Assembly: GCA_949296605.1 (NCBI GenBank)
Contig: CASFPB010000039.1
Coordinates: forward strand, 7,766 to 71,765
Reading direction: 5' to 3'
Length of the DNA stretch: 64,000 bases
Source of the DNA: an uncultured bacterium
GTDB taxonomy: Bacteria > Bacillota_I > Bacilli_A > RF39 > UBA660
Each line of letters begins with the position of its first letter. Positions within the stretch are counted from its first letter, which is position 1. The notes beneath the pieces are model-generated. The model had not been told where the DNA came from and did no database searches. It worked only from the letters and a program-made list of their open reading frames with translations. This document shows positions 1 to 64,000 of the stretch, one piece after another. Position numbers and translations under genes: made by a program.

Positions 1-58
1 GATATAAATGACCATTGTGAAATGGATTATATTCACAAATTATTCCTATTATTTCCAT
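1..58 (-). CDS. tmcAL: N-terminal fragment of TmcAL/YlbM-family nucleotidyltransferase (tRNA-Met cytidine acetate ligase), cut by window edge
   Basis: Reverse strand has ATG at 58-56 and reads MEIIGIICEYNPFHNGHLY. The EYNPFHNGH motif is the hallmark N-terminus of the YlbM/TmcAL family. Confidence 0.55.
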   Translation of the reverse strand, partial: MEIIGIICEYNPFHNGHLY

Positions 59-142
59 ATAAAATCTCCTTAATAATTATTTGAATTATATCATTTATGT
101 ATTTATATGTCCAATATGATATAATAGGCATGTGGTGATAAA

Positions 143-1003
143 ATGATTATTGCAGTAGTAGGCCCAACAGGTGTTGGAAAGACAAAAATGAGTATAGAAC
201 TTGCAAAAGAATATAATGCAGCAATTATTAATTGTGATGCAGTTCAAGTTTATAAATATTTAAATATTGGAAGTGCCAAAGTTTTAGAAAATGAAAAAGA
301 AGGCATAAAACATTATTTATTAGACATAAAAGATCCAGATGAAAATTATACAGTTAAAGATTATCAAAATGACGCACGTAATATTATAAAAAAAAATAAA
401 GATAAAAATTTAATATTTTGTGGTGGAACGGGTTTGTATTTATGTTCAGCTTTAATGGACTATCGTTTTTATGAAGATGAAAGCAATGAAAATTATGATA
501 ATTTAAATAATGAAGAACTTTATGATTTAGCTTTAAAAAAAGATAAAAATTGTAAAATTGATAAAAATAATAGAGTTAGATTAATAAGATTTTTAAATAA
601 AAAAAATATAGAAGTTGTTGAACCAAAATTACTATATGAAAATGTTTTATTTATAGGGCTAACAACTGATAGAAAAAATTTATATAAAATTATAAATACT
701 AGGGTTGATACAATGTTTAAAAATGGATTATTAGATGAAGTAAAAAAATTATATAAAAAGTATCCTAATTCCAGAGTATTAAAAAGTGCAATAGGTTATA
801 AAGAAGTAATTAAATATTTAAATAATGAAATTACTATGGAAGAAAGCGTAGAAGAAATAAAAAAAATAAGTAGACATTATGCTAAAAGACAATATACATG
901 GTTTAATAATAAGATGAAAATTAAATGGTTTAATGTAGATTATGATAATTTTGAAAATACTATATTAGATGTAAAAAAATACATAAATGATTGTATAAAA
1001 TAA
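143..1003 (+). CDS. miaA: tRNA dimethylallyltransferase
   Basis: P-loop GPTGVGKT at the N-terminus, QVYKYLNIGSAK, and C-terminal YAKRQYTWF. Length (286 aa) is typical of MiaA. Confidence 0.9.
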   Translation: MIIAVVGPTGVGKTKMSIELAKEYNAAIINCDAVQVYKYLNIGSAKVLENEKEGIKHYLLDIKDPDENYTVKDYQNDARNIIKKNKDKNLIFCGGTGLYLCSALMDYRFYEDESNENYDNLNNEELYDLALKKDKNCKIDKNNRVRLIRFLNKKNIEVVEPKLLYENVLFIGLTTDRKNLYKIINTRVDTMFKNGLLDEVKKLYKKYPNSRVLKSAIGYKEVIKYLNNEITMEESVEEIKKISRHYAKRQYTWFNNKMKIKWFNVDYDNFENTILDVKKYINDCIK

Positions 1004-1046
1004 ATGATTATGTTATATTTGTTTTTGAGGATAAATGGTGGTATAA

Positions 1047-2267
1047 ATGAACTTAAAAAAAAGAGGAATTATGTTTTTATGGATTAGTTTATTTGTTATA
1101 TTTACAAGTCTAGTTTTTTTAGTAATTGGATGCAATTCTAGTTATTTAATTTCTGATATAAATAAAAGAATTTCCTTAGGAGTAATGATTTTAGGTATTA
1201 TTTGGTTTATTTATTCGCTATTTCTAATTATTCGTTATAGATACAGAAAAAAATTTAAAAAAGTTAAAATGATAGTGTTTTCTTCATTAATTGGATTATA
1301 TATACTAGGTTGTTCAACATTTTTATTTATTTTATATGGCCCATATGATAATTTTAGAACATGGCTAATTACAACAGCAATGGCTACCATGAATCATCAA
1401 TACTATTGTAAATGGTTTTATAGTGATGATGTAATAAATGATGTATTAAATAGTAATTATGTAAAAGAAAGTGATGAATCAACCAATCCTAATTTAATAA
1501 CATTCGATAAAAATGGAAATTATAAAAATGAATATGAAAAAGAAATCTTAGAACATGATAAAGATGATTTATATAAAATAATAAAGTTTAAAGTTAATGG
1601 ATGCGATGCCTATCTTGCCGCAATATATGATCCTAGTAAAATAAGTGTTGGAATTAGTAAATGGTTAGGTAAAAGTGGTCAATATATTTATGATATGGCA
1701 AAAGAACAAGATGCAGTATTAGCTATAAATGGTGGAGGTTTTTTTGATCCTAATTATAATAGCAATGGTGCTAATCCACTTGGAATAACCATTTCTAGTG
1801 GGAAAATTATTTCTGATGCTGCTTATAATTCAAATAGTGGAGGAGTAATTGGTTTTGATGAAAATAATAAATTATTACTTTTAAGAAATATAACAGCTAA
1901 TGAAGCATTAGATATGGGAATTAGAGATGCAGTTACTATGGGACCTTTTTTAATAGTGAATGGTAAAACTGCTGATATAAAAGGCAATGGCGGCTGGGGT
2001 TATGCTGCTAGAACTGCAATAGGTCAAAGAAGTGATGGAATAGTTTTATTTTTAGTTGTTGATAGTAATGAATTTAGAACTAAAGGTGCATCAATGAAAG
2101 ATTTAGCAGAAATTATGGAAAATTATGGAGCAATAAATGCTGCAAATTTAGATGGTGGAACATCTAGCGCAATTGTAGAAAATGGAGAACTATTAAATGA
2201 TCCAATAGATTCAGCATTAAGACATAAAACAAGGGGAATACCAACAATATTTAAAGTAGTAAAATAA
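1047..2267 (+). CDS. Membrane-anchored phosphodiester glycosidase family protein (DUF2233/NAGPA-like)
   Basis: N-terminal TM segments. C-terminal domain has LAINGGGF, GPFLIVNGK, ARTAIGQRSDG and NLDGGTSS motifs typical of the family. Confidence 0.7.
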   Translation: MNLKKRGIMFLWISLFVIFTSLVFLVIGCNSSYLISDINKRISLGVMILGIIWFIYSLFLIIRYRYRKKFKKVKMIVFSSLIGLYILGCSTFLFILYGPYDNFRTWLITTAMATMNHQYYCKWFYSDDVINDVLNSNYVKESDESTNPNLITFDKNGNYKNEYEKEILEHDKDDLYKIIKFKVNGCDAYLAAIYDPSKISVGISKWLGKSGQYIYDMAKEQDAVLAINGGGFFDPNYNSNGANPLGITISSGKIISDAAYNSNSGGVIGFDENNKLLLLRNITANEALDMGIRDAVTMGPFLIVNGKTADIKGNGGWGYAARTAIGQRSDGIVLFLVVDSNEFRTKGASMKDLAEIMENYGAINAANLDGGTSSAIVENGELLNDPIDSALRHKTRGIPTIFKVVK

Positions 2268-2295
2268 AAAAATGGAGTAAAAATCCATTTTTTTA
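2266..2295. terminator. Bidirectional intrinsic terminator between convergent genes
   Basis: Stem aatgga(2271-2276)/tccatt(2284-2289) flanked by an A-run upstream and a T-run downstream. Confidence 0.55.
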
Positions 2296-3240
2296 ATTAA
2301 ATTCTAAGTAAAATAAAGGATTAAAATTATGTTCTTCAATAACTGTTTCTCCCTCATCAGCTTCTTTCATAGCTTCTGTTGTTACTAAAAAATATGTATG
2401 AAATAAATAATCTTTATTATCTTTACTTACGGGATCATCCCAAGTTAAATCAATATGAACCCATTGATTATCATAATATACAGCATTCCAAATATGTCCA
2501 GTTGATTTATATGATATTTCATTTGGTGTAGTTGCAATTTTATAATTATTAAATCCTAATTTAGATAAAAATATAGCCATTAAATCTGTATAACCATTAC
2601 AAGTTGCAAAACCTTCAAATAATGGTCCATATGCTGTATAAGAGTTAAAATCACTAACGTTTTCTTCATTTCTTTCGATATCATATTTAACATTATTAAT
2701 TATATAATCATGAATAACTTTAATTTTGTCATAATCATCCATATCATCAGTGATTAAATTATCAATTAATTCATCAACTTTATTATTTATTAATTTTATC
2801 TTATCCTTATCATATAAATAAAATATAGTTAAGTTTATTTCTCCATTTTCATTAATACTTGTTTTTATATTTGTAAAACTATTAAAAGGATGAACATAAT
2901 TATTTAAATGCGTTAATATAAGTTCATCTGAACTTATACTTGATGCATCAACTATACAATTACTATATTCATCAGGACAATAAAAAGTAAATTGATCCCA
3001 ACCATTGTCAATAACACTATAAAATATATTTAATAAATCTTGGTAAGAATAAGGTATATAATCTTGTGATTTTTGAACGTATAAATAATCTAAATCTTTT
3101 GTATAGACATTTTTATCATTAATTATAAGTTTAGGTTCTCCACTAATAAAAGTAGATATTTGATTAGTAATTGGTTCATTATAAATAATAGTTATAAAAA
3201 TGCATATTATGCAAATTACCGGAATTATAAGTTTTTTCAT
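2293..3240 (-). CDS. Transglutaminase-like cysteine protease domain protein with signal/TM anchor
   Basis: Motifs CNGYTDLMAIFLSKLG ... GHIWNAVYY ... VHIDLTWDDP give a Cys-His-Asp transglutaminase-core pattern. Likely start is MKKLIIP at 3240, not the track start 3267. Confidence 0.7.
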   Translation of the reverse strand: MKKLIIPVICIICIFITIIYNEPITNQISTFISGEPKLIINDKNVYTKDLDYLYVQKSQDYIPYSYQDLLNIFYSVIDNGWDQFTFYCPDEYSNCIVDASSISSDELILTHLNNYVHPFNSFTNIKTSINENGEINLTIFYLYDKDKIKLINNKVDELIDNLITDDMDDYDKIKVIHDYIINNVKYDIERNEENVSDFNSYTAYGPLFEGFATCNGYTDLMAIFLSKLGFNNYKIATTPNEISYKSTGHIWNAVYYDNQWVHIDLTWDDPVSKDNKDYLFHTYFLVTTEAMKEADEGETVIEEHNFNPLFYLEFN

Positions 3241-3289
3241 TGTATCACCATAGAATAATAATAGCAAAAAAAAATAAAGTAAACAATTG

Positions 3290-3553
3290 TTACTTCATAT
3301 TTTTTACTTTTTGTGTCAATCTTGATTTTTCTCTATCTGCAGTATTTTTCTTAATTAAACCTTTACTAACTGCTTTATCAGTATATTTTTGAATATCTTT
3401 AAGTAGTTTATCTGCTTCTTCTTTATTATCAGCAGCAATTGCTTTTTCGCAGTTCTTAATAAGGTTTTGAACACGCATTTTAAGTTCATGATTATTATCT
3501 GTTTTTTTAGCTATTACTTTTACAGCTTTTTTAGAACTTTTAATGTTTGGCAT
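3290..3553 (-). CDS. rpsT: 30S ribosomal protein S20
   Basis: MPNIKSSKKAVKV... is the typical S20 N-terminus. RBS ggaaggag lies 7 nt upstream of the ATG at 3553; the track start 3559 is a TTG inside the spacer. Confidence 0.9.
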   Translation of the reverse strand: MPNIKSSKKAVKVIAKKTDNNHELKMRVQNLIKNCEKAIAADNKEEADKLLKDIQKYTDKAVSKGLIKKNTADREKSRLTQKVKNMK

Positions 3554-3649
3554 AATCAAACTCCTTCCTCATTTCTTACTAATTTTAACAAATAAAAGCT
3601 GTTTTATCAAGTATTTTAGTTAATATATTATTGCATAACTATATATAAT

Positions 3650-4549
3650 TTAAAAATTAAACAATACTTCATCAATATCATAACTATCTTTCATAGATAA
3701 TGCTATTGAATATTTAACCTCTTCAAGCATTTCTTTATCATTAATATTAGCAATTAAATTATTATCAAACGAAAGAGAAATGCTATTTTCAAGTAGTTCA
3801 TAATTTGATAAATTAGTTGAAGCAGCAAGATAGCTAATTAAATTAGTATGATATATTGGTGTAGATTTTAACTCTTTAATTATAATTTCAGCTTTTTCTA
3901 TATTTTCATTAGAAACTTTTGTAACAGGTACGTAATAATAATAATCATTATACTTACTTAAATAATAAACTGTTGTTTTACTTGTATCTTTTATAGAATC
4001 AAAATTATAAACTTTGTTAACTCCATAATTTCTATCTAAATAAAGTGGCAATTTTTGATTAGAATTTGGCAATTTTGTTAATTGTTCTCCTTCAACAAAT
4101 ATACATATTTTTTTAACCTCTGGTAATTCTGTTAATGAATAAATTATTGCTTCAAGCATTTTTTCTTCATTATCATTACTTACATTTAATAATTCTTTAC
4201 TAAAATTAATAGTCAGTATTTCCTGTTCTAATTTCATATCTAAAATTTTAGTGTTACTTGGAATAATTGCTTTAAATCCTTCTCGAACATAACTAGATTT
4301 TTTACTATCAATTGTAAGAGATTCAATAATTTCTTTTATTAAATCATTTATATCATCACTTTCTTTGATTATAGAAGTTCTTGCGATATATTCCATGCTA
4401 TCTAATAAAAAGATTGGCATTTCATCCTTAGTAATATAAGATAAAGATTCTTTTATTGGGGTAGTTGTAGGAAAAAAATAAATAATTAACAAAATAAACA
4501 ATGCTAATGTAGCAATCATAATTCTTCTTAATGAAGCTCTTTTAATCAT
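3650..4549 (-). CDS. GerM-like (GerMN domain) sporulation/germination protein, membrane anchored
   Basis: N-terminal TM segment. LTINFSKELL...MLEAIIYSLTELPEVKKICIFVEGE resembles the GerMN domain. It sits next to gerE. Confidence 0.5.
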   Translation of the reverse strand: MIKRASLRRIMIATLALFILLIIYFFPTTTPIKESLSYITKDEMPIFLLDSMEYIARTSIIKESDDINDLIKEIIESLTIDSKKSSYVREGFKAIIPSNTKILDMKLEQEILTINFSKELLNVSNDNEEKMLEAIIYSLTELPEVKKICIFVEGEQLTKLPNSNQKLPLYLDRNYGVNKVYNFDSIKDTSKTTVYYLSKYNDYYYYVPVTKVSNENIEKAEIIIKELKSTPIYHTNLISYLAASTNLSNYELLENSISLSFDNNLIANINDKEMLEEVKYSIALSMKDSYDIDEVLFNF

Positions 4550-4582
4550 ATTATAACCTCAATTAAATTATATTTTTAATAT

Positions 4583-4604
4583 AAAAAAAAAGACCGAAGT
4601 CTTT
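4583..4604 (-). terminator. Intrinsic terminator of gerE
   Basis: Minus strand reads aagac-ttcg-gtctt followed by a T-run (plus-strand A-run 4583-4590). Confidence 0.65.
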
Positions 4605-4605
4605 A

Positions 4606-4812
4606 TTAAATTGTTATTTCTCCAAGCCTTATTAGTTCAACAACAGCTTGTGCCCGACCTTTAACTCCTAATTTTTGAATAGCATTAGAAATATGATTGC
4701 GAACAGTTTTTTCACTAATGTTTAATGAACTAGCAATTTCTTCAGTGGTTTTGTTTAATACCAATAAATTAAAAACTTCTTGTTCTCTATCAGTCAATAT
4801 CTTTTTCTTCAT
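4606..4812 (-). CDS. gerE: Spore coat transcription regulator GerE (LuxR-type HTH)
   Basis: The 68-aa protein reads LTDREQEVFNLLVLNKTTEEIASSLNISEKTVRNHISNAIQKLGVKGRAQAVVELIRLGE. It is nearly colinear with B. subtilis GerE as I recall it. Confidence 0.85.
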   Translation of the reverse strand: MKKKILTDREQEVFNLLVLNKTTEEIASSLNISEKTVRNHISNAIQKLGVKGRAQAVVELIRLGEITI

Positions 4813-4886
4813 GATAATTCCTTTCTTAAATAAAATAACTTCATAATATTTTATGAAGTATATTTTTTTAAGTGAATTATTTTTAA

Positions 4887-5372
4887 CTATTCAAATTTGA
4901 CTGTTATATACTTTTGAGTATCGTATAAATCTTGAACAGCTCTTATTATTTTATTAGCAATTTCTTTACTATGTTCTTCACTTGCAATAGTTATACTAAT
5001 TGAATCACCATCAATTTTGACAAAATTATCATATTTAAACTGCGAATTAATTAATTTTTCAATTTTTTCTGATTCACCTTGCTTATTATTTAAAGCTTGT
5101 AATGCGTTATAAGCATCATTTTTTTCCTCAATAGTAGCAGAATCATCTAATAAAATATTTTGATATTGATTCATTTGTTCTAATACTGCCTCATCATCTT
5201 CAACTTGTAATGCAACAATTACATCTGATTCTTTTACTTCCAATACCTCACTAACATCATTATTTCCTGCAAGAACTTTTACTGTTTCATCTCCCATACT
5301 TACATAATAAATACCTAATACTAAAATCAAAGAAAATAAAGTTATAAACCACAAATTTTGCTTATTTATCAT
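4887..5372 (-). CDS. SpoIIIAH-like sporulation protein
   Basis: N-terminus KQNLWFITLFSLILVLGIYYV resembles SpoIIIAH (KKQTVWLLTMLSLVVVLSVYYI), and the C-terminal YscJ-like end reads ...ITVKFE. It stands alone rather than in a spoIIIA operon. Confidence 0.5.
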   Translation of the reverse strand: MINKQNLWFITLFSLILVLGIYYVSMGDETVKVLAGNNDVSEVLEVKESDVIVALQVEDDEAVLEQMNQYQNILLDDSATIEEKNDAYNALQALNNKQGESEKIEKLINSQFKYDNFVKIDGDSISITIASEEHSKEIANKIIRAVQDLYDTQKYITVKFE

Positions 5373-5499
5373 TTCTATCCTCCGTTTAATCTATTAAAAT
5401 ATATGTTAGTCCTATAAATTTATTAATTAAAAAAATAAATTTGTTTATCTTTAAAAAAAAATAAATATATGATAAACTTAATACAGTAAGGTGAATGAA

Positions 5500-7215
5500 A
5501 TGGGAAGAACAACTTTTTTATTATTAGCTGTAGCATATTATATTTTAACTATAATAATAGTAATAATTGTTTTAAACTTAATAAATAGAAAGGAAAAAAA
5601 TAAATTAAAAAAGGAAATAGATAAATTAGAAACAGAAAAAAACTTAGTTATTTCAGCTAGTATGCTTTCTGAATTAAATAAAGTTGAAGCATTAGTTAAC
5701 AATGATGAAATGAAGGAAAAATTTGAAGACTGGAAAAAAAGATTTAATGATATTAAAGATATAGAAATGCCTAAAATAACAGATTCAATTAATGAAATTG
5801 AAGAATTGTATGAAGATCACAATTTTAAAGAACTAAAAGGTATGTTACTAAAAGTAGACTTTGATTTAAATAATTTGAAGACAAAAGCAAGTTTTTTATT
5901 AGAAGAAATAAAAGATGTAACATTAAGTGAAGAAAGAAATAGAGAAACAATTATAAAACTTAAAGCTCAATATAGAGATATTGTATCTACATACAAGGAC
6001 TATGAAAACGAATATGAACTTATAAAAACTCCCTTAGAATTGCAATTTGAAAATGTAGATAAATTATTTCATGCATTTGAAGTATCTATGGAACAAAATG
6101 CTTATACAGAAGTAGGAAAAATTGTTAAAGCAGTAGCTGATATCATAGACAATCTAAAAATAGTAATTGAAGAAACAAGACCAATAATAAATTTAGGGAA
6201 AAATTTAATACCTAAAAAAATAGAAGATATTAAAAATATCGCAGAAAAGATGACTAGGGAAGGGTATAATTTAGAATATTTAAATATAGATTACAACATA
6301 GAAGAAGCAAATAAAAAAATACAAGATATTTTTCAAAGATTAAATGTATTAAATATTGAAGACTCTTTATTTGAATTAAAAACAATGCATGATTACTTTG
6401 ATTCTTTATATAATGACTTTGACAAAGAAAAAATTAGCAAAAAGATTTATGAAGATTATAGTAGAAGCATATTAATTAAAGCAACAAAATTAGAAAAAAT
6501 AAATAATGAATTGTATAAAAAAATAGATGATATAAAATATAGTTATGATTTAAGTGATGATGAAGTGTCTGTTATTATCGAAATTAAAGAAGAAATAATG
6601 AATATTAGAGCAAGTTATGATAAAATAGTAGATATTGCTAGAAGCCATGTATTGTCATATTCAAAATTAGCAAAAGAAATGGAAAATATTAATAGTAAAT
6701 TGGTGAAAACTGAAGAAAAGTTAAATGGTGCATTAAAAAATTTAGGAAGCTTAAAAGAAGATGAATTAAGAGCTCGTGAACAACTTGAAGAAATTAAAAA
6801 GATATTAAATCAAACCAAGGAAAGAATCAGATCTTTTAAATTGCCAACAATACCTAAAAATTATTATGTTGAATTAGCTGAAGCTATGGAAGCAATAAAC
6901 GAATTGGTGAAAGCGTTAGATAAAAGGCCAATATCAATAAAAATATTAAATTTAAGGGTGGATACAGCAAGAGACTTAGTTTTAAAAGTATATAATACAA
7001 TAAATGAAACAATAAAAACTGCTAAAATGGCTGAAACTGCAATAGTATATGGAAATAGATATAGAGTAACTAATAAAGAAGTAGATTTTGGCCTAATTAA
7101 AGCAGAAAACAATTTTTTAAAAGGAAATTTTAAAAATAGTTTAGAAAATGCGATAAATGCAATAAATTTAGTTGAACCAGGAATATATAAAAGATTATTA
7201 GAAGAATATAGATAG
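5500..7215 (+). CDS. ezrA: Septation ring formation regulator EzrA
   Basis: Single N-terminal TM followed by ~540 aa of coiled coil. Size and layout match EzrA, and it lies upstream of nifZ-thiI. ATG at 5500 follows RBS taaggtga. Confidence 0.8.
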   Translation: MGRTTFLLLAVAYYILTIIIVIIVLNLINRKEKNKLKKEIDKLETEKNLVISASMLSELNKVEALVNNDEMKEKFEDWKKRFNDIKDIEMPKITDSINEIEELYEDHNFKELKGMLLKVDFDLNNLKTKASFLLEEIKDVTLSEERNRETIIKLKAQYRDIVSTYKDYENEYELIKTPLELQFENVDKLFHAFEVSMEQNAYTEVGKIVKAVADIIDNLKIVIEETRPIINLGKNLIPKKIEDIKNIAEKMTREGYNLEYLNIDYNIEEANKKIQDIFQRLNVLNIEDSLFELKTMHDYFDSLYNDFDKEKISKKIYEDYSRSILIKATKLEKINNELYKKIDDIKYSYDLSDDEVSVIIEIKEEIMNIRASYDKIVDIARSHVLSYSKLAKEMENINSKLVKTEEKLNGALKNLGSLKEDELRAREQLEEIKKILNQTKERIRSFKLPTIPKNYYVELAEAMEAINELVKALDKRPISIKILNLRVDTARDLVLKVYNTINETIKTAKMAETAIVYGNRYRVTNKEVDFGLIKAENNFLKGNFKNSLENAINAINLVEPGIYKRLLEEYR

Positions 7216-7225
7216 GATGTGTTTT

Positions 7226-7783
7226 ATGAAAAAGGTATTAATGATTTTAGTAATAATGTTATCATTTATAACTTTTATGCCCAAAGTTTATGCTTTAGAT
7301 TGTAACAATGGTAGTTGTTATTGTGATGAAAGCGGAGAAAATTGTGCAATTATGCGAAATCCAAGAGGAGAATATACTGTATTATCATCGGGAAGCAAAT
7401 GCGGATGTGATGGTGGTAATAGTATGTGCATAAAAACATCTGAAATATGGCAATTTGTTGGATATGGTTTATTTGCTATTAAAATAATAATTCCTTTAAT
7501 AATTATGGTTTTTGGAATGATTGATTTTACAAAAGCTGTAATGAGTGGAGATGACAAAACAATAAAAAGTGCCGGAGCGTCCCTTATAAAAAGATTAGTA
7601 TTATGTGCTTGTATATTTTTAATTCCGTCCGTTATATCATTGATATTTAAATTAGTTGATAATACATCAACTTTTGTTCAAGGAGCAGCACCCTGTGAAG
7701 AATGTTTAACTGATCCAACGGGAGAAACGTGTAAATCTTATGTTAATCAAGCAGAACAAGCAAGAAAAAATGGAGCAAATTAA
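7226..7783 (+). CDS. Small secreted Cys-rich protein with C-terminal two-TM hairpin module (paralogous module in 13370..14656)
   Basis: Signal peptide MKKVLMILVIMLSFITFMPKVYA and a Cys-rich segment, followed by AIKIIIPLIIMVFGMIDFTKAVMSGDDK...IFLIPSVISLIF...PCEECL... Confidence 0.75.
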   Translation: MKKVLMILVIMLSFITFMPKVYALDCNNGSCYCDESGENCAIMRNPRGEYTVLSSGSKCGCDGGNSMCIKTSEIWQFVGYGLFAIKIIIPLIIMVFGMIDFTKAVMSGDDKTIKSAGASLIKRLVLCACIFLIPSVISLIFKLVDNTSTFVQGAAPCEECLTDPTGETCKSYVNQAEQARKNGAN

Positions 7784-7785
7784 TT

Positions 7786-8913
7786 ATGATATATTTAGAT
7801 TATAGTGCAACAACACCAGTATCTTATGAAGTCTTAGATACTATTTCAAAAGTAACAAAAGAATTTATTGGAAATGCAAATTCATTACATGCATTAGGAC
7901 TTAAATCAGCAAATTTACTTGAAAGTGCAACCAAACAAATAGCTGATATTTATGGAATAAGTCCCAATGAAATTATTTATACAAGTGGTGCAACAGAAGC
8001 AAATAATATGGCTTTAATTGGAGTAGCAATGGCTAATCACAAAAAAGGAAAACATATAATTGTTTCAAAGTTAGAGCATCCATCGATATATGCAATATGT
8101 AATTATTTAAAAAGTATCGGTTTTGAAATAAGCTATGTTAACAATGATAAAGAAGGTTTAATTGATTTTGAAGATTTAAAAAATAAAATTAGAGAAGATA
8201 CAATTTTAGTAAGTATATGTGCAGTTAATTCTGAAACTGGAGTAAGACAACCTTTAAAGATGATTAGACAAATCATAAAAAAAGAAAATTTAGCAACAAT
8301 ATTTCATTCAGATATAACTCAAGCAGTAGGAAAAGTATCAATTAATTTTCATGATATAGATTTAGCTAGTATGTCTGCTCATAAAATATTTGGCCCAAAA
8401 GGAATAGGATTTTTATATAAAAGTAATATGATAAAAATTACACCTATTATATATGGAAGTGGTAAATTTAACGAATTAAAACCAGGAACACCACCACTTC
8501 CATTAATTGCAGCCTTATCAAAAGCAATAAGGTTAGCTAATACAGACTTAGAAAAAAGAGAAAGATTCGTAAATTTATTAAATATGAAAATTGTTAACTT
8601 TTTAGAAAAATATCCTGAAATTAAAATTAATAAAACTAAATATTCAATACCTCAAATACTAAATATTAGTATAATGAATATAATGCCTGAAACATTTTTG
8701 CATATGCTTGATAAACATGAGGTATATTTAAGTACTAATACTGCATGCTCAAGTGGTGAAATATCTAATAGTATAATGGCTATATATGATGATCCTAAAA
8801 GAGCTAAACATACAATAAGAATTAGTTTATCATATGTTACTACCACAGATGAAATAAATAAATTTTTAGAAATATTTAAAGAAGAATATGAAAATGCTAT
8901 ATCTATCAAATAG
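7786..8913 (+). CDS. nifZ: Cysteine desulfurase (class V aminotransferase), ThiI partner
   Basis: PLP-lysine motif SAHKIFGPKGIGFLY and NifS-like N-terminus IYLDYSATTP. Located immediately upstream of thiI. Confidence 0.85.
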   Translation: MIYLDYSATTPVSYEVLDTISKVTKEFIGNANSLHALGLKSANLLESATKQIADIYGISPNEIIYTSGATEANNMALIGVAMANHKKGKHIIVSKLEHPSIYAICNYLKSIGFEISYVNNDKEGLIDFEDLKNKIREDTILVSICAVNSETGVRQPLKMIRQIIKKENLATIFHSDITQAVGKVSINFHDIDLASMSAHKIFGPKGIGFLYKSNMIKITPIIYGSGKFNELKPGTPPLPLIAALSKAIRLANTDLEKRERFVNLLNMKIVNFLEKYPEIKINKTKYSIPQILNISIMNIMPETFLHMLDKHEVYLSTNTACSSGEISNSIMAIYDDPKRAKHTIRISLSYVTTTDEINKFLEIFKEEYENAISIK

Positions 8914-8921
8914 GGGGAAAA

Positions 8922-10112
8922 ATGAAAAAAATTATAATTATAAAATATGGAGAATTATCTACTAAAAAAGACAATATTAATTTTTTTATAAGTAAATTAA
9001 AAAATAATATATCATTAATATTAGAAAGTATAGAAAATGAAATAAGCTATGATTTTGGTAGAATGTTTATAAAAGTAAATGAAAATGATATAGATATTGT
9101 AGTTAATAAATTAAAAAAAGTTTTTGGAATATTAGAAATCATAATAGGTTATATAGATAATGAATTGGAAATAGAAAAAATAAAAAACAATACTCTTAAT
9201 TTAATAAGTGATAAGAATTTTAATACTTTTAAAGTTATAACTAAAAGAAGTGATAAAACATATCCAATTAATAGTATGGAAATTAACAATGTAATTGGAG
9301 GGTATTTACTTAAAAATATATCAAATATAAAAGTTGATGTTCATAATCCTGAATTATCAATAAATATAGAAATAAGAAAAAATGAAGTCTTGTATTATTT
9401 TAACGGAATAAAAGGACTTGGAGGATACCCAGTTGGAACATTAGGAAAAGGGCTTTTAATGTTAAGTGGTGGAATTGATTCACCAGTATCAGGCTATATG
9501 GCAATAAAAAGAGGGGTAAAAATTGAAGCAATTTATTTTGAAAGTCCACCTCATACAAGTGAAATGGCAAAAGAAAAAGTCATTAAATTAGCAAGAGTTT
9601 TATCGTATTATAATGCAGAAATTAAACTTCATATTATTAATTTTACAGAAATACAAGAAACAATACTTAAAAATATACCACATGATTATTTAATTACTAT
9701 AATGCGTAGAATGATGTATCGTATAAGTGCGATTATTGCTCACAATAATAAATGCAATATATTAATTAATGGCGAATCAATTGGACAAGTAGCAAGTCAA
9801 ACATTAACTAGCATGCGGGCTATAAATGAAGTAATAAAAATGCCAGTAATAAGACCATTAGCATGTTTTGATAAATTAGAAATTATAAAAATGGCAAAAG
9901 AAATACAAACATATGATATAAGCACTTTGCCGTTTGAAGATTGTTGCACAATATTTGTTCCAAAACATCCAGTTATAAATCCAAGTTTGAGTAAATGTGA
10001 GGAATATGAAAAGTTAATTCCTTATAAAGAATTGATACATAAAGCCATTAAAAATCATGAAGTATTAATTATAAAAGAAAAAATGGAAAATAAATATCAA
10101 GATTTGTTATAG
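8922..10112 (+). CDS. thiI: tRNA 4-thiouridine synthase / sulfur carrier ThiI
   Basis: THUMP-like N-terminal half and PP-loop LLMLSGGIDSPVSGY. Length is 396 aa. Confidence 0.9.
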   Translation: MKKIIIIKYGELSTKKDNINFFISKLKNNISLILESIENEISYDFGRMFIKVNENDIDIVVNKLKKVFGILEIIIGYIDNELEIEKIKNNTLNLISDKNFNTFKVITKRSDKTYPINSMEINNVIGGYLLKNISNIKVDVHNPELSINIEIRKNEVLYYFNGIKGLGGYPVGTLGKGLLMLSGGIDSPVSGYMAIKRGVKIEAIYFESPPHTSEMAKEKVIKLARVLSYYNAEIKLHIINFTEIQETILKNIPHDYLITIMRRMMYRISAIIAHNNKCNILINGESIGQVASQTLTSMRAINEVIKMPVIRPLACFDKLEIIKMAKEIQTYDISTLPFEDCCTIFVPKHPVINPSLSKCEEYEKLIPYKELIHKAIKNHEVLIIKEKMENKYQDLL

Positions 10113-10150
10113 ATATAATTAAAATTACCATAATAGTAGTAGGTGATTAT

Positions 10151-10351
10151 ATGAACAAAGCTACAAACTATTATTACAAGGGTTATGATATTACAAATAA
10201 AAATAGATTAGAAAAACTTATGTATGAATATTCAAATCCATATGGATACAATTTTGAAAGTAATCAAAAAAGAAATATAGATTATGATTATTTAGCAACA
10301 CATACTAACCAAGATTATGTAAAAAATAAGGAATATATGGGAAAAAGATAG
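10151..10351 (+). CDS. Tyr-rich 66-aa protein (possible CotC/CotU-type spore coat protein)
   Basis: RBS taggtga upstream. Tyr accounts for 12 of 66 residues, with many Lys/Asn/Asp. No other homology recognised. Confidence 0.45.
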   Translation: MNKATNYYYKGYDITNKNRLEKLMYEYSNPYGYNFESNQKRNIDYDYLATHTNQDYVKNKEYMGKR

Positions 10352-10397
10352 CTATTTTATCTTTTTTTTTGTATAATAATAGTTGAGGTGGAAGAAA

Positions 10398-11579
10398 ATG
10401 AAAATATTATCAGTTAATGCTGGAAGCTCATCATTAAAATTTACATTATTTGAAATGCCAGCACAAACAGTTATAGCTAGTGGCTTATTTGAAAAGATAG
10501 GATTAAGTGATAGTTTTTATACAATTAAGATAAATGGTGAAAAAATAACAAAAGAAAAATCACTAGATAATCATTCAATAGCAGTAGAAACATTAATGCA
10601 AGAATTGATTTCTATGAATATTATTAAATCCTTAGATGAAATTGAAGGAGTAGGTCATAGAATTGTTCATGGAGGACCAAATTTTACTAAAACAACATTA
10701 TTAAATGAAGAAATAGTAAAGGAATTAGCTAAAAATGATGATTTAGCTCCATTACATAATAAAGCACATATTATGGGTATCAATGCTTTTATGGAAGCTT
10801 TACCTAATGCAACCCAAGTAGCGGTATTTGATACAGCATTTCATTCAACAATGGATAAAAAAGAATATTTATATCCAGTTCCATATGAATGGTATGAAAA
10901 GTATCAAGTTAGAAAATATGGATTTCATGGAACGAGTCATAGATATATAAATAAAACAATAAGTGAATATTTAAAACGTGATGATTTAAAAGTAATTTCA
11001 TGTCATATAGGAAATGGTGGTAGCGTTACAGCAATAGCATCTGGAAAAGTCGTAGATACTTCAATGGGCTTTACACCACTTGCTGGTATAATGATGGGAT
11101 CACGTTGTGGTGATATAGATGCAAGTATTTTAAATTACGTTAGTAAAAAGACAGGAAAATCACTTGAAGAATTAACAAATGATTTAAACAAAAAAAGTGG
11201 TTTACTTGGAGTTAGCGGCATAAGCAGTGATTCAAGAGATGTAGAAGCTGCTGCAGAAAAAGGAAATGAAAGGGCAATTTTAGCACAAGAAATGTATGCT
11301 CAAAAAGTAGCAAATTATTTAGCAATGTATAATAATTTATTAAATGGGGCTGATGTTATAGTATTTACTGCAGGTGTCGGGGAAAATGGCATAGACATGC
11401 GTAGAATGATTATAGATAAAGTGGCATCTCTTGGAGTTAAAATTGATAATGAAAAGAATAATTTCCGTGGAGAATTTAGATTAATTAGTACTGATGATTC
11501 AAAAATTCCAGTTTATGTAATACCAACAAACGAAGAACTAATGATAGCATTAGATACAATGGAATTTATTAAAGAATAA
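10398..11579 (+). CDS. ackA: Acetate kinase
   Basis: MKILSVNAGSSSLKF N-terminus, RIVHGG, FHGTSH and EELMIA motifs. RBS gaggtgga precedes the ATG at 10398. Confidence 0.92.
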   Translation: MKILSVNAGSSSLKFTLFEMPAQTVIASGLFEKIGLSDSFYTIKINGEKITKEKSLDNHSIAVETLMQELISMNIIKSLDEIEGVGHRIVHGGPNFTKTTLLNEEIVKELAKNDDLAPLHNKAHIMGINAFMEALPNATQVAVFDTAFHSTMDKKEYLYPVPYEWYEKYQVRKYGFHGTSHRYINKTISEYLKRDDLKVISCHIGNGGSVTAIASGKVVDTSMGFTPLAGIMMGSRCGDIDASILNYVSKKTGKSLEELTNDLNKKSGLLGVSGISSDSRDVEAAAEKGNERAILAQEMYAQKVANYLAMYNNLLNGADVIVFTAGVGENGIDMRRMIIDKVASLGVKIDNEKNNFRGEFRLISTDDSKIPVYVIPTNEELMIALDTMEFIKE

Positions 11580-11589
11580 GAAATAGAAA

Positions 11590-12570
11590 GTGGTGAGTAT
11601 AATTAAAAAAGAATTATACAAAAAAATATTTAAAATAATAAAAGACTATGACGAAATAGTTTTAGCAAGACATATTGGCCCGGATCCAGATGCAATAGCT
11701 AGTCAAATAGCTTTAAGAGATTCAATAAGACTTACGTTTCCTAATAAAAAAGTGTATGCTGTCGGAGCAGGGGTTCACAAATTTAAATATTTAGGTAATT
11801 TAGATAAAGTTGAATACGATGAATTAACAAATCCATTATTGATTGTATTGGATGTTCCAAACTTTTTTAGATTAGATGGAATAGAAGGTTTAGAATATCG
11901 AGCTATTTTAAAAATAGATCATCATCCAGCCGAAGACATAATCGGAGATGTAGATTGGACAGATGAAACGATGTCTAGCACTTGTGAAATGATAACTAAT
12001 TTAATAATGAATACAAAATTAATATTAGATCAAAAAATAGCTGAAAATTTATATATTGGGATGGTATTTGATAGTGATAGATTTTTATTGCAAAATACAA
12101 GTGTAGAAACGTTTAAAACTGTATATGACTTATTAAATATAAGCAAAATAAATTTTATACCTTTATATGATAATTTATACGAAAGAGGTATTATTGAAGA
12201 AAAATTTAGAGCATATTTAATAAATAATATAAAAATTAGTGAAAACAATTTTGGTTTTATATATGTATCTGAAGATGTTTTAAAAAAATACAATGTAGAA
12301 TCAACTATTGTATCGAATCAAGTAAATGATTTCTATTTTATTAAAGAATTAATTTGTTGGATGTTTGTTGTATATGATGAAAGAAATAAGATATACAAAG
12401 CAAACATTAGAAGTAGAGGCCCAATAATAAATGAAATTGCAAGTAAATATAATGGTGGTGGCCATAAATTTGCATCTGGATGTCGAAGCAAAGATTATAA
12501 AGATATGGAAAAATTAGCCAAAGATTTAGATGAAGCATGTAAAATGTATATAACGAAAGAAAATAATTAG
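11590..12570 (+). CDS. nrnA: DHH/DHHA1 phosphoesterase (NrnA-type oligoribonuclease / pAp phosphatase)
   Basis: Motifs HIGPDPDAIAS, KIDHHP and GGGHKFASG. Confidence 0.8.
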   Translation: MVSIIKKELYKKIFKIIKDYDEIVLARHIGPDPDAIASQIALRDSIRLTFPNKKVYAVGAGVHKFKYLGNLDKVEYDELTNPLLIVLDVPNFFRLDGIEGLEYRAILKIDHHPAEDIIGDVDWTDETMSSTCEMITNLIMNTKLILDQKIAENLYIGMVFDSDRFLLQNTSVETFKTVYDLLNISKINFIPLYDNLYERGIIEEKFRAYLINNIKISENNFGFIYVSEDVLKKYNVESTIVSNQVNDFYFIKELICWMFVVYDERNKIYKANIRSRGPIINEIASKYNGGGHKFASGCRSKDYKDMEKLAKDLDEACKMYITKENN

Positions 12571-12571
12571 A

Positions 12572-13324
12572 ATGAAAATAGAAAGAATTATTAAAAAGAA
12601 ATCTAATATTTATGAAATAATACTTAGTGATAAAACCTCACTAAGTTTTTATGATGAAACGATATTTAGATTTAATTTATTAATAACTAAAAAAATAAAC
12701 AAAGATGACTTAGAAAAGATTAACCATTTTAATTTACAAGTTGAAGCATACTATAAAGCATTAAGTTATATTAAAAAAAAGTTAAGAACAAGGATGGAAT
12801 TATATAAAAAATTAGAAGAATTAAAATATGATGAAAATATTATAAAAAATGTATTAGAAAAGTTAGAAAAACAAAAGTATCTTAATGATGAATTGTATAT
12901 AAAAAGTTATATAAATGATCAAGTAAATCTTACTTTAAAAGGTCCAATAAAGATAAAAAAAGAATTAAATAATTTAGGATTTAGTAATGTTGATTCATAT
13001 TTTGAAATCATAGATGAAGAAGTATGGAAAAATAAAGTTAAAAAGATAATTGATAAAAACATTAAAAGTAATAAGAAATATTCAAAAAATAATTTAATAA
13101 TAAAAATAAAAAGCAATCTGATTCAAAATGGATATAATATTGATGATTTTTCATATTTGTTTACTGATTTAAAAATTGAAGATGATGAAGAAATTATAAA
13201 AAAACTAATGGAAAAAGCAAAAATAAAATATAGTAAAAAATACTCTGGCAAAGAGTTGGAATATAAAATAAAACAATATATGTATAGCAAAGGATTTAAT
13301 ATATCAATAGATAAATACTTATAG
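12572..13324 (+). CDS. recX: RecX family recombination regulator
   Basis: Repeated three-helix pattern. KALSYIKKKLRTRMELYKKLEELKYDENIIKNVLEKLEKQKYLNDELY matches the RecX repeat signature. Confidence 0.65.
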   Translation: MKIERIIKKKSNIYEIILSDKTSLSFYDETIFRFNLLITKKINKDDLEKINHFNLQVEAYYKALSYIKKKLRTRMELYKKLEELKYDENIIKNVLEKLEKQKYLNDELYIKSYINDQVNLTLKGPIKIKKELNNLGFSNVDSYFEIIDEEVWKNKVKKIIDKNIKSNKKYSKNNLIIKIKSNLIQNGYNIDDFSYLFTDLKIEDDEEIIKKLMEKAKIKYSKKYSGKELEYKIKQYMYSKGFNISIDKYL

Positions 13325-13369
13325 ACGAAGTAAAAATGGCTATGTTATAATAAATAGGGAAGTGATACT

Positions 13370-14656
13370 ATGAAAAAAATTATAAACCTGTGTTTAATAC
13401 TCATAATAATACCAATTTTAATGGGGGCTAAGTGGAGTGATAAATATCCAATAGTTGGCAAAGACTTTACTTGTGAATATACTACTAAAAGCGCTGATTT
13501 TTTAAAATCATTTAAAATAAAAGTGACTAGCGATGGAATTTACGCTGTTTATCCTGATAATAGCGAATATAGAATAGAATCCAATAGTGGAAGTGATATT
13601 CCGCATTACTATAATAATAAAAGTTTCTATTTTTCATCATCATTTGATACGGAATATTTTTTAAAAGAATATAAAGAAAATAATGGATGTATGCGAAACA
13701 TTTATTTAGGTATAGATGGTGAACATATAACTACTAATTGCCCAACTGGTGATTGCACAACATTTACAGTTAAAAAAAATACCACTAATAATGATAATAG
13801 TGGTAATACTGGCAAATTAGATGGTTATGAAGACTCCGATTATGATTGTTATCAACCTAATGCAACTAGTTGTAAAACTTACCATGTAGATGTATCGGAC
13901 ATTAGAACAGTGTATGTAGAATTGGGCTTTTATAAACCCAGTAATAGCGATAATTATGAAAGATATTTTGTAGTGTCTTATCTCGAGGATTTAGATGATG
14001 GAAAGCAAGCTAAGTTAAATGAAACAATGGCAGCAACATATCAAAATTATGTTTATGAAATAATAAATCCTGATTTAATTTTTTCTTATAGTAACGGAAA
14101 ATATAATTATATAGCAGAAACTGATTTAGATATTACTTATGATCCTAGTAGTACTCATTATTATATTATTAATAAAAAATTAGATGATTCAATTTATAGC
14201 AATTATATTTCAGTAGGCCAAAACATTGGAACTTATGATCCAAGCGTATATGGTAAAGATAATAATATAGAAGAAGATTTAGAAATTAAACCAATAACAT
14301 TTTGTGAAGAAAATAGAGTTTTAAAAGTATTTCAAATATTGGGATATATAGTATTTGGAGCAAAAATAATAGTTCCTTTAATTCTTCTAATATTGGGGAC
14401 CATAGATTTTGCCAAAGCAGTAATATCTAGTAATGACAAAGCACCTCAAGAAGCATTAAAATCATTTGGTTTAAGAATAGTTGCTGCAATTATAGTATTT
14501 CTAATTCCAATATTTTTAGAGTTTTTAATAACATTAATTAATGATGCATCTGAGACCTTTAAAGAAAAAAATGAAAATTGCACAAATTGTTTATTTAATC
14601 CGTTTGATTCTGGTAAATGTAAAGCAACTAATGTAGATTATGATAATCCAGAATAA
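13370..14656 (+). CDS. Secreted 428-aa protein with Cys-containing ectodomain and C-terminal two-TM hairpin module (paralog of 7226..7783 module)
   Basis: Signal peptide present. C-terminus reads GAKIIVPLILLILGTIDFAKAVISSNDKAPQEA...VFLIPIFLEFLI...NCTNCLFNPFDSGKCK. Confidence 0.75.
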   Translation: MKKIINLCLILIIIPILMGAKWSDKYPIVGKDFTCEYTTKSADFLKSFKIKVTSDGIYAVYPDNSEYRIESNSGSDIPHYYNNKSFYFSSSFDTEYFLKEYKENNGCMRNIYLGIDGEHITTNCPTGDCTTFTVKKNTTNNDNSGNTGKLDGYEDSDYDCYQPNATSCKTYHVDVSDIRTVYVELGFYKPSNSDNYERYFVVSYLEDLDDGKQAKLNETMAATYQNYVYEIINPDLIFSYSNGKYNYIAETDLDITYDPSSTHYYIINKKLDDSIYSNYISVGQNIGTYDPSVYGKDNNIEEDLEIKPITFCEENRVLKVFQILGYIVFGAKIIVPLILLILGTIDFAKAVISSNDKAPQEALKSFGLRIVAAIIVFLIPIFLEFLITLINDASETFKEKNENCTNCLFNPFDSGKCKATNVDYDNPE

Positions 14657-14661
14657 TAAAT

Positions 14662-14704
14662 AAAAAAAGTATTGGTTAGATATTAATAATACCAATACTT
14701 TTTA
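14662..14704. terminator. Bidirectional intrinsic terminator
   Basis: 9-bp stem agtattggt(14668-14676)/accaatact(14691-14699), with an A-run before and a T-run after, between convergent genes. Confidence 0.7.
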
Positions 14705-14728
14705 AATTATCTAATTTTTATTGTTTTT

Positions 14729-15760
14729 TTAATTACTTGAACTTGATTCTTGAAGTGATGCTAACATATTCTGAATATACGTAGAATATTGTTTATTAAT
14801 TTCACTATCTTCTATTTCCATACCATATTCTTTACGATAATGTTGTAATGCTTTAATTCCAGCATCACTATTATTATTAATATATTCAGTTCCAAGTGTT
14901 GTTTTAATTTCATCTTTTAGATTTTCTAATGTATCCTTTTCATATGATTTAATTTTTAAAATTACATGGTATCCTAATTCAGTAGTAATTACATCAGTAG
15001 AGTAAGATCCATCTTTTAATTTAACAGCAGCATCAATAAGTTCATCGTATGCTTCATCAAGATCTCCATAATTAATTTTGCCTAAATTTCCACCATCATC
15101 TTTAGTTGCGTCATCTTCTGAATATTCTTTAGCTAATTTACTAAAAGTTTCTTCAATATCTTTATTGTTTTTCTTAGCTTCATCTAATTTTGCAATTATT
15201 TCTTTAATAGTTTCCTTAGCTTTTTCTTCAGCTTCTTCAGTTTCTTCATCAGTTGAATCATCATCAACGTCTGGAGTAATTAAAATATGAGCGATTTCCA
15301 TATCTCCGATAGCTTTATCGTTGTAATATTCTTCTACTTCTTCATCGGTAATTTGTGATTTTGCATATTCTTCAATTGCATGACTTTGAAGCATAGACAA
15401 ATACCAATAACTACGATAAGCATCAATTGTTTGATATCCAGTTTGTTGTTGAAGCACTTGTAAGAATTCATCTTCACCACCATAATTTTCGATGAATGCA
15501 TCAACATATGCATCAGCTTGTTCTTTAGCTGTATCTACATAATCTTTAAATTCTGTTTCTAAAACATAAGTATCAACCATAGTAATTAATGCTTGTAATC
15601 CAAAATCATTTTTTATAGTTTCATAGAAATCATCAACACTAATTTTTTCTCCATTTTCAAATGTGACGATAGCTTCTTGACCATTTTCTAATTTAGGAAC
15701 TTTACCGCATCCACTAACTAATGTTAAAAAAACACATAATCCAATAATTTTTTTCTTCAT
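14729..15760 (-). CDS. prsA: Foldase lipoprotein PrsA (parvulin-type PPIase)
   Basis: Lipobox LVSGCG, parvulin domain (MEIAHILI ... GYHVILK) and an acidic insert. Length is 343 aa. Confidence 0.8.
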   Translation of the reverse strand: MKKKIIGLCVFLTLVSGCGKVPKLENGQEAIVTFENGEKISVDDFYETIKNDFGLQALITMVDTYVLETEFKDYVDTAKEQADAYVDAFIENYGGEDEFLQVLQQQTGYQTIDAYRSYWYLSMLQSHAIEEYAKSQITDEEVEEYYNDKAIGDMEIAHILITPDVDDDSTDEETEEAEEKAKETIKEIIAKLDEAKKNNKDIEETFSKLAKEYSEDDATKDDGGNLGKINYGDLDEAYDELIDAAVKLKDGSYSTDVITTELGYHVILKIKSYEKDTLENLKDEIKTTLGTEYINNNSDAGIKALQHYRKEYGMEIEDSEINKQYSTYIQNMLASLQESSSSN

Positions 15761-15905
15761 TTTCTATATCTCCTTCTCGAATATTATAACAAGTTTTATT
15801 TTTAAATACAACAAAATCACTAATATTTCAAGGAAAAAAAGCACTCACACATATCAAAAGTTACCATACAATACTAATGAAAAGACAAAAAAGGAGGAAT
15901 GATTT

Positions 15906-15992
15906 ATGAATCATTGTGGAAATGGCCTAGGTGCTGCTATAATCTTAGTATTATTTATTTTATTAATAATTATAGTAGGGGCTTTTATTTAA
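15906..15992 (+). CDS. Tiny YjcZ-family sporulation membrane peptide (28 aa)
   Basis: Not in the ORF track. RBS aaaaggagga lies upstream. Sequence MNHCGNGLGAAIILVLFILLIIIVGAFI matches the 'G-rich head + ...ILVLFILLIIVGA' tiny-TM family pattern. Confidence 0.6.
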   Translation: MNHCGNGLGAAIILVLFILLIIIVGAFI

Positions 15993-16013
15993 TTAAATTA
16001 TAAGGAGGTTAAA

Positions 16014-16136
16014 ATGAGTTGTTGTAAAAAAGAATGCGACCCATGCAGTGGCAATGGATTTACTGCAAGCTATGCATTTATAGTATTAATATTATTTATT
16101 TTACTTGCCATTATTTGGGGCGGTGCTTTTTATTAA
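16014..16136 (+). CDS. Tiny YjcZ-family sporulation membrane peptide, Cys-rich head (40 aa)
   Basis: Not in the ORF track. RBS taaggaggt lies upstream. Sequence is MSCCKKECDPCSGNGFTASYAFIVLILFILLAIIWGGAFY. Confidence 0.6.
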   Translation: MSCCKKECDPCSGNGFTASYAFIVLILFILLAIIWGGAFY

Positions 16137-16159
16137 AGAGGATAATACCTCTTTTTTTT
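16135..16159 (+). terminator. Intrinsic terminator after the tiny-peptide pair
   Basis: Stem agagg(16137-16141)/cctct(16148-16152) followed by an 8-T run. Confidence 0.65.
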
Positions 16160-16200
16160 AATAACTTATTATATTATAATTATTGTAACGGAGGTAAAAG

Positions 16201-17097
16201 ATGTTAAAAGTAAAAAATATTACAAAAAAATACGGAGAATTACTAGCAGTAGATAATTTGTCATTTGAAGTTAACGACGGTGAAATATTTGGTTTACTTG
16301 GTGAAAATGGAGCTGGTAAAACAACTACGTTTAGAGTAATAATGGGATTATTAGAGCCAAATGATGGAACGGTCTTATTAAATGGTAAAAAAATTGATTA
16401 TAATGTAACAGATAAAATAGGATTTGTTACGGAAGAAAGAAGTTTACTTACTAAATTAACTGTTCAAGAACAAATAGAATTTTATGGAACATTAAAAGGT
16501 TTAACAATAGAAGAAATAGAAAAAAGATTAGATAAATGGTTAGAAAGATTTGAAATAAAAAGCTATAAAAATAGAAAAATAAAAGAATTATCTAAAGGTA
16601 ATCAACAAAAAGTCCAATTTATATCAGCAGTTATTCATGAACCAAAATTATTAATATTAGATGAACCTTTTACGGGACTTGACCCAATTAATGTTAAATT
16701 AATAAAGGATGCAATCGTTGAATTAAAAGAAAAAGGATGTTCAATCATTTTTTCATCTCATCAAATGGAATATATAGAAGACTTTTGTGAAAAATTAATA
16801 ATATTAGTTAAAGGAAAACCAATTTTAGAAGGTAAGATTGATGAAATAAAAGAAAACTATGCTAAGAAAAACATTTTAATTAGGGGAAACAATTTAGATA
16901 TTAATAAACTAAGTAAAATTAAAGGAGTAATAAGTATTAACAAAGTAAAAGGTGAATATGAAATAAAAATTGAAAATAAAAATATTGCTCCAAAAATATT
17001 TGAAATAGTTAAAGAATGGGATATAACTAAATATGATGTAGTTGAACCAACACTAAATGAAATATTTATAGAAAGTGTAGGTGGAATTCATGAATAA
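16201..17097 (+). CDS. ABC transporter ATP-binding protein (ABC-2/NatA-like)
   Basis: Walker A GENGAGKTT, signature LSKGNQQKVQF and Walker B LLILDEPFTGLD. Confidence 0.85.
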   Translation: MLKVKNITKKYGELLAVDNLSFEVNDGEIFGLLGENGAGKTTTFRVIMGLLEPNDGTVLLNGKKIDYNVTDKIGFVTEERSLLTKLTVQEQIEFYGTLKGLTIEEIEKRLDKWLERFEIKSYKNRKIKELSKGNQQKVQFISAVIHEPKLLILDEPFTGLDPINVKLIKDAIVELKEKGCSIIFSSHQMEYIEDFCEKLIILVKGKPILEGKIDEIKENYAKKNILIRGNNLDINKLSKIKGVISINKVKGEYEIKIENKNIAPKIFEIVKEWDITKYDVVEPTLNEIFIESVGGIHE

Positions 17098-18382
17098 GAA
17101 ATTTTTATATTTAACTAAATTAAGTTTAAATAAGAAGATAAAATCAAAATGGTTTTTAATAACAAACATTATATTATTAATAGCAATAGTATGCTTATTT
17201 AATATTTCATCAATTATTAAATTTTTTGGAGGAGATTTTGCTAATGATACTAAAATATTGGTAATGGATAATACTAATTTAGCATATGAATATTTTAAAG
17301 CAAATATAGAAATAATTAATGAAGATGAAAATATAACCACAGAACAAATTTCTGGTGATCTAGAAGAAATAACAAAAGATATTAATGATAAAGAAATAAT
17401 AATTGTAATAAATAATGACATAGAAAAATTCATAAAAGCTGAAATCATAAGTGAAGATAAGATTGACAATTTAACATACCAAATAGTATTACAAGCATTA
17501 AATAGCACTAAAACAACAATTGGAATGATTTCTAGTAATATAGATTCAACAGTTTTACAAAATATATCATCGAATATTGAGGTAGAAAGAACTATACTAA
17601 ATGATTCAACATCAACTGATGAAAATATGGATTTAATAATGAGTAGTGTATTTCCAACCCTTATATTACCATTTTTTATGTTAATAATATTTTTAGTTCA
17701 AATGGTTGGGGGAGAAATATGTGAAGAAAAAACTACTAGAAGTATGGAAATAATTATATCAAATGTATCACCTAAACAACATTTACTATCAAAAGTTTTA
17801 GCAAGTAATTTATTTGTTATAATTCAAGGATTATTATTAATATTTTATGTAGGAGTTGCTTTTTATATAAGCCATTTACTTGGAGCATCATTAGTAGATA
17901 TTCCAATAGATTTTAATAGTTTAATAAATATGCTTAAAGAAACGGGCATAATTAATAAATTAGTTTACATTATTCCTCTAACAATTATATTAATAATTTT
18001 GTCATTTATGGCATATTCAATTGTTGCAGGAATATTAGCATCAATGACTGTAAATATTGAAGATTTTAATCAATTGCAATCTCCAATAATGTTGATATCT
18101 ATTGCAGGATATTACTTAGCGATTATGGCTGCAATGTTTGATGGATCAATATTTATTAGAATAATTTCTTATATTCCATTTTTATCAGTATTTATAAGTC
18201 CTACATTATTTTTGCTAGGCCAAATAACTATATTTGATATGCTAATTTCAATTGGAATTTTAGGTATATTTGTTTATATAATGCTTAAATTTGGATTGAA
18301 AGTATATAAGGTTGGAATATTAAATTATTCAAGCGGCAAAATATGGAATAAATTTTTAAAAGCTATAAAAAGTAATAATTAA
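17090..18382 (+). CDS. ABC-2 family permease (NatB/YhaP-like)
   Basis: ATG at 17090 overlaps the ATPase stop (ATGAATAA). N-terminal TM, a large extracytoplasmic loop and about 5 C-terminal TM segments. Confidence 0.7.
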   Translation: MNKKFLYLTKLSLNKKIKSKWFLITNIILLIAIVCLFNISSIIKFFGGDFANDTKILVMDNTNLAYEYFKANIEIINEDENITTEQISGDLEEITKDINDKEIIIVINNDIEKFIKAEIISEDKIDNLTYQIVLQALNSTKTTIGMISSNIDSTVLQNISSNIEVERTILNDSTSTDENMDLIMSSVFPTLILPFFMLIIFLVQMVGGEICEEKTTRSMEIIISNVSPKQHLLSKVLASNLFVIIQGLLLIFYVGVAFYISHLLGASLVDIPIDFNSLINMLKETGIINKLVYIIPLTIILIILSFMAYSIVAGILASMTVNIEDFNQLQSPIMLISIAGYYLAIMAAMFDGSIFIRIISYIPFLSVFISPTLFLLGQITIFDMLISIGILGIFVYIMLKFGLKVYKVGILNYSSGKIWNKFLKAIKSNN

Positions 18383-18383
18383 A

Positions 18384-18439
18384 AAAGCAATGTTTTGATT
18401 TGCCACTCTTAAAGTAAGCATCAATTTACATTGCTTTTT
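18384..18439. terminator. Long imperfect hairpin, bidirectional terminator
   Basis: aaaaagcaatgt ... acattgcttttt, with an inner ttgat..gc/gcatcaa pairing, between convergent genes. Confidence 0.5.
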
Positions 18440-18447
18440 ATTTTTAA

Positions 18448-19659
18448 TTAATTTCCTAATGGGGCTATATTTAGATTAGTTCCCATACTTTTTAAAATAT
18501 CACTATATTTTGTATATAATCTTTGATAATCTTTTAAATAGCTATCATCGACCATCATACTAAAAGGTATAACGACATGTCCATCATGATTGGCAGTAGT
18601 TATTGGATTACCATTATATTTGGTAAATATTAATTCACCACCTAAATTATCTATATCTATTGTTACTTCATTATTAGAACTAATAGTTTTAGTAATATCT
18701 AGAGTAGCCATAAATCCAATTAATTTATTATAATCATCTGTTCCGTATTGATTTGAAATAAAATTACCTAGAGAATACATTACAATTGTATCATCAATTT
18801 TTGTTATAGGTTGTAAAACATGAGGATGGGTTCCAATAATAATGTCAACACCTAAATCTGCAAGATATTCAGCAATTTTAATTTGACTATTATTTGGTTC
18901 GGAAACATATTCAACACCCCAATGCATTGCTACAATTAAAACATCAACTTTATCTCTTAAAGATAGAATATCTTCTTTTACTTGTTCTTTATCATAAACA
19001 TTTACTAAATATTCTTTACCACTTGGAGCATTTAGGCCATTAGTTGATGTAGTATAAGAAAGCATTGAATAGGTAATATTATTTTTTTCTCCAATTATAA
19101 AATTATTTCTAGATTCAAAACTATCAGCAATACCATTATAGACAATATCTTTTTTACCTTTAAAATAATTATAAAAATTTAAAACACCATTTTCACCTTT
19201 ATCATATGTATGATTAGTAGCTAAGGAAATCATATTAAATCCAGCATCAATCATAGCATCTCCAAATTCTGATGGAGTAGAGAACCTTGGATATCCGGAT
19301 GGCTCACCACCAGCAAATGGAGTTTCTTGATTATAATAAGCAATATCATAATTTTTTACAATGTCTTTAACATATTTAAGAGCACCACTAAAATCATAAG
19401 AACCATCACTTTGCTCATAAGAAGAATAAACAGCATTATGAATTAATCCATCTCCAGTAGCTATTAAATTTATTTTGTATACTTCATTTTCTTTAATATT
19501 GTTATTTTTATTTTCAGTTTTATTGTTATTGTTATCAAAAATGCTATCTTTATTATTAGTAAAATACAAAATAGAAAAATAAGCTAATAAGGGAAGGGCA
19601 ATAATTAAAAAAATTGAAAATAAAAATTTCTTTTTTATTTTTCTTCTTCTTTTTGTCAT
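18448..19659 (-). CDS. CapA-family metallophosphatase-like protein (PGA_cap domain), membrane anchored
   Basis: Motifs LIATGDGLIH, NQETP, LATNHTYDKG, VAMHWGVEY, IIGTHPHVLQP and SLGNFISNQ. Confidence 0.8.
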   Translation of the reverse strand: MTKRRRKIKKKFLFSIFLIIALPLLAYFSILYFTNNKDSIFDNNNNKTENKNNNIKENEVYKINLIATGDGLIHNAVYSSYEQSDGSYDFSGALKYVKDIVKNYDIAYYNQETPFAGGEPSGYPRFSTPSEFGDAMIDAGFNMISLATNHTYDKGENGVLNFYNYFKGKKDIVYNGIADSFESRNNFIIGEKNNITYSMLSYTTSTNGLNAPSGKEYLVNVYDKEQVKEDILSLRDKVDVLIVAMHWGVEYVSEPNNSQIKIAEYLADLGVDIIIGTHPHVLQPITKIDDTIVMYSLGNFISNQYGTDDYNKLIGFMATLDITKTISSNNEVTIDIDNLGGELIFTKYNGNPITTANHDGHVVIPFSMMVDDSYLKDYQRLYTKYSDILKSMGTNLNIAPLGN

Positions 19660-19660
19660 A

Positions 19661-20032
19661 TTACTCCTTAATTAATTTATATACTTCATCGTTAGTATAT
19701 TTGTGTGTTTTTTTATCATAATCAGGTAAAATATGTAAATGAAGATGTTTTATAGCTTGGACATCACCATAATTAATTAAAAATGTTACTCCTTTTTTAT
19801 TTAATTTTTCCATAATTATTTTGGCATATTCTTTAGCTTTGGTAATCATTTTATTAAAAATTTCACTATCAACATCATAAATATCTTCATAATGTTTCTT
19901 AGGTATTACTAATGCATGACCATCAGTATCTGGATAAGCATCAAGCAAAACCATAATATCATCATCTTCATATAATATTTTACTAGGAATATCTCCATTA
20001 ATAATCTTACAAAATATGCAATTGTCTTTCAT
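19661..20032 (-). CDS. HIT family (histidine triad) protein
   Basis: CIFCKII N-terminus and the HLHLHILP triad. Confidence 0.85.
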   Translation of the reverse strand: MKDNCIFCKIINGDIPSKILYEDDDIMVLLDAYPDTDGHALVIPKKHYEDIYDVDSEIFNKMITKAKEYAKIIMEKLNKKGVTFLINYGDVQAIKHLHLHILPDYDKKTHKYTNDEVYKLIKE

Positions 20033-20123
20033 TTAAATCACCATCCAAATTATAACACGTGTAATATTATTTAGTAAATGTAATTAATATGAATATTTTT
20101 TTAATTATATTATAAGAAAAAAA

Positions 20124-20152
20124 TTGTATTCAAATATAAATTATGATAATAT
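20124..20152 (+). promoter_or_regulatory. SigA-type promoter of the cysK leader
   Basis: -35 ttgtat (20124-20129), 17-nt spacer ending in TGn, -10 taatat (20147-20152). Confidence 0.5.
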
Positions 20153-20207
20153 ATATTTACCTGTATTATAAAAGGATTTTTAATAAAATGGAGGAAATTT
20201 AAAAAAT

Positions 20208-20273
20208 ATGAATATAATAGAATATAAAAATTGTAATTGTTGTATATGTAAAAATGTAAATAAAATTACATAA
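20208..20273 (+). CDS. Candidate 21-codon Cys-rich leader peptide upstream of cysK
   Basis: MNIIEYKNCNCCICKNVNKIT has 4 Cys codons within 6 codons (20232-20249). ggagga lies 12 nt upstream. The stop is 3 nt before a segment that can pair with the terminator 5' arm. Confidence 0.4.
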   Translation: MNIIEYKNCNCCICKNVNKIT

Positions 20274-20304
20274 ATTTTCATATGAACTAAAATAACTGAA
20301 CATT

Positions 20305-20343
20305 AAACTTCATATTATAGTTTGTATGATATGAAGTTTTTTT
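20305..20343 (+). terminator. Intrinsic terminator (putative attenuator) in the cysK leader
   Basis: About 20-bp stem aaacttcatattata / tatgatatgaagttt (one U-G pair), 5-nt loop gtttg, then a T-run. It lies 30 nt upstream of the cysK ATG. Confidence 0.7.
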
Positions 20344-20372
20344 ATGTCAAAGCAAATGAAAAGAGGTAAAAA

Positions 20373-21317
20373 ATGATAGATAATATAATTGGAAATACCC
20401 CAATGGTTAAAATTAAATATGAATATAACAAAAATATAAAAAATATATATGCAAAACTAGAATATTATAATTACACCGGTAGTATAAAAGATAGGTTAGC
20501 TTTGTATATTTTAACTGAATCAAAACGGATGGGATTATTAAAAGATAATCAAATTATTGTTGAAGCAACGAGCGGTAATACTGGAATTAGCTTTGCGGCA
20601 TTAGGGGGTTATTTTGGGCATGAAGTTCATATTTTTATGCCAACAAGTGTAAGCGTAGAAAGAAGAAAATTAATAGAACTATATGGAGCAAAGTTACATT
20701 TAATTGATGCTGGATTTAAAGATACAATAAAAGAAGCTGACTTGTATGCTAGAAAAAATAATGCATTTAGGCCGAATCAATTTAGTAATATAATGAATAT
20801 AAATGCCCACTATTATGGAATAGGAGAAGAAATAATAAACAAATCTTTAAATATAAATGGATTTGTTAGTGGAATAGGAACTGGCGGAACACTAATGGGA
20901 GTAGGAAAAAGACTAAAAGAATATAATAAAACAATAAAAATAATAGCATTAGAGCCTAAAACTATGCCATTATTAAGTGAAGGAATAATAATTGGCCCAC
21001 ATAAAATTGAAGGAATAGGAGACGACTTCATACCAAAATTAGTTGATAAAAGCTTAATTGATGAAGTAATACTTATAGATGATGAAGATGCAATTAATAT
21101 GAGTAGAATATTATCTCAAAAATATGGCTTAGGAGTTGGAATATCAAGTGGTGCAAATTTTTTAGCAGGGGCAATTAGTGAACTAGATAACTTAGTTACT
21201 GTTTTTGCAGATGACTCAAAAAAATATTTATCTACAGATTTGATAAAACCTATAAATAATGATAAAAATTTAATTTCAAATAATATAAAAATAATCAATA
21301 TAGAATTTATTAAATAA
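20373..21317 (+). CDS. cysK: Cysteine synthase A (O-acetylserine sulfhydrylase)
   Basis: PLP-lysine motif GSIKDR, ATSGNTGISFA and GIGTGGTLMGVG. Confidence 0.9.
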   Translation: MIDNIIGNTPMVKIKYEYNKNIKNIYAKLEYYNYTGSIKDRLALYILTESKRMGLLKDNQIIVEATSGNTGISFAALGGYFGHEVHIFMPTSVSVERRKLIELYGAKLHLIDAGFKDTIKEADLYARKNNAFRPNQFSNIMNINAHYYGIGEEIINKSLNINGFVSGIGTGGTLMGVGKRLKEYNKTIKIIALEPKTMPLLSEGIIIGPHKIEGIGDDFIPKLVDKSLIDEVILIDDEDAINMSRILSQKYGLGVGISSGANFLAGAISELDNLVTVFADDSKKYLSTDLIKPINNDKNLISNNIKIINIEFIK

Positions 21318-21404
21318 AATAAAAAAAGATAACTAAAAAGTAAATAACCGAAAAGTGTTCATTTGACTATATCTTGCATATATTTAATTAGGAAGGTGAT
21401 TTAC

Positions 21405-21941
21405 GTGTCTAGTTATAAAGAAATAGTTACAAAAGCAGTAATAGGTAAAGCTAAAAAGACCAGTAGCAATAAATTTTCTTTAACCCCAGAAGAAATTCCA
21501 AATACTGTTTTAGGTTGTTGGGTAATTAATCACAAATTTAATGGCAGTAAGAATGCTAAAGGAAGTGTTTTAGTTAATGGTTCATTTGATGTAAATGTTT
21601 GGTATTCATATGACTCTGATAAAAAGACTGCTGTAACAACTCAAACTTTTACTTATAGTGATGTTATGAATGTTCCACTTAAAGAAGATCGCAATATGCA
21701 AGATGCATCAGAAATAATTGTTAGATGCTTAAAACAACCCACAGTTTCCAATGTAAAAATAGAAAATAATGTTGTAAGCCTAGATGTCGAAAAAGAAATG
21801 GGTGTAGAAATTGTAGGGGATACAAAAGTGAAAGTTAGTGTGGAAGAAGACGAAGATGATTATGAAGAAATTTTTGATGAACAAGAACTTGATGAAATTA
21901 AAGACATAAACGAAAATTATTTAAATGAAGCATCCGAATGA
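21405..21941 (+). CDS. cotE: Spore coat morphogenetic protein CotE
   Basis: GTG at 21405 follows RBS ggaaggtga. SSYKEIVTKAVIGKAKK...GCWVINHKF...DVNVWYSY...VEIVGDTKVKV plus an acidic tail is colinear with B. subtilis CotE as I recall it. Confidence 0.8.
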   Translation: MSSYKEIVTKAVIGKAKKTSSNKFSLTPEEIPNTVLGCWVINHKFNGSKNAKGSVLVNGSFDVNVWYSYDSDKKTAVTTQTFTYSDVMNVPLKEDRNMQDASEIIVRCLKQPTVSNVKIENNVVSLDVEKEMGVEIVGDTKVKVSVEEDEDDYEEIFDEQELDEIKDINENYLNEASE

Positions 21942-21951
21942 TGCTTTTTTT
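21930..21951 (+). terminator. Intrinsic terminator after cotE
   Basis: Stem gcatc/gatgc (overlapping the stop codon) followed by a 7-T run. Confidence 0.5.
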
Positions 21952-21984
21952 AATAAAAATCAAACAAGAGTCAACATAAATTAG

Positions 21985-22013
21985 TTGACATACTAAATTT
22001 AATATAGTAATAT
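21985..22013 (+). promoter_or_regulatory. SigA-type promoter of rpsP-khpA
   Basis: Consensus TTGACA (21985-21990), 17-nt spacer, taatat (22008-22013). Confidence 0.65.
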
Positions 22014-22038
22014 GTTTATAGGAAGTGAGGAGAGAAAA

Positions 22039-22317
22039 ATGGCTGTAAAGTTAAGATTAAAAAGAATGGGAGCTAAACAAAAACCTTTTTATCGTATAGT
22101 TGCTGCTGATTCAAGAAGTCCAAGAGATGGAAGATTTATCGAAACTGTTGGAACTTATAATCCAATTGCAAAACCAGCAGAAATAAAAATTAACAAAGAA
22201 GTTGCTTTAAAATGGTTAAATAATGGTGCACAACCAACTGATACAGTAAAAGCAATATTTAAAAACGAAGGTATAATGAAAGAATTTGCTGATTCAAAAG
22301 TAAAAAAAGGTAACTAA
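22039..22317 (+). CDS. rpsP: 30S ribosomal protein S16
   Basis: [38 protein letters not shown] gtgaggag lies upstream. The track start 22012 lies inside the promoter -10. Confidence 0.92.
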
Positions 22318-22319
22318 AT

Positions 22320-22565
22320 ATGAATGTAGTAGAATACACAGAATTTTTAGTGAAAGAATTAGTAAAAGATCCTGAATCTATTAAAGTAGAATGCTTTGAA
22401 TCTGATGAAGATACAAAAATAATTGAAATAATAGTTTCTGAAAATGATATGAAAAATATCATAGGTAAAAATGGAAAAAATGCATCAGCATTAAGAACAA
22501 TAATTCAAGCCTTTGCTTATGTAAAAGGAATGAAAAAATTAAAAATTAACATCGATTCATATTAA
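22320..22565 (+). CDS. khpA: KH-domain RNA-binding protein (YlqC/KhpA)
   Basis: 81-aa protein with the KH motif IIGKNGKNASALRTI. Conserved position directly after rpsP. Confidence 0.8.
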   Translation: MNVVEYTEFLVKELVKDPESIKVECFESDEDTKIIEIIVSENDMKNIIGKNGKNASALRTIIQAFAYVKGMKKLKINIDSY

Positions 22566-22584
22566 ATGCTTAAAAGCATTTTTT
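22564..22584 (+). terminator. Intrinsic terminator closing the rpsP-khpA operon
   Basis: Stem aaatgct(22564-22570)/agcattt(22575-22581), loop taaa, then a T-run. Confidence 0.7.
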
Positions 22585-22610
22585 ATTTTGCCCAAAAGTA
22601 AAGGTTAATA

Positions 22611-22639
22611 TTTAAAAAGATTTCTTATTGTGTTAAAAT
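22611..22639 (+). promoter_or_regulatory. Candidate extended -10 promoter for the giant-repeat operon
   Basis: tttaaa (22611-22616), 17-nt spacer, tgtgt-taaaat (TRTGn + TAAAAT, 22634-22639). It lies 35 nt upstream of the ATG at 22674. Confidence 0.35.
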
Positions 22640-22673
22640 AATAACCATTGACTTATTGTGAAAGGAATATAAA

Positions 22674-25600
22674 ATGGAACAAATATTTTGGGATAACTTC
22701 AAAAATACAGATAAATTATTAATTTTAGATTATGTAGGTAGGCTGCCACTGATATACCAAAAAGCATTACAGGATTGCTATGGTGAAGATTATAATGAAT
22801 TATTAAAAAAGGGAGTTAAACTTATTGATGCCAAAAAAGCTATAAAAAAAATTAATTATTTAATTAATAATCCTAATTATTATGTGCGTGCAACAAATTA
22901 TAATTCAGCTAAAAATTTAAATGGAGAAATAACAGTAAGTGGTGGTAAGCAAAAAGAAGTATATTTAAAAGAAAAAATAAATTGTGATGAAAGCATTTTA
23001 AAAAGAATATCAATAATTTTTAGATTAAATCCAGAATTTAAAATTTTGTATAAATATTTCGGTATAAATTTAGACAAAAGTATTGATGAATTTGAATTGC
23101 CAAGAGAAGATTATGAAACATTAAAAAAACTTTATAAGAATCTTAATGATTTTATAAGTAATAAATCAATTTTAATAAGAAACATTTTAGGTTTAACATA
23201 TAGTGAATTTGTATCTTATTTTGAAAAAGAATTAACGACAAATCCAAAATTAAAAAAATTAAAAAAGCTATGTAAAAAGACCATAATTACTGAGCCTATA
23301 AACTTATTGGATATAGATGATAAAACATTTTTAAGTATAATTAAATGTATTTATTGTTTAAAACCAAATATATTAGTGAATCAAATACTTGCAAATAATA
23401 AATTTAATATTACGTTACAAGAGTTCTTAGATGCAAATGAAAAAGAAATGGATTTTATATTATCCAAAAATGAAAATACTGATGTAGGTAACACTTTAAA
23501 AAATTTATGGCAAGACGATTACACAAAATTATGTATTGATAAAAATAATGATTCTATAAACGAATTAGTAACGATATTAAATGTTCTAATTAATGATTTA
23601 TTTTCATATAGATATTTAATTAAAGTTAAAACATTACAAGAAATATTGGAAGCAACAGAAGAAGAAATAGATTTTTTAAAAAATAATTTATCAAAAGAAA
23701 CATCTTCATATAAAATTATTTCAAAAGTATTTGGAAGTAACTTTAGAGGAACAAATGAGTTAAGATATATGTTGCATGGCAAAGATAATGAAGCATATCA
23801 TAATGCATTATTAAATTTGAAATTAAAACTAAGTAATTATAGAAATGGAAAATCTAGAAAATTTAAAACATTACAAGAATTATTAGGGGCATCAGAAGAA
23901 GAAATAGATTTTTTAAAAAAATATATTAATGATAATTATGAAAAATTTGCTATTATTATTAAAGTCTTTGGGAAAGAATTAAATGGGACAAATGAATTTT
24001 ATAAATATTTAAGCGCCGAAGAAAAAGTAGCATATTCTGAAAAAATTCATATTTTAAGAATAAATTTACAAAAGTTTAGAACAGGAAAATTACATGAATA
24101 TAAAAAATTAAAAGATATATTAAATGTATCAGAAGAAGAAATAGAACACATAAAAAAATACTATCCTAAAACAACAAAAGGCTATCAAATTTTATTAAAA
24201 GTATTTGGAGAAAATTTGGATAATGATGACTCATTATACTGTAATTTATTAGACAAAGAAAAAAATTTATATCGATATACATTGCAAGCTTTAAATATGT
24301 TTTTAAAAGATGGCATTAAAAAATATAAAACTTTACAAGAAATACTTGAAGCAACAGAAGAAGAAATGGAATTTTTAAAACAAAAATATCCTAAAAATAC
24401 AAAAAATTATATTTTGCTTATAAAAGTATTTGGAAATAATTTTGAAAATTCAAATTATAATTATGACAAACTAAATGGGGACGAAAAGAAAAAATACAGA
24501 AGTGCTTTAAAATCAATAAGGAAATTTTTAGAAAAACATAGAAAAAATTTAATAAAAAATGGTAAAACATTAGCCGAAATAATAAAAATATCACCAGAAG
24601 AAATTGAATATATAAAACAACAATATCCTAAAAATACAAAAAACTATAAAATTATAGTTAAGGTATTTGGCATAGAATTAAAGGACACAAATAAAAAATT
24701 AAATTATTTAACCAACGAAGAAAGAAAAACCTACTATAACGCTCTAAATTGCTTAAAAAGATTTATTAAAAGAAGTGAAACAAAGTGTAAACCTAAAACT
24801 TTACAAGAGTTATTAAATGCAACAGAAAAAGAAATAGATTTTTTAAATAAAAAAATATCTAAAAAAACAAAGACTTATACTATATTATCAAAAGTATTTG
24901 GTAATGATTTTAAAAAAACAAATGAATGTTATGATAGTTTAACAACACTAGAAAAAAGAACTTTTTCACAGACAATAATAAGATTAAAAAGCCTTTTAGA
25001 AAAATACAGAGAAACAAAGAAATTTGATTTTAAAACACTTTCCCAAATATTAGGCGCGACAAAAGAAGAAATAGAATTTTTGATGGATGAAACAGATAAA
25101 AGTTCAAAAATTTACAAAGTGATTTTAAAAGTATTTGGAGAGGATTTTGAAGGAACTAACGAAAAGAAGTTTTTATTAAATAATGAAGAAAAAAAGACAT
25201 ATAATAATGCAATATCATCATTAAAAGCTAGATTAAAAAATTATAGGAAAAATAAAAATATTAAATATAAAACTTTACAAGAAATACTTGAAGCAACAGA
25301 AGAAGAAATAGACTTTTTAAGTGAAATTACTCCTAAAAAAACTAAAAATTATGTTGTTCTTGTTAAAGTTTTTGGAGAAAGTTTTAAAGGAACAAATGAA
25401 CTATGTGAACAACTAACTGATGAAGAGAAGGTAACTTATTTTGCAGCAATAAAATCATTATCAGTAAGGCTAAAAAAATATCGTGACAATGGAAAAGATT
25501 ATAAAACCTTGCAAGAAATACTAAATGCAACAGATGAAGAAATAGAATATCTAAATGAAATTTATCCACAAAATACAAGAAGTTATCAATTTTTGGTAAG

Positions 25601-26081
25601 TATGTTTGGAATTGATTTTAGAAATATAGGAAATTTGAATAAATTATCTAGTGAAGCAAATATGTTGTTAAATGATACGATAGCAATATTACAAACATAT
25701 TTATGTATGCAAAGAGAAAATACGAAAGATGGAAATTTACAACAAATCGAAACAGAAGGCCCTGTTGAAATTTTAACAAGTAAAGAATATACAACGGTGG
25801 AAACACCATTTAAACATCCATTTTTTAAAGAATTTTTAATATTACTACCTATTGAATATCAATATATTACAGCATTAAGATTAGGTTTAGTATATGATGA
25901 AAAAATTCATTCCATTGAAGAATTAGCGGAAATATTTAATATTGATATTGAAACCGCAAGAAAAAGATGTTTAAAAGGAATAAACATATTTATATTAATA
26001 ATTGAAAAATATAAAGAATTGTATAATCAAAACATCCCCAATATTGATGCGCTAATAGAAAACATAAAATTAGTTTTATAG
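22674..26081 (+). CDS. Giant helical-repeat protein (1135 aa), sigma-less paralog: FW-x-NF linker module, degenerate repeats, 9 clear ~75-79 aa repeats, C-terminal sigma-region-4-like HTH
   Basis: Uninterrupted 3.4-kb ORF with RBS aaagga. The repeat consensus is KTLQEILxATEEEIxFLK..Y.IL.KVFG..F..TN.....L..EEK..Y..A...L...L..YR. The C-terminus reads TPFKHPFFKEFLILLPIEYQYITALRLGLVYDEKIHSIEELAEIFNIDIETARKRCLKGI. Confidence 0.85.
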   Translation: MEQIFWDNFKNTDKLLILDYVGRLPLIYQKALQDCYGEDYNELLKKGVKLIDAKKAIKKINYLINNPNYYVRATNYNSAKNLNGEITVSGGKQKEVYLKEKINCDESILKRISIIFRLNPEFKILYKYFGINLDKSIDEFELPREDYETLKKLYKNLNDFISNKSILIRNILGLTYSEFVSYFEKELTTNPKLKKLKKLCKKTIITEPINLLDIDDKTFLSIIKCIYCLKPNILVNQILANNKFNITLQEFLDANEKEMDFILSKNENTDVGNTLKNLWQDDYTKLCIDKNNDSINELVTILNVLINDLFSYRYLIKVKTLQEILEATEEEIDFLKNNLSKETSSYKIISKVFGSNFRGTNELRYMLHGKDNEAYHNALLNLKLKLSNYRNGKSRKFKTLQELLGASEEEIDFLKKYINDNYEKFAIIIKVFGKELNGTNEFYKYLSAEEKVAYSEKIHILRINLQKFRTGKLHEYKKLKDILNVSEEEIEHIKKYYPKTTKGYQILLKVFGENLDNDDSLYCNLLDKEKNLYRYTLQALNMFLKDGIKKYKTLQEILEATEEEMEFLKQKYPKNTKNYILLIKVFGNNFENSNYNYDKLNGDEKKKYRSALKSIRKFLEKHRKNLIKNGKTLAEIIKISPEEIEYIKQQYPKNTKNYKIIVKVFGIELKDTNKKLNYLTNEERKTYYNALNCLKRFIKRSETKCKPKTLQELLNATEKEIDFLNKKISKKTKTYTILSKVFGNDFKKTNECYDSLTTLEKRTFSQTIIRLKSLLEKYRETKKFDFKTLSQILGATKEEIEFLMDETDKSSKIYKVILKVFGEDFEGTNEKKFLLNNEEKKTYNNAISSLKARLKNYRKNKNIKYKTLQEILEATEEEIDFLSEITPKKTKNYVVLVKVFGESFKGTNELCEQLTDEEKVTYFAAIKSLSVRLKKYRDNGKDYKTLQEILNATDEEIEYLNEIYPQNTRSYQFLVSMFGIDFRNIGNLNKLSSEANMLLNDTIAILQTYLCMQRENTKDGNLQQIETEGPVEILTSKEYTTVETPFKHPFFKEFLILLPIEYQYITALRLGLVYDEKIHSIEELAEIFNIDIETARKRCLKGINIFILIIEKYKELYNQNIPNIDALIENIKLVL
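23628..25740 (+). repeat. Nine in-frame tandem coding repeats, period 225-237 nt
   Basis: Unit starts (K-T-L codons) fall at 23628, 23865, 24102, 24327, 24564, 24795, 25032, 25269 and 25503. A 47-nt perfect direct repeat occurs at 24321-24367 and 25263-25309. Confidence 0.9.
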
Positions 26082-26093
26082 AAAGGAGGATAA

Positions 26094-29000
26094 ATGAAAA
26101 ATAGTATTTTATTATATCAGCTTATGCAAGAATATGGTTTTTATAATAAATCAAGTGAATTTTATATTGAAATTATAAAAAAATATGAAATAAATGGCGA
26201 AGTTAATAGACAAGACATAATAAAAATTAGAGAAAGTATATTAAAAAAAATAAAAGGGGATATAAAGAATTTAAATATTGATTGGCTTATAAAGTTGTTC
26301 TTAAAAGTTAAAACGTTAAGTGATTTATCAAAGTTATTAAATTTATTAAATAAATATAATATAGTTTTAGATTTTAGTTTAATTGAAAATTTAATAAATA
26401 ATAATTCGCAAGTTGATGCTTTAATATTTAACTTTTTAAAAAAAGGAAAAAATATAACAATTTCATATATAGATAGAATTAGTGATAATGAGTTAGTAAC
26501 TGAACTTTTAATTGCCTATGCAACTATAAAAAATATCTTAACAAATGAATCAGAAAAAGAAGCAAACGAATATTATGAAGATGAAACTAAAAATTCTAAA
26601 ATTGATGATTCAATAGGCATGTATTTAAAAGAAATAGGTAGCATACCATTATTATCAAAAGAAGAAGAACTTGAATTATTTAAAAAGATAGAAATGGGCA
26701 GTAAACAAGCAAAAGATAGAGTAATTGAAGCAAATTTACGTCTAGCAGCTTCTATTGCCAAAAAATATTTGAACAAAGGTTTAGGGCTACAAGACCTTAT
26801 TCAAGAAGGAAATATAGGGATTATGAAGGCAGTAGAAAGGTTTGATTATAAGAAGGGATACAAATTTTCTACTTACGCAACTTGGTGGATTAGACAAACT
26901 ATTACAAGGGCAATAAGTGAACAATCTAGAACAATTAGAGTGCCAGTTCATATGAGTGAAGATATAAAAAACTTACATATAGCTAAAAATAATTTATCAA
27001 TTAAGCTAAATAGAGAACCAACTATTGAGGAAATTGCAGAAGTATTAAACATGACTTCAGATAAAGTATTAGAAATAATTAGATTTGACACAGAAACATC
27101 AACAGCATCATTAAATGCTACAGTTGGTGATGAAGATGATTCAGAGCTAGGGAATTTCATTGAAGATACTTTTTTTGAATCGCCAACAAAAACATTTGAA
27201 CAAAAAGATTTAAGTATTAGATTAAATGAAATGCTTAATGAGTTAAAAGATAGAGAAAAATCGGTTATAATGTATAGATTTGGTTTAATAAATGGAAAAC
27301 CTTATACACTTGAGGAAATAGGTATAATATTTAATGTTACAAGAGAAAGAATAAGGCAAATAGAAGCAAAGGCATTAAGAAAATTAGGTAACCCTGTAAG
27401 AGCTAAAAAAATAAAAGATTATTATGAATTTGAAGATGTTGATTGCAGAATATCAAAAGGATTTTGGAATAATTTTGCACATTATACAAAAGATATTGTT
27501 TTTTTAATAATTGATAATGATCTTGAAGAAAATTTAAAAAATGCACTATATGGAGTTTTCGGAAAAGATTTATCAAAAGTAAAAATTAAAAATTCAAGTG
27601 AAACAACAAAAGCAATAGAAGCAATTGAAGCAATTAAAACAATTTTAAAAACAAAAGATCAAAGTCAATACGAAATAACTTTACAAGAATATTTAAAAGC
27701 AACCGATGAAGAATATGAAAATTTAAAAAAGATTATTATATGTTCTTCTTACTGTGAAATATTATCAGAATTATTTGGTAGTAATTTTGATCAACCAAAA
27801 TCAGGTATAATAGCATCGCCAAGTAATGAGGCAACTTATTATAATATTGCATTTTGTTATTTAAAAAATTGTTTAAATAAACGATGCGAAGTTCTACCTG
27901 AATTTAGATTAGGAACGCTACAGGAGATACTTAATGCAAGCAAAGAAGAAATAAAATATTTAAAAGATAGCGTATTAAGTAAAACGGCTAACCGTTCTAT
28001 AATAATAAAAGTTTTTGGAAATAACTTAGATCAAATAAATTCAGGTTATTATGAATTAGAATATAGTGAAAAAAATAAATATTTTAAATCTATTTCGTAT
28101 TTAAAAAAAGAATTAACTAATTACAGAAAATTAAATTCAAGTAATAATATAACTTTGCAAGAAATACTAAATGCAACTGATGAAGAAATGTTATTTATAA
28201 AATGTAAAATTATAAATGATTCTTATTTTCAAATAATATTAAGAGTTTTTGGAAATGAATTAAATCAAACAAATAAAAGCTTTAATGAATTAAGCGAAGA
28301 AGAAAAAATAGAATATAATAAATGTATAAGAAGTTTAAAAGACAAAATACGAGGATTTAGAGTATTTAACAATAATAGAAGAAATTTGCAAAAGTATTTA
28401 AACGCATCTGATGAAGAAATGGTTTATTTAAATCAAACGTATATAGCTTCAGCAAAATTAAAAAATATTATCTATGGAATATATGGTGAAAATTTAAACG
28501 AATTTAACGTTTATTTTTACGCTAGCTTATCTGATAAAGAGTTATTTAATTATAGTTCATTTATAACAAATTTGCAAAAAAAATTAGAAAAACATCGCCA
28601 TGAGCAAAAAGATTGTAAAACTATTCAAGAACTTTTAGAACTATCAAATGAAGAATTAGAATTAATTAGACTTTATTATATAAATAAATCAGATAGATAC
28701 CAAATATTAATAGAAGTATTCGGAGAAAATTTAGACCAAACAAATAAAATAGTTTGTTCATTTAATAATCATAAAAATCAAACCTATAATAACGCTTTAA
28801 ATGATTTAAGAAAAACAATAAAAACGCATAGAGAAATAGTAGGCGTTGGAAAAACTATTTTTGAAATTTTAAATATGTCAATTGACGAATTTAATTTGAT
28901 TAAACAAAACTTTTCACAAAATTTTGCAAATTTTAATGTTTTAATAAAAGTATTTGGGGATAATTTTGATAAAACCGATGAAAACTATCATAATTTATCA

Positions 29001-29699
29001 ATTGAAGAAAAAGTAGAATATATTAAAGCATTAGAAGAGTTTACTAATTGTTTGATATCTGTTAGAACATACAAAACTAAACATCAAACATTACAAGAAA
29101 TACTGGGAGCTACAGAAGAAGAAATAGCATTTATAAAAGATAATTATCCACAAAATACAAAAAATTATGATATTTTAGTCAAAGTCTTTGGCATAGATTT
29201 CACAAATAATAATTATAATCTAACTGAATTAAATGATTTTGAGAAAGGTCAATACTACCGAGCAATAAATTGTTTAAGAAAATATTTAAAAAATTATAGG
29301 AAAGGTAAAAATAAATTACCTAAAAAAGAAGAGTCAAAATTACCAAATGATACTACTAAAATAGATAAACAAGATGACATAGAATATTTGGATGCATTAC
29401 CTGATATAAATTTAAATGAAATTAAAACACCTTTTACGCATCCATATTTTCAAGAATTTATTAATATTTTACCAGAAGAGTATCGTATTATAACTGCTAA
29501 AAGAATGGGATTAAGTGATGGTTGCATCCATTCTTTAACAAGCCTAGCAAAAGAATTTAAAATAAGTCCAAAAGAAGCTTATGATAAATGCGAAAATGGT
29601 ATAGCATTATTTATATTTATAGTTAAAACATACCAAACCACATTTAATAAAGAATTACCAATTTTAGATTTAGATATGTTATTAAAACGTCTTATATAA
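26094..29699 (+). CDS. Giant sigma-70 fusion protein (1201 aa): novel N-domain + complete SigA/RpoD-like regions 1.2-4.2 + 7 helical repeats + second, C-terminal sigma-region-4-like HTH
   Basis: Strong RBS aaaggagga, 12 nt after the upstream stop. The sigma core (nt ~26604-27427) has [77 protein letters not shown] and [28 protein letters not shown]. It is then followed by ~760 further aa. Confidence 0.88.
27675..29320 (+). repeat. Seven in-frame tandem coding repeats, period 231-237 nt
   Basis: The T(L/I)Q-E-I-L codon anchors fall at 27678, 27915, 28152, 28383, 28620, 28854 and 29088. The unit is the same as in 22674..26081. Confidence 0.85.
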
Positions 29700-29702
29700 A
29701 AA

Positions 29703-30395
29703 TTAAATATTTTTGTTTTTAATAAATTCAGTGAGCATTTTAGTAAGTGCTCTTTTTTCAATTCTAGAAACATAACTTCTAGATATTTTTAACTCTTTTG
29801 CTATTTCTTTTTGCGTCATTTCCTTAGTATTAAATAATCCATATCTTTTAACTATAATTTCTTTTTCTCTATCATTTAAAAGATTTAGATATTTATTTAA
29901 TAAATTAATATTGTTTTTAATTTCAAGTTGGTCAAATAAATCTTTATCCTTATCTTTTATTACATCTATTAAGCTTATTTCATTTCCATCTTTATCATAC
30001 CCAATAGCATCATTTAAACTAACAGTAACATTAACATGTTTATTAGCTCTAAAATGCATTAATAATTCATTTTGAATACATCTAGCAGCATAAGTAGTAA
30101 TTTTTGTTTTTTTATCATTATTATATGTATCAATTCCTTTAATAAGACCAATAGTTCCAATACTTATTAAATCATCAGTATCAACATCTTTGGTATCAAA
30201 CTTTTTAACTATATGTGCAACCAAACGTAAATTGTGCTCAATAAGTTTATTGCGAGAATTCTTATCTCCATTTAACATATCATTTATACATTTTTCTTCT
30301 TCTATAGCATTAAGTGGTTCAGGAAAAACATTATTAGAATAGCTTCCTGTAAAAAATAACATATCTTTAATAATATTAAACAAATTAAATAACAT
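29703..30395 (-). CDS. sigK: Sporulation sigma factor K precursor (pro-sigma-K), uninterrupted
   Basis: YSNNVFPEPLNAIEEEKCI..GDKNSRNKLIEHNLRLVAHIVKKF..DDLISIGTIGLIKGIDTY..TYAARCIQNELLMHFR matches SigK rather than SigE (HNLRLVAHIVKKF). It carries a ~20-aa hydrophobic pro-sequence. The ATG at 30395 follows RBS agaggtg; the track start 30401 is a GTG inside the RBS. Confidence 0.85.
   Translation of the reverse strand: MLFNLFNIIKDMLFFTGSYSNNVFPEPLNAIEEEKCINDMLNGDKNSRNKLIEHNLRLVAHIVKKFDTKDVDTDDLISIGTIGLIKGIDTYNNDKKTKITTYAARCIQNELLMHFRANKHVNVTVSLNDAIGYDKDGNEISLIDVIKDKDKDLFDQLEIKNNINLLNKYLNLLNDREKEIIVKRYGLFNTKEMTQKEIAKELKISRSYVSRIEKRALTKMLTEFIKNKNI
29733..29758 (+). terminator. Plus-strand intrinsic terminator for the giant-repeat operon, embedded in the 3' coding end of sigK (opposite strand)
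   Basis: Stem gagca(t)(29733-29738)/(g)tgctc(29747-29752) followed by a 6-T run (29753-29758). Confidence 0.5.
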
Positions 30396-30419
30396 AAACA
30401 CCTCTATACTTTATTTTAT

Positions 30420-30447
30420 TTGCAATTTTGAAATAATATGTTAAAAT
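30420..30447 (+). promoter_or_regulatory. Extended -10 promoter for the third giant sigma-repeat gene (divergent from sigK)
   Basis: ttgcaa (30420-30425), 16-nt spacer ending TGn, taaaat (30442-30447). It lies 28 nt upstream of the ATG at 30475. Confidence 0.5.
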
Positions 30448-30474
30448 ATATAACTATTACTGGGGGAATTAATA

Positions 30475-32802
30475 ATGGATATAAGTGTGATTGTAGAAAA
30501 ATTAAGTGAAGAATTTTCTTTTTACAATAAACCATACGAATATTATTTTAAAATATGTAATGAAATATTATGTGATGATGCAAATTTAATGTATAAATTT
30601 TGTTATGAAAAAGTAGTTTTAGATATAAAAAACGATTGGAAAAGTTTAAAAATTGGTTGGTTTATTGCAATATTTAAAGAAAATTTAAATGGAATGTTAG
30701 AAATATTAACTAAATTTGGATTAGTGATAGATAATACTAATTTTAAGCAAATTATAAAAAAATATCCTGATTTTGAAAATGTTTTAAGTGATTTAGTAGA
30801 AAATGATGCTTACTTAGATGAAAATGAAACATTAAAAAAACTAATTAAATTATACTTAAGTTATACAGAAAGCAAAATGAAAAATAAACAAGATAAGGAT
30901 ATATTATTGTGGGAAGAACAATTAGAAATATTTAAGATTTTAAAAGAATTAAGTAAAGAACCAGAAAAAAATAAAACTTTCATAGCTTATTATTATGATT
31001 TACTAGTAGAGCAATATAAAAATTTTGTTCGATCCCTAATACCAAAATATGAACAAGAAAAAGTAGAATATGATGATTTAGTTCAAGAAGGATTCATTGG
31101 ATTAATTAATGCAATTAGAAATTTTGATTATACAAAGGGTTATAAATTTTCATCATATGCTTATGTTGTTATAAAAAACGTTATTAGGAAATACATAAAT
31201 AAAAACATTAGATCAATAAGAATTCCTGATTCAATGTTAAACGATTATTTTAGAATAATATATACTCAAAGAGATTATTATATGTTAAATGGAAAAGAAG
31301 CAAGCGAAGAAAAACTATCAGAAATGTTAGGTATGTCAATAGAAAAAATTAGAAATGTTTTAATGTGCTGTGAAGATACAATATCATTATATGATTCTTT
31401 GGGTAGGGGACCAGAAGAAGCAGAATATACTTTATTATGTGCAATAAAAAATGAATCGTCCCCATTACCAGATGAAATATATGAAAGAAAACAAATAAAT
31501 TTGATGATAGAAGAATTGTTTAGTGTTTTAACAGGCATTCAAAGAAAAGTAATTGAACAATATTTTGGATTTTATAATCAAAAACCTAAATCAATTCAAA
31601 ATATAGCAGATGAACTTGGTTGTTCAAGAGAAAATATAGATCAAATAAGAAGTAATGCATTAAAACGAATGAGAAAACACCTAGCTGATAAAAAGAATAA
31701 TGATTTAAATACCTTTAGTAAATTTTCGTTAAATACAAATTATTTTTGGTATAACTTTATAGGCTTTAAAAAGTCAGATGTATTAGAAGCTATAAACGAA
31801 CTTGTAAATGAAAAAAAATTAAGTGAATTAGAGCAAAAATCCTTAATTGATAGATTTGGTAAAAAATATAATTTATTAAATAAAGTAGATGAAGAAACAA
31901 TAAAAGTTGTTAGTGTATCTATAGAAAAGATAAAAGAAAAACTTCTTGAAATACGAAAACGAAAATCGATGTTAAAAACAAAGATTGAAATAGGTAGTTT
32001 AATGGATATTTTAGATGCAACGATTGATGAAATAAAATATCTTAGATCAACTAGGAAAAAAGATAGTAAAAGCATAAATTTACTTACTAGATTATTTAAT
32101 GATGATTTTTTAAGAGAAGGATTAATACCAGTTTATTTAAGTAAAACTGAATTAAGAACTTATTATTCTGCTATAAGTGCATTAAGAGAATCATTAAAAC
32201 TTTATAGAAAAAAAGAAGAAACTAAAAGATATTACTTTGGCTTAACATTAAAACAAATATTAAATATAACTACTGAAGAAATTGAATTTTTAAAAAGAAC
32301 AATTAATCCTAAATCTGCTTATTATTCAGTATTAACTAAATGTTTTGGAACTTCATTAGAAGAAGAAAATAAAAATGAAAAATTGGATGAAAAAGAATTA
32401 AAATTATTAAAAATTGCTATAAGCAAAATGGAAGTATTAATTTTTTATTATAGAGAAGAAGAAACTAAAAGACTATTAAAAATCTATAGCTATTTTAACA
32501 TGCCTGAAGAAACTAATGAAAAAGTTGTTACACCATTTAGCAACCCAAGATTTAAATTGTTTATTCAATGCTTACCTGATGAGCTACAAATTATAACAGC
32601 GATGAGAATCGGAGCTGATAATGGCGTTATTAAATCGATATTTGAAATTGCAATGTATTTAAATGAAGATGAAGAAGAAGTAAGAAGAAAATGTGAAATA
32701 GGAATAAATTTGTTTAAAACGTTAGTAAGTGAATATAAAAATGAGTATGAAAATGATTTTGAAACATTTTTAATACAAAGTAGAAAAAAATACGGTAAAT
32801 AA
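30475..32802 (+). CDS. Giant divergent sigma-70 fusion protein (775 aa): N-domain paralogous to 26094 gene + divergent sigma regions 2-4 + FW-x-NF linker + 2 repeats + C-terminal sigma-region-4-like HTH
   Basis: RBS ggggga upstream. Region 2 reads DDLVQEGFIGLINAIRNFDYTKGYKFSSYAYVVIKNVIRKYI, where the Trp dyad is replaced by VV. Region 4 reads LTGIQRKVIEQYFGFYNQKPKSIQNIADELGCSRENIDQIRSNALKRMRKHL. The C-terminus reads TPFSNPRFKLFIQCLPDELQIITAMRIGADNGVIKSIFEIAMYL. Confidence 0.85.
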   Translation: MDISVIVEKLSEEFSFYNKPYEYYFKICNEILCDDANLMYKFCYEKVVLDIKNDWKSLKIGWFIAIFKENLNGMLEILTKFGLVIDNTNFKQIIKKYPDFENVLSDLVENDAYLDENETLKKLIKLYLSYTESKMKNKQDKDILLWEEQLEIFKILKELSKEPEKNKTFIAYYYDLLVEQYKNFVRSLIPKYEQEKVEYDDLVQEGFIGLINAIRNFDYTKGYKFSSYAYVVIKNVIRKYINKNIRSIRIPDSMLNDYFRIIYTQRDYYMLNGKEASEEKLSEMLGMSIEKIRNVLMCCEDTISLYDSLGRGPEEAEYTLLCAIKNESSPLPDEIYERKQINLMIEELFSVLTGIQRKVIEQYFGFYNQKPKSIQNIADELGCSRENIDQIRSNALKRMRKHLADKKNNDLNTFSKFSLNTNYFWYNFIGFKKSDVLEAINELVNEKKLSELEQKSLIDRFGKKYNLLNKVDEETIKVVSVSIEKIKEKLLEIRKRKSMLKTKIEIGSLMDILDATIDEIKYLRSTRKKDSKSINLLTRLFNDDFLREGLIPVYLSKTELRTYYSAISALRESLKLYRKKEETKRYYFGLTLKQILNITTEEIEFLKRTINPKSAYYSVLTKCFGTSLEEENKNEKLDEKELKLLKIAISKMEVLIFYYREEETKRLLKIYSYFNMPEETNEKVVTPFSNPRFKLFIQCLPDELQIITAMRIGADNGVIKSIFEIAMYLNEDEEEVRRKCEIGINLFKTLVSEYKNEYENDFETFLIQSRKKYGK
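31996..32480 (+). repeat. Two in-frame copies of the helical repeat unit (period ~249 nt)
   Basis: SLMDILDATIDEIKYLRS...LLTRLFNDDF... and TLKQILNITTEEIEFLKR...VLTKCFGTSL... Confidence 0.7.
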
Positions 32803-32843
32803 CATTAATTATGATATACTATTAAAGGATGGAGAAGAAAAAT

Positions 32844-35396
32844 ATGGTAAAAAAACTGATTTTAATAGATGGAAATAATTTAATGTTTAGAAGTTATTAT
32901 GCAACTGCATATAGTGGGAATATGATGAAAAACTCAAAAGGCATGCCAACCAATGCCTTGTTTGGTTTTGTATCAATGATTAATAAAATTATCAATGAAG
33001 AAAATCCCAAGTATATTGCAGTTGCTTTTGACATTGGGAAAAACTTTCGTAAAGAACAATATGATTTTTATAAAGAAGGAAGACAACAAACACCTGATGA
33101 ATTAAAAGTTCAAATGCCAATAGCTAGAAAAATTCTTGATGCTATGAATATTAAACATTTTGAACTAGAACCTTATGAAGCTGATGATATAATTGGAACT
33201 ATAGTAAAAATGACAGAAGAAGATAAAGATTTTGCAAGTGTAATCGTATCTAGTGATAAAGATTTACTTCAATTAATAAGTGAAGAAACAGAAGTAAAAT
33301 TATTAAAACAAACAGGATTTATAAGATATGACTATAAAACATTTGTAGATGATTATAAAATTGAACCAATTAGAATAATTGATTTAAAAGCATTAATGGG
33401 AGATAGTTCTGATAATATTCCTGGCGTTAAAGGGATTGGCGAAAAAACAGCATTAAAATTACTTCAAGAATATAAATCACTAGAAAATTTATATGATAAT
33501 GTTGAAAATGTTACTGGTAAAACAAAAGAAAAATTGATAAATGATAAAGAAAATGCATTTATGAGTAAAAATATTGCTACAATTTATAGAGATGTTCCAT
33601 TAAATATTAATTTAGAAGATTTAAAGTTTGATTTAAAAGATGATACAAAATTAAAAGAAATATATAATGAGTTAGAATTTTATTCATTATTAAAAACTAC
33701 AATTGTAAAAAAAGAAGAAGTAAAAATAGAATATAAAGAAATAACTTCAATAAGTGAACTTAATTTAAATGAAAAAATAGCAATTTATTTAGAATTAGAT
33801 AATGAGAATTATCATAAAGCAAATCAAGTATGCTTAACAATTACCGATGGGAAAAATAATTATTATGTAAAAAAAGATTTAATTAAAGATGTATTAGATT
33901 TAATTAAAGATAAAAATATAATAACTTATGATACTAAAAAAATAATAGGTAATACAAAAATATATATAAATTCAAGTTTTGATGTATCAATTGCTGGTTA
34001 TATTTTAAATTATAATATTAAAGATGATTTAGCATTTTTAGCTAATCAATTAGATTATCAAATAGAATTTTTTGATGTTTCAAAGAAAAATAATTTTGCA
34101 AATAAAGAAGAAGTAGTAAAAAAGTGTTTGTTTTTATATGATATAGAAGAAAAATTAGAAAATAAATTAATTGAAGAAAATCAAATAGATTTATTTAAAA
34201 ATATTGAAATGCCATTAATTAATGTGTTAGCTGATATGGAAATAACAGGTATTAAAGTTGATGAAAATGAATTAAAGAAAATGGGTGAAGAATTTACTGT
34301 TAAATTAGAACTATTAGAAAAAGAAATATATAATTTAGCAGGAATAGAATTTAATATTAATAGTCCTAAACAATTAGGTGAAATACTATTTGACAAATTA
34401 CAATTAGCTAAGGGCAAGAAAAATAAAACTGGTTATAAAACAGATGTTAAAGTTTTAGAAAAACTTGCTGAAAACTATCCAATCGCTGAAAAAATTCTCG
34501 AATATAGAGGACTTGCAAAATTGAAAAACACCTATATTGATGGCTTAGAAAATTGCATTTTAAACGATGGTAAAATACATACTATATATAAACAAACTTT
34601 AACTAGAACTGGAAGATTATCATCAACTGAACCAAATTTACAAAATATACCAGTTAGAGATGAATTAGGAAGAAAAATAAGAAAAGCATTTGTCCCTTCA
34701 AATGACTTACTGCTTAGTGCTGATTATTCACAAATAGAACTTAGAATTCTTGCACACATATCTAAATGTCCTAAGTTAATTCAATCTTTTATTGATGGAT
34801 TAGATATTCACACAAAAGTTGCAAGTGATATTTATGGAATAAACAAGGAAGAAGTTACAAAAACAATGAGAAGAACTGCAAAGGCTGTAATATTTGGTAT
34901 TGTATATGGAATTAGTGGCTTTGGTTTAGGAGAAAATCTACATATATCTAGAAAAGATGCTGAAAGTTTTATAAATAAATATTTTGAAATTTATCCTGAG
35001 GTAAAAAAATATACAGAAGATATAGTTAAATATGCTCATGAAAATGGTTATGTTAAAACTTTATTTAATAGAAAAAGAATATTAGATGAAATCAATAATC
35101 CTAACTATATGATAAAAAGTATGGGAGAAAGAATGGCAATGAATACCCCAATTCAGGGAACTAGTGCAGACATAATGAAGATGGCTATGATTAATGTCCA
35201 TCATAGATTTAAAAAAGATAACATTGAAAGTAAAATTTTATTACAAGTCCATGATGAAATAATAGTTGATGTAAAATTAAATGAATTAGAACAAGTTAAA
35301 AAAATAATAAAAGAAGAAATGGAAAACGTATATAAATTAGATGTTCCATTAAAAGTAGAAATTGATACTGGAACAAACTGGTATGAAGCAAAATAA
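32844..35396 (+). CDS. polA: DNA polymerase I
   Basis: 5'-nuclease N-terminus LILIDGNNLMFRSYYA and pol motifs DYSQIELRILAH, RRTAKAVIFGIVYG and QVHDEII. The ATG at 32844 follows RBS ggatggag. Confidence 0.92.
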   Translation: MVKKLILIDGNNLMFRSYYATAYSGNMMKNSKGMPTNALFGFVSMINKIINEENPKYIAVAFDIGKNFRKEQYDFYKEGRQQTPDELKVQMPIARKILDAMNIKHFELEPYEADDIIGTIVKMTEEDKDFASVIVSSDKDLLQLISEETEVKLLKQTGFIRYDYKTFVDDYKIEPIRIIDLKALMGDSSDNIPGVKGIGEKTALKLLQEYKSLENLYDNVENVTGKTKEKLINDKENAFMSKNIATIYRDVPLNINLEDLKFDLKDDTKLKEIYNELEFYSLLKTTIVKKEEVKIEYKEITSISELNLNEKIAIYLELDNENYHKANQVCLTITDGKNNYYVKKDLIKDVLDLIKDKNIITYDTKKIIGNTKIYINSSFDVSIAGYILNYNIKDDLAFLANQLDYQIEFFDVSKKNNFANKEEVVKKCLFLYDIEEKLENKLIEENQIDLFKNIEMPLINVLADMEITGIKVDENELKKMGEEFTVKLELLEKEIYNLAGIEFNINSPKQLGEILFDKLQLAKGKKNKTGYKTDVKVLEKLAENYPIAEKILEYRGLAKLKNTYIDGLENCILNDGKIHTIYKQTLTRTGRLSSTEPNLQNIPVRDELGRKIRKAFVPSNDLLLSADYSQIELRILAHISKCPKLIQSFIDGLDIHTKVASDIYGINKEEVTKTMRRTAKAVIFGIVYGISGFGLGENLHISRKDAESFINKYFEIYPEVKKYTEDIVKYAHENGYVKTLFNRKRILDEINNPNYMIKSMGERMAMNTPIQGTSADIMKMAMINVHHRFKKDNIESKILLQVHDEIIVDVKLNELEQVKKIIKEEMENVYKLDVPLKVEIDTGTNWYEAK

Positions 35397-35411
35397 AAAG
35401 TAGGTGATTAA

Positions 35412-36242
35412 ATGCCGGAAATAGCAGAAGTTGAGACTGTTAGAAATACTTTAAAAAGAATGATTTTAAATAAAAAAATTAAAGAAGTAAATATAATTTA
35501 TCCTAAAATGATAGAAAGTGATATAGATGATTTTAAAAATCAATTACCAGGAAAAACAATTGTAGATATAAAAAGAATTGGAAAATGGTTAATATTTGAT
35601 TTAGAAAAATATTACTTGCTTAGTCATTTGAGAATGGAAGGTAAATTCTTTGTAAAAAAGAGAGATGAAGAGATAAGTAAACATGAACATGTAATTATTA
35701 CATTTACTGATAATATAGATTTAAGGTATCATGATACAAGAAAATTTGGAAGAATGAATTTAATAAAAAAAGAAGATTTATATAAGGTAGAAGCAATAAA
35801 AAAGCAAGGAATTGAACCAACGGATAAAAATTTAAATGCAAATTATTTATATGAAAAAATTCACAAAAAAAATTTACCTATTAAAACAATTTTACTTGAT
35901 CAAACTATAATTTCGGGTTTAGGTAACATATATGCTGATGAAGTTTTATTTTCATCTAAAATAAATCCATTAAAAAAAGGAAAAGATATTACTCTAAATG
36001 AGTGCGAAAATATAAAGGTGAGTTCTAAAAAAGTTATTGAAGAAGCTATAAAGTGTGGTGGCACAACTATAAGAAGTTATACATCATCATTAGGAGTTAC
36101 AGGAAGATTTCAACAATACTTAAATGTTCATAAAAAAGAAGGGGAAAAATGCAAAAATTGTGGAAATATAATAAAAAAAATTAAAGTTGGTGGAAGAAGC
36201 ACTTATTATTGTCCCAATTGTCAAAAAGAAGATATGGAGTAA
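35412..36242 (+). CDS. mutM: Formamidopyrimidine-DNA glycosylase
   Basis: MPEIAEVETV N-terminus, H2TH region and C-terminal zinc finger CKNCG...YYCPNCQ. The polA-mutM order matches B. subtilis. Confidence 0.9.
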   Translation: MPEIAEVETVRNTLKRMILNKKIKEVNIIYPKMIESDIDDFKNQLPGKTIVDIKRIGKWLIFDLEKYYLLSHLRMEGKFFVKKRDEEISKHEHVIITFTDNIDLRYHDTRKFGRMNLIKKEDLYKVEAIKKQGIEPTDKNLNANYLYEKIHKKNLPIKTILLDQTIISGLGNIYADEVLFSSKINPLKKGKDITLNECENIKVSSKKVIEEAIKCGGTTIRSYTSSLGVTGRFQQYLNVHKKEGEKCKNCGNIIKKIKVGGRSTYYCPNCQKEDME

Positions 36243-36244
36243 AA

Positions 36245-37138
36245 ATGGAGTTTTTAAAGAAAAATTTAATAAGTATAGTTTCAATGTTAATTATTTTAAT
36301 AATTTTTATGTTATCGTTTTTTTCAGTAAAAAAAGAATATGATAGTATGTATAGTAGTCAAAAAAATTTATATTATAGTTGTCTTGAAAATAAAAGCGAT
36401 AATTGTCTTGAATACATAAAAGAATTTGAAGAAAATGATGTAAAGACTGCTGATACAATTACTGTATTTTTTACTTCTTTAATGGAACAAAAAGCTAGTA
36501 TAATGAATTATTTGTTAGTTATATTTTTAGTAGTTCCATCATTAATTCCATTTTGTAAAATATGTAAAAATAAAATAATTAACAATATACTAAATAGAAA
36601 AAAATATAATGAATTTTTAAAAGAAACATTTATTAATTGTTATAAAAATATTTGGATAATTTTTATTCCATTATTAATATTATTTATAGCGTCTTTAATA
36701 TATTCAGGTCATTTTCATTATGATTATATATTAAATAGTGAAAGCTATTATTCATTCTATGTTTACATAAATCCATTAATATATTGCATTTTATATTTTG
36801 TATCAATATTATTTTTTACTATATTTTATATTAACTTAGGTTTAATAATTGCAAGAAAAAATAGTAATATAGCAATTGTGGGAATTGAAAGCTTTTTATT
36901 ATTTATAATAATAGATATTATACTTGAAATAATATTTGGTTTTTTAATTAGTAAGATAATATATAATTCATTTTCATCAAGATTTAATTTATTAAATATT
37001 TTAAATATAGGTTATGCTAAAAACATATTAGAAATGATTTTAATTCCATTAATACTAGTAATAATTTCTTTTGTTATTTTAAAAATTATTTATAAAAGTA
37101 AAGAAAAGTTTATAATAGATTGCAATAAAAATAATTAA
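36245..37138 (+). CDS. Polytopic membrane protein, putative permease partner of the following ABC ATPase
   Basis: Several hydrophobic segments. Starts 3 nt after the mutM stop and is followed by the ATPase after 16 nt. No motif recognised. Confidence 0.5.
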   Translation: MEFLKKNLISIVSMLIILIIFMLSFFSVKKEYDSMYSSQKNLYYSCLENKSDNCLEYIKEFEENDVKTADTITVFFTSLMEQKASIMNYLLVIFLVVPSLIPFCKICKNKIINNILNRKKYNEFLKETFINCYKNIWIIFIPLLILFIASLIYSGHFHYDYILNSESYYSFYVYINPLIYCILYFVSILFFTIFYINLGLIIARKNSNIAIVGIESFLLFIIIDIILEIIFGFLISKIIYNSFSSRFNLLNILNIGYAKNILEMILIPLILVIISFVILKIIYKSKEKFIIDCNKNN

Positions 37139-37154
37139 TTTAATAAGGAGTAAT

Positions 37155-37790
37155 ATGGAAATAGTAATAAGAAATTTATCAAAAAAGTTTAAAGATAATT
37201 TAGTACTTGATAATGTCAATTTAAAATTTGAATCAGGAAATATATATGGTTTTGTAGGAGAAAACGGTAGTGGAAAAAGTGTTCTATTAAAATTAATTTG
37301 TTCATTTTATATACCAAGTAATGGAGAAATATTAATTGACAACATAAATTATTGTGATAATTCGAGTTTTCCAACTGATTTAAGGGCTTTTATTGATATA
37401 CCCAGTTTTTATCCGGAAAAAACAGGATTTGAAAATTTGAAAATACTTGCTAAAATTCAAAATAAAATAAATGATGAAAAAATTATAGAGACATTAAAAA
37501 TTGTTAATTTATATGAAGAAAAAAATAAGAAATTTTATGAATACTCAATGGGTATGAAACAAAAGTTAGGTATAGCAAGTGTAATTATGGAAGATCCTAA
37601 AATCATGATTTTTGATGAACCTTTTAATGGAGTAGATGAAAAAAGTAGGGAAAAAATAATTGATTATTTAAAAAGAATAAAGAATAAAAAAATAATAATT
37701 GTAAGTAGTCATATAAAAGAGGATATAAATAAATTATGCGATAAAATATATTGTTTTGAAAAAGGAACCATTAAATTAAATGAAAACTAA
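37155..37790 (+). CDS. ABC transporter ATP-binding protein (short, 211 aa)
   Basis: Walker A GENGSGKSV, degenerate signature YSMGMKQKLG and Walker B IMIFDEPFNGVD. Confidence 0.8.
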   Translation: MEIVIRNLSKKFKDNLVLDNVNLKFESGNIYGFVGENGSGKSVLLKLICSFYIPSNGEILIDNINYCDNSSFPTDLRAFIDIPSFYPEKTGFENLKILAKIQNKINDEKIIETLKIVNLYEEKNKKFYEYSMGMKQKLGIASVIMEDPKIMIFDEPFNGVDEKSREKIIDYLKRIKNKKIIIVSSHIKEDINKLCDKIYCFEKGTIKLNEN

Positions 37791-38505
37791 AGAAAATAAA
37801 TATAAATTATATTTTTTAATACTATTATTAGGTAGCTTAACATTGGGTATAAGTTATGGTGGAGGACGAAATGATTTTTTTACAATGATTTTATGTTCAT
37901 ACTCTTATATAGGAACAATTTTAATATTAATTTGCTTAATACTATATAATACAATTAATATAGTAAAAGATATTGATAATAACTATTTATTTTTATGCCG
38001 TTTTAAAAATATAAAACAATATTATAAATTTACAATAATAAAGTGTATAAAATCTAATTTGTTGATTTTGATACTGTTTTTCCTTTTAAATATAATTGTT
38101 TCTTTTTTCTTTTGCTATAATAACTTTCAAATACCAACTAATATATACAATCAAAGCTTTATTTTAATATTTGCTTATTGGACACTAAAATTAGTTATTA
38201 TTATTCTATTATTTATAATATTATCAATATTTATTTATAAGATATTTAATAAATTTGGAATACTAATTTATAGTCTAACTTTAATTTTATGTAATATTCT
38301 ATCTTACTATCAAAAAAATATAGTAACTATTGGTATAAATAGCTTGCATAATAATTTTTCCATTAATTTTGTTAATTATTTGACAATAAATAATTTTGCT
38401 ACTTTATCAAATGATATTAAATATTTTTCAATTTATTTAATACTTTTATTATTAATTATTATCGTATTTTATTTAATAGGAAATAAAAAGAAAGATATAA
38501 ACTAA
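37780..38505 (+). CDS. Polytopic membrane protein, putative second permease component
   Basis: Its ATG overlaps the ATPase 3' end by 11 nt. About 6 hydrophobic segments. Confidence 0.5.
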   Translation: MKTKENKYKLYFLILLLGSLTLGISYGGGRNDFFTMILCSYSYIGTILILICLILYNTINIVKDIDNNYLFLCRFKNIKQYYKFTIIKCIKSNLLILILFFLLNIIVSFFFCYNNFQIPTNIYNQSFILIFAYWTLKLVIIILLFIILSIFIYKIFNKFGILIYSLTLILCNILSYYQKNIVTIGINSLHNNFSINFVNYLTINNFATLSNDIKYFSIYLILLLLIIIVFYLIGNKKKDIN

Positions 38506-38519
38506 TAACATACATTAAT

Positions 38520-38548
38520 TTGACAAAATCAAAGTATTATAATAAAAT
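38520..38548 (+). promoter_or_regulatory. SigA-type promoter of the fic gene
   Basis: Consensus TTGACA (38520-38525), 17-nt spacer, taaaat (38543-38548). Confidence 0.5.
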
Positions 38549-38575
38549 ACAGCAATAAAAAAGGGGGAAATTATT

Positions 38576-39733
38576 GTGCAATTTAGAGATTATATAGAAT
38601 TACCTGATGCTAGTGGTAATAATTTTTATTATCATCCAGAACAATTAACTCCAATAAAAGAAGAAATAGAAGAATTTTTAACATTAAGTCCTGAAATATC
38701 AGATTTACACTTAGCTAAAAAAGTTTTATTTTCTCACGAAATACAATCAAATAATCAAGTTGAAGGTTATGGTTATGATGTCAGCCTAATAGAAGATGTT
38801 ATAAAAAGGAAAACTCAAAGAGTAAAAAGTGAAGTTGTTAAAAGAAGAATAGAAAATCTTTATCGAGGATATCAATATATTTTAAGACATAGAAAAATAG
38901 ATGAAGAACATTTAAGAGAATTATATCAAATATTAAGTAAAGATTTGATTGAATATAGAGACTTAATTAGAATGGGAGAATATTATAGGACTGATACAGT
39001 TTATATTTTACGTAATGGCAGATTACATGATAGCGCAATTGATGAAGGAGTTTTATGGACACAGATTCCATATTTAATTGGAAAATATTTTGAATTTTTA
39101 CATTCTTTAAGTTTTAATGAATCTATGACTGATGAATATATAAAATCCCAAATTATGCATTTTTATTTTGTGTTTATTCATCCATATTTTGATGCAAATG
39201 GAAGAACTTCAAGAACTATGGCCTTATGGTATTTGTTAAATAAGAAAGATTATCCTTTTATAATATTTAATCGTGGAATTAGTTTTGCAGGTGCAAAATA
39301 TGGTAAATTAATTGCTGATGCAAAAGATACAAAAGATTTAACAAAATTTTTAAATTTTATGTTAGAAACAGTAAAATTAGAAATGGAAAAAGAAACTGTA
39401 ATGCAAACAATAGCTAATAATTGTAATCATAGATTAAATGGAGTAGATTATCAAACACTTTTATATTTTTTAAGTATGAAAAGAAATAAAACAGTAACTG
39501 ATTTTGCGGCGTTCTATAACCAAAAAAATGAAAAGAAAAGAGTATTTGAAATATATAAAGAAATGATTTTACCTTTGATTGAAATGGATATTTTAGAAGT
39601 AGTAGGGTATTCTAAAAAAATGTTTTCCCCAGATTTAAATAATATGTTTTTAGAATTAAATCCTCAAATAGTTCCAAAAGAGGAAGATATGCAATTAAAA
39701 AGATTGAAAGTATTTCAATCTTCTAAAAAGTAA
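38576..39733 (+). CDS. Fic family protein (AMPylase-type)
   Basis: Catalytic motif HPYFDANGRTSR (HxFx[DE][AG]NGRxxR) and an N-terminal Fic_N-like helix ..NNQVEG... GTG start follows RBS aaggggga. Confidence 0.85.
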   Translation: MQFRDYIELPDASGNNFYYHPEQLTPIKEEIEEFLTLSPEISDLHLAKKVLFSHEIQSNNQVEGYGYDVSLIEDVIKRKTQRVKSEVVKRRIENLYRGYQYILRHRKIDEEHLRELYQILSKDLIEYRDLIRMGEYYRTDTVYILRNGRLHDSAIDEGVLWTQIPYLIGKYFEFLHSLSFNESMTDEYIKSQIMHFYFVFIHPYFDANGRTSRTMALWYLLNKKDYPFIIFNRGISFAGAKYGKLIADAKDTKDLTKFLNFMLETVKLEMEKETVMQTIANNCNHRLNGVDYQTLLYFLSMKRNKTVTDFAAFYNQKNEKKRVFEIYKEMILPLIEMDILEVVGYSKKMFSPDLNNMFLELNPQIVPKEEDMQLKRLKVFQSSKK

Positions 39734-40677
39734 GCATAATATTCTTCATAAGTAATATCATTTTCGTAAATATATGTAGCAATATCTTTGCCTACATATC
39801 TGTAATGCCAAGATTCAAATGAATAACCTGTAATATCAACTTTATCCTCAGGATACCTTAATATAAAACCAAAATTATGTGCATTTTCTTTTAACCACTT
39901 AGCTTCATCGGTTTGGGAAAATGTGTTTTTATTTGTATTAGTTTTACTAAATATATCTAAAGCAAGTCCAGTTTGATGTTCACTAGAACCAGGTCTTGCA
40001 GCAATTGAATCAGCAAATCTTTCACCACTAGAATTTTTATAATTATTATAAACTATTTCTTGATCTTCATAAGATCTATAAGAGGAATTAATCATCAAGT
40101 AATATCCTTCTTCATTAGCAGCATTCCACATATCTAAAAAGGCATTATAAGCAACCACACGAACTTTTTGACTACCAACTTCTCCCCAAGCATAATTTTG
40201 AGAAACATTTACTAAATCATCAGGAATGTAATCTTTATCAAGTAAATAGTGTTTATTTACAAGCAAAGTAGTATCTAAGGTAATATTTGCTTTTTCAGTA
40301 TCTTCATAAAAATTTTTATCTAAATGAATATTAATATTTCTAACAATTTCTGATGAACTTAAATCTTTATTATTATTCATATATTCGATATATAAATTAA
40401 AGTTTTTAGTTAAAAAGTATTTTTCATTTAATATATTAATAATTTTACTATTTTTTTCTTGACTTAAAACATATTTTATAATTTCATCATCGTTTAAATC
40501 TAATAAAAAGTCAACTTCATCATTAGAATAACCCAAATTTAATAATTTATACTCATTAGTTTTATGATATTGATATTCTTTAAATTTATTAATACCAAAT
40601 ATAACTCCTCCGACAATTACGATAATTAAACCAATAAATAAATAAACTTCCTTCTTTAATTTTTTTCTTGTTGCCAA
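39715..40677 (-). CDS. VanY/M15-family D-alanyl-D-alanine carboxypeptidase, membrane anchored
   Basis: SSYRSYEDQ, PGSSEHQTGLALDI and SWHYRYVG motifs. TTG start follows RBS ggaggt. The 3' end overlaps the fic 3' end by 19 nt. Confidence 0.8.
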   Translation of the reverse strand: MATRKKLKKEVYLFIGLIIVIVGGVIFGINKFKEYQYHKTNEYKLLNLGYSNDEVDFLLDLNDDEIIKYVLSQEKNSKIINILNEKYFLTKNFNLYIEYMNNNKDLSSSEIVRNINIHLDKNFYEDTEKANITLDTTLLVNKHYLLDKDYIPDDLVNVSQNYAWGEVGSQKVRVVAYNAFLDMWNAANEEGYYLMINSSYRSYEDQEIVYNNYKNSSGERFADSIAARPGSSEHQTGLALDIFSKTNTNKNTFSQTDEAKWLKENAHNFGFILRYPEDKVDITGYSFESWHYRYVGKDIATYIYENDITYEEYYAYFLED

Positions 40678-40761
40678 TTTATACCTCCATTATTATATTA
40701 ATTATAACACTAAATAACTATTTACAAAATAATTTATTTGTAGTAGTATTTTATTAAGGTA

Positions 40762-41133
40762 GTGGTGATAATATTGAATGTAAATAAAGAAATAATTAGC
40801 TATTGTCCAAATTTCTATAAAATCATCAATTGGACTCCGTATGAAGACGATAAAATAAGTGATAAGATAGTAAAATTATATCAAAAATATATTTTTAAAA
40901 TAGATATTAATGATAATGAAGATGTAGAACGTATTAAACAACTTGATCAAGTAGTTAATAAATATATAGATGATTTTGCATTCAGAAAAGAAATGCAAAA
41001 ACAAATAGTTACAATAAAAGTAGCAAAAAATGCTACTGATATATTAAAAGAAATAATAAAGTCAATTATTAAAATATTTGATAATTATGAAGAATACACA
41101 ACAAGAGTTATATATATATCTCGTTGGATTTAA
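40762..41133 (+). CDS. Hypothetical protein (123 aa)
   Basis: ORF only. The start is uncertain (GTG) and no motif is recognised. Confidence 0.35.
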   Translation: MVIILNVNKEIISYCPNFYKIINWTPYEDDKISDKIVKLYQKYIFKIDINDNEDVERIKQLDQVVNKYIDDFAFRKEMQKQIVTIKVAKNATDILKEIIKSIIKIFDNYEEYTTRVIYISRWI

Positions 41134-41145
41134 AAAGCAATTATA

Positions 41146-42174
41146 TTAGTTTTTAATTGCTTTTTTGTTTGTCCAAATTTTAATATATATTAACATAAAT
41201 AATAAAATCATAAATATAAATAGTATAGTAGGAAAACTTTTATATATTATCATTGAATTATAAAAGTTATTAGCAGTATATTGATTAACTATAATTAATA
41301 GTATTAGATTTATTAAAAATGGTATATAACTTTTTTTAACATTTATAATATTTTTAATCTTTAATGAACTAACTGACATACAAATAAATATATCAAAAAA
41401 CCATCCTACTGAAATAAAATTTTCAATATTTTCAATAAATTTGAAAAAGCTTATTTTTCTTAAAACAGAATACTCAGGATAACTATAAATATTTACTAAG
41501 TTTCCTAAAACAATTGTTAAAGTTAACACTACTACTAGAATTGTAAATGAACTAATTAAATAATATTTTAAACTGTTTTTAAAGTCTATATTTTCATCTA
41601 CTAATGTGATAAATGGAGCAGTAGATAAAATTGCAAATATTAAACTAGTTTTAAATATATTAGTAGGTTTAGTAGTAAAAAAGGGAAGTAAATTATTAAA
41701 ATCAAATTTATTTGTCAAAAGACAAGTTTTTAAAATAATTAAAACAATACTTATAACAAATAATATTTGGGCAACATATATTATCTTTTTTATAGATTTT
41801 GTGTTTAAAAAAGATGCTAAAAATATGAATGGTAAACAAGAAATAATTGATGGAGTAAATGGAAGGAAATATGAATATAAAAAAGTGGATAAAATAATTA
41901 GTAAGACAAAAATTCCAAATAAAATGAAACCTATTAGTATAATTTTAATTATAATGCTTAAAATAGAATCATTTTTTAAAAATGAGCTTAAAGGCATATT
42001 TATCTTTTTTTTAAAATAATTTATTAAATAAATTACAGCGATTCCTAAAAGTGAACCTAATATCACTGAAATGTATGCATCTTTATCACTGTATAAAAAT
42101 AAAATTGAAATACCACCACCTAAAAACAAACTACGAGCTAAAAAGTAAGTTAAAATATTAGAATTATTTTTCAT
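41146..42174 (-). CDS. Spore germination receptor B subunit (GerKB/GerAB-type permease-like)
   Basis: About 10 TM segments and the last gene of the A-C-B operon. ATG at 42174 follows RBS gaggtg. Confidence 0.7.
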   Translation of the reverse strand: MKNNSNILTYFLARSLFLGGGISILFLYSDKDAYISVILGSLLGIAVIYLINYFKKKINMPLSSFLKNDSILSIIIKIILIGFILFGIFVLLIILSTFLYSYFLPFTPSIISCLPFIFLASFLNTKSIKKIIYVAQILFVISIVLIILKTCLLTNKFDFNNLLPFFTTKPTNIFKTSLIFAILSTAPFITLVDENIDFKNSLKYYLISSFTILVVVLTLTIVLGNLVNIYSYPEYSVLRKISFFKFIENIENFISVGWFFDIFICMSVSSLKIKNIINVKKSYIPFLINLILLIIVNQYTANNFYNSMIIYKSFPTILFIFMILLFMLIYIKIWTNKKAIKN

Positions 42175-43240
42175 CGTGCACCTCATAAATTAAACCCTTT
42201 TTATTAATATTGAAATTAATATTACTTTTTATTTTTAAATTTAACCAATAATTTTCTTCTTTTTCTCTAGTTTTTTGATAATAGCTTTTTGATAATCCTA
42301 AAATATCACTCTTATATTTTTGAATTTTTTCTAAAAAGTTATTAAGTTTATTATTCATTATATTAGTAAAATCATTATTTAAATTATTTAAAACTTCTAA
42401 ACTTCTTATATCATAATTAGTTTCATTATCCATTATCTTTCCTTCTAAGCCACCTTCAACAAAAATCTTATTATCTGATATATATGTTTTTGTATCACCT
42501 GATATAATAGCTACAGAAAAATACAGATTATCGTATTCTTTAGAAAAAATTGGACGATAAAAATTATTTGTTAATATATTATAAATAGTAGCTTCATCAT
42601 TATTTAGTTTTTCTTTAAATTCATATTCATCAAATATTAATAAACCATCTATTTTAAATTGTTCATCATTTAAAGTAATATTTGAAAAACAAGTATCAAT
42701 ACCAAAAGTTATAATTTCATCAATCACTTGATCAAATGTTTTCATAACACTACTATTTGATGAATAATTATTACTTTCTAAAAGAGATATAATACTTGAA
42801 CTAACTACAGGATTATTTTTAGTAGTGTTATTAAGTATTTCTTTTGGAGATGAATCAATTGATGAAATAACGTAAAAATTTTCTCTAAAATATGTGCTTC
42901 TTATAAAATAATCAATTATAGTTTGAAATTTATCCTGAATAATAGAATCACTCAAAATCATTAATTTAACATGAGTATAATTTGCTTTATCTGCAATTAA
43001 ATCAGCAGTTTTTTCTATTGCTTTAGCAAGTGATTTATCACTATTTGTTTTAGTATATGAACTAATTTTAGATGATTCTTTATCACCAGAATCATTTAAT
43101 ATTTCTAATGTGATAATATATTTATCATCCTCATAATCAATTCCAATAGCACTAACAATACCTAAATTATTTACTTCTTGATAATCATAACAGCCGGAAA
43201 GTAAAAAAATAAAAGTAAGTAATAAAATTGCTTTTTTCAT
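42164..43240 (-). CDS. Spore germination receptor C subunit lipoprotein (Ger(x)C)
   Basis: Lipobox LLSGCY. NLGIVSAIGIDYEDDKYIITLEI is the typical GerAC N-terminus. RBS aaaggagga upstream. Confidence 0.8.
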   Translation of the reverse strand: MKKAILLLTFIFLLSGCYDYQEVNNLGIVSAIGIDYEDDKYIITLEILNDSGDKESSKISSYTKTNSDKSLAKAIEKTADLIADKANYTHVKLMILSDSIIQDKFQTIIDYFIRSTYFRENFYVISSIDSSPKEILNNTTKNNPVVSSSIISLLESNNYSSNSSVMKTFDQVIDEIITFGIDTCFSNITLNDEQFKIDGLLIFDEYEFKEKLNNDEATIYNILTNNFYRPIFSKEYDNLYFSVAIISGDTKTYISDNKIFVEGGLEGKIMDNETNYDIRSLEVLNNLNNDFTNIMNNKLNNFLEKIQKYKSDILGLSKSYYQKTREKEENYWLNLKIKSNINFNINKKGLIYEVHDEK

Positions 43241-44682
43241 TCTTTATCCTCCTTTTGTTTAATGATATTTTTATGAGTAAATAAGGTCGAGCGTTTAACA
43301 TCCTTTTTAATTGAAGATTTTAATACGGAGTTATTAAAGTAAGTTTTTTCAAATGGAGCTATCGGAGCAAAGTAAGGTTTTTTAAAACTTGTTATATTTG
43401 TGGTATAAATTAGAAAATATAAGAAACCTAAGGTTAGACCATATAATCCAAAGAAACCAGCTAGAATAATAAAAATAAATCTAAAAAATCTTAATGAATT
43501 ATTTATCTCAACATTAGTAAATGTTAAACTAGAAATAAATGTAATAGCAATAATAATTATCGTAATAGGGGATGCTATACCAGCAGAAACAGAAGCTTCA
43601 CCCAAAACAATTGCACCTAAAATGGATATAGCTGAACCATAATTTGAAGGAAATCTCAAATCGCTTTCTCTTAATATTTCACAAACTAATAGCATTAAAA
43701 TTGTTTCAATAATGGTTGGAAAAGGAACTCCATTACGCTGGATTGCAAAATCAATTAAAAGGTTAGTAGGTATAGTTTCTTGATTATAATTCATTATTGC
43801 AATGTAAAGTGCCGGCGCCATCATTGAAATAAAATAAGCAAAAAATCTTAAAATTTTAATAAAATTTATATTTTTACTTTTATTGTAATTATCAATATTT
43901 GGATTAATAAAATCTATAAAAAAAGCTGGAATAATCAAAGCATATGGAGAAGTGTCAATAACTAATGCTATTTTTCCTTCTAGTAAAGCAGTAGCTACCA
44001 TATCTGGCCGTTCTGTTTGTAAAAATGTAGGATATACATTTTTGGTTTCTTCATCTAATAAAAAACCTATAGAACTAGAATCAATAATCCCATCAATATC
44101 AATATTATCTAATTTTTTTAATATTTCTTTTACTAAATCCTCATCGGTAATATCATCAAAATACAAAACTCCAACATTAGTGTTAGTTTTTCTACCTATA
44201 ATTCTATTTTCAATTTTTAAATGACTAGATTTAATTCTTCTTTTTATTAATCCCACATTTATTTGATAATTTTCTGTAAAAGAATCTTTAGGACCATTAA
44301 TAGAAGTTTCAACATCAGCATTAGAAATACTTCTATTTATATCTGCTCTAGTTTCTACTGCAACAATTACATCTTTAAAAATAACAATTGTAAAACCATT
44401 TGTTAAATAAAACTCAATTTCATCTTCCGAAACATTTTTTTTAGTATTTGGTCCTGCTAAAAAAGATAATAAATTTTGTTTATTTATTTTATTATTAGTT
44501 TTTCCTATAATAATATTTTTAAGTATATAATCATTAATTTTATCACTACCACTAACTGTTTCTAAATAGACAACGTATAAAGTATTTAACAAATTTAATT
44601 TTATTTCTTTGATAATTAAATCTGGTGTTTTATTAAATTCTTTTTTTACTCTTTCAACTATTTTATTCAAGGTTATCACCAT
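43237..44682 (-). CDS. Spore germination receptor A subunit (GerKA/GerAA-type)
   Basis: Soluble N-domain plus 5 C-terminal TMs. Contains RADINRSISNADVETSINGPKDSFTENYQINVGLIKRRI and ERPDMVATALLEGKIALVIDTSPYALIIPA. Confidence 0.85.
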   Translation of the reverse strand: MVITLNKIVERVKKEFNKTPDLIIKEIKLNLLNTLYVVYLETVSGSDKINDYILKNIIIGKTNNKINKQNLLSFLAGPNTKKNVSEDEIEFYLTNGFTIVIFKDVIVAVETRADINRSISNADVETSINGPKDSFTENYQINVGLIKRRIKSSHLKIENRIIGRKTNTNVGVLYFDDITDEDLVKEILKKLDNIDIDGIIDSSSIGFLLDEETKNVYPTFLQTERPDMVATALLEGKIALVIDTSPYALIIPAFFIDFINPNIDNYNKSKNINFIKILRFFAYFISMMAPALYIAIMNYNQETIPTNLLIDFAIQRNGVPFPTIIETILMLLVCEILRESDLRFPSNYGSAISILGAIVLGEASVSAGIASPITIIIIAITFISSLTFTNVEINNSLRFFRFIFIILAGFFGLYGLTLGFLYFLIYTTNITSFKKPYFAPIAPFEKTYFNNSVLKSSIKKDVKRSTLFTHKNIIKQKEDKE

Positions 44683-44775
44683 TTATAATATTTACCATTT
44701 TATGGTATTTATAACATTATTTACCTTTATTAATTATTTATTTTGAATTATAATTATATTAAATGGAGTTATTAA

Positions 44776-45282
44776 ATGAAAGAAGAAATACTTTATAATG
44801 GTAATAAAAAAATACATAAAAAAGAAATGTTTATAATATTGGTAGCATATATTTTTGTAATATTTATAATACCGTATTTATTATTGCATTTTGATATTGT
44901 TAAAGTATATGCAACAACAGAAGCATGGAAAATTAAAGGAAATGTAAATTTAGCCTTTATAATAATGATTATTTTTGAATTATTAAGTGGAATTATAGTA
45001 GGGTATAAAACTAATAAGAGTTTAGTTTATATATTAATGATTATATTAAGTTTTCTTATAAAACTAATATTATATATATTATTTTCAGTCATTTTATTTT
45101 GGACTATTCAAAGTTTTTTTACAGATATGGAATTTTTAAATTCAAGACTAATAATTTCTTATTATGCATTTAATAATATATTTTTTATTACTCATTTACT
45201 AGGCTTACCTAGTATATTAGGAGTTCAAATAGGAATAATTCTAAAAAATAAATTAGGAGTTAAACATGGAAGTAAAAATTGA
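44776..45282 (+). CDS. Hypothetical membrane protein (168 aa)
   Basis: Four or five hydrophobic segments. RBS aatggag upstream. Confidence 0.5.
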   Translation: MKEEILYNGNKKIHKKEMFIILVAYIFVIFIIPYLLLHFDIVKVYATTEAWKIKGNVNLAFIIMIIFELLSGIIVGYKTNKSLVYILMIILSFLIKLILYILFSVILFWTIQSFFTDMEFLNSRLIISYYAFNNIFFITHLLGLPSILGVQIGIILKNKLGVKHGSKN

Positions 45283-46468
45283 AAAGCTTGATGATTTTGG
45301 AAGAGGAATTTGTTATATTGACAACAAAGTAACTTTTGTTCCAAATACTATTCCAAATGATTTGGTAGAAATTAAAATTTCAAAAGAATTTAAAAATTAT
45401 AATGAAGGAAAATTAATTAATATATTAATACCATCTAAAAAAAGAATTGAACCAAAATGCCCTTATTTTTCAAAGTGCGGTGGTTGTGTATTACAAAATA
45501 TGAATTATAAAGATACATTAGAATACAAAAAACAAAAAGTAATAAATATATTTAAAAAAAATAAGTTAGAGATAAATCCAATAGTAATAGAAAATGCTAA
45601 TTATTACAATTATAGAAATAAAATTAGTTTAAAAGTAATTGATAAAAAAATAGGATACTATGAACCTAAAAGCCACTCTATAGTTGAAATAGACTCATGT
45701 TTAGTTGCAAGTAATTCAATTAACAAAACAATTCAATCGATTAAAAAAATGAATATTATTAATGGGTTAGTTACTATTAGATGTAATAAAAATGATGAAA
45801 TATTAATTATAATTAAAAGTAAAGATAAATTAAATATTGATGTAGATAGTATAAAGGAAAATATAAAATTAGTGGGGATTGTGATAAACAATAAGCTTTT
45901 TTATGGCGAAGATTTTTTATATGAAAATATAAATGGAATTTTTTATAAAATATCATATGATTCATTCTTTCAAGTAAATCCGTATATTGCATCAAAAATA
46001 TTTGATATTATCAAAGAAAATATTAATTCAAATGAAACAGTTTTAGATATTTATTCTGGAGTAGGAACCCTAAGTTTAACTGCATCAACGGTAGCTAAGA
46101 AGGTAATAGGTATAGAAATAGTTAAAAATGCTGTATTAAATGCTATTCATAATGCTAAAATTAATAAAATAAATAATGTAGATTTTTTGCTTAATGATGC
46201 AACTAAAGCAATAACAAAATTAAATTTATCTTTTGATAAAGTTATAGTAGATCCTCCAAGGGCAGGTTTATCAAAAATAGTAATTGATACAATTAAGAAT
46301 ATAAAACCAAAAGAAATTATATATGTTTCTTGTGATCCTCAAACCTTAGTTAGAGATATTAAATTATTAAGTGATTTATACATAATAAATAAATTTTATA
46401 TTGCAGATATGTTTAGTTTTAGTTATCACGTTGAAAGTGTGTGTATTCTAAAAATAAATAATATATAA
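45266..46468 (+). CDS. 23S rRNA (uracil-C5)-methyltransferase, RumA/RlmCD family
   Basis: TRAM-like N-terminus, Fe-S cysteines CPYFSKCGGCVLQ, SAM motif LDIYSGVGT, VDPPRAGL and C-terminal YVSCDP. Confidence 0.8.
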   Translation: MEVKIEKLDDFGRGICYIDNKVTFVPNTIPNDLVEIKISKEFKNYNEGKLINILIPSKKRIEPKCPYFSKCGGCVLQNMNYKDTLEYKKQKVINIFKKNKLEINPIVIENANYYNYRNKISLKVIDKKIGYYEPKSHSIVEIDSCLVASNSINKTIQSIKKMNIINGLVTIRCNKNDEILIIIKSKDKLNIDVDSIKENIKLVGIVINNKLFYGEDFLYENINGIFYKISYDSFFQVNPYIASKIFDIIKENINSNETVLDIYSGVGTLSLTASTVAKKVIGIEIVKNAVLNAIHNAKINKINNVDFLLNDATKAITKLNLSFDKVIVDPPRAGLSKIVIDTIKNIKPKEIIYVSCDPQTLVRDIKLLSDLYIINKFYIADMFSFSYHVESVCILKINNI

Positions 46469-46591
46469 AATTATAAAATATGCAATCGTATTGAATTAAA
46501 AAAATATGGGAAAATGTTTGAACTAAAAAAAATAAATTTACTTTCATACATAACGTTTGTTATAATATTAAACACTGTGGGGGAAATATGT

Positions 46592-48373
46592 ATGTTAACT
46601 TTAAAAATTACAAAAAAAATAAATAGTAATGATGATGCATTTGAAAAGTTTAAAAAAAAACTTCAAAAAATTTATGAAAGATATTGGGAAAAAAATAAAA
46701 AGTTAGAGGTTAAATTAGTTTTTGAAGAAGGAATTGATAAGATAAAACCACAACTAAACAATATGAATGAATTAATGGGATTCCGGCTTGTCGTCAAAGA
46801 AATTGAATATCCAGAATCAATAACGGAATTACCAAGTTCACGATATTTAGATGCAGAAATTAATTGTGATAAAACAAGTATAGCTAGCTACAATCCTTCA
46901 AATGGAATAGAAATAATTGGAGAATCTACATTTTTTAAAAAGAAAATCAAAAAGCCAATATGGATTAATGATGGTTTAAGAAAAATTTCATTTTTTGCTT
47001 TTGAAGAAAGTGAAATAGAAAAAATGATTTTTCTAAGTCAAGACGTTGAAATTGCTTCTAATGCTTTTAAGAATTCAAATATTAATAAATTATATTGTGG
47101 GAGTTTAAATTTATTGCATTATTTTTATAATTATCTTGTTAATTCTATAAATCATGTAAAAAGAAGAGGTGATTCTAGTTTATTCAGCAATATAAAATTG
47201 CCTATAAATGAATTAATAATTCCAGAAGAAATATTACCAGAATTCATTAATTTATTTTGTTCACATATACTTATATGTGATTTATTATCATTTAAAATAG
47301 TAATTGATTGCCCAAATGACTTTTATCATAATTATATTTATCAAAATTTTTTGAGAAAATTAAAATCAAACATGCGAAAGTGCCAAATCATAATGGACCA
47401 TGATTATGTAGCAGAAACTTTTGAAGAGGTAAAAGGCTTTTATCAAGAACCCAACATTGATAGTTATATGAGTGTTATTAATGATAAATTCACTCGAATA
47501 TTAAATGGTTGTTATAGTGAAAAAATGAGAGAAATAGTATTAAACCTTTTACTTAAAATCGCTGATGAAAATAATGCAAAACTAATAGGACAAAAAGATG
47601 ATAATTATGAACGATTTTGTAATCCAAATTTAACTTTTTCTAATGGCGGTGTTAATGAACTTGATATGATGCTGGTTGAGCTTGAAGGAAAAGTTAATTT
47701 TGTAAGTGAAAAATTAAAATATTATGATGAAACATTACAATTTATTGAAAAATTACAAAGTGAAATAAGCACTTGTGAGTTATATACCATTGATATTAAC
47801 TATTTGGATGATTCATTAATCTCCCATATATGGCAGTATTTATATTTGTTAAATTTTGTTAGTTCTGAAATAAAAGAAGAGTGCTTAAGTAGAATAATTA
47901 ATATTTTAAATAAGTTTAAAGAAATTTTAACACAAAAGAAAACAGAAATGTTAAATTTATTTCCAAATATAGATGTAAATATAAATGACCAATTTAATTT
48001 TGAAATAGAATTTAGAAAACTATTTATTAATGAAATATTGTCTTTTTATCAAAAGTTTTTAAGCTTAGATGAAGATAATCATTTTATAAATTCTCTTAAA
48101 AATCAAGGTATTGATGAAAAAGAATTTGAGAAACATATGAAAATCAAAGTAATAAAGAGTTTTATTGAAGATATTTTATTATTAGAATATATGATTCCAA
48201 ACAAATTAATGGAAAGAATAAGAGAAATAATAAATTATGATTTAACAACTTTAAATGATGATGAGCTCCAAAAAATAATAGAAGAATTAGCAAAAATTAA
48301 AGTATACTTAACTTTTGAAGAAATAAAATTAAAAAAACAAGGATTAATAAGAGTTCGAGCAATTAATATTTAA
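46592..48373 (+). CDS. Hypothetical 593-aa protein with a few BspA-type LRR-like segments
   Basis: The start was moved to the ATG at 46592 (RBS ggggga), downstream of an extended -10 tgt-tataat at 46558-46566. IEIIGESTFF / ISFFAFEES / EIASNAFKNS resemble LRR_5 repeats. The C-terminal ~400 aa are unassigned. Confidence 0.55.
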   Translation: MLTLKITKKINSNDDAFEKFKKKLQKIYERYWEKNKKLEVKLVFEEGIDKIKPQLNNMNELMGFRLVVKEIEYPESITELPSSRYLDAEINCDKTSIASYNPSNGIEIIGESTFFKKKIKKPIWINDGLRKISFFAFEESEIEKMIFLSQDVEIASNAFKNSNINKLYCGSLNLLHYFYNYLVNSINHVKRRGDSSLFSNIKLPINELIIPEEILPEFINLFCSHILICDLLSFKIVIDCPNDFYHNYIYQNFLRKLKSNMRKCQIIMDHDYVAETFEEVKGFYQEPNIDSYMSVINDKFTRILNGCYSEKMREIVLNLLLKIADENNAKLIGQKDDNYERFCNPNLTFSNGGVNELDMMLVELEGKVNFVSEKLKYYDETLQFIEKLQSEISTCELYTIDINYLDDSLISHIWQYLYLLNFVSSEIKEECLSRIINILNKFKEILTQKKTEMLNLFPNIDVNINDQFNFEIEFRKLFINEILSFYQKFLSLDEDNHFINSLKNQGIDEKEFEKHMKIKVIKSFIEDILLLEYMIPNKLMERIREIINYDLTTLNDDELQKIIEELAKIKVYLTFEEIKLKKQGLIRVRAINI

Positions 48374-48432
48374 TATTATTAATATAATGAAAATTAATAT
48401 GATAAAATTAATTTAAATGAGAAAGGACAAAA

Positions 48433-48963
48433 ATGAAATTTGAAAAAATTTGTAATGATAATTTAGAACAAGCATGTAAAATACAAAATGAAATTTTTCC
48501 TGATGAAGATGGACGTCAAAATTTTATTGAACAAATAAATAAAGATCCATATCGAAAAGAAATGGATTACTATATAGTTTATCAAGGTGATATTCCGATT
48601 GGAGTAACTGGAATATATTCTTACCATGAATATCCTAGTGATACATGATTAGGCTGGTTTGGAATATTAGATAAATAACGAAATAAAGGTTATGGTGGAC
48701 AAGCTCTCGATAAAACAATAAAACTTGCAAAAGAAAAAGGATATAAAAATTTTAGATTATATACTGATGAGTTTGCAAAAACTGCTCATAAACTTTATGA
48801 ATCTAGAAATATGTTAAAGGAAATATATGATAATTTAGATGACAAGGATAATTTTATAGATGCAAAAATATATATTTATTCGCTTAGTTTAGATGGGAAA
48901 ACAATAGAAAAATGGAATAATAAATTGCTTGGATTAAAAGAACAATCAAATAAAGAACATTAA
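48433..48963 (+). pseudogene. GNAT family N-acetyltransferase pseudogene (two in-frame stops)
   Basis: A single frame reads ...YPSDT[TGA]LGWFGILDK[TAA]RNKGYGGQALDKTIKLAKEKGYKNFRLYTDE... The stops at 48646-48648 and 48676-48678 fall where GNATs usually have W and Y/H before the R-x-x-G-x-G motif. Confidence 0.75.
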
Positions 48964-48976
48964 ATAAGGAGTAAAA

Positions 48977-49609
48977 ATGATAAATAACATAATGATAAAT
49001 TGCCATAGTAGTATAAAAATTAATGGCAAAAAAATAATATATATAGATCCATATAAAATAAAAGAAATTAATAAAGATGCCGATTTAATTTTTATTACTC
49101 ATGAACATTATGATCATTATTCAATCGAAGATATAAATAAAATTAAAAAAAGTAATACAAGATTTATAGTTCCTAAAAGTATGAAAAATAGGTTAGTAAT
49201 TGATGAAATAAGTGAAAGTGATATTATAAGTGTTGATGTAAAAAACAAATATAATGTAGATGATATAGAATTTGAAACAATACCAGCTTATAACATAAAT
49301 AAAAGTTTTCATCCTAAAAATAATAATTGGGTGGGATATATAATTAATATAAATAATATAAAATATTACATTGCTGGTGATACTGATATGACAGAAGAAG
49401 CAATAAATGTAAAATGTGATATTGCATTTATTCCAATTGGTGGAACATATACAATGGATTATAAAGAAGCAGCAACACTTACAAATAAAATGAAACCTAA
49501 ATATACAATACCAATTCATTATGGTTTAATTGTTGGAAAGTATGAAGATGCAATAAAATATTCTAATTTACTAGATAAAGAAATAGAATGTAAAATAATA
49601 ATAAAATAA
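48977..49609 (+). CDS. MBL-fold metallo-hydrolase
   Basis: THEHYDHY (HxHxDH) motif. Length is 210 aa. Confidence 0.75.
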   Translation: MINNIMINCHSSIKINGKKIIYIDPYKIKEINKDADLIFITHEHYDHYSIEDINKIKKSNTRFIVPKSMKNRLVIDEISESDIISVDVKNKYNVDDIEFETIPAYNINKSFHPKNNNWVGYIININNIKYYIAGDTDMTEEAINVKCDIAFIPIGGTYTMDYKEAATLTNKMKPKYTIPIHYGLIVGKYEDAIKYSNLLDKEIECKIIIK

Positions 49610-49661
49610 TTTACATAAAAATTAATCAATGATAAAATCATTATAGTTAAGGAGAATAAAT

Positions 49662-50285
49662 ATGCAAGAAATAATACTGTCGATAATGGAAAGTTATGGC
49701 TATTTTGGAGTATTTGCAATGATTGCAATTGAAAATATATTTCCTCCGATACCATCAGAAGTAATCCTTCTATTTGGGGGATTTATGACTACATATACAA
49801 CTTTAAATATTGTCATAATGATTATTAGTGCAACATTAGGATCCCTAATTGGAGCAATAGTCTTATATTATATAGGTAAAATATTTAATAAAGAAAGACT
49901 TAAAAAAATTGTTTCTGGAAAAATAGGTAAGGTTTTAAGATTAAAGGAAAAAGATATTGAAAAAGCTGATGAGTGGTTTGATAATAAAGGAAATAAAACA
50001 GTATTTTTTTGTAGATTTGTGCCAATTGTGCGAAGTTTAATTTCCATACCAGCAGGTATGAGTGAAATGCCAATGCTTAAATTTTTAATTTATACAACAT
50101 TAGGTTCAGCAATATGGAATACAGTATTAATAAGTATAGGTAATAAAGTTGGTAAAAAATGGGAATCTATATTAGAAATATTTGATAAATATTCACATTT
50201 AGTTGCAATATTATTAATATTATTATTTATTGGATTCATAATTTGGTTTTATGGATTTAGAAAGAAGAACAAAAGAGCAGAATAA
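49662..50285 (+). CDS. DedA family membrane protein
   Basis: ENIFPPIPSEVILLFGG and FCRFVPIVRSLISIPAG motifs. Confidence 0.8.
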   Translation: MQEIILSIMESYGYFGVFAMIAIENIFPPIPSEVILLFGGFMTTYTTLNIVIMIISATLGSLIGAIVLYYIGKIFNKERLKKIVSGKIGKVLRLKEKDIEKADEWFDNKGNKTVFFCRFVPIVRSLISIPAGMSEMPMLKFLIYTTLGSAIWNTVLISIGNKVGKKWESILEIFDKYSHLVAILLILLFIGFIIWFYGFRKKNKRAE

Positions 50286-50338
50286 TGCTTTTTTTTATTT
50301 TATATGTTATAATTAAAAACAGTTAGAAAGGAGCAAAA

Positions 50339-50857
50339 ATGGATAAATTTATACCAGATATATATCAAAAAAGTATATATACAATAGATTATAAAAAACT
50401 AAAAAAGAATGGAATAAAATGTTTGTTATTTGACTTAGATAACACAATCGCTCCATATAAGACATTAGAACCAGATACTAAGGTAAAAGAGTTATTTGCA
50501 AATTTAAGCAATGATTTTAAAATTATAATAATATCTAATAGTAATAAAAATAGGTTAAGACCATTTAAAGAAAAGCTAAATGTTGATACAGCATACAGTA
50601 GTAAGAAACCATTTAAATTTAAATATAAAAAAATACTCGAAATATATAAATTTAAAATAGATGAAATTGCTTGCATTGGGGATCAACTATTAACAGACAT
50701 TTTAGGAGCTAATAGAATGGGCTTTACAAGCATATTGGTAAATAGAGTAGCAAAATATGAAACTATATTTACTAGATTTAACCGTTTTTTTGAAAAATTT
50801 ATTTTAAAAAAATTAGAAAAAGAACGAATTTTAGTAAGTGGTGAATACTATGATTAA
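50339..50857 (+). CDS. yqeG: YqeG-family HAD-IIIA phosphatase
   Basis: LLFDLDNTI and GDQLLTDILGANRMG motifs. Located directly upstream of yqeH, as in B. subtilis. Confidence 0.8.
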   Translation: MDKFIPDIYQKSIYTIDYKKLKKNGIKCLLFDLDNTIAPYKTLEPDTKVKELFANLSNDFKIIIISNSNKNRLRPFKEKLNVDTAYSSKKPFKFKYKKILEIYKFKIDEIACIGDQLLTDILGANRMGFTSILVNRVAKYETIFTRFNRFFEKFILKKLEKERILVSGEYYD

Positions 50858-51770
50858 AAAATGTATTGGTTGTGGAATACCTTTACAAACAGAAAATGAA
50901 AATGATTTAGGATATACACCAAAATTAGAAAATGATTTATGTGCAAGATGTTTTAAATTAAAACACTATGGCAATAAAATCGATGAAGGCAAAAATCAAA
51001 ACAATACTATTTTATTAGAAAAAATAAATAAAAATAAGTGTCATGTTTTATTTATTACAGATTTTTTAAATATTAATAATGAGGTTATTGATATATATAA
51101 AAAAATAAAAAATCCTAAAAATTTAGTAATAAATAAAAGCGATATAATACCCAAAAACATAATAGTTAGTAAATTATTAAGCAATATAAAAAAAATATAT
51201 AAAATTGATGAAGATATAATTCTAAGCAGTAGTAAAAATAACAAATTAGATGATTTATATAAAATTATAAATAAACATAATAAAATTTTATTTTGTGGTT
51301 ATACAAACATGGGAAAAAGTAGTTTGATTAATAAAATAACCCAAACCAATTTAACTGTAAGTAATAAAAGAAATACTACCCAAGAATTTATAAAAACGAG
51401 TTATGAAGATAAAACTATTATAGATGCTCCTGGTTTTATAAATAATTATATTATAGAAAAAGACATTAAAAATATAATTAAACCCATAACCTATCAAATG
51501 AAAAATAAATATTATTTAAACATAGAACAAATTAAATTAGCTTTTGATAAAGATATAAATTTAACAATGTATATAGATAATAATATAAATGTAGAAAAAA
51601 GAAAAATAAAAGAAACGTTGAATTATGAAAAAACAATACGTTCAAATTGTGATATTTTAATAAAAGGAATAGGTTTTATTAAAGTAAAAGGAGATACAAA
51701 TTTTTTTATTAATATTTCAAAAGACAGATATGAAATTAGACCTTCAATAGTAGGAGCTAACTATGAGTAA
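50850..51770 (+). CDS. yqeH: Ribosome biogenesis GTPase YqeH (circularly permuted)
   Basis: Zn-finger CIGCGIPLQ...CARCFKLKHYG. G4 INKSD precedes G1 GYTNMGKSSLIN. ATG at 50850 follows RBS ggtga. Confidence 0.8.
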   Translation: MIKKCIGCGIPLQTENENDLGYTPKLENDLCARCFKLKHYGNKIDEGKNQNNTILLEKINKNKCHVLFITDFLNINNEVIDIYKKIKNPKNLVINKSDIIPKNIIVSKLLSNIKKIYKIDEDIILSSSKNNKLDDLYKIINKHNKILFCGYTNMGKSSLINKITQTNLTVSNKRNTTQEFIKTSYEDKTIIDAPGFINNYIIEKDIKNIIKPITYQMKNKYYLNIEQIKLAFDKDINLTMYIDNNINVEKRKIKETLNYEKTIRSNCDILIKGIGFIKVKGDTNFFINISKDRYEIRPSIVGANYE

Positions 51771-53520
51771 AATTAAAATAATGAGTGAAAATCTAGCCAA
51801 TAAAATAGCGGCCGGAGAAGTAGTAGAAAAATGTGCATCAGTAGTAAAAGAATTAGTAGAAAATGCAATTGATGCTAAAGCTAATAATATAAAAGTAAAT
51901 TTAGAAGATGGCGGATTAAGAAAAATTGAAATAATTGATAATGGAATAGGGATGGATAAAGAAGATGCTGTTTTGGCATTTGCAAGGCATGCGACAAGTA
52001 AAATTTATAAAGACGATGATTTATTTTTTATTGAAACATTGGGCTTTAGAGGAGAAGCCTTAGCAAGCATTGCTAGTGTAAGTGAAGTAAATTTAGAAAC
52101 ATGTTCAAAAGATATTGGAACCCATGTCCACATAAAGGGGGGAAAAATAGATTTAGTTGAACCAGCAGATGCTAGAATAGGAACAAGTATTTGTGTTACA
52201 AATCTATTTTATAACACACCAGCAAGATTAAAATATTTAAAAAGTGAAGCAACAGAGTTGAATAATTGTATTCAATTTATTGAAAAATTAGCATTATCAA
52301 GGCCTGATATAGCATTTGCGTTAAGTAATAATGATAAAGTAATTGTAAAAACAAGCGGAAAAAACAATTTATTAAAGACTATTCATGAAATATATGGTTT
52401 AACAGTATCTAGTAATATGTTAAGCATTAATAAAACTAGTGATGATTTTGAAATAAGTGGTTATATTGGCCTGCCGGGATTACTTAAAAAAAATAGGAAT
52501 CATTTTAACACAATAGTAAATGGTAGAGTTGTTAGAAATAATGATATTAATAGAGCAATAAATGATGCATATTATACGTATAAGCATGAAGGATTTTATC
52601 CAATAGTAGTAATTAATATTGAGACTGACCCAACATTAGTAGATGTAAATATTCACCCAACTAAACAAGATATAAAATTAAGTAAAATAGATGAATTATG
52701 TAAATTGTTATATGAAACAATAAAGGATACATTATATAAAAACTTATTGATTCCAGATGCAATAATAGATGATGATAACAATAATGATGATAACGATTCA
52801 AACTTAGTAAATAATGTAAATGTGAATTATATTAAAGCAAATATAAATAATAATGAAGATGAAAATATAGTTCAAACAGCAATGGATTTTAGCTCAAATG
52901 ATAAAGAAGAAAATATAATAAAAAATGAAGAATTTAAAGGCTTAAAATTATATCCTATTGGACAAGTCCATGGAACATATATAATTGCTGAAAATGAAGA
53001 TGGAATGTTTATATTAGATCAGCATGCTGCCCATGAAAGAATTAATTATGAAATGATTAAGAAAAAATTCCAAGAGGATAAACCAACATATATAGATATG
53101 TTAATACCTTTCTCAATAGAACTTACAGCAAGCGATTTTGTAACATTTATGGAAAACAAACAGGTATTAGAAGATTTAGGATTCAAAATAGAAGAATTTG
53201 GTATTAATACAATAGTAATTAAAAGTCATCCAACATGGTTGACAAAAAACTTTGAAAATGATAATTTAAAAACAATAGTAGATTTAGTTATTTTAAATCA
53301 TAAAAAATTTAATAAAGATAGATTTTTAGACAAGCTTGCTAAAATGGTTTCATGTAAAATGAGCATTAAAGCTAATGAACATTTGAGCAAAGAACAAATG
53401 GAACAATTATTAAATGATTTAGTAAAATGTGATAATCCATACAATTGTTGCCATGGAAGACCATCAATAATGAAATTTACTAATTATGAATTAGAAAAAA
53501 TGTTTAAAAGGGTGATTTAA
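51763..53520 (+). CDS. mutL: DNA mismatch repair protein MutL
   Basis: LANKIAAGEVVEKCASVVKELVENAIDA, the GFRGEAL motif, and the endonuclease motif DQHAAHERINYE. Its start overlaps the yqeH stop. Confidence 0.9.
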   Translation: MSKIKIMSENLANKIAAGEVVEKCASVVKELVENAIDAKANNIKVNLEDGGLRKIEIIDNGIGMDKEDAVLAFARHATSKIYKDDDLFFIETLGFRGEALASIASVSEVNLETCSKDIGTHVHIKGGKIDLVEPADARIGTSICVTNLFYNTPARLKYLKSEATELNNCIQFIEKLALSRPDIAFALSNNDKVIVKTSGKNNLLKTIHEIYGLTVSSNMLSINKTSDDFEISGYIGLPGLLKKNRNHFNTIVNGRVVRNNDINRAINDAYYTYKHEGFYPIVVINIETDPTLVDVNIHPTKQDIKLSKIDELCKLLYETIKDTLYKNLLIPDAIIDDDNNNDDNDSNLVNNVNVNYIKANINNNEDENIVQTAMDFSSNDKEENIIKNEEFKGLKLYPIGQVHGTYIIAENEDGMFILDQHAAHERINYEMIKKKFQEDKPTYIDMLIPFSIELTASDFVTFMENKQVLEDLGFKIEEFGINTIVIKSHPTWLTKNFENDNLKTIVDLVILNHKKFNKDRFLDKLAKMVSCKMSIKANEHLSKEQMEQLLNDLVKCDNPYNCCHGRPSIMKFTNYELEKMFKRVI

Positions 53521-53521
53521 G

Positions 53522-54547
53522 GTGTTACCAGAAAAAAGGAAAGAATTAATTATTTTAGGTGCATCAATAGTTGGTGTTATTATTATAATTATTTTAATGT
53601 ATAATTTAGCTAAATTTATGCACAATCGCAGTAAAAAATTAGAAGCACCAGATGATGCATATGAAACTTATTATAATTATTATGGGGTAATTATAGATGA
53701 AGATGAAAATTATCAAATAATTGGAATAAATAGCGATTATAAAGAAATAGAAATAGGATTAAGATCATTTTATCCAATAGATAAAATGTATTATTATAAT
53801 AATCATTTGCGTTTTTATTCAGATGCCATAAATGAACTTAGATATGATAATGAAGAGGCAAAATATTATTTATATGAATTAAACAATTTTTATAATAAAG
53901 ATACAAAAGTTTATTTAACTAATGAATTTTTAATAAAATTAAAAGGTAAAACACTAAGTTATGAAAAATATGACGATGATGAAAACAAAATAATAAGTGA
54001 AAATGTAGAAAAAGATAACATATTAATATACAATAATAAAATATATTATATTACAAATGAAGGAGTAGAGGTTTTTGATTTTGAGTTAGAAACCTCAAAA
54101 ATGTTAATAGTTAAAAAAAATGATACAAACATCAATTTGTTACAAATGAATGCTAAATACTTAGTATATGATGTAGATGGAACATATTTTGTATATAATA
54201 GCGAAACAGAAAAGACAACGAATTTAAGCTATTACATTGAAAAAGACATCCAAAAAGAATACAAATTTATTGCATTAACCAGCGATAATTTTATTTTTCA
54301 AACAACTGATTATGCAAATGATATAGTTTTAAAAAAAATAAGACTTTATGATAATGTTTTATTAAATAATTCATTTATCCTAGGAAACGAATCAATTGAT
54401 AAACTAATTTATTTTAAAAACGGAATACTTTATGCCGAATTAAGTGATGGAGAAGAAAATAAAAGAAATGTTTTGATGGACGTTGAAGGAGAAAAAATAG
54501 TAAAAGAATTAAAAAATACATATAGAACAATAATTAAAGTAGATTGA
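53522..54547 (+). CDS. Hypothetical membrane-anchored protein (341 aa)
   Basis: GTG start after RBS aagggtga, one N-terminal TM and a Tyr/Asn-rich ectodomain. No motif recognised. Confidence 0.5.
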   Translation: MLPEKRKELIILGASIVGVIIIIILMYNLAKFMHNRSKKLEAPDDAYETYYNYYGVIIDEDENYQIIGINSDYKEIEIGLRSFYPIDKMYYYNNHLRFYSDAINELRYDNEEAKYYLYELNNFYNKDTKVYLTNEFLIKLKGKTLSYEKYDDDENKIISENVEKDNILIYNNKIYYITNEGVEVFDFELETSKMLIVKKNDTNINLLQMNAKYLVYDVDGTYFVYNSETEKTTNLSYYIEKDIQKEYKFIALTSDNFIFQTTDYANDIVLKKIRLYDNVLLNNSFILGNESIDKLIYFKNGILYAELSDGEENKRNVLMDVEGEKIVKELKNTYRTIIKVD

Positions 54548-54554
54548 GGTAAAA

Positions 54555-55028
54555 ATGGAAAAAATTAATTTAAATTTATTGCCAATAGAAATTGATGATT
54601 ATATAGAATTTGATGAAAACTATTATAAAAATACTGATATAAAACACATGGATAAATTTCATATAAAGGGCAAAATATTTTATAATTTAAGTGAAGAAAT
54701 AGAAATAGATTTAAATGTTGAAGGTAATATTTATCTAAATGATGCAATAACTTTAGAAGAGATAAAATATCCTATAAATATAAATATAAATGAAATTTTG
54801 AGTAATTCGGAGGAAAATTCAAACGAATTTTACGAAAAAAACAAAAATATACTTGATATAAATGAATTTTTATGGGAAAATATTGTATTGGAAGTTCCCA
54901 TTAGTTTAACTAAAAAATCTGGGACTAATATAAAAGGCAATGGCTGGGAGTTAAATAAAAAATCCAATGAGGAAGAAATAGATCCTCGCTTAGCAAAGTT
55001 AAACGAAATATTTAAAGGTGGTGAATAA
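54555..55028 (+). CDS. YceD/DUF177 family protein
   Basis: Conserved position immediately upstream of rpmF. Acidic 157-aa protein with C-terminal IDPRLAKL. Confidence 0.65.
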
Positions 55029-55030
55029 AA

Positions 55031-55222
55031 ATGGCAGTTCCTTTTAGAAGAACAAGTAAAACTAAAAAAAGAATGCGTAGAACTCATTTAAAGAAAACAG
55101 TAGGTGCTTTAACAACATGTCCTAAATGTGGAGCAACATTAAGACCACATAGAGCATGCACAAAATGCGGTTATTACAAAGATACAGAAGTAATTAAAGT
55201 TGCTGAAAAAGATGAGCAATAA
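55031..55222 (+). CDS. rpmF: 50S ribosomal protein L32
   Basis: [20 protein letters not shown]-terminus and a CxxC...CxxC zinc ribbon. Confidence 0.92.
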
Positions 55223-55224
55223 AA

Positions 55225-55247
55225 ACCGATTAATTTCGGTATTTTTT
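55225..55247 (+). terminator. Intrinsic terminator after rpmF
   Basis: Stem accga(55225-55229)/tcggt(55236-55240) followed by a T-run. Confidence 0.6.
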
Positions 55248-55249
55248 AA

Positions 55250-55278
55250 TTGCTAAAATAAAAAATTTGTGTTAAAAT
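55250..55278 (+). promoter_or_regulatory. Extended -10 promoter of the 595-aa gene
   Basis: ttgcta (55250-55255), 17-nt spacer ending tgtgt, taaaat (55273-55278). Confidence 0.5.
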
Positions 55279-55302
55279 CTAAAATAGAGAGGTTGAATAA
55301 AT

Positions 55303-57090
55303 ATGTACGGAGAAAAAAATCAAGATGCATTAGTTGATTTATTTGTTGATAATGGATTTATTATACCTAGTGATCCTCAAAAAATGATGCTTTTTTCTAA
55401 AGAATCATCAATATTTGGAAGAGATGCACTTATAAATAAATTGATAGAATTAAAAAAGAAAGCAAAAGGAAAAGAAAACATAAGTGGATTTATCCCAGTA
55501 ATAATAAATTCAATTGAAGAAATAGAAAAAATTATTAATGATGATGAATTTTCAAGATTATCTGATCCTAATTTAATTTCTACAATTCAAAACTTATTTG
55601 ACAAAATAAAAAGAATAGGTAATTTTAAGGCTTATAATGAAGCTCAAATATTTATGCTAGAGCAAAAATCATTAATGTATGATTCAGCAAGAGCGTTGTT
55701 TGATTTACAAAATAACAAAACAGCAAGTCAAGCCCAAAAAACAAAAATGACTTTAGAATTGTGTGATAAAAAAGAAAAGTCTGAAAAGGAATTTTTAAAA
55801 GCGGCAGCAGCATTTAGAGATGAAGAAAAGAAATTAAATAGTTTCAATTTAACGGATTTAAAAAATGAAGCTTTAAAATATATTAATAGCTTAGAAGATA
55901 ACATAAAAAGAATAGCTTTAAATTCAGCTAATAAGGAAAAAGTTCAATCACTTGTTGTAAAATTGAGAGATGATGTTGTTTATTATGGATTAGAAGCAGT
56001 TAGAGCTCAAGCTGAACTTGACGAATTATGTAAAAGAGTCGGAGTAGTATATGATGCTAATGAACAAAAAGAATTAAAAGAACCTGAAGTCAATAAAGAA
56101 AAAGAACCAGAAAGTGTTCCAAACTTTTTTGACACTCCAACGCCTGCGATAGCTGCTGAACAAAATTTAACATCAGAACCACCAGTTGAAAGCCCTGTAA
56201 GTGAAGACATAAAACTAACAAGTGATTTTTCAAAAAGATTTCTAGATGCAGCCAAAAGATTAAATGAACCTGAAACTCATTCATTGGATACAAGTGAAGA
56301 ACCAACAACAGTTTTAAATCCAGATGAAGTAAAAAAACATTTAAGTGACTCAATGCGAATTAAAAATAGAATTACTAGGTTTATGGGATTGTTAAAAGCT
56401 CGAAATCCATTTACTGATTTTGAAGTTGTTGATGATTCAATGGATGATACATATGATGCTCATATAATAAGTTCTGACCCAATAGAAAAAATATTTTTAC
56501 CAAATAATTATGAATTAGTAAATAGATACATTACAAATACTCATACTGATGAACCACCAGTAAAATATTTGATTACAGAAAGAAAAAAAGAAGAAAATTT
56601 AACAGAACCTGATAAAAATGAATTGTCTGAAGGTCAAGAAGCACCTGTTATAAATGAACCTGATGAAAAATCAAAACAAAGCAGTGAATCAATGGCTCAA
56701 AAAGAAAAAGTTCATAGAACAAGAGGGGCCATAATGGGAAAATTTCCAAAAGCACTTCTTACTCATCTAGGAATTTATAAATTATTATCAAAAATAAATA
56801 ATAGAGGTAAAAATATAGAAATTCCTGAATTAGAAAAAGCATCTGGAGAAATATCTAAAAAAGTTGATGGTAGTAGTATATCATCATCATTAAATGCTAC
56901 GCCTCAAGAAAAAGCAAGAGAAGGTGTTAAAAGAGGAATAAAATTATTCGGAGGATATAGAGGAAGAAGAACAGCAAGTGCAATGGCTAAAAAAGATATT
57001 CCTAAGCAACAAAAGGTAGATAATCCAATGGAAGGCTTAGAAGATTTATATGCAGAAATTGAAAATTTAACTGGTAGCATGGGGAGGTAA
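55303..57090 (+). CDS. Hypothetical 595-aa protein: helical N-half, acidic Pro/Glu-rich low-complexity centre, basic C-terminus
   Basis: Long ORF with RBS agagaggt. No catalytic or family motif recognised. Confidence 0.6.
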   Translation: MYGEKNQDALVDLFVDNGFIIPSDPQKMMLFSKESSIFGRDALINKLIELKKKAKGKENISGFIPVIINSIEEIEKIINDDEFSRLSDPNLISTIQNLFDKIKRIGNFKAYNEAQIFMLEQKSLMYDSARALFDLQNNKTASQAQKTKMTLELCDKKEKSEKEFLKAAAAFRDEEKKLNSFNLTDLKNEALKYINSLEDNIKRIALNSANKEKVQSLVVKLRDDVVYYGLEAVRAQAELDELCKRVGVVYDANEQKELKEPEVNKEKEPESVPNFFDTPTPAIAAEQNLTSEPPVESPVSEDIKLTSDFSKRFLDAAKRLNEPETHSLDTSEEPTTVLNPDEVKKHLSDSMRIKNRITRFMGLLKARNPFTDFEVVDDSMDDTYDAHIISSDPIEKIFLPNNYELVNRYITNTHTDEPPVKYLITERKKEENLTEPDKNELSEGQEAPVINEPDEKSKQSSESMAQKEKVHRTRGAIMGKFPKALLTHLGIYKLLSKINNRGKNIEIPELEKASGEISKKVDGSSISSSLNATPQEKAREGVKRGIKLFGGYRGRRTASAMAKKDIPKQQKVDNPMEGLEDLYAEIENLTGSMGR

Positions 57091-57093
57091 AAA

Positions 57094-57378
57094 ATGAAGG
57101 TTGATACTGTGATAACTTTAGAAAACAATGAAAATTGTTTATTGCTTGAAAAAGCAGTTTATGAAAATAATAATTATTTTTTATCAGTAATTTTAAACGA
57201 ATTTGAAGAACCTAGCGAAGATTATGTAATATTAAAAGAAATTTTGGATGAAGGAGAAAAATTTGTTGAAAGAGTAACAAATGACGATTTAATATCTGAA
57301 CTTTTAAATTTATTTTCAAAAAATTTCAGCAAATTAGTTGATGAATTACCGAATTTAAATGAAGAAGGTGCAATGTAG
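57094..57378 (+). CDS. Small acidic protein, DUF1292-like
   Basis: The 94-aa pattern VITLENNENCLLLEKAVYENNNYFLSVILNEFEEPSEDYVILKEI resembles DUF1292. It starts 3 nt after the upstream stop. Confidence 0.4.
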   Translation: MKVDTVITLENNENCLLLEKAVYENNNYFLSVILNEFEEPSEDYVILKEILDEGEKFVERVTNDDLISELLNLFSKNFSKLVDELPNLNEEGAM

Positions 57379-57445
57379 CATCTTTTTTTTAATATTGATA
57401 GAAATTTTGTAATTAATATAATATAATAAAATTGGAGTTGATATT

Positions 57446-57865
57446 ATGGATTGGATTTTTTGGTTAATGCTAGTAATTGTATTATCGATAATTGAAATAG
57501 CAACTGTTAACCTTTTAACAATATGGTTTGTAATAAGTGGAATAGTAGCATTAATATTATCTTTTTTTATAAAGGATACCGCAATAGTTTCTACTATATT
57601 TGCAGTATTGGGGATAATACTATTGTTTACAACTAGACCCTTATTTTATAAATTATTGAAACCCAAAAATGAAAAAACAAATTTTGATCGTATTATTGGT
57701 AAAGTTGGTATAGTAACTGAAGAAATTAAACGTAATCAAATCGGAGAAGTAAAAGTTGATGGAAAAAAATGGAGTGCAATAAGCAATAAAAAAATTGAAG
57801 TTGGCAAAGAAGTCATAATTGAAGCAATTGAAGGCGTAAAATTATTAGTAAAGGAGAGTGATTAA
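57446..57865 (+). CDS. NfeD family membrane protein
   Basis: Three N-terminal TMs plus a C-terminal OB-like GKVGIVTEEI...GEVKVDGKKWSA. Precedes the SPFH gene. Confidence 0.8.
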   Translation: MDWIFWLMLVIVLSIIEIATVNLLTIWFVISGIVALILSFFIKDTAIVSTIFAVLGIILLFTTRPLFYKLLKPKNEKTNFDRIIGKVGIVTEEIKRNQIGEVKVDGKKWSAISNKKIEVGKEVIIEAIEGVKLLVKESD

Positions 57866-57866
57866 T

Positions 57867-58772
57867 ATGCCAGAAATGTTATTTGCATTATTAATAATTG
57901 TATTAATAATAGTTATACCAAATATTAAAATTGTTCCACAAGCAAAAAGCTATGTTATTGAAAGACTAGGTTCTTATTACACAACATGGCAAAATGGCCT
58001 ACATTTTAAAATACCTTTTATAGACTCTATTTCTAATAGAGTATCTTTAAAAGAAACAGTAAAAGATTTTGCACCTCAACCAGTAATTACAAAAGATAAT
58101 GTTACAATGCAAATTGATACAGTAGTATATTTTCAAATAACAGATGCCAAATTATATACTTATGGAGTAGATTATCCAATAAGCGCAATAGAAAATTTAA
58201 CAGCAACAACACTAAGAAATATAATCGGAGAATTAGAGCTGGATCAAACTCTTACAAGTAGAGACATAATCAACTCAAAAATGCGTGCAATACTAGATGA
58301 AGCAACTGATCCTTGGGGAATAAAAGTAAATCGTGTTGAAGTAAAAAATATATTGCCACCTCGTGATATTCAAGATGCAATGGAAAAACAAATGCGTGCA
58401 GAAAGAGAAAGAAGAGAAAAAATACTTCAAGCTGAAGGTGAAAAAAAATCAAGTATATTAATTGCAGAAGGTGAAAAAGAAAGCACAATATTAAGAGCAG
58501 AAGCACAAAAAATGAGCCAAATTAAAATAGCTGAAGGACAAGCAGAAGCATTACTTAAAATAAAAGAAGCAGAAGCAGAAGGCCTAAGGCTATTAAAAGA
58601 AGCAAAAGCTGATGAATCAGTTTTAAGACTTAAAAGCTATGAAACATTAGCAAAGGTAGCTGATGGTAAATCTACAAAAATTATAGTTCCTGCTGAATTA
58701 CAAGGTGTAGCAACGTTTGGAACCATGATTAAAGAGACTATAGAAGAAAAAGATAAAAAAAGTAAAAATTAG
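57867..58772 (+). CDS. SPFH/Band 7 (stomatin-like) protein
   Basis: VPQAKSYVIERLGSYYTTWQNGLHFKIPFID, a PHB domain, and a coiled-coil AEGEK repeat tail. RBS aaggagag upstream. Confidence 0.85.
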   Translation: MPEMLFALLIIVLIIVIPNIKIVPQAKSYVIERLGSYYTTWQNGLHFKIPFIDSISNRVSLKETVKDFAPQPVITKDNVTMQIDTVVYFQITDAKLYTYGVDYPISAIENLTATTLRNIIGELELDQTLTSRDIINSKMRAILDEATDPWGIKVNRVEVKNILPPRDIQDAMEKQMRAERERREKILQAEGEKKSSILIAEGEKESTILRAEAQKMSQIKIAEGQAEALLKIKEAEAEGLRLLKEAKADESVLRLKSYETLAKVADGKSTKIIVPAELQGVATFGTMIKETIEEKDKKSKN

Positions 58773-58785
58773 TTATGAAAAAAAG

Positions 58786-58812
58786 ACATATTATTGAATT
58801 AATATGTTTTTT
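58786..58812 (+). terminator. Intrinsic terminator after the nfeD-SPFH operon
   Basis: 8-bp stem acatatta(58786-58793)/taatatgt(58800-58807) followed by a T-run. Confidence 0.65.
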
Positions 58813-58911
58813 AATGCCCAAGTGTTGTGTTTCAAATTTAAATTGTCAATTTACTTATTGATTGACTTTTAGATAAAAACACAATAAAATTAAATTATTC
58901 GGGAGTATAAA

Positions 58912-59403
58912 ATGGATTTATTTTTTTATTTTTTAGGTTTTGCTATTGCTGTTGTTATTCTTTTTTTATCTAATGCTTATTGGAAAAACAAATACGAAAA
59001 GATGGGTATTAATATATCTTATAAAAAGTATAATGATTATATAAAAAATAAATATGTATATTTTTGTTATAATGATAATAATTTTATATTATCTAATCAA
59101 CTCAATAAAATTATTATTATTGAAAATGGTGTTTTGAAGTATGATAATATTATTATAAAATTAGATTTAATTAAAAAAATAAAATACTCGTATGTTTATC
59201 CTTTTAAATTAAACAGGAGTTTATTTGATATTATTAAAGTTTATATTTATTTAAAAAATGACGATATAGTCAATTTGATTCCTCCACCAAATATGGAAAT
59301 TTGGTATAAACTTTCATTTATCCTAGTTGTTAGCATGATTATTAATAATTATACTAATAATAAATTTAACTTAGTTACACATATTAAAGAATTAGAAATT
59401 TAA
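58912..59403 (+). CDS. Hypothetical protein with one N-terminal TM (163 aa)
   Basis: ORF with RBS gggag. No motif recognised. Confidence 0.45.
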   Translation: MDLFFYFLGFAIAVVILFLSNAYWKNKYEKMGINISYKKYNDYIKNKYVYFCYNDNNFILSNQLNKIIIIENGVLKYDNIIIKLDLIKKIKYSYVYPFKLNRSLFDIIKVYIYLKNDDIVNLIPPPNMEIWYKLSFILVVSMIINNYTNNKFNLVTHIKELEI

Positions 59404-59446
59404 AAATTTATTGTATAATAAAAATTTATTGTATAATAAATTTATA
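59403..59446 (+). repeat. Tandem 18-nt duplication (2.4 copies)
   Basis: aaaatttattgtataata at 59403-59420 is repeated exactly at 59421-59438, followed by a partial third copy. Each copy contains tgtataat. Confidence 0.8.
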
Positions 59447-59636
59447 CTTATATATTTAGGCCATTTACCAATAAGCTAAAAAAATAATTGCTTTTTTTCT
59501 TTAAACCTTATATTAAAATTTTTGCTAGAAATCATAGTAACACTTTTATTAATATTTTTAATTTATAATTCTAAAAGCAACGCCATTATTTAAACAATTT
59601 TCAATTTTGATTCTGTCAGACAATTTAGTGTATTTA

Positions 59637-60336
59637 TTATAATTTAATATTATTGCCATAAGTTACCCAATTTCTAAATTTATAATAAATCTCTTCGGTT
59701 AATCTAATTTTATTAGCTTTTATAGGTAATAATTTAGTAAAGTTTTTAAGACACATCTTTTGAATAAGAATGTGGTCTAAATGTAATAAATTTAATATAT
59801 TTATTAGAAATATGACCTTCCATAAAATAAGGACATTTATAACTAGGACGATTTTGATTAATAATTCCATCAATTTGATTAATTAGATAATTTTGTTTTT
59901 GAATCGTTTGCTTTTTGTTAGGGATAAAGATTATATTAAGCCTTCACTAAAATTTTAAATTCATTAATGATCTTACTTCTTAAATAACTATCAGCAATAC
60001 TAGTAATATTTAGTTCTTTTTTAAAGATATAGTTTAAAGCTTTTATATAATGGATTTATCAAGAACAAAAATAATATTAGGAAATGCAATATCATATCCT
60101 GTAATCCATAAACCACAATCACTAGAAAGAAAAATTTTATCAATAAAATCATATATTGCATCTAAATATTCAAGTGTGTTTCTTAAAATATCTAAATTAA
60201 AAGTATTAGTTGTATTAAAAATACTATGTTTTAATTCATACAGGAATAAATTAATATCTAAAAAGTTATTTATGGGATTAACAAAACTGTTAAATAAAGA
60301 TATAATATTCATAAAAAAACAACTCCTTAAAACCAT
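59637..60336 (-). pseudogene. Probable multiply frameshifted remnant of an unidentified gene
   Basis: Four consecutive minus-strand reading-frame pieces abut within a few nt of each other in different frames: MVLRSC...FVLDKSII / KALNYIFKKELNITSIADSYLRSKIINEFKILVKA / IIFIPNKKQTIQKQNYLINQIDG...RPHSYSKDVS / KNFTKLLPIKANKIRLTEEIYYKFRNWVTYGNNIKL. Confidence 0.35.
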
Positions 60337-60484
60337 TTAAACTTCGAGTTTTTACTAGAGGTCTATGTATATTTTGTTACAAATTAATTATATAATAGTA
60401 TTAAATTTTTGAGTGTTTTCCATTTTTTTATTTAATAATCTATTTTCCAGTATCTAGTTTATTACATAATATTTACTGTAAAAT

Positions 60485-60513
60485 TTGACAATTTTTTTAT
60501 AAATAATTATAAT
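60485..60513 (+). promoter_or_regulatory. Perfect-consensus SigA promoter
   Basis: TTGACA (60485-60490), 17-nt spacer, TATAAT (60508-60513). It lies 27 nt upstream of the ATG at 60540. Confidence 0.65.
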
Positions 60514-60539
60514 ACAAGCTAATTAAAAAGGGGGATACA

Positions 60540-61475
60540 ATGATCAAATTAAGTGAAAATGAAATTTATAGTGGATTTGAAGGAATAGGATTAGATGGAA
60601 TTAGTGATAGCAAATTAACTGCTTTATTTACGTTTGTTAGTAAAGCAAAAAATTCCTTTCAAGTAGCACAAATAGAAAATCAAATTAAAGGACTAGATAA
60701 GTTATCACTAGAAGAAATAAAAGATATAGCAAAATCTTTTTACACCAAATATTTTAGATTACCCAAAATAAATACTATAAGTCCAGAAACATTAAATAAA
60801 ATATGGGATTATTATGATAGTGTGTTTGGTAAAATAGATTATAAAATAGTAAATACTTTTTTAAATGAACAAGAACTATTTGATATTCCAATAGATATAG
60901 ATGATAATAACGAGATTTATGGAAGGGTTAATAAAAGTATTGTTACTGACCGTTTTAACTTATTAGACAAAGATAGAAAAAAATATTTTTTAAGTATAGA
61001 ATTAGGTAGAAGTTTAACATTAATGACGCCTTCATTATTAGTTCATGAATATGCCCACATACTTCAAGAAAATGTTTTGGGATATGCTAAAGATTGTTTA
61101 AATGCTGAGATAATATCAATGTTTCTTGAAAAGGTTATGGCATATGAAATAGATAGTAATGGGGTAATACTTGCATTAAATGAAAGACTAAGATTTGCAC
61201 ACTTAATATCAGAATGTGAAAGTATAAAAGAAGAAAAAAATGATATGTTTAGATATGCATTATTAGTTTATATAAAAGCTACCATCATAGCAGGAAAGAT
61301 GTTTGACATGTATTTACGTGAAAAAAGATTAGGAGAAAAAGATAAATATATGTATGATATACAAGATGTTTTTGATGGCAAAAAAACGGTTGAAGATGTA
61401 ATTATGGGAAGAAATATAACCATCAAACAATGCCAAAAACCTAACCTTTTAGCTAGAAGAGCACACTTAAAATAA
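60540..61475 (+). CDS. Hypothetical protein with HExxH zinc-metallopeptidase motif
   Basis: RBS aaaggggga upstream. LLVHEYAHILQEN is the only motif recognised. Length is 311 aa. Confidence 0.55.
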   Translation: MIKLSENEIYSGFEGIGLDGISDSKLTALFTFVSKAKNSFQVAQIENQIKGLDKLSLEEIKDIAKSFYTKYFRLPKINTISPETLNKIWDYYDSVFGKIDYKIVNTFLNEQELFDIPIDIDDNNEIYGRVNKSIVTDRFNLLDKDRKKYFLSIELGRSLTLMTPSLLVHEYAHILQENVLGYAKDCLNAEIISMFLEKVMAYEIDSNGVILALNERLRFAHLISECESIKEEKNDMFRYALLVYIKATIIAGKMFDMYLREKRLGEKDKYMYDIQDVFDGKKTVEDVIMGRNITIKQCQKPNLLARRAHLK

Positions 61476-61538
61476 AATATTTTTATTGCCTCTTTTAAAC
61501 ATTTTATGATAATATTTGATTGATATAAAGGAGATAAA

Positions 61539-63719
61539 ATGTTTGCAAGCATAATAATAGAATACAATGTTCAAAAATTAGATAAAACCTTCATATATAA
61601 AATACCAACTGAATTGGAACAAAAAATTAAAATAGGAATGAAAGTATATGTTCCATTTGGAAATCAAAAAATAATAGGTTTTGTCATAGATATTATGAAA
61701 AATATAGAAAGTCAAGATTATGATATAAAAGAAGTAATTAAAATTGAAGATGAAAAATTAGTATTAAGTCAAGAATTAATGGAAGTTGGAAAATATTTAT
61801 CAGAAGTAACAATGTGTTCCTTAATAACGGCATATCAAACAATGCTTCCAAATAGTTTAAAAATAAAAAAACAAAAGCACAATTATGAACTTTTAGAAGA
61901 ATATTTATCAATAAAAGATTTAAATAAAGCCAAAGAATATATAAACGTTTACAAAAGAAGAATAAAACAAATAGAAATTTTAAATGAAATTATAAAAAAA
62001 GGAAGGATACCTAAAAAAGGTATATCATCAACAAATATAAAACAATTAATTGAAAATAATATAATAAAAATTGAAAAAGAAAAAAAATATAGAATAAATA
62101 TAGAAAATAATAATTTAATAATAAAAAATTTAACTGATGAACAAAAAAAAGTTTATGAAAAAGTAGATTTTTCAAATTATAAAACATATTTACTTTATGG
62201 TATTACAGGAAGTGGCAAAACAGAAGTGTACATAAATCTTATAAAAAGGAGTTTAGAATTAGGTAAAACTGCAATAATGCTTGTCCCAGAAATTGGACTT
62301 ACTACGCAAATTGCAAAAAGATTTTATGAAGCATTTGGAAGCAATGTAGCAATATTACATAGTTCATTATCTAGTGGAGAAAGATACGATGAATATATAA
62401 AAATAATGAATGAAGAAGTTAAAATAGTGGTTGGAACTAGAAGTGCAATATTTGCCCCACTTAAAAATTTAGGAATTATCATAATTGATGAAGAAGATAG
62501 CGCTAGTTATAAACAGGATAATAACCCTAAATATCACGCAAGAGATATAGCAATATATAGAGGAAAATATAATAATATACCAGTAATATTAGGTTCAGCT
62601 ACACCATCACTTGAATCAAAAGCAAGAGCAGATAAATCTGTTTATCAACTATTAAAATTAGATAAAAGAGTTGGAAATGCCAAATTACCAATAATTCACA
62701 TAGTGGATATGGAAAAAGAAATTAAGAAAAAAAATACTATATTTAGCGATTTATTAAAAGAAAAAATTATTGAAAAAATAAACAAAAAGGAACAAATAAT
62801 ACTTCTTTTAAATAGAAGGGGATTTTCAACATTTATAACATGTAGTAATTGTGGTTATGTGTATAAGTGTCCTAACTGTGATATAACATTAACATACCAT
62901 AAAAGTTCTAATAATTTAGTTTGTCATTACTGTGGATATCAAAAAAGAAAAGATGAAAAATGCCCAATATGTCATGAAGAAAGTTTAAATTATTATGGTT
63001 TAGGAACAGAAAAATTAGAAGAAAAAATAAGAGAGTTATTTCCAAGTATTAGAGTCATAAGAATGGATCAAGATACTACAAGAAATAAAGGCATGCATGA
63101 AAAGATAATAAATGATTTTAAAAATCAAAAATATGATTTATTATTAGGAACACAAATGATAAGTAAAGGATTAGATTTTGAAAAAGTATCTTTAGTTGGT
63201 GTATTAAATGCTGATATAACATTAAATATGCCAGATTATAAAAGTAGTGAAAATTCTTTTTCTTTATTAAACCAAGTAGCAGGTAGAGCAGGAAGAAGTG
63301 AAATTTTAGGAGAAGTAATAATTCAAACTTATAATCCAGATAATTACGTTATAAAATGTGTTCAAAATAATAGTTATGATAATTTTTATTTACAAGAAAT
63401 GCAATTTAGAAGAAAACTAAAATATCCACCATATTATTATTTAATAAGTTTAAAAATAATAGGAAAAGATTATGATAAAGCAATAGAATATGCTAAAAAA
63501 ACAAAGAGATTTTTAGAAAGTAATTTAAATAAAGAAACAATTATTTTAGGGCCTACAACTGCAGCAGTTTTTAAATATAACAATGAATTTAGAATGCAAA
63601 TATTAATTAAATATAAAAAAGATAATGATTTAATAACTACCTTAAAAAATTTAAAAGATATATTTATTAATGTAAAAGATTGTTATTTAGATATAGATTC
63701 TAATCCTATAAGGGTATAA
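61539..63719 (+). CDS. priA: Primosomal protein N' (replication restart helicase PriA)
   Basis: Walker A GITGSGKTEVY, DEED box IIIDEEDSASYKQ, and zinc-binding CSNCGYVYKCPNCDITLTYHK...CHYCGY. Confidence 0.92.
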   Translation: MFASIIIEYNVQKLDKTFIYKIPTELEQKIKIGMKVYVPFGNQKIIGFVIDIMKNIESQDYDIKEVIKIEDEKLVLSQELMEVGKYLSEVTMCSLITAYQTMLPNSLKIKKQKHNYELLEEYLSIKDLNKAKEYINVYKRRIKQIEILNEIIKKGRIPKKGISSTNIKQLIENNIIKIEKEKKYRINIENNNLIIKNLTDEQKKVYEKVDFSNYKTYLLYGITGSGKTEVYINLIKRSLELGKTAIMLVPEIGLTTQIAKRFYEAFGSNVAILHSSLSSGERYDEYIKIMNEEVKIVVGTRSAIFAPLKNLGIIIIDEEDSASYKQDNNPKYHARDIAIYRGKYNNIPVILGSATPSLESKARADKSVYQLLKLDKRVGNAKLPIIHIVDMEKEIKKKNTIFSDLLKEKIIEKINKKEQIILLLNRRGFSTFITCSNCGYVYKCPNCDITLTYHKSSNNLVCHYCGYQKRKDEKCPICHEESLNYYGLGTEKLEEKIRELFPSIRVIRMDQDTTRNKGMHEKIINDFKNQKYDLLLGTQMISKGLDFEKVSLVGVLNADITLNMPDYKSSENSFSLLNQVAGRAGRSEILGEVIIQTYNPDNYVIKCVQNNSYDNFYLQEMQFRRKLKYPPYYYLISLKIIGKDYDKAIEYAKKTKRFLESNLNKETIILGPTTAAVFKYNNEFRMQILIKYKKDNDLITTLKNLKDIFINVKDCYLDIDSNPIRV

Positions 63720-63795
63720 GAAATGTAAAATAGTATAAATATGTTTAAAAAAAATAAAAAATATGATATCCTTTTATTAGGAGGATGATATTAAT

Positions 63796-64000
63796 ATGTG
63801 GATTATTGGAGTAATAATAGCTATTATAGTTATACTTATAATATGGGTTATTTCAGTTTATAATAATTTAGTAGGTCTTAAAAATAGAGTAAAAGATCAA
63901 TGGGCACAAATAGATGTTCAATTAAAAAGAAGATTTGATTTAATTCCTAACTTAGTAGAAACAGTTAAAGGCTATACAAAACATGAATCAGAAACATTAG
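63796..64000 (+). CDS. lemA: LemA family protein, 5' part (runs off window)
   Basis: N-terminal TM followed by [39 protein letters not shown]. Confidence 0.85.

Follow-up and report, generated by a model that had tools for sequence, protein, structure and literature searches.

The 64,000-nt stretch of DNA analysed here, hereafter called the window, comes from an uncultured bacterium with a genome of 1.16 Mb and 25% G+C, and contains the only cysK-like gene of that genome. Together with its leader, this gene forms a 1.3-kb insertion (window 20033-21362) between a divergently transcribed HIT-family gene and cotE, an arrangement shared with one genome of the same genus (G008); in most same-genus genomes HIT and cotE lie about 50 nt apart. 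The original prediction for this region had listed a promoter, a 21-codon ORF (20208-20273) with four TGT codons, a terminator (20305-20343) and the cysK start, all of which were found at those positions (Table 1). It had interpreted them as a trp/his-type attenuator for cysK that reads Cys codons, and the analyses described below support this interpretation, with a design conserved in 18 loci, covariation of both helices, and neither a known riboswitch nor a T-box in the leader. Elsewhere in the window (16014-16136, + strand), just upstream of an ABC-transporter ATPase gene (16201), we noted an unannotated 40-codon ORF, MSCCKKECDPCSGNGFTASYAFIVLILFILLAIIWGGAFY, with a good Shine-Dalgarno (SD) sequence, a Cys-rich N-terminus and a hydrophobic tail, the product of which we take to be reminiscent of YjcZ-type small sporulation proteins.

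Table 1. Features of the cysK leader and of the downstream gene, in window coordinates.
Feature	Position	Strand	Description	Basis
Candidate promoter	20124-20152	+	-35 TTGTAT 20124-29; 17-nt spacer; extended -10 TGaTAATAT 20144-52 (TG 20144-45, TAATAT 20147-52)	sequence
SD of leader ORF	20190-20195	+	GGAGGA; spacer of 12-13 nt to ATG, longer than optimal	sequence
Leader ORF	20208-20273	+	MNIIEYKNCNCCICKNVNKIT, 21 codons; stop TAA 20271-73	translation
Leader Cys codons	20232-34, 20238-40, 20241-43, 20247-49	+	TGT; four Cys in six codons	
Small hairpin	20254-20271	+	UGUAA-N6-UUACA, 3' end of leader ORF	centroid and MFE folds
S2, antiterminator 5' strand	20278-20289	+	UCAUAUGAACUA; begins about 4-5 nt past the leader stop	duplex with S3
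Inner-helix linker	20291-20316	+	AAUA 20291-94:UAUU 20313-16; UGAA 20297-20300:UUCA 20309-12	nascent-RNA folds
S3, antiterminator 3' strand	20318-20329	+	UAGUUUGUAUGA; terminator apex (last 2 nt of 5' arm, loop, first 5 nt of 3' arm)	
Intrinsic terminator	20305-20343	+	5' arm 20305-19, loop 20320-24, 3' arm 20325-39, U-run 20337-43 (U7)	
Short ORF	20344-20376	+	MSKQMKRGKK, 10 codons; overlaps cysK start; its ATG is ATT in G008	
cysK-like gene	20373-21317	+	CysK/CysM-family PLP enzyme, 314 aa; SD AGAGG 20362-66	Pfam PALP, 1.9e-61

The leader spans about 135 nt from its start codon to the U-run, and its fold as a whole is more stable than those of shuffled sequences (z = -2.6). The candidate promoter matches the -35 consensus at only three of six positions and was not singled out by a consensus promoter scan, which returned 19 promoter-like sites against 18.6 expected from shuffled sequence; in comparison with G008 the -35 hexamer (there TTGTTT) and the block AATTATGATAATATA are conserved, and the spacer and flanks have diverged. 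A long SD-to-ATG spacing in the leader ORF, which had been named as a caveat, is indeed present at 12-13 nt, and the leaders of relatives carry AAGGAG about 8 nt upstream of the ATG. The Cys codons of the window are interspersed with other codons (C-N-C-C-I-C), leaving no clean run, and the small hairpin at the 3' end of the ORF, the stem letters of which are conserved in G008, could serve as a candidate RNA polymerase pause hairpin. Further downstream, the terminator hairpin (20305-20339) has 15 bp and a folding energy of -15.1 kcal/mol, with the end of the U7 tract 29 nt upstream of the cysK ATG (20373). A terminator scan gave no match at 20305-20343, because it needs three G-C pairs and this AT-rich stem has only two. 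The terminator is placed between the candidate promoter and its gene, and terminates no other gene, since the upstream neighbour is the divergently transcribed HIT-family gene. The non-conserved 10-codon ORF that follows the U-run is probably a remnant from the loss of a second upstream ORF (uORF) present in relatives and described below.

Among 36 same-genus genomes, the cysK-like gene is present only in G008, with 95% amino acid identity and 94.7% nucleotide identity of the coding sequence. The block from S2 to the terminator is 96% identical between the two genomes (79/82), and all three differences fall at unpaired positions. In contrast, adjoining non-coding DNA is 55-66% identical and the upstream intergenic DNA 55%, and the body of the leader ORF is conserved at 66%, its frame kept open through an in-frame 3-nt indel, so that the G008 leader peptide MKFILKNNYCKSCCDKIVKKIT keeps three Cys codons. 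Beyond the genus, protein scans of GTDB species genomes and metagenome contigs yielded about 150 loci, and a homologous leader is common to about 18 loci with cysK orthologues, from MAGs of uncultured gut Bacilli with 60-95% amino acid identity; orthologues in the leader-bearing MAGs assigned to Candidatus Coprovivens and others are 60-75% identical. In the 16 loci beyond the window and G008, the leaders contain Cys runs from CCC to CCCCC. The mini-ORFs of relatives are led by an SD, lie 135-150 nt upstream of cysK, carry three to five Cys codons (often CCCC) and are followed by a terminator, e.g. MNKRNLLNCCCCSCISFFRVNS, MTKCCCCCSFCFFLPY, MKKLCCTICFNNNCNERYKFFHMN and MTKRFSTICCCCELKIFCRVNS. 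Conserved Cys mini-ORFs with terminators upstream of cysK, for which the original prediction had suggested a search in relatives, were found in 18 loci. Leader length varies from 11 to 24 aa, and the peptide is unconserved except for the Cys codons and the C-terminus that overlaps S2, with no alignable residues across clades. No Cys mini-ORF was found upstream of the Methanobrevibacter orthologues, which are about 56% identical.

Two further arrangements were seen upstream of this gene family. In two MAGs labelled Clostridiales (L076:2308-2464 and L078:2301-2475), non-homologous mini-ORFs ending in CCC (MNLVIVTNCCCM and MNKNIISKLNKRCCCK) precede the same cysK family, with strong hairpins and terminators alongside, which suggests independent or strongly diverged candidate Cys attenuators. 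Four other loci (L040, L043, L037 and L041) have a tRNA gene upstream of cysK and no Cys leader; what is left there of the terminator 3' arm (…TATGATA…TAGGAGG) seems to act as the direct SD of cysK, so the leader has apparently been lost or truncated several times.

TGT codons arise easily by chance in AT-rich DNA, as had been cautioned, and a count over all six frames of the window's genome gives 69 six-codon windows with at least four Cys codons. The leader holds the only such cluster within an intergenic, start-led short ORF. A second start-led cluster, on contig C30, was dismissed because a 324-aa ORF on the opposite strand encloses it. A covariance model built from the S2-to-terminator region of 11 majority-type leaders, with the Cys run not included, found exactly one strong copy in each of 11 relatives' genomes, always before cysK; weaker matches in those genomes were ordinary terminators. 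In the window the model found the correct place with a weak match (19 bits, E = 0.68), and the leaders of L107 and L036 were missed. A class-wide genome search with the model, which scored 10 of the roughly 3000 loose candidates in each genome, gave a single match, an ordinary GGAGG-containing terminator. A known riboswitch or T-box in the leader had been named as an observation that would speak against attenuation; no Rfam 15 family was matched at gathering score in the window or in the loci of 15 relatives, and a search up to E = 10 over 20000-20420 returned nothing relevant, with no T-box, SAM (S-box) or other known riboswitch.

The conserved block is predicted to form two alternative helices. 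The 7-nt complementarity between 20280-86 and 20309-15, originally put forward as the antiterminator, is present in the sequence but is not the conserved pairing, which is instead a 12-bp helix between S2 and S3 (20278-89:20318-29; -12.3 kcal/mol, z = -3.7). In folds of the nascent RNA, the inner helices (20291-94:20313-16 and 20297-300:20309-12) sequester the rest of the terminator 5' arm; in relatives this inner part of the antiterminator is weakly conserved, with 60% of cells paired. Single-sequence folds predict a terminator in every locus, and when the 3' arm is omitted, a strand at or just past the leader stop pairs with the terminator apex in 18/18 loci, over 10-12 bp. In 17 of the 18 loci, this S2:S3 pairing scores z of -2 to -6 against shuffled S2. 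Both helices also covary. For the terminator, 98% of cells are paired across 11 aligned relatives, five pairs show double changes, and 0/500 shuffles reach as high a value. For S2:S3, with 12 distinct sequences, 81% of cells are paired versus 30-51% when one strand is slid, in an alignment hand-anchored on the helix, which favours pairing but not covariation; 8/14 pairs have double changes, and again 0/500 shuffles do as well. S2 and S3 were anchored by hand because MAFFT misaligned the window-type against the majority-type terminators and because the covariance model recovered the window weakly. Within the majority clade alone, where the helix is too conserved, no antiterminator covariation was found. 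By their coordinates the two structures are mutually exclusive, since the helices cross and there is 0 nt between S3 and the 3' arm.

Which of the two helices forms depends on ribosome position in silico. With an assumed ribosome footprint of -15 to +14 and nascent RNA ending at 20329-31, the probability of S2:S3 pairing was 0.97-0.98 without a ribosome, 0.97-0.98 with Cys codon C9, C12 or C14 in the A site, and 0.09-0.12 with the stop codon in the A site. The proposal that a ribosome at the Cys codons frees the antiterminator, and that one at the stop codon masks it, is thereby borne out in nascent folds. In the full-length leader at equilibrium, the terminator always forms, at any ribosome position, and ribosome masks do not discriminate; the switch must therefore be kinetic, as in other attenuators. 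Relative to the leader stop, S2 is found between -15 and +18 nt in all loci; some stops fall within S2 or at its end, and others precede it by up to 4 nt. The stops of the window, G008, L107 and L036 precede S2 in this way, and in the window a terminating ribosome would consequently cover only some 7 nt of the 12-nt S2. Folds of the window predict no 1:2 protector helix that pairs S2, and the 20254-71 hairpin leaves S2 out; as ribosome-free nascent RNA is also predicted to form the antiterminator, untranslated RNA should read through.

On this evidence, the window leader is most probably a cysteine-responsive, ribosome-mediated transcription attenuator before cysK. We infer translation of the leader, a response of the system to cysteine, and coupling between polymerase and ribosome, to which a pause at the 20254-71 hairpin may contribute. 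Transcription would begin from the promoter about 50 nt upstream of the leader ORF, and the ribosome on the leader would act as a gauge of the Cys-tRNA(Cys) supply. When Cys-tRNA is ample, the ribosome would reach the stop codon (20271-73), its footprint would cover the first half of S2, and with S2 masked and unable to pair with S3, the 15-bp terminator and U7 would form, and polymerase would halt 29 nt short of cysK. A shortage of Cys-tRNA would instead make the ribosome stall on the four TGT codons (20232-49), leaving 29 nt or more between it and S2, so that S2 could pair with S3 once S3 emerges while the inner helices occupy the remainder of the terminator 5' arm; the terminator would then be blocked, and polymerase would read through into the cysteine synthase gene. 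Several points count against this model, namely the long SD spacer, the interrupted Cys run, the stop ahead of S2, the lack of a protector helix, the weak match to the covariance model, the need for a kinetic decision and the hand-anchored alignment behind the S2:S3 counts. In addition, at least in Bacillus subtilis, transcription and translation are considered to be loosely coupled.

Some of these points can be read as signs of decay, with the window element a relic that regulates nothing and cysK expressed constitutively at a level limited by the terminator. The second uORF has been lost and the frame has shifted so that the stop precedes S2, and the Cys run is broken, the SD spacing poor and the match to the family model weak. 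We regard this as unlikely, because S2, S3 and the terminator are 96% conserved compared with 55-66% in adjacent non-coding DNA, with the three differences unpaired; moreover, the window and G008 both keep the ORF open with at least three Cys codons, the stops of L107 and L036 likewise fall just before S2, and the fold simulation still separates ribosome positions. Alternatively, the helix switch may be real but set by an RNA-binding protein or a small ligand, with the Cys ORF incidental or auxiliary. The absence of an Rfam match, the shortness of the element (about 65 nt from S2 to the U-run) and the lack of a conserved pocket-like junction make this rather improbable, and it leaves unexplained why an SD-led ORF with a Cys run occurs in all leaders, with its stop on or next to S2. 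What speaks for it is that the RNA helices are the best-conserved part of the element, that untranslated RNA is predicted to antiterminate by default, and that sulfur amino-acid genes in Firmicutes are usually controlled by T-boxes, S-boxes or protein regulators.

The mini-ORF might also matter for its product, a functional Cys-rich micropeptide (metal-binding, redox-active or modified), with the hairpin as its terminator and cysK expressed by leak-through or from its own promoter. The SD and start codon of the ORF, and its conservation as a reading frame, would fit this, and Cys-rich small proteins exist in the genome, e.g. at window 16014-16136. This explanation is very improbable nonetheless, since the peptide is unconserved beyond the Cys codons and C-terminus and varies in length (11 to 24 aa), the neighbouring genes include none for modification or export, and the ORF always accompanies cysK, into different genomic contexts. 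As for a chance coincidence of a TGT-rich ORF and a hairpin in AT-rich intergenic DNA, the 69 TGT clusters in the genome and the chance rate of promoter-like sites could be cited in its favour, but the design recurs before orthologues in 18 loci with covariation, and this conservation in relatives, as judged from the sequences, is the decisive evidence against chance, to which we give next to no credence.

The attenuator reading also bears on the gene that it would control. The gene product scores 285 bits with the NCBIfam cysKM model, below the 344-bit cut-off, and its best solved relative is Fn1055 of Fusobacterium nucleatum (PDB 5B53; 283 bits versus at most 216 bits for canonical CysK). 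The product thus named cysK is nearest to Fn1055 rather than to canonical O-acetylserine sulfhydrylases. Fn1055 is a cysteine (hydroxyl) lyase, which interconverts cysteine plus water and serine plus H2S (PMC9865163). In profile searches, no CysE above cut-off was detected in the window's genome or in 12 leader-bearing relatives. The window enzyme may make cysteine from serine and sulfide, and the proposed induction at cysteine shortage would suggest that the enzyme works in the cysteine-forming direction. The regulatory logic here helps to annotate the gene: an Fn1055-like enzyme in CysE-less genomes that is switched on when cysteine is short should run towards cysteine.

In all relatives except the window and G008, a second uORF lies directly after the terminator U-run (e.g. 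L033:2423-2476, L039:2418-2498 and L046:2422-2535). Its product follows the pattern M-F-K-K-x-V-N-(T/S)-(I/V)-R-C-(C), and the GGAGG in the terminator 3' arm provides its SD. The CGA-TGT codon pair is invariant, and variation is concentrated at third codon positions. In five loci (L045, L046, L054, L066 and L056), this uORF stands alone before cysK. Its R-C-C codons and the pyrimidines that follow pair with the SD and start codon of cysK in 14/14 loci folded; in a manual pair count 77% of cells of this helix pair versus 43-60% when slid, with no covariation, and RNAalifold found no consensus structure in the region. This uORF may add a translational stage of Cys sensing, of the mycobacterial type, and the window has lost it.

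The position of the cassette varies as well. In other species the HIT-cotE spot is occupied by a polysaccharide-deacetylase-like gene, a lipoprotein-like gene or an SDR, which makes it a variable insertion site. In relatives, the leader and cysK are found in unrelated contexts as a monocistronic unit, so leader and gene travel together. A joint reading of these observations, possible but doubtful as a whole, is that gut Bacilli lacking CysE carry a 'cysteine on demand' cassette, a self-contained unit of leader and gene that moves horizontally, with two-stage sensing of Cys-tRNA and an Fn1055-type enzyme. Within this joint reading, the transcription attenuator in the CCCC-type leader would be the first stage. 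The second would be the uORF MFKKxVN(T/S)IR-C-C, with a conserved nascent peptide and a rare-codon pair, CGA-UGU, that would stall the ribosome on the helix hiding the cysK ribosome-binding site. The enzyme would use serine and gut H2S, not O-acetylserine, for a one-step synthesis of cysteine, and the window would represent a reduced, one-stage version.

In class Bacilli, sulfur amino-acid genes are expected to be under T-box, S-box or protein regulators, and ribosome-mediated attenuation is considered rare. Neither the window RNA nor any Cys attenuator in Bacillota turned up in a search of the literature. The principle itself is not new, and the original prediction, which had known of no description for Cys-cysK, needs correction here: leaders with Cys codons have been shown to act in mycobacteria and are predicted in Actinobacteria and Rhodobacterales. 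The polycysteine short ORFs of mycobacteria (the 'Cys ribulon' of Canestrari et al.) have been shown experimentally to raise expression of cysteine-metabolism genes through ribosome pausing at Cys codons (bioRxiv 10.1101/834739). Those leaderless ORFs regulate translation, in that they unmask a downstream ribosome-binding site, whereas the window ORF has an SD and about 50 nt between the -10 element and ATG, and would act through an intrinsic terminator; no helix that pairs the Cys tract and sequesters the cysK ribosome-binding site was found in folds of the window. The second uORF of relatives is closer to the mycobacterial mechanism than is the leader ORF of the window. In Rhodobacterales, uORFC-8-2 upstream of cysS is a predicted tandem-Cys uORF with a terminator stem and U-run, proposed to work by ribosome-mediated attenuation (PMC8632094), but it differs in host (alpha-proteobacteria), in regulated gene and in having its Cys codons inside the first stem, and no similarity to the window was detected. 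For Actinobacteria, short ORFs with consecutive Cys codons were predicted in 2005 ahead of genes for cysteine biosynthesis (PMC1262725), without a recognisable terminator, unlike the clear and covarying terminator of the window element.

In design, the window leader resembles trpL and hisL of E. coli and Salmonella and Rli60 of Listeria monocytogenes, with an SD-led short ORF rich in codons for the end product, an antiterminator (2:3) that overlaps a terminator (3:4), and a leader stop from which a terminating ribosome can block the antiterminator. Its folding energies, about -11 to -12 kcal/mol for the antiterminator and -15 kcal/mol for the terminator, come near the values for Rli60, the experimentally demonstrated ilv-leu attenuator of Listeria, also of class Bacilli (-10.3 and -17.1 kcal/mol; PMC5864092). 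The window leader differs from these classical systems in sensing, as proposed, cysteine, and has no sequence or Rfam relationship with them. Unlike the trp leader, it is without a 1:2 protector helix, so that its untranslated RNA should escape termination, and the 3' strand of its antiterminator is the terminator apex and loop rather than mainly the 5' arm. If the attenuator reading holds, class Bacilli also use a cysteine attenuator read by the ribosome, and the family offers a compact, conserved and testable example of one, in which natural variants place the leader stop before, inside or after the antiterminator strand.

Follow-up and report, generated by a model that had tools for sequence, protein, structure and literature searches.

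Group 2 sigma-70 factors, among them cyanobacterial SigB-E, Streptomyces HrdA/C/D and RpoS, have a complete core (regions 1.2-4) that closely resembles that of group 1, lack sigma 1.1 and occur as several paralogs per genome. They are roughly 300-400 residues long with nothing past region 4, and to our knowledge they are not among the features described for Bacilli. The group is defined as the primary-like, non-essential sigma-70 factors (PMC4598750). Fused regulatory C-terminal extensions are known in ECF sigma factors (group 4: ECF41, ECF42 and others, with large extensions in Planctomycetes), which otherwise consist of sigma-2 and sigma-4 only; the fused module is thought to be self-regulatory, and relative to the core the extensions change more rapidly, so that recent duplicates can be seen to differ in them (PMC4598750, PMC7671368). 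The same two papers describe no ECF extension made of tandem 79-residue units with a terminal second sigma-4, and in the literature searched C-terminal extensions were described for ECF sigma factors only. The MZA anti-phage system includes MzaA, a sigma-70-family protein of large size (~700 aa) in which an uncharacterised extension is joined to a primary-like core, and stand-alone sigma-4-like helix-turn-helix (HTH) proteins are represented by UPF0122/YlxM and the LuxR/GerE type, which are small DNA-binding proteins.

Here we analysed a 64,000-nucleotide stretch of DNA (the window) from an uncultured gut bacterium that forms spores and has very AT-rich DNA. It carries three paralogs of an undescribed family that is confined to one lineage of low-GC, uncultured Bacilli. 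Most relatives share with ORF2 and ORF3 an archetypal build of a helical N-domain, a complete sigma-70 core, a chain of repeat units, a disordered tether and an acidic copy of sigma region 4. The combination of a sigma core with a ~79-residue repeat chain and a terminal second sigma-4 appears to be new, as the sequence-only reading had supposed: the extensions have no match in Pfam, NCBIfam, PADLOC or PHROGs, the repeat unit has no sequence relative in PDB, and neither the database sources nor the literature searched yielded a named family member or a prior description. The domain content suggests a role in the transcription machinery. We give a probability of about 0.45 to a reading in which these proteins are group-2-like, accessory sigma factors to which a regulatory arm has been fused, ORF1 being a 5'-truncated derivative.

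An intact locus around sigK

The three genes lie on the forward strand at 22674..26081 (ORF1, 1135 aa), 26094..29699 (ORF2, 1201 aa) and 30475..32802 (ORF3, 775 aa), exactly where they had first been placed. The sigma-less ORF1 comprises a head, a nine-unit array, a tether and a sigma-4-like C-terminal domain (CTD); ORF2 has the N-domain, an RpoD-like sigma core, a cap module, seven units and the CTD, and ORF3 the N-domain, a divergent sigma core, a cap module, two units and the CTD. Among the ORFs of the window, profiles of the unit and the CTD gave meaningful E-values in these three only. An intact pro-sigK gene (29703..30401, reverse strand, 232 aa) sits between the second and third genes, convergent with ORF2 and divergent from ORF3; its score of 312 bits with the NCBIfam SigK subfamily model (cut-off 252) bears out its earlier identification.

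ORF2 starts 12 nt past the stop codon of ORF1, and because of this short gap the two genes probably share one operon. The locus had also been described as following a terminator that closes rpsP-khpA and as having its own promoters, and each description stands in part. Directly behind the khpA stop codon, a terminator-like hairpin with a T-run can be read (22566..22589, forward strand; ATGCT-TAAA-AGCAT), but it is weak, and the terminator scan missed it because its 5-bp stem has just two G-C pairs. Another terminator-like hairpin with a T-run is found at 29733..29752 (forward strand), 34 nt past the ORF2 stop and within the 3' end of sigK. Extended -10-like boxes (TGnTAAAAT) precede both ORF1 and ORF3, in promoter-like sites at 22611..22639 (forward strand; TTTAAA, 17-nt spacer, TAAAAT, with a TG extended -10) and 30420..30447 (forward strand; TTGCAA, 16-nt spacer including TGT, TAAAAT). 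Both are consensus matches only, and the scan is uninformative in DNA of 23% GC, where 82 promoter-like matches were found against 93 expected.

As the genomes are short-read metagenome assemblies, we considered whether the long ORFs are pseudogenes in decay or artefacts of repeats that were collapsed or chimerically joined; one allele of ORF1, that of L001, has four near-identical units that may have been miscounted in assembly. The units are, however, 41-82% identical at the DNA level with a longest exact repeat of 47 bp, TRF detected no DNA-level tandem array, and four further assemblies of the species contain all three ORFs in intact form, with an identical ORF2 protein in an independent assembly. 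The architecture is kept across the family, which comprises about 77 clusters at 50% identity among 1.84 billion representatives. Every segment of the giant genes is under purifying selection, with dN/dS of 0.17-0.34 (0.34 for ORF1 against strain L002), compared with 0.08-0.11 for sigK and polA. The diverged units, the intact ORFs elsewhere and these dN/dS values effectively refute an artefactual or pseudogene origin.

Sigma cores and their N-domain

Pfam models of sigma-70 r1.2, r2, r3 and r4 all matched ORF2; ORF3 matched r2 and r4 above the cut-offs and r3 slightly under (24.9 against 25.3 bits), and ORF1 matched none of the four in Pfam or NCBIfam. A sigma-70 domain is thus present in two of the three proteins, as proposed, with r3 of ORF3 marginal. 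The ORF2 core (26601..27431, forward strand, aa 170-446) spans regions 1.2, 2, 3 and 4, marked by YATWWIRQ and a stretch of 17 residues; it shares 55-59% identity with canonical RpoD, and it retains the primary-type motifs YATWWIRQ and VTRERIRQI. In the ORF3 core (30904..31707, forward strand, aa 144-411) the recognition motifs have diverged, region 4.2 reading CSRENIDQI. For both proteins the best NCBIfam scores are to RpoD models. Sigma 1.1 is absent, with no match to PF03979, and in its place ORF2 has a family-specific N-domain (26094..26543, forward strand, aa 1-150) that is unlike canonical N-termini. The predicted kinship of this domain with that of ORF3 was recovered by BLASTP (2e-9) and by a leave-one-out profile (1e-24).

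The full core, the missing sigma 1.1, the multiple paralogs and the primary-type -10/-35 determinants of ORF2 align these proteins with group 2, from which they differ in carrying 360-750 aa after region 4 (repeats and second sigma-4) and a ~140-aa family-specific N-domain ahead of region 1.2. Unlike ECF factors, ORF2 and ORF3 possess region 1.2 as well as region 3, and RpoD models give them their best scores. MzaA, the sole PADLOC match, has the opposite arrangement, with a C-terminal core (model positions 428-716) and an N-terminal extension; the alignment covers the core only.

Because ORF2 keeps primary-type -10 and -35 recognition residues, it would be expected to form holoenzyme and to read TTGACA/TATAAT-like promoters, while ORF3, whose recognition residues have diverged, would read other promoters. 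The giant genes would be accessory and group-2-like rather than encode the essential sigma A, since they occur in one to three copies per genome, are poorly conserved between species and shift in gene order around sigK. Between species they are 26-37% identical, compared with 75-86% for PolA, SigK, RpsP and Fpg; the sigma cores of sister-species members are just 38-53% identical to that of ORF2, against 81-83% for SigK and 75-77% for PolA. These values, with the variable copy number and gene order, make it unlikely that ORF2 and its sister counterparts are instead the sole primary sigma factor of the lineage, equipped with a ~750-aa repeat/sigma-4 extension and a new N-domain, and that ORF3 and ORF1 are specialised or degenerate duplicates. 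The score of ORF2 against the NCBIfam RpoD equivalog (374 bits, cut-off 572) and its lack of sigma 1.1 also count against a primary role. In favour of it, ORF2 keeps region 1.2 and all primary-type recognition motifs, its identity to canonical RpoD is as high as might be expected for a sigma A of very AT-rich composition, one or more members with YATWWIRQ are present in each of the genomes examined, and there is no dnaG-sigA operon in the window or just past its ends. Moreover, among the best 120 of at least 8000 RpoD matches, a sample of matches and not the genome itself, no canonical sigA has the AT-rich composition of the clade, ORF2's own fragment aside, and for this reason ORF2 could still be the primary sigma factor.

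Repeat arrays and the terminal sigma-4 copy

A profile of the ~79-residue helical unit recovered nine full copies in ORF1 (23628..25727, aa 319-1018), seven in ORF2 (27675..29312, aa 528-1073) and two in ORF3 (31993..32466, aa 507-664), all on the forward strand and each at E <= 1e-15, the same numbers as were counted originally. A wider profile added a tenth, degenerate unit at aa 97-164 of ORF1 (22962-23165), and across the family the arrays range from 1 to 12 or so units. Sequence searches of Pfam, NCBIfam and PDB gave no significant relative of the unit. The structural reading as tandem helical repeats holds. In structural models units and domains fold with pLDDT of 75-90 (mean 81 for the AF2 model of ORF3); pTM is only 0.28-0.31, a value that may stem from shallow alignments (26-30 sequences) and not from real flexibility, and the models offer no confident prediction of how the units are arranged relative to one another. 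The F-W-x-N-F motif occurs in all three ORFs and is rare in the rest of the family. The module that it heads, at 27432..27674 in ORF2 (forward strand, aa 447-527, assigned with weak support by analogy with the ORF3 model) and 31708..31992 in ORF3 (forward strand, aa 412-506, FWYNF), had been taken for a linker; its sequence support is weak, but its predicted helix pattern is that of the unit, and it is probably a degenerate first unit of the array.

The CTD (forward strand; ORF1 25797..26078, aa 1042-1135; ORF2 29421..29696, aa 1110-1201; ORF3 32524..32793, aa 684-773) has 24 invariant columns across the three proteins. In ORF1 it is joined to the last unit by a tether (25728..25796, forward strand, aa 1019-1041) inside a predicted disordered segment (pLDDT < 50 at model residues 312-342, ORF1 aa 1019-1049). 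Homology to sigma region 4 is clear from hhalign (probability 94%, rising to 97%, E 6e-11), and the CTD profile matched SigA region-4 chains in PDB at E 1e-5, with UPF0122 chains also among its matches (1xsv, E 0.0015). The resemblance to a sigma region-4 HTH therefore stands, but the CTD probably does not serve as a second HTH reader of DNA. Its pI is 5.7, compared with 9.4-10.1 for sigma-4, and Glu or Asp replaces the arginines that contact the -35 element; for these reasons it is probably a protein-binding sigma-4 mimic, although an acidic surface is no proof against DNA binding. The small UPF0122/YlxM and LuxR/GerE-type proteins share with ORF1 a sigma-4 fold outside a sigma factor, whereas the giant-ORF CTD lacks a basic recognition helix and in ORF1 ends a repeat protein of more than 1000 residues.

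Should the array and CTD nonetheless bind DNA, with HTH-like units reading extended or distal promoter elements or tethering sigma to the AT-rich nucleoid, they would provide extra promoter discrimination at 23% GC, where -10-like hexamers abound and promoter-like hexamers stand at chance density in the genome. The segment xTLxEILxxSxEE of the unit is HTH-like and its best, if weak, matches lie in the HTH portions of sigma-3 and sigma-4, Foldseek with a sigma-free model returned sigma factors almost exclusively, and the CTD itself has the sigma-4 HTH fold. All unit-to-sigma similarities are, however, non-significant (E 0.002-0.2; Foldseek E >= 0.01, TM 0.1-0.2), and the units, whose net charge varies between -4 and +9, share no conserved basic surface; together with the acidic CTD and its missing DNA-contact arginines, this leaves DNA binding rather unlikely. 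If the proteins are accessory sigma factors, as we prefer, the extension would be a fused arm that modulates or localises sigma activity, the sigma-4 mimic binding a sigma-4 partner (beta-flap, anti-sigma factor or activator) or else the sigma domains of the same polypeptide, and the repeats acting as an adjustable spacer or scaffold.

The head of ORF1 (22674..23627, forward strand, aa 1-318), which contains the degenerate unit, opens with FWDNF (22686-22700), so that the protein begins at the motif that comes after sigma-4 in ORF2 and ORF3. Elsewhere in the family, a 696-aa member in L004 starts with a residual region 4, and in L006 a split r2-r3 ORF is followed by an array ORF. We regard ORF1 as most likely a sigma-less derivative that was truncated at its 5' end. 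Having neither sigma-2 nor sigma-3, it would not be able to work as a sigma factor, and its probable mode of action is in trans, by way of the same arm, as a competitor or partner of ORF2 and ORF3.

Distribution and turnover of the family

All traced members come from uncultured low-GC (23-29%) Bacilli, mostly beside sigK and polA; the family spans a clade and is not unique to the source genome. Within one species, the ORF1 array exists as two deeply divergent alleles: its interior (about 23630-25600) is dimorphic between strains, the L001 allele having 57-85% nucleotide identity inside and 93-100% outside, and dS reaches 0.51 compared with 0.05-0.12 elsewhere, with dN/dS still below 1.

A conflict or defence-type system, in which sigma-4 mimics borne on variable arms would decoy or sense phage-encoded proteins that target host sigma region 4, would account for the divergent array alleles and for the paralog turnover, and it could draw on the variable copy number and low between-species identity in a conserved slot, on the IS integrase that lies in this slot in L005, and on the match of the sigma core to MzaA. 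That match is to a generic sigma core only (NCBIfam MzaA 323 bits, cut-off 800), and no Mza partner genes are nearby. With housekeeping neighbours in place of a defence island, dN/dS below 1 throughout the giant genes and no relatives found in phages, plasmids or viral contigs, a defence function is quite improbable. The low between-species identity may be due in part to old paralogs having been retained differentially, and not to a fast rate of change; in the close pair L004/L007 the giant gene is 80% identical, compared with 84-91% for its flanks.

Three intact giant genes around sigK

The three giant paralogous genes occupy exactly the positions proposed in the sequence-only reading (ORF1, 22674-26081, 1135 aa; ORF2, 26094-29699, 1201 aa; ORF3, 30475-32802, 775 aa), in a window with a GC content of 23-24% throughout. 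Pfam and NCBIfam models confirmed that the antisense gene between ORF2 and ORF3 (29703-30401, minus strand) is an intact pro-sigK of 232 aa, with 312 bits against an NCBIfam cut-off of 252. ORF2 and sigK are convergent with stop codons 3 nt apart (29699-29752), and the only terminator-like hairpin of ORF2 (29733-29752, plus strand) lies within the 3' coding end of sigK. An identical 9-mer, TGTTAAAAT, which resembles an extended -10 box, is found ahead of both ORF1 (22631-22639) and ORF3 (30439-30447), similarly spaced from the start codon in each case; the promoter and terminator scan was uninformative at the AT content of the window.

The long reading frames are neither pseudogenes nor an assembly artefact of collapsed or chimeric repeats, the possibility raised against them at the outset. 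Repeat units are 41-82% identical to one another at the DNA level, no exact repeat within the 10 kb exceeds 47 bp, and TRF detects no DNA-level tandem array. All three ORFs are intact and have the same neighbours in four further assemblies of the same species (one ENA metagenome contig, one GTDB MAG and two from Logan and ENA). Comparison with two strains gave dN/dS values of 0.10-0.60 in all segments of the three genes, including the arrays, and of 0.17-0.34 for whole genes, versus 0.08-0.11 for sigK and polA. The three giants are maintained coding genes under purifying selection, with somewhat relaxed constraint.

Helical units and an acidic homolog of sigma region 4

Membership of the sigma-70 family was judged by matches to Pfam Sigma70_r2 and Sigma70_r4 above the gathering score, with r3 and r1.2 in addition for groups 1-3. 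On their domain content, ORF2 and ORF3 are assigned to this family, as had been anticipated for two of the three ORFs. The sigma core of ORF2 (aa 170-446) scores 43 bits for r1.2, 77 for r2, 55.5 for r3 and 64 for r4; that of ORF3 (aa 144-411) scores 66.5 bits for r2 and 45 for r4, with r3 at 24.9, narrowly below the cut-off of 25.3. Neither Pfam nor NCBIfam finds a sigma domain in ORF1; without any Sigma70 domain it is not a sigma factor.

The N-terminal domain proposed to be common to ORF2 and ORF3 was recovered by BLASTP (2e-9) and by a leave-one-out profile (1e-24). Its identification as sigma 1.1 is unsupported, with no Pfam match to region 1.1 (PF03979) and an E value of 0.15 by hhalign against canonical N-termini; judged by these comparisons, the domain and region 1.1 of canonical SigA appear to have no relationship.

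The shared C-terminal domain (CTD), of which the three copies have 24 invariant columns, had been suspected of being a second region 4. A profile built from the window sequences only was matched to sigma-4 by hhalign (94%, E 1e-7), with PDB matches that were weak but consistently in register. With 35 family members in the profile, the hhalign match rose to 97.1% (E 5.8e-11) over 57 columns, corresponding to helices 4.1-4.2, and SigA/RpoD region-4 chains in the PDB were matched at E 1.2e-5 to 5e-3. These significant matches establish the CTD as a true sigma-4 homolog. The basic surface of sigma-4 has been lost: the median net charge of the CTD is -2 and its pI 5.7, compared with +2 to +9 and 9.4-10.1 in sigma-4, and the segment equivalent to the recognition helix is acidic, with a median net charge of -1 versus +4. 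In sigma-4, the recognition helix is basic and touches the -35 element through conserved R-E-R-x-R-Q residues; the CTD has no such helix, and Glu or Asp stands at most of the contacting Arg positions. A rival reading, in which array and CTD read DNA, has the sigma-4 descent of the CTD on its side and has to be weighed against this lost surface. The repeat units themselves range in net charge from -4 to +9, and their conserved positions are chiefly hydrophobic, together with one Glu and an 'FG' pair.

The counts of 9, 7 and 2 units proposed for ORF1, ORF2 and ORF3, respectively, were reproduced by the unit profile as full copies of ~79 aa (each E <= 1e-15), and the 64-kb window holds no further unit or CTD match bar a faint touch on region 4 of SigK. 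In the AlphaFold2 models every unit consists of a short helix, two helices, sometimes another short helix, and finally a long one (25-29 residues), at a pLDDT of 75-90. Both models have a pTM of 0.28-0.31, and pLDDT falls below 50 in the tether that precedes the CTD, which suggests that the units are arranged as beads on a string; a low pTM could also stem from shallow alignments. For the unit, Pfam yielded nothing beyond sub-threshold noise (LemA, HHH_2), and a profile search of the PDB returned nothing significant (E at least 0.07). Comparison of the unit with sigma-4, sigma-3 and the CTD by hhalign, using single-unit, permutation-proof double-unit and 157-unit profiles, was likewise non-significant (E 0.002-0.2). 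In a Foldseek search with a sigma-free model of four units and the CTD, the PDB matches shown were all sigma factors and the viral matches largely so, these matches being marginal (E at least 0.01, TM 0.1-0.2); an origin of the unit from a sigma domain, whether sigma-4, sigma-3 or the CTD, is a tentative lead.

The F-W-x-N-F motif does occur in all three ORFs, following sigma-4 in ORF2 and ORF3 and opening ORF1. Its interpretation as an independent conserved linker domain did not survive, the motif being rare across the wider family. In the ORF3 model the module has a unit-like helix pattern, and its alignment to the 'L..xFG' and long helix of the unit is in register, with weak hhalign values (E 0.009, probability 5%); it is more likely a degenerate unit.

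Accessory or housekeeping sigma factors, and a proposed regulatory arm

ORF2 falls short of the NCBIfam RpoD equivalog test, with 373.7 bits on its best model, PRK09210, against a cut-off of 572 (ORF3, 120.9 bits). The promoter-recognition motifs of its regions 2.4 and 4.2 are of the primary type, include YATWWIRQ and are identical to those of canonical RpoD; ORF3 lacks the primary-type motifs. ECF factors are minimal proteins of sigma-2 and sigma-4, from which ORF2 differs in having regions 1.2 and 3, and RpoD models outscore the generic ECF superfamily model by far (NCBIfam). Group 2 factors are defined by a core near that of group 1, with region 1.2 and without sigma 1.1 (PMC4598750). As far as their domains can tell, ORF2 and ORF3 fit this primary-like definition. 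Group 2 factors are also non-essential; for the giants, variable copy number and differential retention among species would be an indirect sign of this.

One rival reading makes ORF2 the housekeeping sigma of its clade. Group 1 factors are single, highly conserved, essential orthologs, in Firmicutes typically encoded in a dnaG-sigA operon. The primary-type motifs would suit that role, and the ORF2 core is 55-59% identical to ordinary RpoD. Moreover, in a composition screen of the best 120 of at least 8000 RpoD matches only ORF2's own fragment had the AT-rich composition of the clade; the contigs of the best-scoring full-length match and of two matches with among the highest identities have 39-51% GC. 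Against it stand the missed equivalog cut-off, the lack of region 1.1 and a position away from dnaG; in addition, identity to sister species is only 38-53% for the sigma cores, compared with 81-83% for SigK. Walking off both ends of the window revealed no dnaG-sigA. Among the sigma readings we favor accessory, group-2-like factors with a fused regulatory arm over a housekeeping sigma by roughly 3 to 1. A bolder proposal is that the principal or principal-like sigma of the clade is a protein of 750-1600 aa, in which the core is permanently tethered via a variable length of units to a mimic of its own region 4 that does not bind DNA. Such a polypeptide would unite a sigma factor with its own anti-sigma factor or adaptor, with arm-only paralogs such as ORF1 regulating in trans and divergent array alleles tuning the system from strain to strain; we regard this as unlikely. 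The finding would gain considerably in importance if ORF2 turned out to be the housekeeping factor.

As accessory factors, ORF2 would form holoenzyme at canonical promoters and ORF3 at other promoters. The extension past region 4 may be a regulatory arm fused to the sigma factor, and the sigma-4 mimic at its end would bind a protein partner; candidates are the beta-flap, an anti-sigma factor or activator, and the protein's own sigma domains. The units could serve as spacer or scaffold, and ORF1 would work in trans through the same arm. Groups 1-3 sigma factors are among the best-studied bacterial proteins and, to our knowledge, end at region 4 in every description. The literature searched contains no paper on a repeat-tailed sigma architecture and describes fused regulatory extensions only for the minimal ECF group. 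The C-terminal extension fused to ECF sigma factors is the closest precedent (PMC4598750, PMC7671368). No extension of ORF1-3 matches a Pfam or NCBIfam family. Nothing searched describes the unit or an acidic sigma-4 at the C-terminus, nor the joining of these two to a group-1-like core, in line with the claim of the sequence-only reading that no known sigma family has long C-terminal repeats plus a second region-4-like domain. A primary-like sigma followed by hundreds of residues of a new repeat and a second, acidic sigma-4 would represent a new mode of RNA polymerase regulation or targeting, and would be of high interest to transcription specialists. The giants would be a natural experiment on a tethered sigma-4 mimic, whether it acts by beta-flap competition, by anti-sigma or activator capture, or by autoinhibition. 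The family also adds a new ~79-aa helical repeat that varies in number and sequence between strains, and is a hallmark of an uncultured gut lineage of extreme AT content, in which the machinery of transcription may be unusual.

Lineage distribution, array alleles and neighboring genes

HMMER, run exhaustively with the profile of the unit, identified 77 cluster representatives among 1.84 billion proteins, their commonest layout being an N-domain and a sigma core followed by about 1 to 7 units and a CTD; a subset is without the sigma core. The family is lineage-restricted, and no member carries a name in any source searched. Its relatives in GTDB are MAGs of uncultured Bacilli with 23-29% GC, including Candidatus Onthocola stercoravium ('Onthocola' appears in the literature searched in taxonomic lists only), and MAG CALVXN01 represents the window's species at 97% identity. 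In four of these species the giants hold the same slot, in the order rpsP-khpA, sigK (minus strand), giant gene(s), polA and fpg, with 1-3 copies and differing order around sigK. Identity to the window is 75-86% for the flanking proteins and 26-37% for the giants. In one close pair (L004 and L007) the giant is 80% identical and the flanks 84-91%, so that the wider contrast probably reflects a raised rate together with the uneven retention of old paralogs.

The sigma-less forms appear to be truncated: ORF1 begins at the post-sigma-4 motif, a 696-aa member in L004 opens with a residual region 4, and in another species (L006:8820-12219) an ORF of 280 aa, with sigma regions 2-3 only, precedes by 10 nt an 848-aa ORF with 3 units; the pair resembles a single family member broken in two, either by a frameshift or naturally. 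Two array-only members of other species lie in unrelated chromosomal slots. An array-only member of 1312 aa and about 12 units (L011:3456-10291) lies between SASP/ThiI and ackA, immediately after a pair of proteins in which the PF03457 'HA' (helicase-associated) domain is repeated; the corresponding ThiI-ackA slot of the window (about 8922-11579) is empty. In a further species an IS-type integrase (rve and HTH_21; L005:5461-6270, minus strand) lies between khpA and sigK, and the khpA-polA slot of other species holds unrelated, unannotatable ORFs of 323-802 aa; the slot thus appears variable within an otherwise syntenic chromosome.

It could also be proposed that the giants are decoys of a conflict system. 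ORF2 and ORF3 do align with MzaA of the MZA anti-phage system, at 323 and 114 bits against an NCBIfam cut-off of 800; this alignment is confined to model positions 474-716, the sigma core, and PADLOC agrees. A phage, plasmid or defense origin is unlikely: phage, plasmid and viral collections, including IMG/VR scans for close relatives, yielded no relatives, and PADLOC and PHROGs report only the sigma core and noise.

Within the species, the ORF1 array is dimorphic. Neighboring genes of a second strain (L001) are 97-98% identical in DNA to those of the window, and the head and tail of ORF1 share 93-100% nucleotide identity, whereas the interior ~2 kb of the array (23630-25600; L001:1715-3900) shares only 57-85%, with sharp boundaries. 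The array of a third strain (L002) is of the window type (99-100%). The two alleles are collinear with a unit-to-unit identity of 58-66%, and one unit type is present four-fold in the L001 allele, which has 10 units versus 9. The dS between them is 0.51, compared with 0.05-0.12 nearby, at a dN/dS of 0.43. The array alleles are much older than the strains that carry them, and were therefore either imported by recombination or long maintained.

Elsewhere in the window, three ORFs (46514-48373, 619 aa; 55303-57090, 595 aa; 44776-45282, 168 aa) went unmatched by NCBIfam models at E <= 1e-5 and are lineage-specific proteins. A 192-aa ORF with an acidic C-terminus (21363-21941), just 5' of rpsP, is 71-77% conserved across the clade. 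A GerXA-like spore germination gene (43237-44682) lies with two adjacent ORFs within 41146-44682 on the minus strand, and a Fic-domain protein is encoded at 38576-39733; together with pro-sigK, these two genes confirm the sporulating lifestyle of this 23% GC organism.

Follow-up and report, generated by a model that had tools for sequence, protein, structure and literature searches.

Gene organisation of the locus

The window analysed here is a stretch of DNA of 64,000 nucleotides from an uncultured bacterium. It contains three paralogous genes, designated ORF A, B and C. B and C code for sigma70 factors with a long C-terminal tail, and A codes for the tail without the sigma part (Table 1). 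A family-specific N-terminal domain of ~155 aa precedes the sigma regions of B and C and is shared with 22 other members of the family; it is absent from A, which falls into a truncated subclass of this sigma-tail family that lacks both the N-terminal domain and sigma regions 1.2-4. The gene convergent with B is presumably SigK/E-like, judging from its N-terminal sequence as compared with that of SigK.

Table 1. Features of the ORF A-B-C locus (positions are those of the window).
Feature	Position	Strand	Basis
Weak terminator-like hairpin and U-run, 3' of the KH-domain gene	22567..22592	+	Folding energy, suggestive only
Promoter-like site (TTTAAA, 17 nt, TG-n-TAAAAT)	22611..22639	+	Consensus match, not evidence of function
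ORF A ribosome binding site (AAAGGA, 7 nt 5' of ATG)	22661..22666	+	Read from sequence
ORF A, sigma-less tail protein, 1135 aa	22674..26081	+	ORF reading; no Pfam or NCBIfam sigma domain
Unit 0 (FW unit, aa 1-77), first tail repeat	22674..22904	+	Family profile, E 1.8e-7
Unit 1 (aa 94-171), VYLKEKxNC...ILYKYFGxNL...ELPxEDYE	22953..23186	+	Family profile, E 1.9e-7
Two degenerate units (aa 172-318)	23187..23627	+	Partial or weak profile match at aa 244-315 only
Nine canonical ~78-aa repeats (aa 319-1021)	23628..25736	+	Profile, E 1e-27 to 1e-36
Acidic linker, predicted disordered (aa 1022-1040)	25737..25793	+	AlphaFold2 pLDDT
C-terminal domain similar to sigma region 4 (aa 1041-1135)	25794..26078	+	hhalign, PDB profile matches
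ORF B ribosome binding site (AAAGGAGG) in the A-B spacer	26082..26089	+	Read from sequence
ORF B: N-terminal domain, SigA-like sigma (aa 172-445), 8 units, second region-4-like domain	26094..29699	+	Profiles
Sporulation sigma gene, presumably SigK/SigE-like, convergent with B	29703..30401	-	Pfam domains, conserved synteny
ORF C: N-terminal domain, divergent sigma, 3 units, second region-4-like domain	30475..32802	+	Profiles

The ORF A product begins with MEQIFWDNFKNTDK, and an in-frame TGA lies 5 codons before its ATG (22659-22661). An earlier reading of the locus, made from the sequence only, had placed a terminator and a promoter upstream of A. What stands of this in the 108-nt gap is a pair of weak consensus matches and nothing stronger. 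The hairpin (-5.7 kcal/mol, z -1.5) has 2 G-C pairs, which is below the cut-off applied in the scan for terminators. The region has a GC content of 23%, and its promoter-like matches (82) do not exceed the number expected from shuffled sequences (92.7), so the site in front of A cannot be taken as evidence of function. The same reading had named a frameshifted sigma fragment upstream of A as the finding that would speak against it; scanning of 21900-22760 in six frames with HMMs of regions 2, 3 and 4 has found no sigma remnant (best score at most 4.3 bits).

A and B are separated by a spacer of 12 nt, which holds the ribosome binding site of B and, according to the terminator scan, no terminator. 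This arrangement fits the view of A as the first cistron in front of the SigA-like fusion, and the same gene order is repeated in a second species (L013, see below).

A starts at the boundary between sigma and tail

Region 2 (PF04542) is required for core binding and -10 recognition in sigma70 factors. A lacks it together with regions 1.2 and 3: neither Pfam nor NCBIfam detects a sigma domain, an anti-sigma domain or a match of any other kind above threshold in its product, and the B sigma domain used as a phmmer query matches neither A nor its strain variants.

Bacillus subtilis SigA (7CKQ_F residues 93-371) aligns end to end with B (E 1e-90), from which it follows that the canonical sigma part of B stops at aa 445; B has retained intact recognition motifs in regions 2.4 and 4.2. 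The tail begins 7-8 residues past this C-terminus. The FWxNF motif occurs once in each paralog, at aa 5 of A, aa 457 of B and aa 424 of C. A family-wide profile for the first tail unit, seeded with A aa 1-80, matches A 1-77, B 453-529 and C 420-503 with E of about 1e-7 each. All three matches begin at profile position 3, and residue 1 of A therefore corresponds to residue 453 of B and 420 of C. Thus A does start at the linker immediately following region 4.2, as had been proposed from the motif. The accompanying claim that A represents the extension module as a protein of its own agrees with the profile, Pfam and NCBIfam data as well: all parts of the tail are present in A and no part of sigma is.

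The repeat array

The A module contains a novel repeat of ~78 aa with five helices, which is present in about 13 units and has the consensus KTLQEIL.AT.EEI.FL...Y.IL.KVFG...L...EK..Y..AI..L; at least two such units mark a member of the family, and A has them. There are 9 canonical repeats in A, 7 in B and 2 in C, so both the number of well-conserved repeats and the description of A as the holder of the largest array were correct in the sequence-only reading. Its account of the preceding ~300 aa as degenerate repeats was right only in part. It fits aa 172-318, where the profile match is weak and where the assignment of aa 172-243 as a repeat unit is our reading by eye of pattern and spacing. 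It does not fit aa 1-77 and 94-171, which are significant units. Being conserved and colinear with the units that follow sigma in relatives (blastp 1e-10 to 1e-19), the N-terminal units of A are not merely decayed; unit 1, in particular, is colinear with the sigma-tail proteins of L003, L004, L005 and L007 and with a 461-aa protein of L013.

AlphaFold2 models each canonical repeat as five helices with pLDDT of 88-96. Helix 2 is acidic and has an invariant glutamate. The repeat region of A is moderately basic, with a net charge of +27 and a pI of 9.2, which would also fit non-specific DNA binding. The whole tail of B has a net charge of -7.

No relatives of the repeat were found in Pfam, NCBIfam or PDB. 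Foldseek returned no match in PDB or BFVD, and for the model of a single repeat (pLDDT 88) nothing in PDB at E below 6. Two possible origins of the repeat were considered and rejected. Comparison with sigma regions 2, 3 and 4, from any of which the repeat might have diverged, gives hhalign probabilities of no more than 6%. For an HhH or (HhH)2 motif, the HHH_2 match stays below threshold (14.3 bits, cut-off 27; E 0.048), and the Foldseek result is empty. One distant family member (P0066) shows a weak match to Sigma70_r4 positions 1-21, which does not extend to the rest of the family.

The array is joined to the C-terminal domain by a linker with pLDDT below 50 at model residues 156-175; the net charge of aa 1022-1045 is -4.

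The C-terminal domain

The three paralogs had been said to share a C-terminal HTH. This is so, and the domain is homologous to sigma region 4: alignment of its family with region 4 by hhalign gives a probability of 99.1% (E 7e-19, 68 columns), and its profile matches the region 4 of SigA chains in PDB (best E 2.7e-4). With a model including the A terminal domain, the top Foldseek matches are all weak and are sigma factors only. In A the domain is matched at aa 1041-1134. ORF A scores E 1.2e-33 against the family-wide HMM of the domain, and a 95%-identical strain variant of A (P0001) matches an HMM built from the A, B and C domains of the window with E 1e-43. A TPFKHPFFKEF lead-in and a C-terminal helix, both conserved, accompany the HTH; the lead-in pattern that defines the family (TPFKHPFFKEF...LP.EY..IT.LRLGL.DG) is present in A.

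In the hhalign register the region 4.2 motif of B, TRERIRQIE, lies opposite SPKEAYDKC of the B terminal domain, and column-by-column reading by eye places it opposite DIETARKRC in A. We take the -35-contact positions to be R584, E585, R586, R588 and Q589 in Escherichia coli sigma70 numbering. The -35-contact arginines are absent from the terminal domain, its consensus being acidic or variable at the positions of R584, R586 and R588. Conservation within the domain is lowest in the recognition helix, and the pI of the domain ranges from 5.2 to 8.0. Given the loss of these arginines and the pI range, the terminal domain seems more likely to bind a protein than to read a -35 element.

Distribution of the sigma-tail family

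The family occurs in uncultured gut Bacilli and is small. Word-indexed searches with the full A protein returned only variants from the same species, the repeat profile gave one fragment, and an alignment of sigma-less members gave five proteins. With so few relatives found in this way, an exhaustive HMMER profile search was needed to reveal the family, which amounts to only 79 clusters in 1.84 billion proteins. No source name was available for any cluster examined, and our literature searches on sigma C-terminal extensions and related topics found nothing on the family.

About half of the clusters have the full architecture of N-terminal domain, sigma70, repeats and second region 4. The remaining clusters are shortened forms, either with region 4 only or without sigma. 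Intermediate forms include proteins of 696 aa (L004) and 498 aa (L009), in which region 4 only is followed by repeats and the terminal domain.

In the second species (L013, PolA 80% identical) a sigma-less gene is followed by a B-like and then a C-like fusion, with a gap of 28 nt between the first two genes, and the sigma-less protein begins with MRVKLFWEYF. Three other sigma-less members (L009, L010 and L014) have no full sigma-tail gene on their contigs of 4.7-16 kb, which means that operon coupling is not universal.

Origin of A

The earlier reading saw in A a free copy of a tail otherwise tethered to sigma. A is more than a copy of the B or C tail, as units 0-1 and the terminal domain of A are closer to the sigma-tail proteins of relatives. 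The identity of the terminal domain is 55-56% to the latter and only 40% to B and 37% to C. In blastp, aa 17-266 of A are colinear with the post-region-4 segment of sigma-tail proteins of L005, L004, L003 and L007 and give no match to B or C. The better match of its conserved ends to the tails of relatives than to those of the two paralogs makes A most likely a duplicate of a sigma-tail gene that was truncated at its 5' end and has kept the ancestral tail. In this scenario the duplicated gene would have shed its 5' part coding for the N-terminal domain and sigma regions 1.2-4. The existence of region-4-only forms (L004, L009) and the lack of a sigma remnant upstream of A were also counted in favour of truncation.

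Selection and variation between strains

A is a real functional gene under purifying selection: dN/dS between strains is 0.24-0.37, close to that of the B tail (0.23-0.31). The 90% cluster of A has 50 members, and most full-length proteins among the members listed are 1135 aa long. Synteny around the gene is kept across three assemblies of the species, and independent assemblies agree on its length and start. Array length varies in frame (1135 or 1203 aa). The inner repeats are hypervariable between strains, with 58-65% identity as compared to 92-97% in the flanks.

Divergence between genomes is high. Sigma-tail proteins are 34-42% identical where PolA, Fpg and SigK-like proteins are at 72-87%, the number of paralogs varies from 1 to 3 and truncations are recurrent. 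The divergence of B-type proteins is much faster than that of neighbouring proteins and speaks against B being a housekeeping sigma only. The locus itself is fixed in its chromosomal position, with housekeeping genes on either side, and no defence or mobile genes were seen in its vicinity.

Possible role of A

A can tentatively be considered a functional sigma-less extension module which is co-transcribed with B and acts in trans on the partner of the tethered tails; we put the chances of this whole reading a little short of even. A and the SigA-like fusion would be made from one transcript, and A would engage, through its conserved ends, the partner that the tethered tails engage. This partner could be RNA polymerase (e.g., the beta flap), a second tail or the family-specific N-terminal domain that precedes sigma in the fusions. 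A may modulate sigma-tail holoenzymes by competition with the tethered tails or by association with them, with the variable middle repeats serving as a spacer or a multivalent platform. Going by sequence features, A is probably a trans-acting partner or competitor of sigma-tail proteins. The terminal domain of A is only 37-40% identical to those of B and C, so the three tails may differ in their partners, which weakens the case for simple competition. Likewise, the sigma-less members with no full fusion on the short contigs available (L009, L010, L014) imply that trans-action on a co-encoded fusion is not a general rule. The repeat, for its part, has no relative in sequence or structure that would point to an activity.

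An unlikely alternative is that A binds DNA on its own, as an architectural protein or a transcription factor (e.g., a nucleoid-associated protein or a repressor), independently of the fusions. Such a role would suit a terminal HTH homologous to sigma region 4, the mildly basic repeat region of A and the fact that in other lineages the available contigs with sigma-less members carry no full sigma gene. However, the poorly conserved recognition helix is devoid of the basic -35-contact residues, the terminal domain is acidic to neutral, the whole B tail is negatively charged, and helix 2 of the repeat is acidic with its invariant glutamate; moreover, the position of A beside B is kept in two species, which argues for coupling. 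Genetic conflict is less probable still. The second region 4 and the free or region-4-only proteins could be decoys or sensors for phage factors that target region 4, as the fast divergence of sigma-tail proteins relative to PolA, Fpg and SigK-like proteins, the unstable paralog number with repeated truncations and the hypervariable inner repeats would suggest. Against this stand the constant position of the locus among housekeeping genes, where neither defence nor mobile genes were seen, and the within-species dN/dS below 0.4, which indicates purifying and not positive selection. The tail also has no PADLOC or PHROGs match, the MzaA model covering only the sigma70 domain of B and C. A defence-system or phage origin of the tail was accordingly rejected, A itself having no PADLOC match at all.

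That A is a non-functional remnant, i.e., a decaying truncated duplicate or a sigma gene split artificially in assembly or annotation, is highly improbable and already largely refuted. The whole sigma part is missing from A, units 2-3 are degenerate, and gene birth and death are frequent in the family, all of which would be expected of a remnant. But a 3.4-kb open frame at 23.5% GC would be very unlikely to persist without selection, and the dN/dS values, the agreement of independent assemblies on length and start and the in-frame variation of the array all speak for a maintained gene. So do the L013 gene with a matching start motif and position and the absence of a sigma fragment upstream of A.

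Comparison with known systems

B resembles group 1 (SigA-type) sigma70 factors such as B. subtilis SigA (7CKQ chain F) over regions 1.2-4.2, and A resembles them by its terminal domain. Canonical SigA stops where the tail of B begins, and A has none of its regions 1.2, 2 and 3. Our literature searches brought up no sigma factor in which ~750 aa of C-terminal repeats and a second region 4 follow the sigma regions.

Regulatory tails on sigma factors have their closest precedent in ECF41, ECF42 and ECF56-type sigmas, whose C-terminal SnoaL-like or TPR extensions modulate their own activity (PMC3426412, PMC7730460). These are minimal sigma2-sigma4 proteins with unrelated extension folds, whereas the fusions described here have a SigA-like sigma with its own N-terminal domain. 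We know of no repeat array, second region 4 or free-standing copy of the extension alongside in the ECF41, ECF42 and ECF56 groups. B and C score best against RpoD/SigA models and not against ECF-specific ones, and Pfam finds no SnoaL or TPR domain in A, B or C, which sets them apart from ECF factors with extensions.

UPF0122/YlxM (PDB 1XSV, 1S7O) and GerE/LuxR-type HTH proteins are likewise stand-alone proteins built on a region-4-type HTH, and the terminal-domain profile matches 1XSV and 1S7O weakly (E 0.005-0.055). YlxM-type proteins are, however, single domains of ~110 aa, whereas A puts the domain behind ~1040 aa of repeats and supplies it with the conserved lead-in and C-terminal helix described above. 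Rsd, T4 AsiA and anti-sigma factors are trans modulators that engage region 4 or its docking site and may be functional analogues of A, although no similarity of sequence or fold to A was found.

Significance

Sigma factors are among the best-studied bacterial proteins, and a SigA-like sigma followed by a ~750-aa arm of new repeats and a second region 4 is absent from Pfam, NCBIfam and the literature searched. We speculate that A, B and C may together constitute a new level of transcriptional control in uncultured, low-GC Bacilli of the gut, made of region-4-capped arms with the sigma-less A competing in trans; in this broad form the proposal is doubtful. If it is true, the terminal docking domain would bind RNA polymerase or the N-terminal domain of the family itself. 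The arm could then auto-inhibit sigma, bridge two polymerases or reach upstream partners, and the strain-variable length and sequence of the array would be a rapidly evolving determinant of specificity or dosage. This would be a built-in regulator derived from sigma itself and having no described counterpart.

A new domain family is defined here which is useful for the annotation of uncultured gut Bacilli. As the sigma-less A demonstrates, the arm can stand alone as a module and is under selection in that form. To judge from the full sigma, region-4-only and sigma-less forms, the arm has been cut loose repeatedly in evolution. These three forms constitute a natural experiment on what the arm binds and provide constructs for studying region-4-derived regulation of the holoenzyme in trans.

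The start of ORF A coincides with the start of the tail

ORF A, the sigma-less tail protein, opens with an ATG that is preceded by AAAGGA and by an in-frame TGA at five codons. It has no Pfam match above threshold and an NCBIfam search was likewise empty; Pfam places sigma70 regions 1.2, 2, 3 and 4 at aa 172-431 of ORF B and sigma regions 2-4 at aa 177-401 of ORF C, the SigA-like and the divergent sigma-tail protein. FWxNF occurs once in each protein, at aa 5 of A, 457 of B and 424 of C. In an alignment with Bacillus subtilis SigA (PDB 7CKQ_F residues 93-371, E 1e-90), B aa 445 is the counterpart of the last SigA residue. A profile seeded with A aa 1-80 and iterated across family members converged on the general repeat family and delimits a complete unit at 1-77 of A (E 1.8e-7), 453-529 of B (7.8e-8) and 420-503 of C (6.4e-8). 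Since all three begin at profile position 3, residue 1 of A corresponds to residue 453 in B and 420 in C, which lie seven or eight residues beyond the canonical sigma C-terminus. This agrees with the sequence-only reading, which had A begin at the post-sigma FWxNF point; the motif makes up the short helix that opens this first unit, matching 'TLQEIL' of canonical units. A frameshifted sigma fragment upstream of A, which that reading named as contrary evidence, was looked for and no sigma remnant was found there.

Features of the window and of loci from other strains or relatives (L001-L009)
Feature	Sequence	Position	Strand	Description
CotE gene	window	21363-21941		outer spore coat
ORF A	window	22674-26081	+	1135 aa, first residues MEQIFWDNFKNTDK
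Antisense ORF inside A	window	23519-23782	-	87 aa, probably spurious
Inner repeats of A	window	23628-25502		compared between two alleles
ORF B	window	26094-29699	+	SigA-like sigma and tail
N-terminal domain of B	window	26094-26588		FxFYNK near start
SigK/SigE-like gene	window	29703-30401	-	232 aa
Terminator-like hairpin	window	29733-29752	+	about 35 nt past B stop
ORF C	window	30475-32802	+	divergent sigma and tail
N-terminal domain of C	window	30475-30880		FxFYNK near start
Second allele of A	L001	761-4372		10 canonical units
Region-4-only protein	L004	12089-14179		696 aa
Protein with two terminal domains	L006	9673-12219		848 aa, sigma-tail
Region-4-only protein	L009	5810-7306		498 aa

Repeats and terminal domain

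With an HMM made from the repeats, nine canonical units of ~78 aa are recognised in A (aa 319-1021, E 1e-27 to 1e-36), seven in B and two in C, so A does hold the largest array, as had been proposed. The '~300 aa of degenerate repeats' placed before them stand only in part: of the first 318 aa, 1-77 and 94-171 form significant units, 244-315 matches the profile weakly and 172-243 is assigned by pattern only. In AlphaFold2 models the repeats have a pLDDT of 88-96 with dips in confidence between them, and each is predicted to be a separate domain of five helices (short, medium, medium, short, then one of 23-27 residues). The linker of A (aa 1021-1040) is disordered in the model and the terminal domain has a pLDDT of about 80-90. 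A single repeat had no Foldseek match in PDB (best E 6.6) or BFVD, nor did the family repeat profile match PDB sequences.

The C-terminal HTH noticed earlier in A is homologous to sigma region 4, as its family aligns with region 4 over 68 columns (hhalign, 99.1% probability, E 7e-19) and a 29-sequence profile matches SigA/RpoD region 4 chains in PDB (best E 2.7e-4). Foldseek top matches of a model including this domain are sigma factors only, all weak (E >= 0.04). The TRERIRQIE motif aligns with acidic or variable residues of the domain, the recognition helix is its least conserved part and its pI is 5.2-8.0. Given the homology, these substitutions and the pI, we read it as a second sigma region 4 by descent that probably does not read the -35 element. 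The L006 protein listed in the table has two such domains in succession (aa 661-737 and 765-843).

Family and origin of A

A word-indexed search returned same-species variants only, and an exhaustive HMMER search using the repeat profile yielded 79 clusters (50% identity, E <= 1e-3) among 1.84 billion proteins. None of the clusters examined bears a name in the sources, and literature searches found no description of the sigma-tail family. A genome scan assigned the window to an uncultured Bacilli MAG (L002, 97% identical), with further MAGs of uncultured Bacilli and Candidatus Onthocola stercoravium as relatives. By local domain parsing, members fall into three architectures: a ~155-aa N-terminal domain, sigma70, repeats and terminal domain (about 35 proteins); region 4 only, repeats (3-5 in L004 and L009) and terminal domain; and repeats with terminal domain only. 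The L009 region-4-only protein is encoded directly 3' of a 1078-aa sigma-less member. The N-terminal domain, which B and C share with 22 other sigma-tail proteins and which has no Pfam match, replaces region 1.1 (also in L003-L008 and L013); its co-occurrence with the tail makes it a candidate for binding the tail within the same protein.

A aa 17-266 are colinear with the segment just past region 4 in sigma-tail proteins of L005, L004, L003 and L007 (blastp 1e-10 to 1e-19) and have no blastp match in B or C. The terminal domain of A shares 55-56% identity with its counterparts in the main L004-L007 sigma-tail proteins, 40% with the one in B and 37% with the one in C. The sigma domain of B is nearest to that of a 1137-aa L006 protein (53%), whose terminal domain is nearer to that of A than to that of B. 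The simplest reading is that A is a duplicated sigma-tail gene which lost its 5' part and kept the conserved tail, the region-4-only proteins presumably being intermediates between full fusions and the sigma-less form.

Locus organisation

Only 12 nt separate the A stop from the B start; this spacer holds AAAGGAGG and no terminator-like site. The hairpin listed in the table is the sole terminator-like one on the plus strand downstream of B and lies within the convergent SigK-like gene, at its 3' end. In relatives the order is rpsP, KH, variable genes, SigK-like (-), one to three sigma-tail genes, polA and fpg. L013 (23% GC, PolA 80% identical to that of the window) has SigK-like (-), a 461-aa sigma-less protein beginning MRVKLFWEYF and, after a gap of 28 nt, fusions of 808 aa (B-like) and 807 aa (C-like), followed by polA. 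The same trio in the same order indicates that it predates the split of the two species. The SigK-like gene lies between B and C here and upstream of all sigma-tail genes in L004-L007 and L013, which points to a local rearrangement splitting an ancestral A-B-C run. In other lineages the neighbour of a sigma-less member is a Y-family polymerase gene in L009 and L010, whereas L014 has different genes there; the 4.7-16 kb contigs of these three carry no full sigma gene.

The CotE gene is located two genes (rpsP and KH-domain) upstream of A. Together with the 232-aa sigma, which we take to be SigK/SigE-like, it suggests spore formation in this small, very AT-rich lineage of uncultured Bacilli.

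Selection and possible function

Among three strains, dN/dS is 0.09-0.10 for polA, 0.18 for the sigma part of B, 0.23-0.31 for its tail and 0.24-0.37 for the ends of A: all are under purifying selection, the sigma-tail genes being more relaxed than polA. Between genomes (window 22674-32802 vs L004-L007 and L013), sigma-tail proteins are 34-42% identical and PolA, Fpg and the SigK-like protein 72-87%. This fast divergence and a copy number of 1 to 3 at a fixed locus speak against an ordinary role for B as the only housekeeping sigma, even though B matches SigA in the motifs of regions 2.4 and 4.2. In the two alleles of A within the species, the best pairs of inner repeats are 58-65% identical, and the N-terminal region, last repeat and terminal domain 92-97%. 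In L001 the array comprises 10 canonical units vs nine, in rearranged order; four of the 10 are like window repeat 3. B has no such contrast between inner and flanking parts in the strain comparison.

Profile, region 4 and family searches thus support and extend the structural view of A as the extension module without sigma. What such a protein does has to be judged from a module with conserved ends and a variable middle, a region-4-derived terminal domain that has lost its DNA-contact residues, a family-specific N-terminal domain found alongside the tail and tight A-B coupling in two species. An autonomous DNA-binding protein would fit the descent from region 4 and is set against the loss of those residues; we consider it unlikely. 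A conflict-driven decoy, which would fit the divergence of the inner repeats between strains with conserved flanks, seems more doubtful still. That A is a decaying remnant is very improbable: its ends are under purifying selection, if a relaxed one, and at 23.5% GC in the window a frame of 3.4 kb would be unlikely to stay open by chance. Our best guess, a tentative one, is that A would act in trans on whatever the tethered tails bind and in this way modulate the sigma-tail holoenzymes. The tail itself is an undescribed domain family; the sigma-less protein is a variant in the wider class of sigma factors with their accessory modules.

Follow-up and report, generated by a model that had tools for sequence, protein, structure and literature searches.

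Region 4 of bacterial sigma factors (here called sigma-4) is normally present in a single copy with well-defined partners: on DNA the −35 element, and among proteins the beta flap, activators and anti-sigma factors. Some sigma factors are known to carry C-terminal extensions, such as the SnoaL-like domain of ECF41 and ECF56 factors and the TPR part of ECF42 factors. Arrays of sigma-4 repeats are another matter: a literature search turned up no account of them. We analysed a 64,000-nucleotide stretch of bacterial DNA (the window), in which a 79-residue unit is repeated in tandem in three paralogous proteins. Profile comparisons indicate that this unit is most likely a worn-down tandem copy of sigma-70 region 4 that is collinear with it.

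The unit-bearing genes and their features are listed in Table 1. The protein encoded at 26094–29699 matches the Pfam families Sigma70_r1_2, r2, r3 and r4 and scores 374 bits against the NCBIfam RpoD model, which is under the equivalog cut-off; a canonical RpoD of 369 aa is encoded elsewhere in the genome. The bona fide region 4 of this protein is likely to represent the type of sequence from which the units arose. The third paralog is also sigma-bearing, and it provides an example (LSELEQKSLIDRFG, 4 bits, a score that by itself is not significant) of the sigma-4.1-like modules that directly follow sigma-4 in the window. The sigma-less paralog, whose product reaches the cut-off of no family in Pfam or NCBIfam, consists of degenerate N-terminal modules, then nine repeat units, then a sigma-4-like helix-turn-helix (HTH) domain at the C terminus, which hhalign aligns with sigma-4 at 96.3 % (E = 1.6e-9). 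Measured against a 97 % identical ortholog (L009), this paralog has a dN/dS of 0.34.

Table 1. Unit-bearing genes of the window, their repeat arrays and the segments of the first unit.
Feature	Position	Strand	Basis or context
Sigma-less paralog, 1135 aa	22674..26081	+	ORF list and dissection
First unit of the array, aa 319-397	23628..23864	+	ORF 22674-26081
Array of 9 units, aa 320-1023	23631..25742	+	sigma-less paralog
Head helix TLQEIL, unit residues 1-6	23631..23648	+	outside confident sigma-4 alignment
TEEEIDFLKNNL, unit residues 9-20; putative counterpart of sigma-4 helix 1	23655..23690	+	unit/LRFG-unit and LRFG-unit/sigma-4 alignments
SSYKIISKVFG, unit residues 25-35; putative counterpart of the 4.1 helix ending in the R-F-G turn	23703..23735	+	
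Tail helix, long and basic, unit residues 51-78; putative equivalent of the 4.2 recognition helix, C-terminal part (…kALrKLr.P)	23781..23864	+	
Sigma-4-like HTH domain at the C terminus of the sigma-less paralog	25818..26024	+	hhalign; helices 262-330 in the AF2 model of construct 788-1135
RpoD/SigA-like sigma factor, 1201 aa, with regions 1.2-4, then 7 units and C-terminal sigma-4-like domain	26094..29699	+	Pfam, NCBIfam
Bona fide sigma region 4 of this sigma factor, aa 371-439	27204..27410	+	
Array of 7 units, aa 529-1077	27678..29324	+	sigma-bearing ORF 26094-29699
Two units, aa 508-668	31996..32478	+	third paralog, ORF 30475-32802

The peptide quoted in an earlier note on this DNA is the first unit of the sigma-less array, and both its sequence and its position agree exactly with the translation of that reading frame. 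Units in this array are 75–79 aa long. Across 16 units the mean column identity is 49 %, and each of the 16 scores 78–105 bits against the unit HMM. Tandem Repeats Finder detects no array at the DNA level, the units being too diverged in nucleotides, and no Pfam or NCBIfam model covers the unit. The AF2 model of the first unit (pLDDT 87, pTM 0.70) has helices at unit residues 2–6, 10–19, 25–34, 42–47 and 51–78. In a construct of three units the fold of each unit is identical to that of the single-unit model; pLDDT dips at the unit borders and pTM is 0.32, which suggests that the units are independent domains. Helix order and lengths parallel those of the C-terminal sigma-4-like domain, with lengths after the head helix of 10/10/6/25–28 in the unit and 7/11/7/26 in the terminal domain (same AF2 model). 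Family-wide, in 591 units, G35 is kept in 94 % and F/Y34 in 87 %.

For the window's own units, the sequence-level link to sigma-4 is transitive only. A window unit has no Pfam match at E ≤ 1, and 150 single units searched against Pfam gave one match to r4 and one to r4_2, which is noise level. With hhalign, 56 window-type units reached 2 % against sigma-4, and a doubled unit, which allows any phase or half-period shift, reached 1.2 %. Per-protein P values against sigma-4 were 0.098 for the units of ORF 22674–26081 (winA) and 0.32 for winB. Searching PDB sequences with the profile of 16 units returned no sigma-4, the best match being the OmpR-type CssR (7cx5; E = 0.14, 45 columns), and Foldseek with the confident single-unit model found nothing in the PDB (best E = 5.8) and nothing in BFVD. 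When the model comprised three units plus the C-terminal domain, Foldseek matched only sigma factors (E = 3e-3, TM 0.18), although the C-terminal domain may drive these matches. The MAFFT alignment of 591 units, which is gappy (112 match columns), reached 5 % against sigma-4 with a local match in the 4.1 register. Of the region 4.1 motif, the window's units keep just the hydrophobic pattern and the F-G (Y.IISKVFG).

The earlier note had proposed comparing a half-shifted unit and running Foldseek; these checks produced no sigma-4 match, and Foldseek found no other fold either. A solenoid of the TPR, HEAT or spectrin kind was rejected on the basis that nothing in Pfam rises above noise (Spectrin_5, E = 0.15), Foldseek gives no match and the multi-unit model has a low pTM with confidence dips between units. 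An OmpR/PhoB winged helix (Trans_reg_C) was likewise set aside, CssR being the only such match and not significant, with no Pfam match to Trans_reg_C.

Homology to sigma-4 is demonstrable via intermediate sequences, running from window-type units to LRFG-type units and from these to sigma-4. An exhaustive search with an HMM of the unit yielded 179 cluster representatives at E ≤ 1e-3. The proteins carry 2–20 tandem copies, and the commonest architecture among the relatives is sigma region 2, sigma-4, units and C-terminal domain. Roughly one-third of the 179 representatives contain a unit with the textbook region 4.1 motif (L-S-x-x-E-K-x-I-I-x-x-R-F/Y-G); the full motif occurs in 86 units of 27 relatives, and many relatives' units read ...KEEvDxmLsxLSxxEKxIIxxRFGxDLxNP.... 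Sigma-4 HMM matches in the relatives' units lie at unit positions ~9–35. Window-type and LRFG-type units align over their full length (98.4 %, E = 6.1e-15, 72 columns), and the profile of 115 LRFG-type units aligns with extended sigma-4 over 75 columns (96 %, E = 4.3e-9). Against 177,635 PDB sequences, the 115-unit profile placed mainly sigma-4 chains of unrelated bacteria at the top, in one register (1tty, 8gzg, 8x6f, 4g6d, 7l7b, 7ckq, RpoS, FliA and 1ku3), with E-values that are individually marginal (best 0.0046).

A motif-selected LRFG subset, which reached 95 % against sigma-4, is biased by its selection, and a per-protein test with decoys was used in its place. This test set the unit profile of each of 106 proteins against 67 bona fide sigma-4 sequences. 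P values of ≤ 1e-3 were obtained for 36 of the 106 proteins, ≤ 1e-4 for 27 and ≤ 1e-5 for 15 (best 2.4e-8), whereas each of six decoys (sigma region 2, sigma region 3, reversed sigma-4 and three column shuffles) gave 0 of 106 at P ≤ 1e-3. All significant matches share one register, in which unit residues 8–37 lie on sigma-4 residues 6–35 and which often continues to ~65–70. The collinear alignment of units with sigma-4 spans 52–75 columns; its strongest part covers ~25–30 residues, and its HTH half has low posterior confidence.

Sigma70_r4 and r4_2 are also the top whole-protein Pfam matches in several unit-rich relatives (51 and 56 bits in P0033). Such scores on repeat proteins are summed weak partial matches, which inflate DUF6559, UBA_6 and MgtE_N too, and they are taken as supporting evidence only. 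Moreover, near-intact extra copies of sigma-4 lie within the arrays of some relatives (P0024 residues 640–711, P0111 and P0005). Units thus follow a real sigma-4 and have intact copies embedded among them, which offers duplication an obvious source. The proposal of the earlier note that the units are duplicated, degenerate sigma-4 modules is supported by the transitive profile link with its clean decoys, by the sigma-4 chains that head the PDB search and by the embedded near-intact copies.

The collinear register suggests how each helix of the unit may correspond to sigma-4. TLQEIL would be a short extra head helix ahead of the sigma-4-derived part; a greedy alignment puts it, with low confidence, on the ‘LGxFIED’ end of region 3.2. 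The EEEIDFLKNN helix would correspond to sigma-4 helix 1, and the SYKIISKVF-G helix to that of region 4.1, which ends in a conserved F-G turn. The latter likeness had been noticed before, as Y.IL.KVFG against VIMYRFGL, and it is real: the columns of SSYKIISKVFG read xEKxIIxxRFG in relatives, preceded by LSx, and the sigma-4 profile matches are significant in exactly that register. Further on, the segment aligned with region 4.2 is 4–8 residues shorter in the units and lacks the −35-reading T-R-E-R-I-R-Q-I-E, and AF2 shows a 6-residue helix and then one long helix where sigma-4 has the 4.2 HTH. The 4.2 HTH would accordingly have been replaced by a short helix and one long basic helix, with the T-R-E-R-I-R-Q segment, the reader of the −35 element, lost from the unit.

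A different mapping underlies the view put forward in the earlier note, in which the unit is a permuted sigma-4, TLQEIL-AT-EEEIDFL represents the 4.2 HTH with an acidic recognition helix, and the whole acts as a surface mimic that is blind to DNA. We consider this very improbable. The head does show a generic HTH-like residue pattern and is indeed acidic (net charge −3.1 on average), and in the window's units hhalign picks unit residues 4–16 against sigma-4 residues 45–57, the P value being 0.098 with the whole unit and 0.0045 with the 22-aa head alone against 4.2. Over the 106 proteins, however, a sigma region 3 decoy is equally enriched (7 versus 8 at P ≤ 1e-3), and the echo of TLQEIL-xAT-EEEIxFL in 4.2 is thus non-specific and no better than chance. 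This register also clashes with the well-supported collinear one, which attains its best P value with clean decoys and puts EEEIDFL on sigma-4 helix 1; indeed, in relatives the helix equivalent to EEEIDFL runs straight into LSxxEKxIIxxRFG, which is the normal order of sigma-4. The order and spacing, which had been thought to differ from sigma-4, are collinear with it across ~65–75 columns. The acidity of EEEID stands but its assignment to a recognition helix does not, the true counterpart being the C-terminal helix, which is basic (+4.5 on average).

Two further explanations bear on descent and on function. The unit could be an unrelated, lineage-specific helical repeat whose RFG-type motif reflects convergence or the chance occurrence of a short motif, consistent with the lack of any direct family match for the window's units, the lack of a structural match for the unit model in PDB and BFVD, and the shortness of the strongest sigma-4 match. 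We regard this as unlikely given the per-protein matches to sigma-4 with six empty decoys, the extension of the alignments over many collinear columns, the predominance of sigma-4 among the top matches PDB-wide, and the position of the repeats, which follow a real sigma-4 and neighbour embedded intact copies, an obvious source for duplication. Alternatively, the units might still bind DNA, through a generic HTH or winged helix (OmpR/PhoB-like) or through the basic tail, which would let the array read a long stretch of upstream DNA or wrap it. The charge of the tail helices, the DNA-binding-type sigma-4-like domain at the end of the protein and the identity of CssR as best PDB sequence match of the window-unit profile point in this direction, but the CssR match lacks significance and has no parallel in Pfam, Foldseek finds no DNA-binding fold, the sigma-4 residues that have been lost are those that read DNA, and the acidic heads offset much of the tail charge (whole-unit net charge −6 to +9). 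On balance, we hold DNA binding by the units to be distinctly unlikely.

The explanation that we favour as a whole, and judge to be probable, combines descent from sigma-4, which the sequence statistics back, with the collinear mapping and a putative role as spacer or protein contact. Each unit would form its own small five-helix domain, and the array would be a flexible string of these domains that tethers the better-preserved terminal sigma-4-like HTH to a sigma core, or to nothing in the case of the sigma-less paralog. Purifying selection, with which the dN/dS of 0.34 agrees, would keep the hydrophobic frame and the dipole of acidic head and basic tail. Because the −35-reading residues appear to be lost while the frame and dipole are kept, the units most likely serve as spacers or as contact points for proteins rather than as sequence-specific promoter readers, and their basic tails may lend them a non-specific affinity for nucleic acids. 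Loss of sequence-specific −35 reading is plausible because the T-R-E-R-I-R-Q segment seems to have been deleted or replaced.

A bolder proposal is that these proteins constitute an undescribed class in small-genome gut Bacilli, in which sigma factors and sigma-less partners carry 2–20 sigma-4-derived modules as multivalent surrogates of sigma-4, acting via flap, activator or anti-sigma sites or as a ruler for the HTH, with array length and the sigma-less paralog setting promoter choice. We view this as a long shot. It comes in two versions: modules might fill sites on several RNA polymerases, either those of the beta flap or those for activators and anti-sigmas, or the array might be a ruler of tunable length that brings the sigma-4-like HTH at its end to an upstream element far away. 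If true, it would amount to a new mode of regulating initiation.

What the comparisons point to is a sigma-4 that was duplicated in tandem, giving up to about 20 copies, apparently lost its −35-reading residues and has been kept by selection in at least 179 clusters of proteins; its arrays either follow a complete primary-type sigma factor or belong to sigma-less partners encoded next to it. Descent from sigma-4 and the helix correspondence make an otherwise anonymous repeat testable with respect to a flap-binding face, competition with real sigma-4 and array length. The collinear register also corrects the residue mapping that underlies any electrostatic or mimicry argument.

Compared with sigma-4 itself (PF04545 Sigma70_r4, PF08281 Sigma70_r4_2; 1KU3, 1TTY), the units share a collinear helix order, a 4.1 helix that ends in F/Y-G (with the full L-S-x-x-E-x-x-I-x-x-R-F-G in diverged members), a Pro after the turn and, in many members, a basic last helix that ends in K-x-L-x-x-P. 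Unlike sigma-4, they occur in 2–20 tandem copies rather than one, possess an extra head helix and have an HTH that is ~4–8 residues shorter and lacks the residues reading the −35 element; the window's copies match no sigma-4 model, and their predicted fold has no Foldseek match to sigma-4. The C-terminal sigma-4-like HTH, a ‘second region 4’, resembles the units in occurring in the same proteins, in deriving from sigma-4 and in its similar four helix lengths, but it is single-copy and terminal, and its HTH has the normal length. This domain gives no match to the unit profiles (0.7 % and 2 %) and belongs to a separate lineage of sigma-4 descendants. ECF41, ECF56 and ECF42 factors resemble the unit-bearing sigma factors in having an extra C-terminal part that probably modulates activity. 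Their extensions, however, are unrelated folds attached to ECF (sigma2–sigma4) factors, whereas here a group-1-like sigma factor carries an array that seems to derive from its own region 4, and, unlike ECF factors with extensions, the sigma-less paralog bears the array alone.

The approximately 79-aa unit that an earlier note read as a degenerate copy of sigma-70 region 4 (sigma-4, comprising region 4.1 and the helix-turn-helix (HTH) of region 4.2) is carried by three paralogs, the first of which lacks a sigma domain. The peptide on which that reading was based is identical to the translation of unit 1. Against the NCBIfam RpoD model, the complete sigma factor at 26094-29699 scores 374 bits, which is under the equivalog cut-off, and a canonical RpoD of 369 aa is encoded separately in this 1.16 Mb genome (23% G+C). 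A shared domain ends all three paralogs; profile comparison shows it to be sigma-4-like (96.3%, E = 1.6e-9), a match that doubles as a positive control of the method. Relative to the first unit, the 16 window units are 26-47% identical; their mean column identity is 49%, with G35 invariant and F34 nearly so. The duplications are old, because the array is too diverged at the DNA level to be seen by Tandem Repeats Finder. ORF 22674-26081 is under purifying selection (dN/dS of 0.34 versus a 97% identical ortholog), and in the same comparison the units have changed less, per residue, than the N-terminal part has.

Positions of the unit-bearing paralogs, and unit segments with their proposed sigma-4 counterparts
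Feature	Window position	Strand	Position in ORF or unit	Description or proposed counterpart
Unit 1 of array	23628-23864	+	residues 319-397 of 1135-aa ORF 22674-26081	
Nine tandem units	23631-25742		aa 320-1023 of ORF 22674-26081	75-79 aa each
RpoD/SigA-like complete sigma factor, then seven units	26094-29699			1201 aa; Pfam regions 1.2, 2, 3, 4
Third paralog	30475-32802			sigma domain and two units
Degenerate units before clear array, sigma-less paralog	22674-23630		aa 1-319	
Degenerate units before clear array	27450-27677			
Degenerate units before clear array	31780-31990			
TLQEIL	23631-23648			extra head helix
TEEEIDFLKNNL			unit 9-20	sigma-4 helix 1
SSYKIISKVFG			unit 25-35	4.1 helix and F-G turn
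Segment after SSYKIISKVFG				4.2 HTH, 4-8 residues shorter
Long basic tail helix				C-terminal part of recognition helix; kALrKLRxP, compare KMKKLLxNP

Direct comparisons of the window's own units with sigma-4, as proposed in the earlier note, are negative. Searches of Pfam and NCBIfam with the window unit matched no family, and a 16-unit profile yielded nothing significant among PDB sequences (top match an OmpR-type regulator, E = 0.14). Alignment of sigma-4 with 56 units by hhalign gave 2%, and with a doubled unit, which permits any phase including a half-period shift, 1.2%. The AlphaFold2 model of a single unit (pLDDT 87, pTM 0.70) has five helices (residues 2-6, 10-19, 25-34, 42-47 and 51-78), and Foldseek searches with this model recovered neither sigma-4 nor any other fold from the PDB (best E = 5.8) or from viral models. 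A confident match to TPR, HEAT or spectrin, which the earlier note had named as unrelated repeat families, is also absent for the window units.

The link to sigma-4 is instead transitive, through relatives. The unit profile served as query in an exhaustive HMM search across 1.84 billion representatives, which uncovered 179 proteins carrying the unit at E <= 1e-3 (111 at E <= 1e-10), many with 5-20 units. In a sizeable subset, every unit resembles TIYELLdsYSKEQVDxMLxxLSxxEKxLIxxRYGxDLxNPvxxxLTxEExxxFYxxLxPKMKKLLxNP (LRFG-type units); their stretch LSxxEKxIIxxRFG is the textbook region 4.1 motif, and sigma-4 HMM matches fall within the units at positions ~9-35. Because a subset picked by motif would be biased, an unbiased test was run per protein, wherein one unit profile from each of 106 proteins with at least three units was compared with 67 bona fide sigma-4 sequences. 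This test yielded 36 matches at P <= 1e-3 (27 at <= 1e-4 and 15 at <= 1e-5; best 2.4e-8), all in a single register that pairs unit 8-37 with sigma-4 6-35, and many reach unit ~65-70. Six decoy profiles each matched 0 of 106 proteins at P <= 1e-3: two came from sigma regions 2 and 3 of the same proteins, one from sigma-4 in reverse and three from sigma-4 alignments with shuffled columns.

A profile of 115 LRFG-type units likewise aligns with an N-terminally extended sigma-4 alignment over 75 columns (96%, E = 4.3e-9). Its top matches among all 177,635 distinct PDB sequences are mostly sigma region 4 from unrelated bacteria, including Thermotoga 1tty, cyanobacterial and Firmicute SigA, S. aureus 4g6d, RpoS, FliA and Taq 1ku3; these share one register, with marginal individual E-values (best 0.0046). 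Sigma70_r4 and r4_2 are the best whole-protein Pfam matches of several scanned unit-rich relatives, which we count as support only, since such scores sum over repeats and inflate unrelated families too; single units fall below the cut-off for both. Window-type units align full-length with LRFG-type units (98.4%, E = 6.1e-15, 72 columns), and thus the chain from window unit through LRFG-type unit to sigma-4 is sound. The unit is most likely a repeat domain derived from sigma-4, and one not described before. Nearly intact extra sigma-4 copies with HTHs of normal length reside inside or just before the arrays of some relatives outside the window (P0024 aa 640-711, P0111 aa 561-622 and P0005 aa ~515-580); they are plausible intermediates of the duplication that led from true sigma-4 to the units.

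Judged by residue alignment, the unit is collinear with sigma-4 (see table), which contradicts the permuted order proposed earlier. The echo of region 4.1 was correctly recognized in SSYKIISKVFG, where units of some relatives read LSxxEKxIIxxRFG. The echo of the 4.2 HTH in TLQEIL-AT-EEEI was not borne out, as units of ORF 22674-26081 give P = 0.098 in that register. The 22-residue head alone gives P = 0.0045 against 4.2; at P <= 1e-3 a sigma region 3 decoy is equally enriched (7 versus 8 of 106), and the head match is a generic HTH-like pattern. The supposed acidic recognition helix corresponds to helix 1 (head net charge -3.1), whereas the true counterpart is basic (+4.5). Hence the proposed degenerate sigma-4 module stands as to origin, and neither its permutation nor its charge inversion survives; the observation is partly confirmed and the interpretation partly supported. 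Beyond the head, predicted helix lengths run 10/10/6/25-28, in parallel with the 7/11/7/26 that the same model gives for the sigma-4-like C-terminal domain.

In the arrays at 23631-25742 and 27678-29324, each unit is an electrostatic dipole, its first 20 residues and tail helix carrying on average the net charges just given, and the least basic unit of each array is the last. A greedy alignment of low confidence places the conserved head (TLQEIL / TIYELL) on LGxFIED, the motif that closes sigma region 3.2, the acidic linker being deleted; if real, the duplicated segment would be 'end of 3.2 + region 4'. Degenerate units preceding the clear arrays look more 4.1-like than canonical units (LPLIYQKALQDCYGEDY, LNPEFKILYKYFGINLD, LSELEQKSLIDRFGKKY); taken singly, they reach 4 bits against sigma-4, which is not significant.

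Relatives are uncultured gut Bacilli, Candidatus Onthocola among them, and the unit is present in 22 of 121 genomes and 15 of 73 genera of the family. The commonest layout runs from sigma region 2 through sigma-4 and units to the C-terminal domain, or, without sigma, from units to the C-terminal domain. Relatives retain two or three such paralogs in clusters, several of which are flanked by a sigK-like gene and a polA-sized ORF. In related MAGs (L010-L015) the locus is syntenic: sigma-bearing and sigma-less paralogs, two or three in tandem, have at several loci a divergent sigK-like sigma gene (230-237 aa) beside them and a polA-sized unannotated ORF (852-877 aa) after them. A relative from the same genus (G115:C25) has one open frame of 2095 aa in which about 20 units can be detected, and array length therefore varies widely inside the genus.

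When three units and the C-terminal domain are modelled together (aa 788-1135 of ORF 22674-26081), each unit retains its fold at pLDDT 83-94. Because confidence falls at the borders of units and pTM for the whole construct is 0.32, the modelled array looks like beads on a string, rather than a solenoid. The top 50 Foldseek matches of this model are all sigma factors and weak (E = 3e-3, TM 0.18, prob up to 0.96), possibly driven by the C-terminal domain. Complete SigA chains from Thermus holoenzymes align with the three units plus C-terminal domain over about 365 columns.

The T-R-E-R-I-R-Q stretch of sigma-4, which reads the -35 element, is absent from the 4.2-equivalent segment of the unit. 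Units derived from sigma-4 would have lost promoter reading and may serve as spacer or contact modules that tether the terminal sigma-4-like HTH to a sigma core or, in the paralog without sigma, display this HTH by itself.
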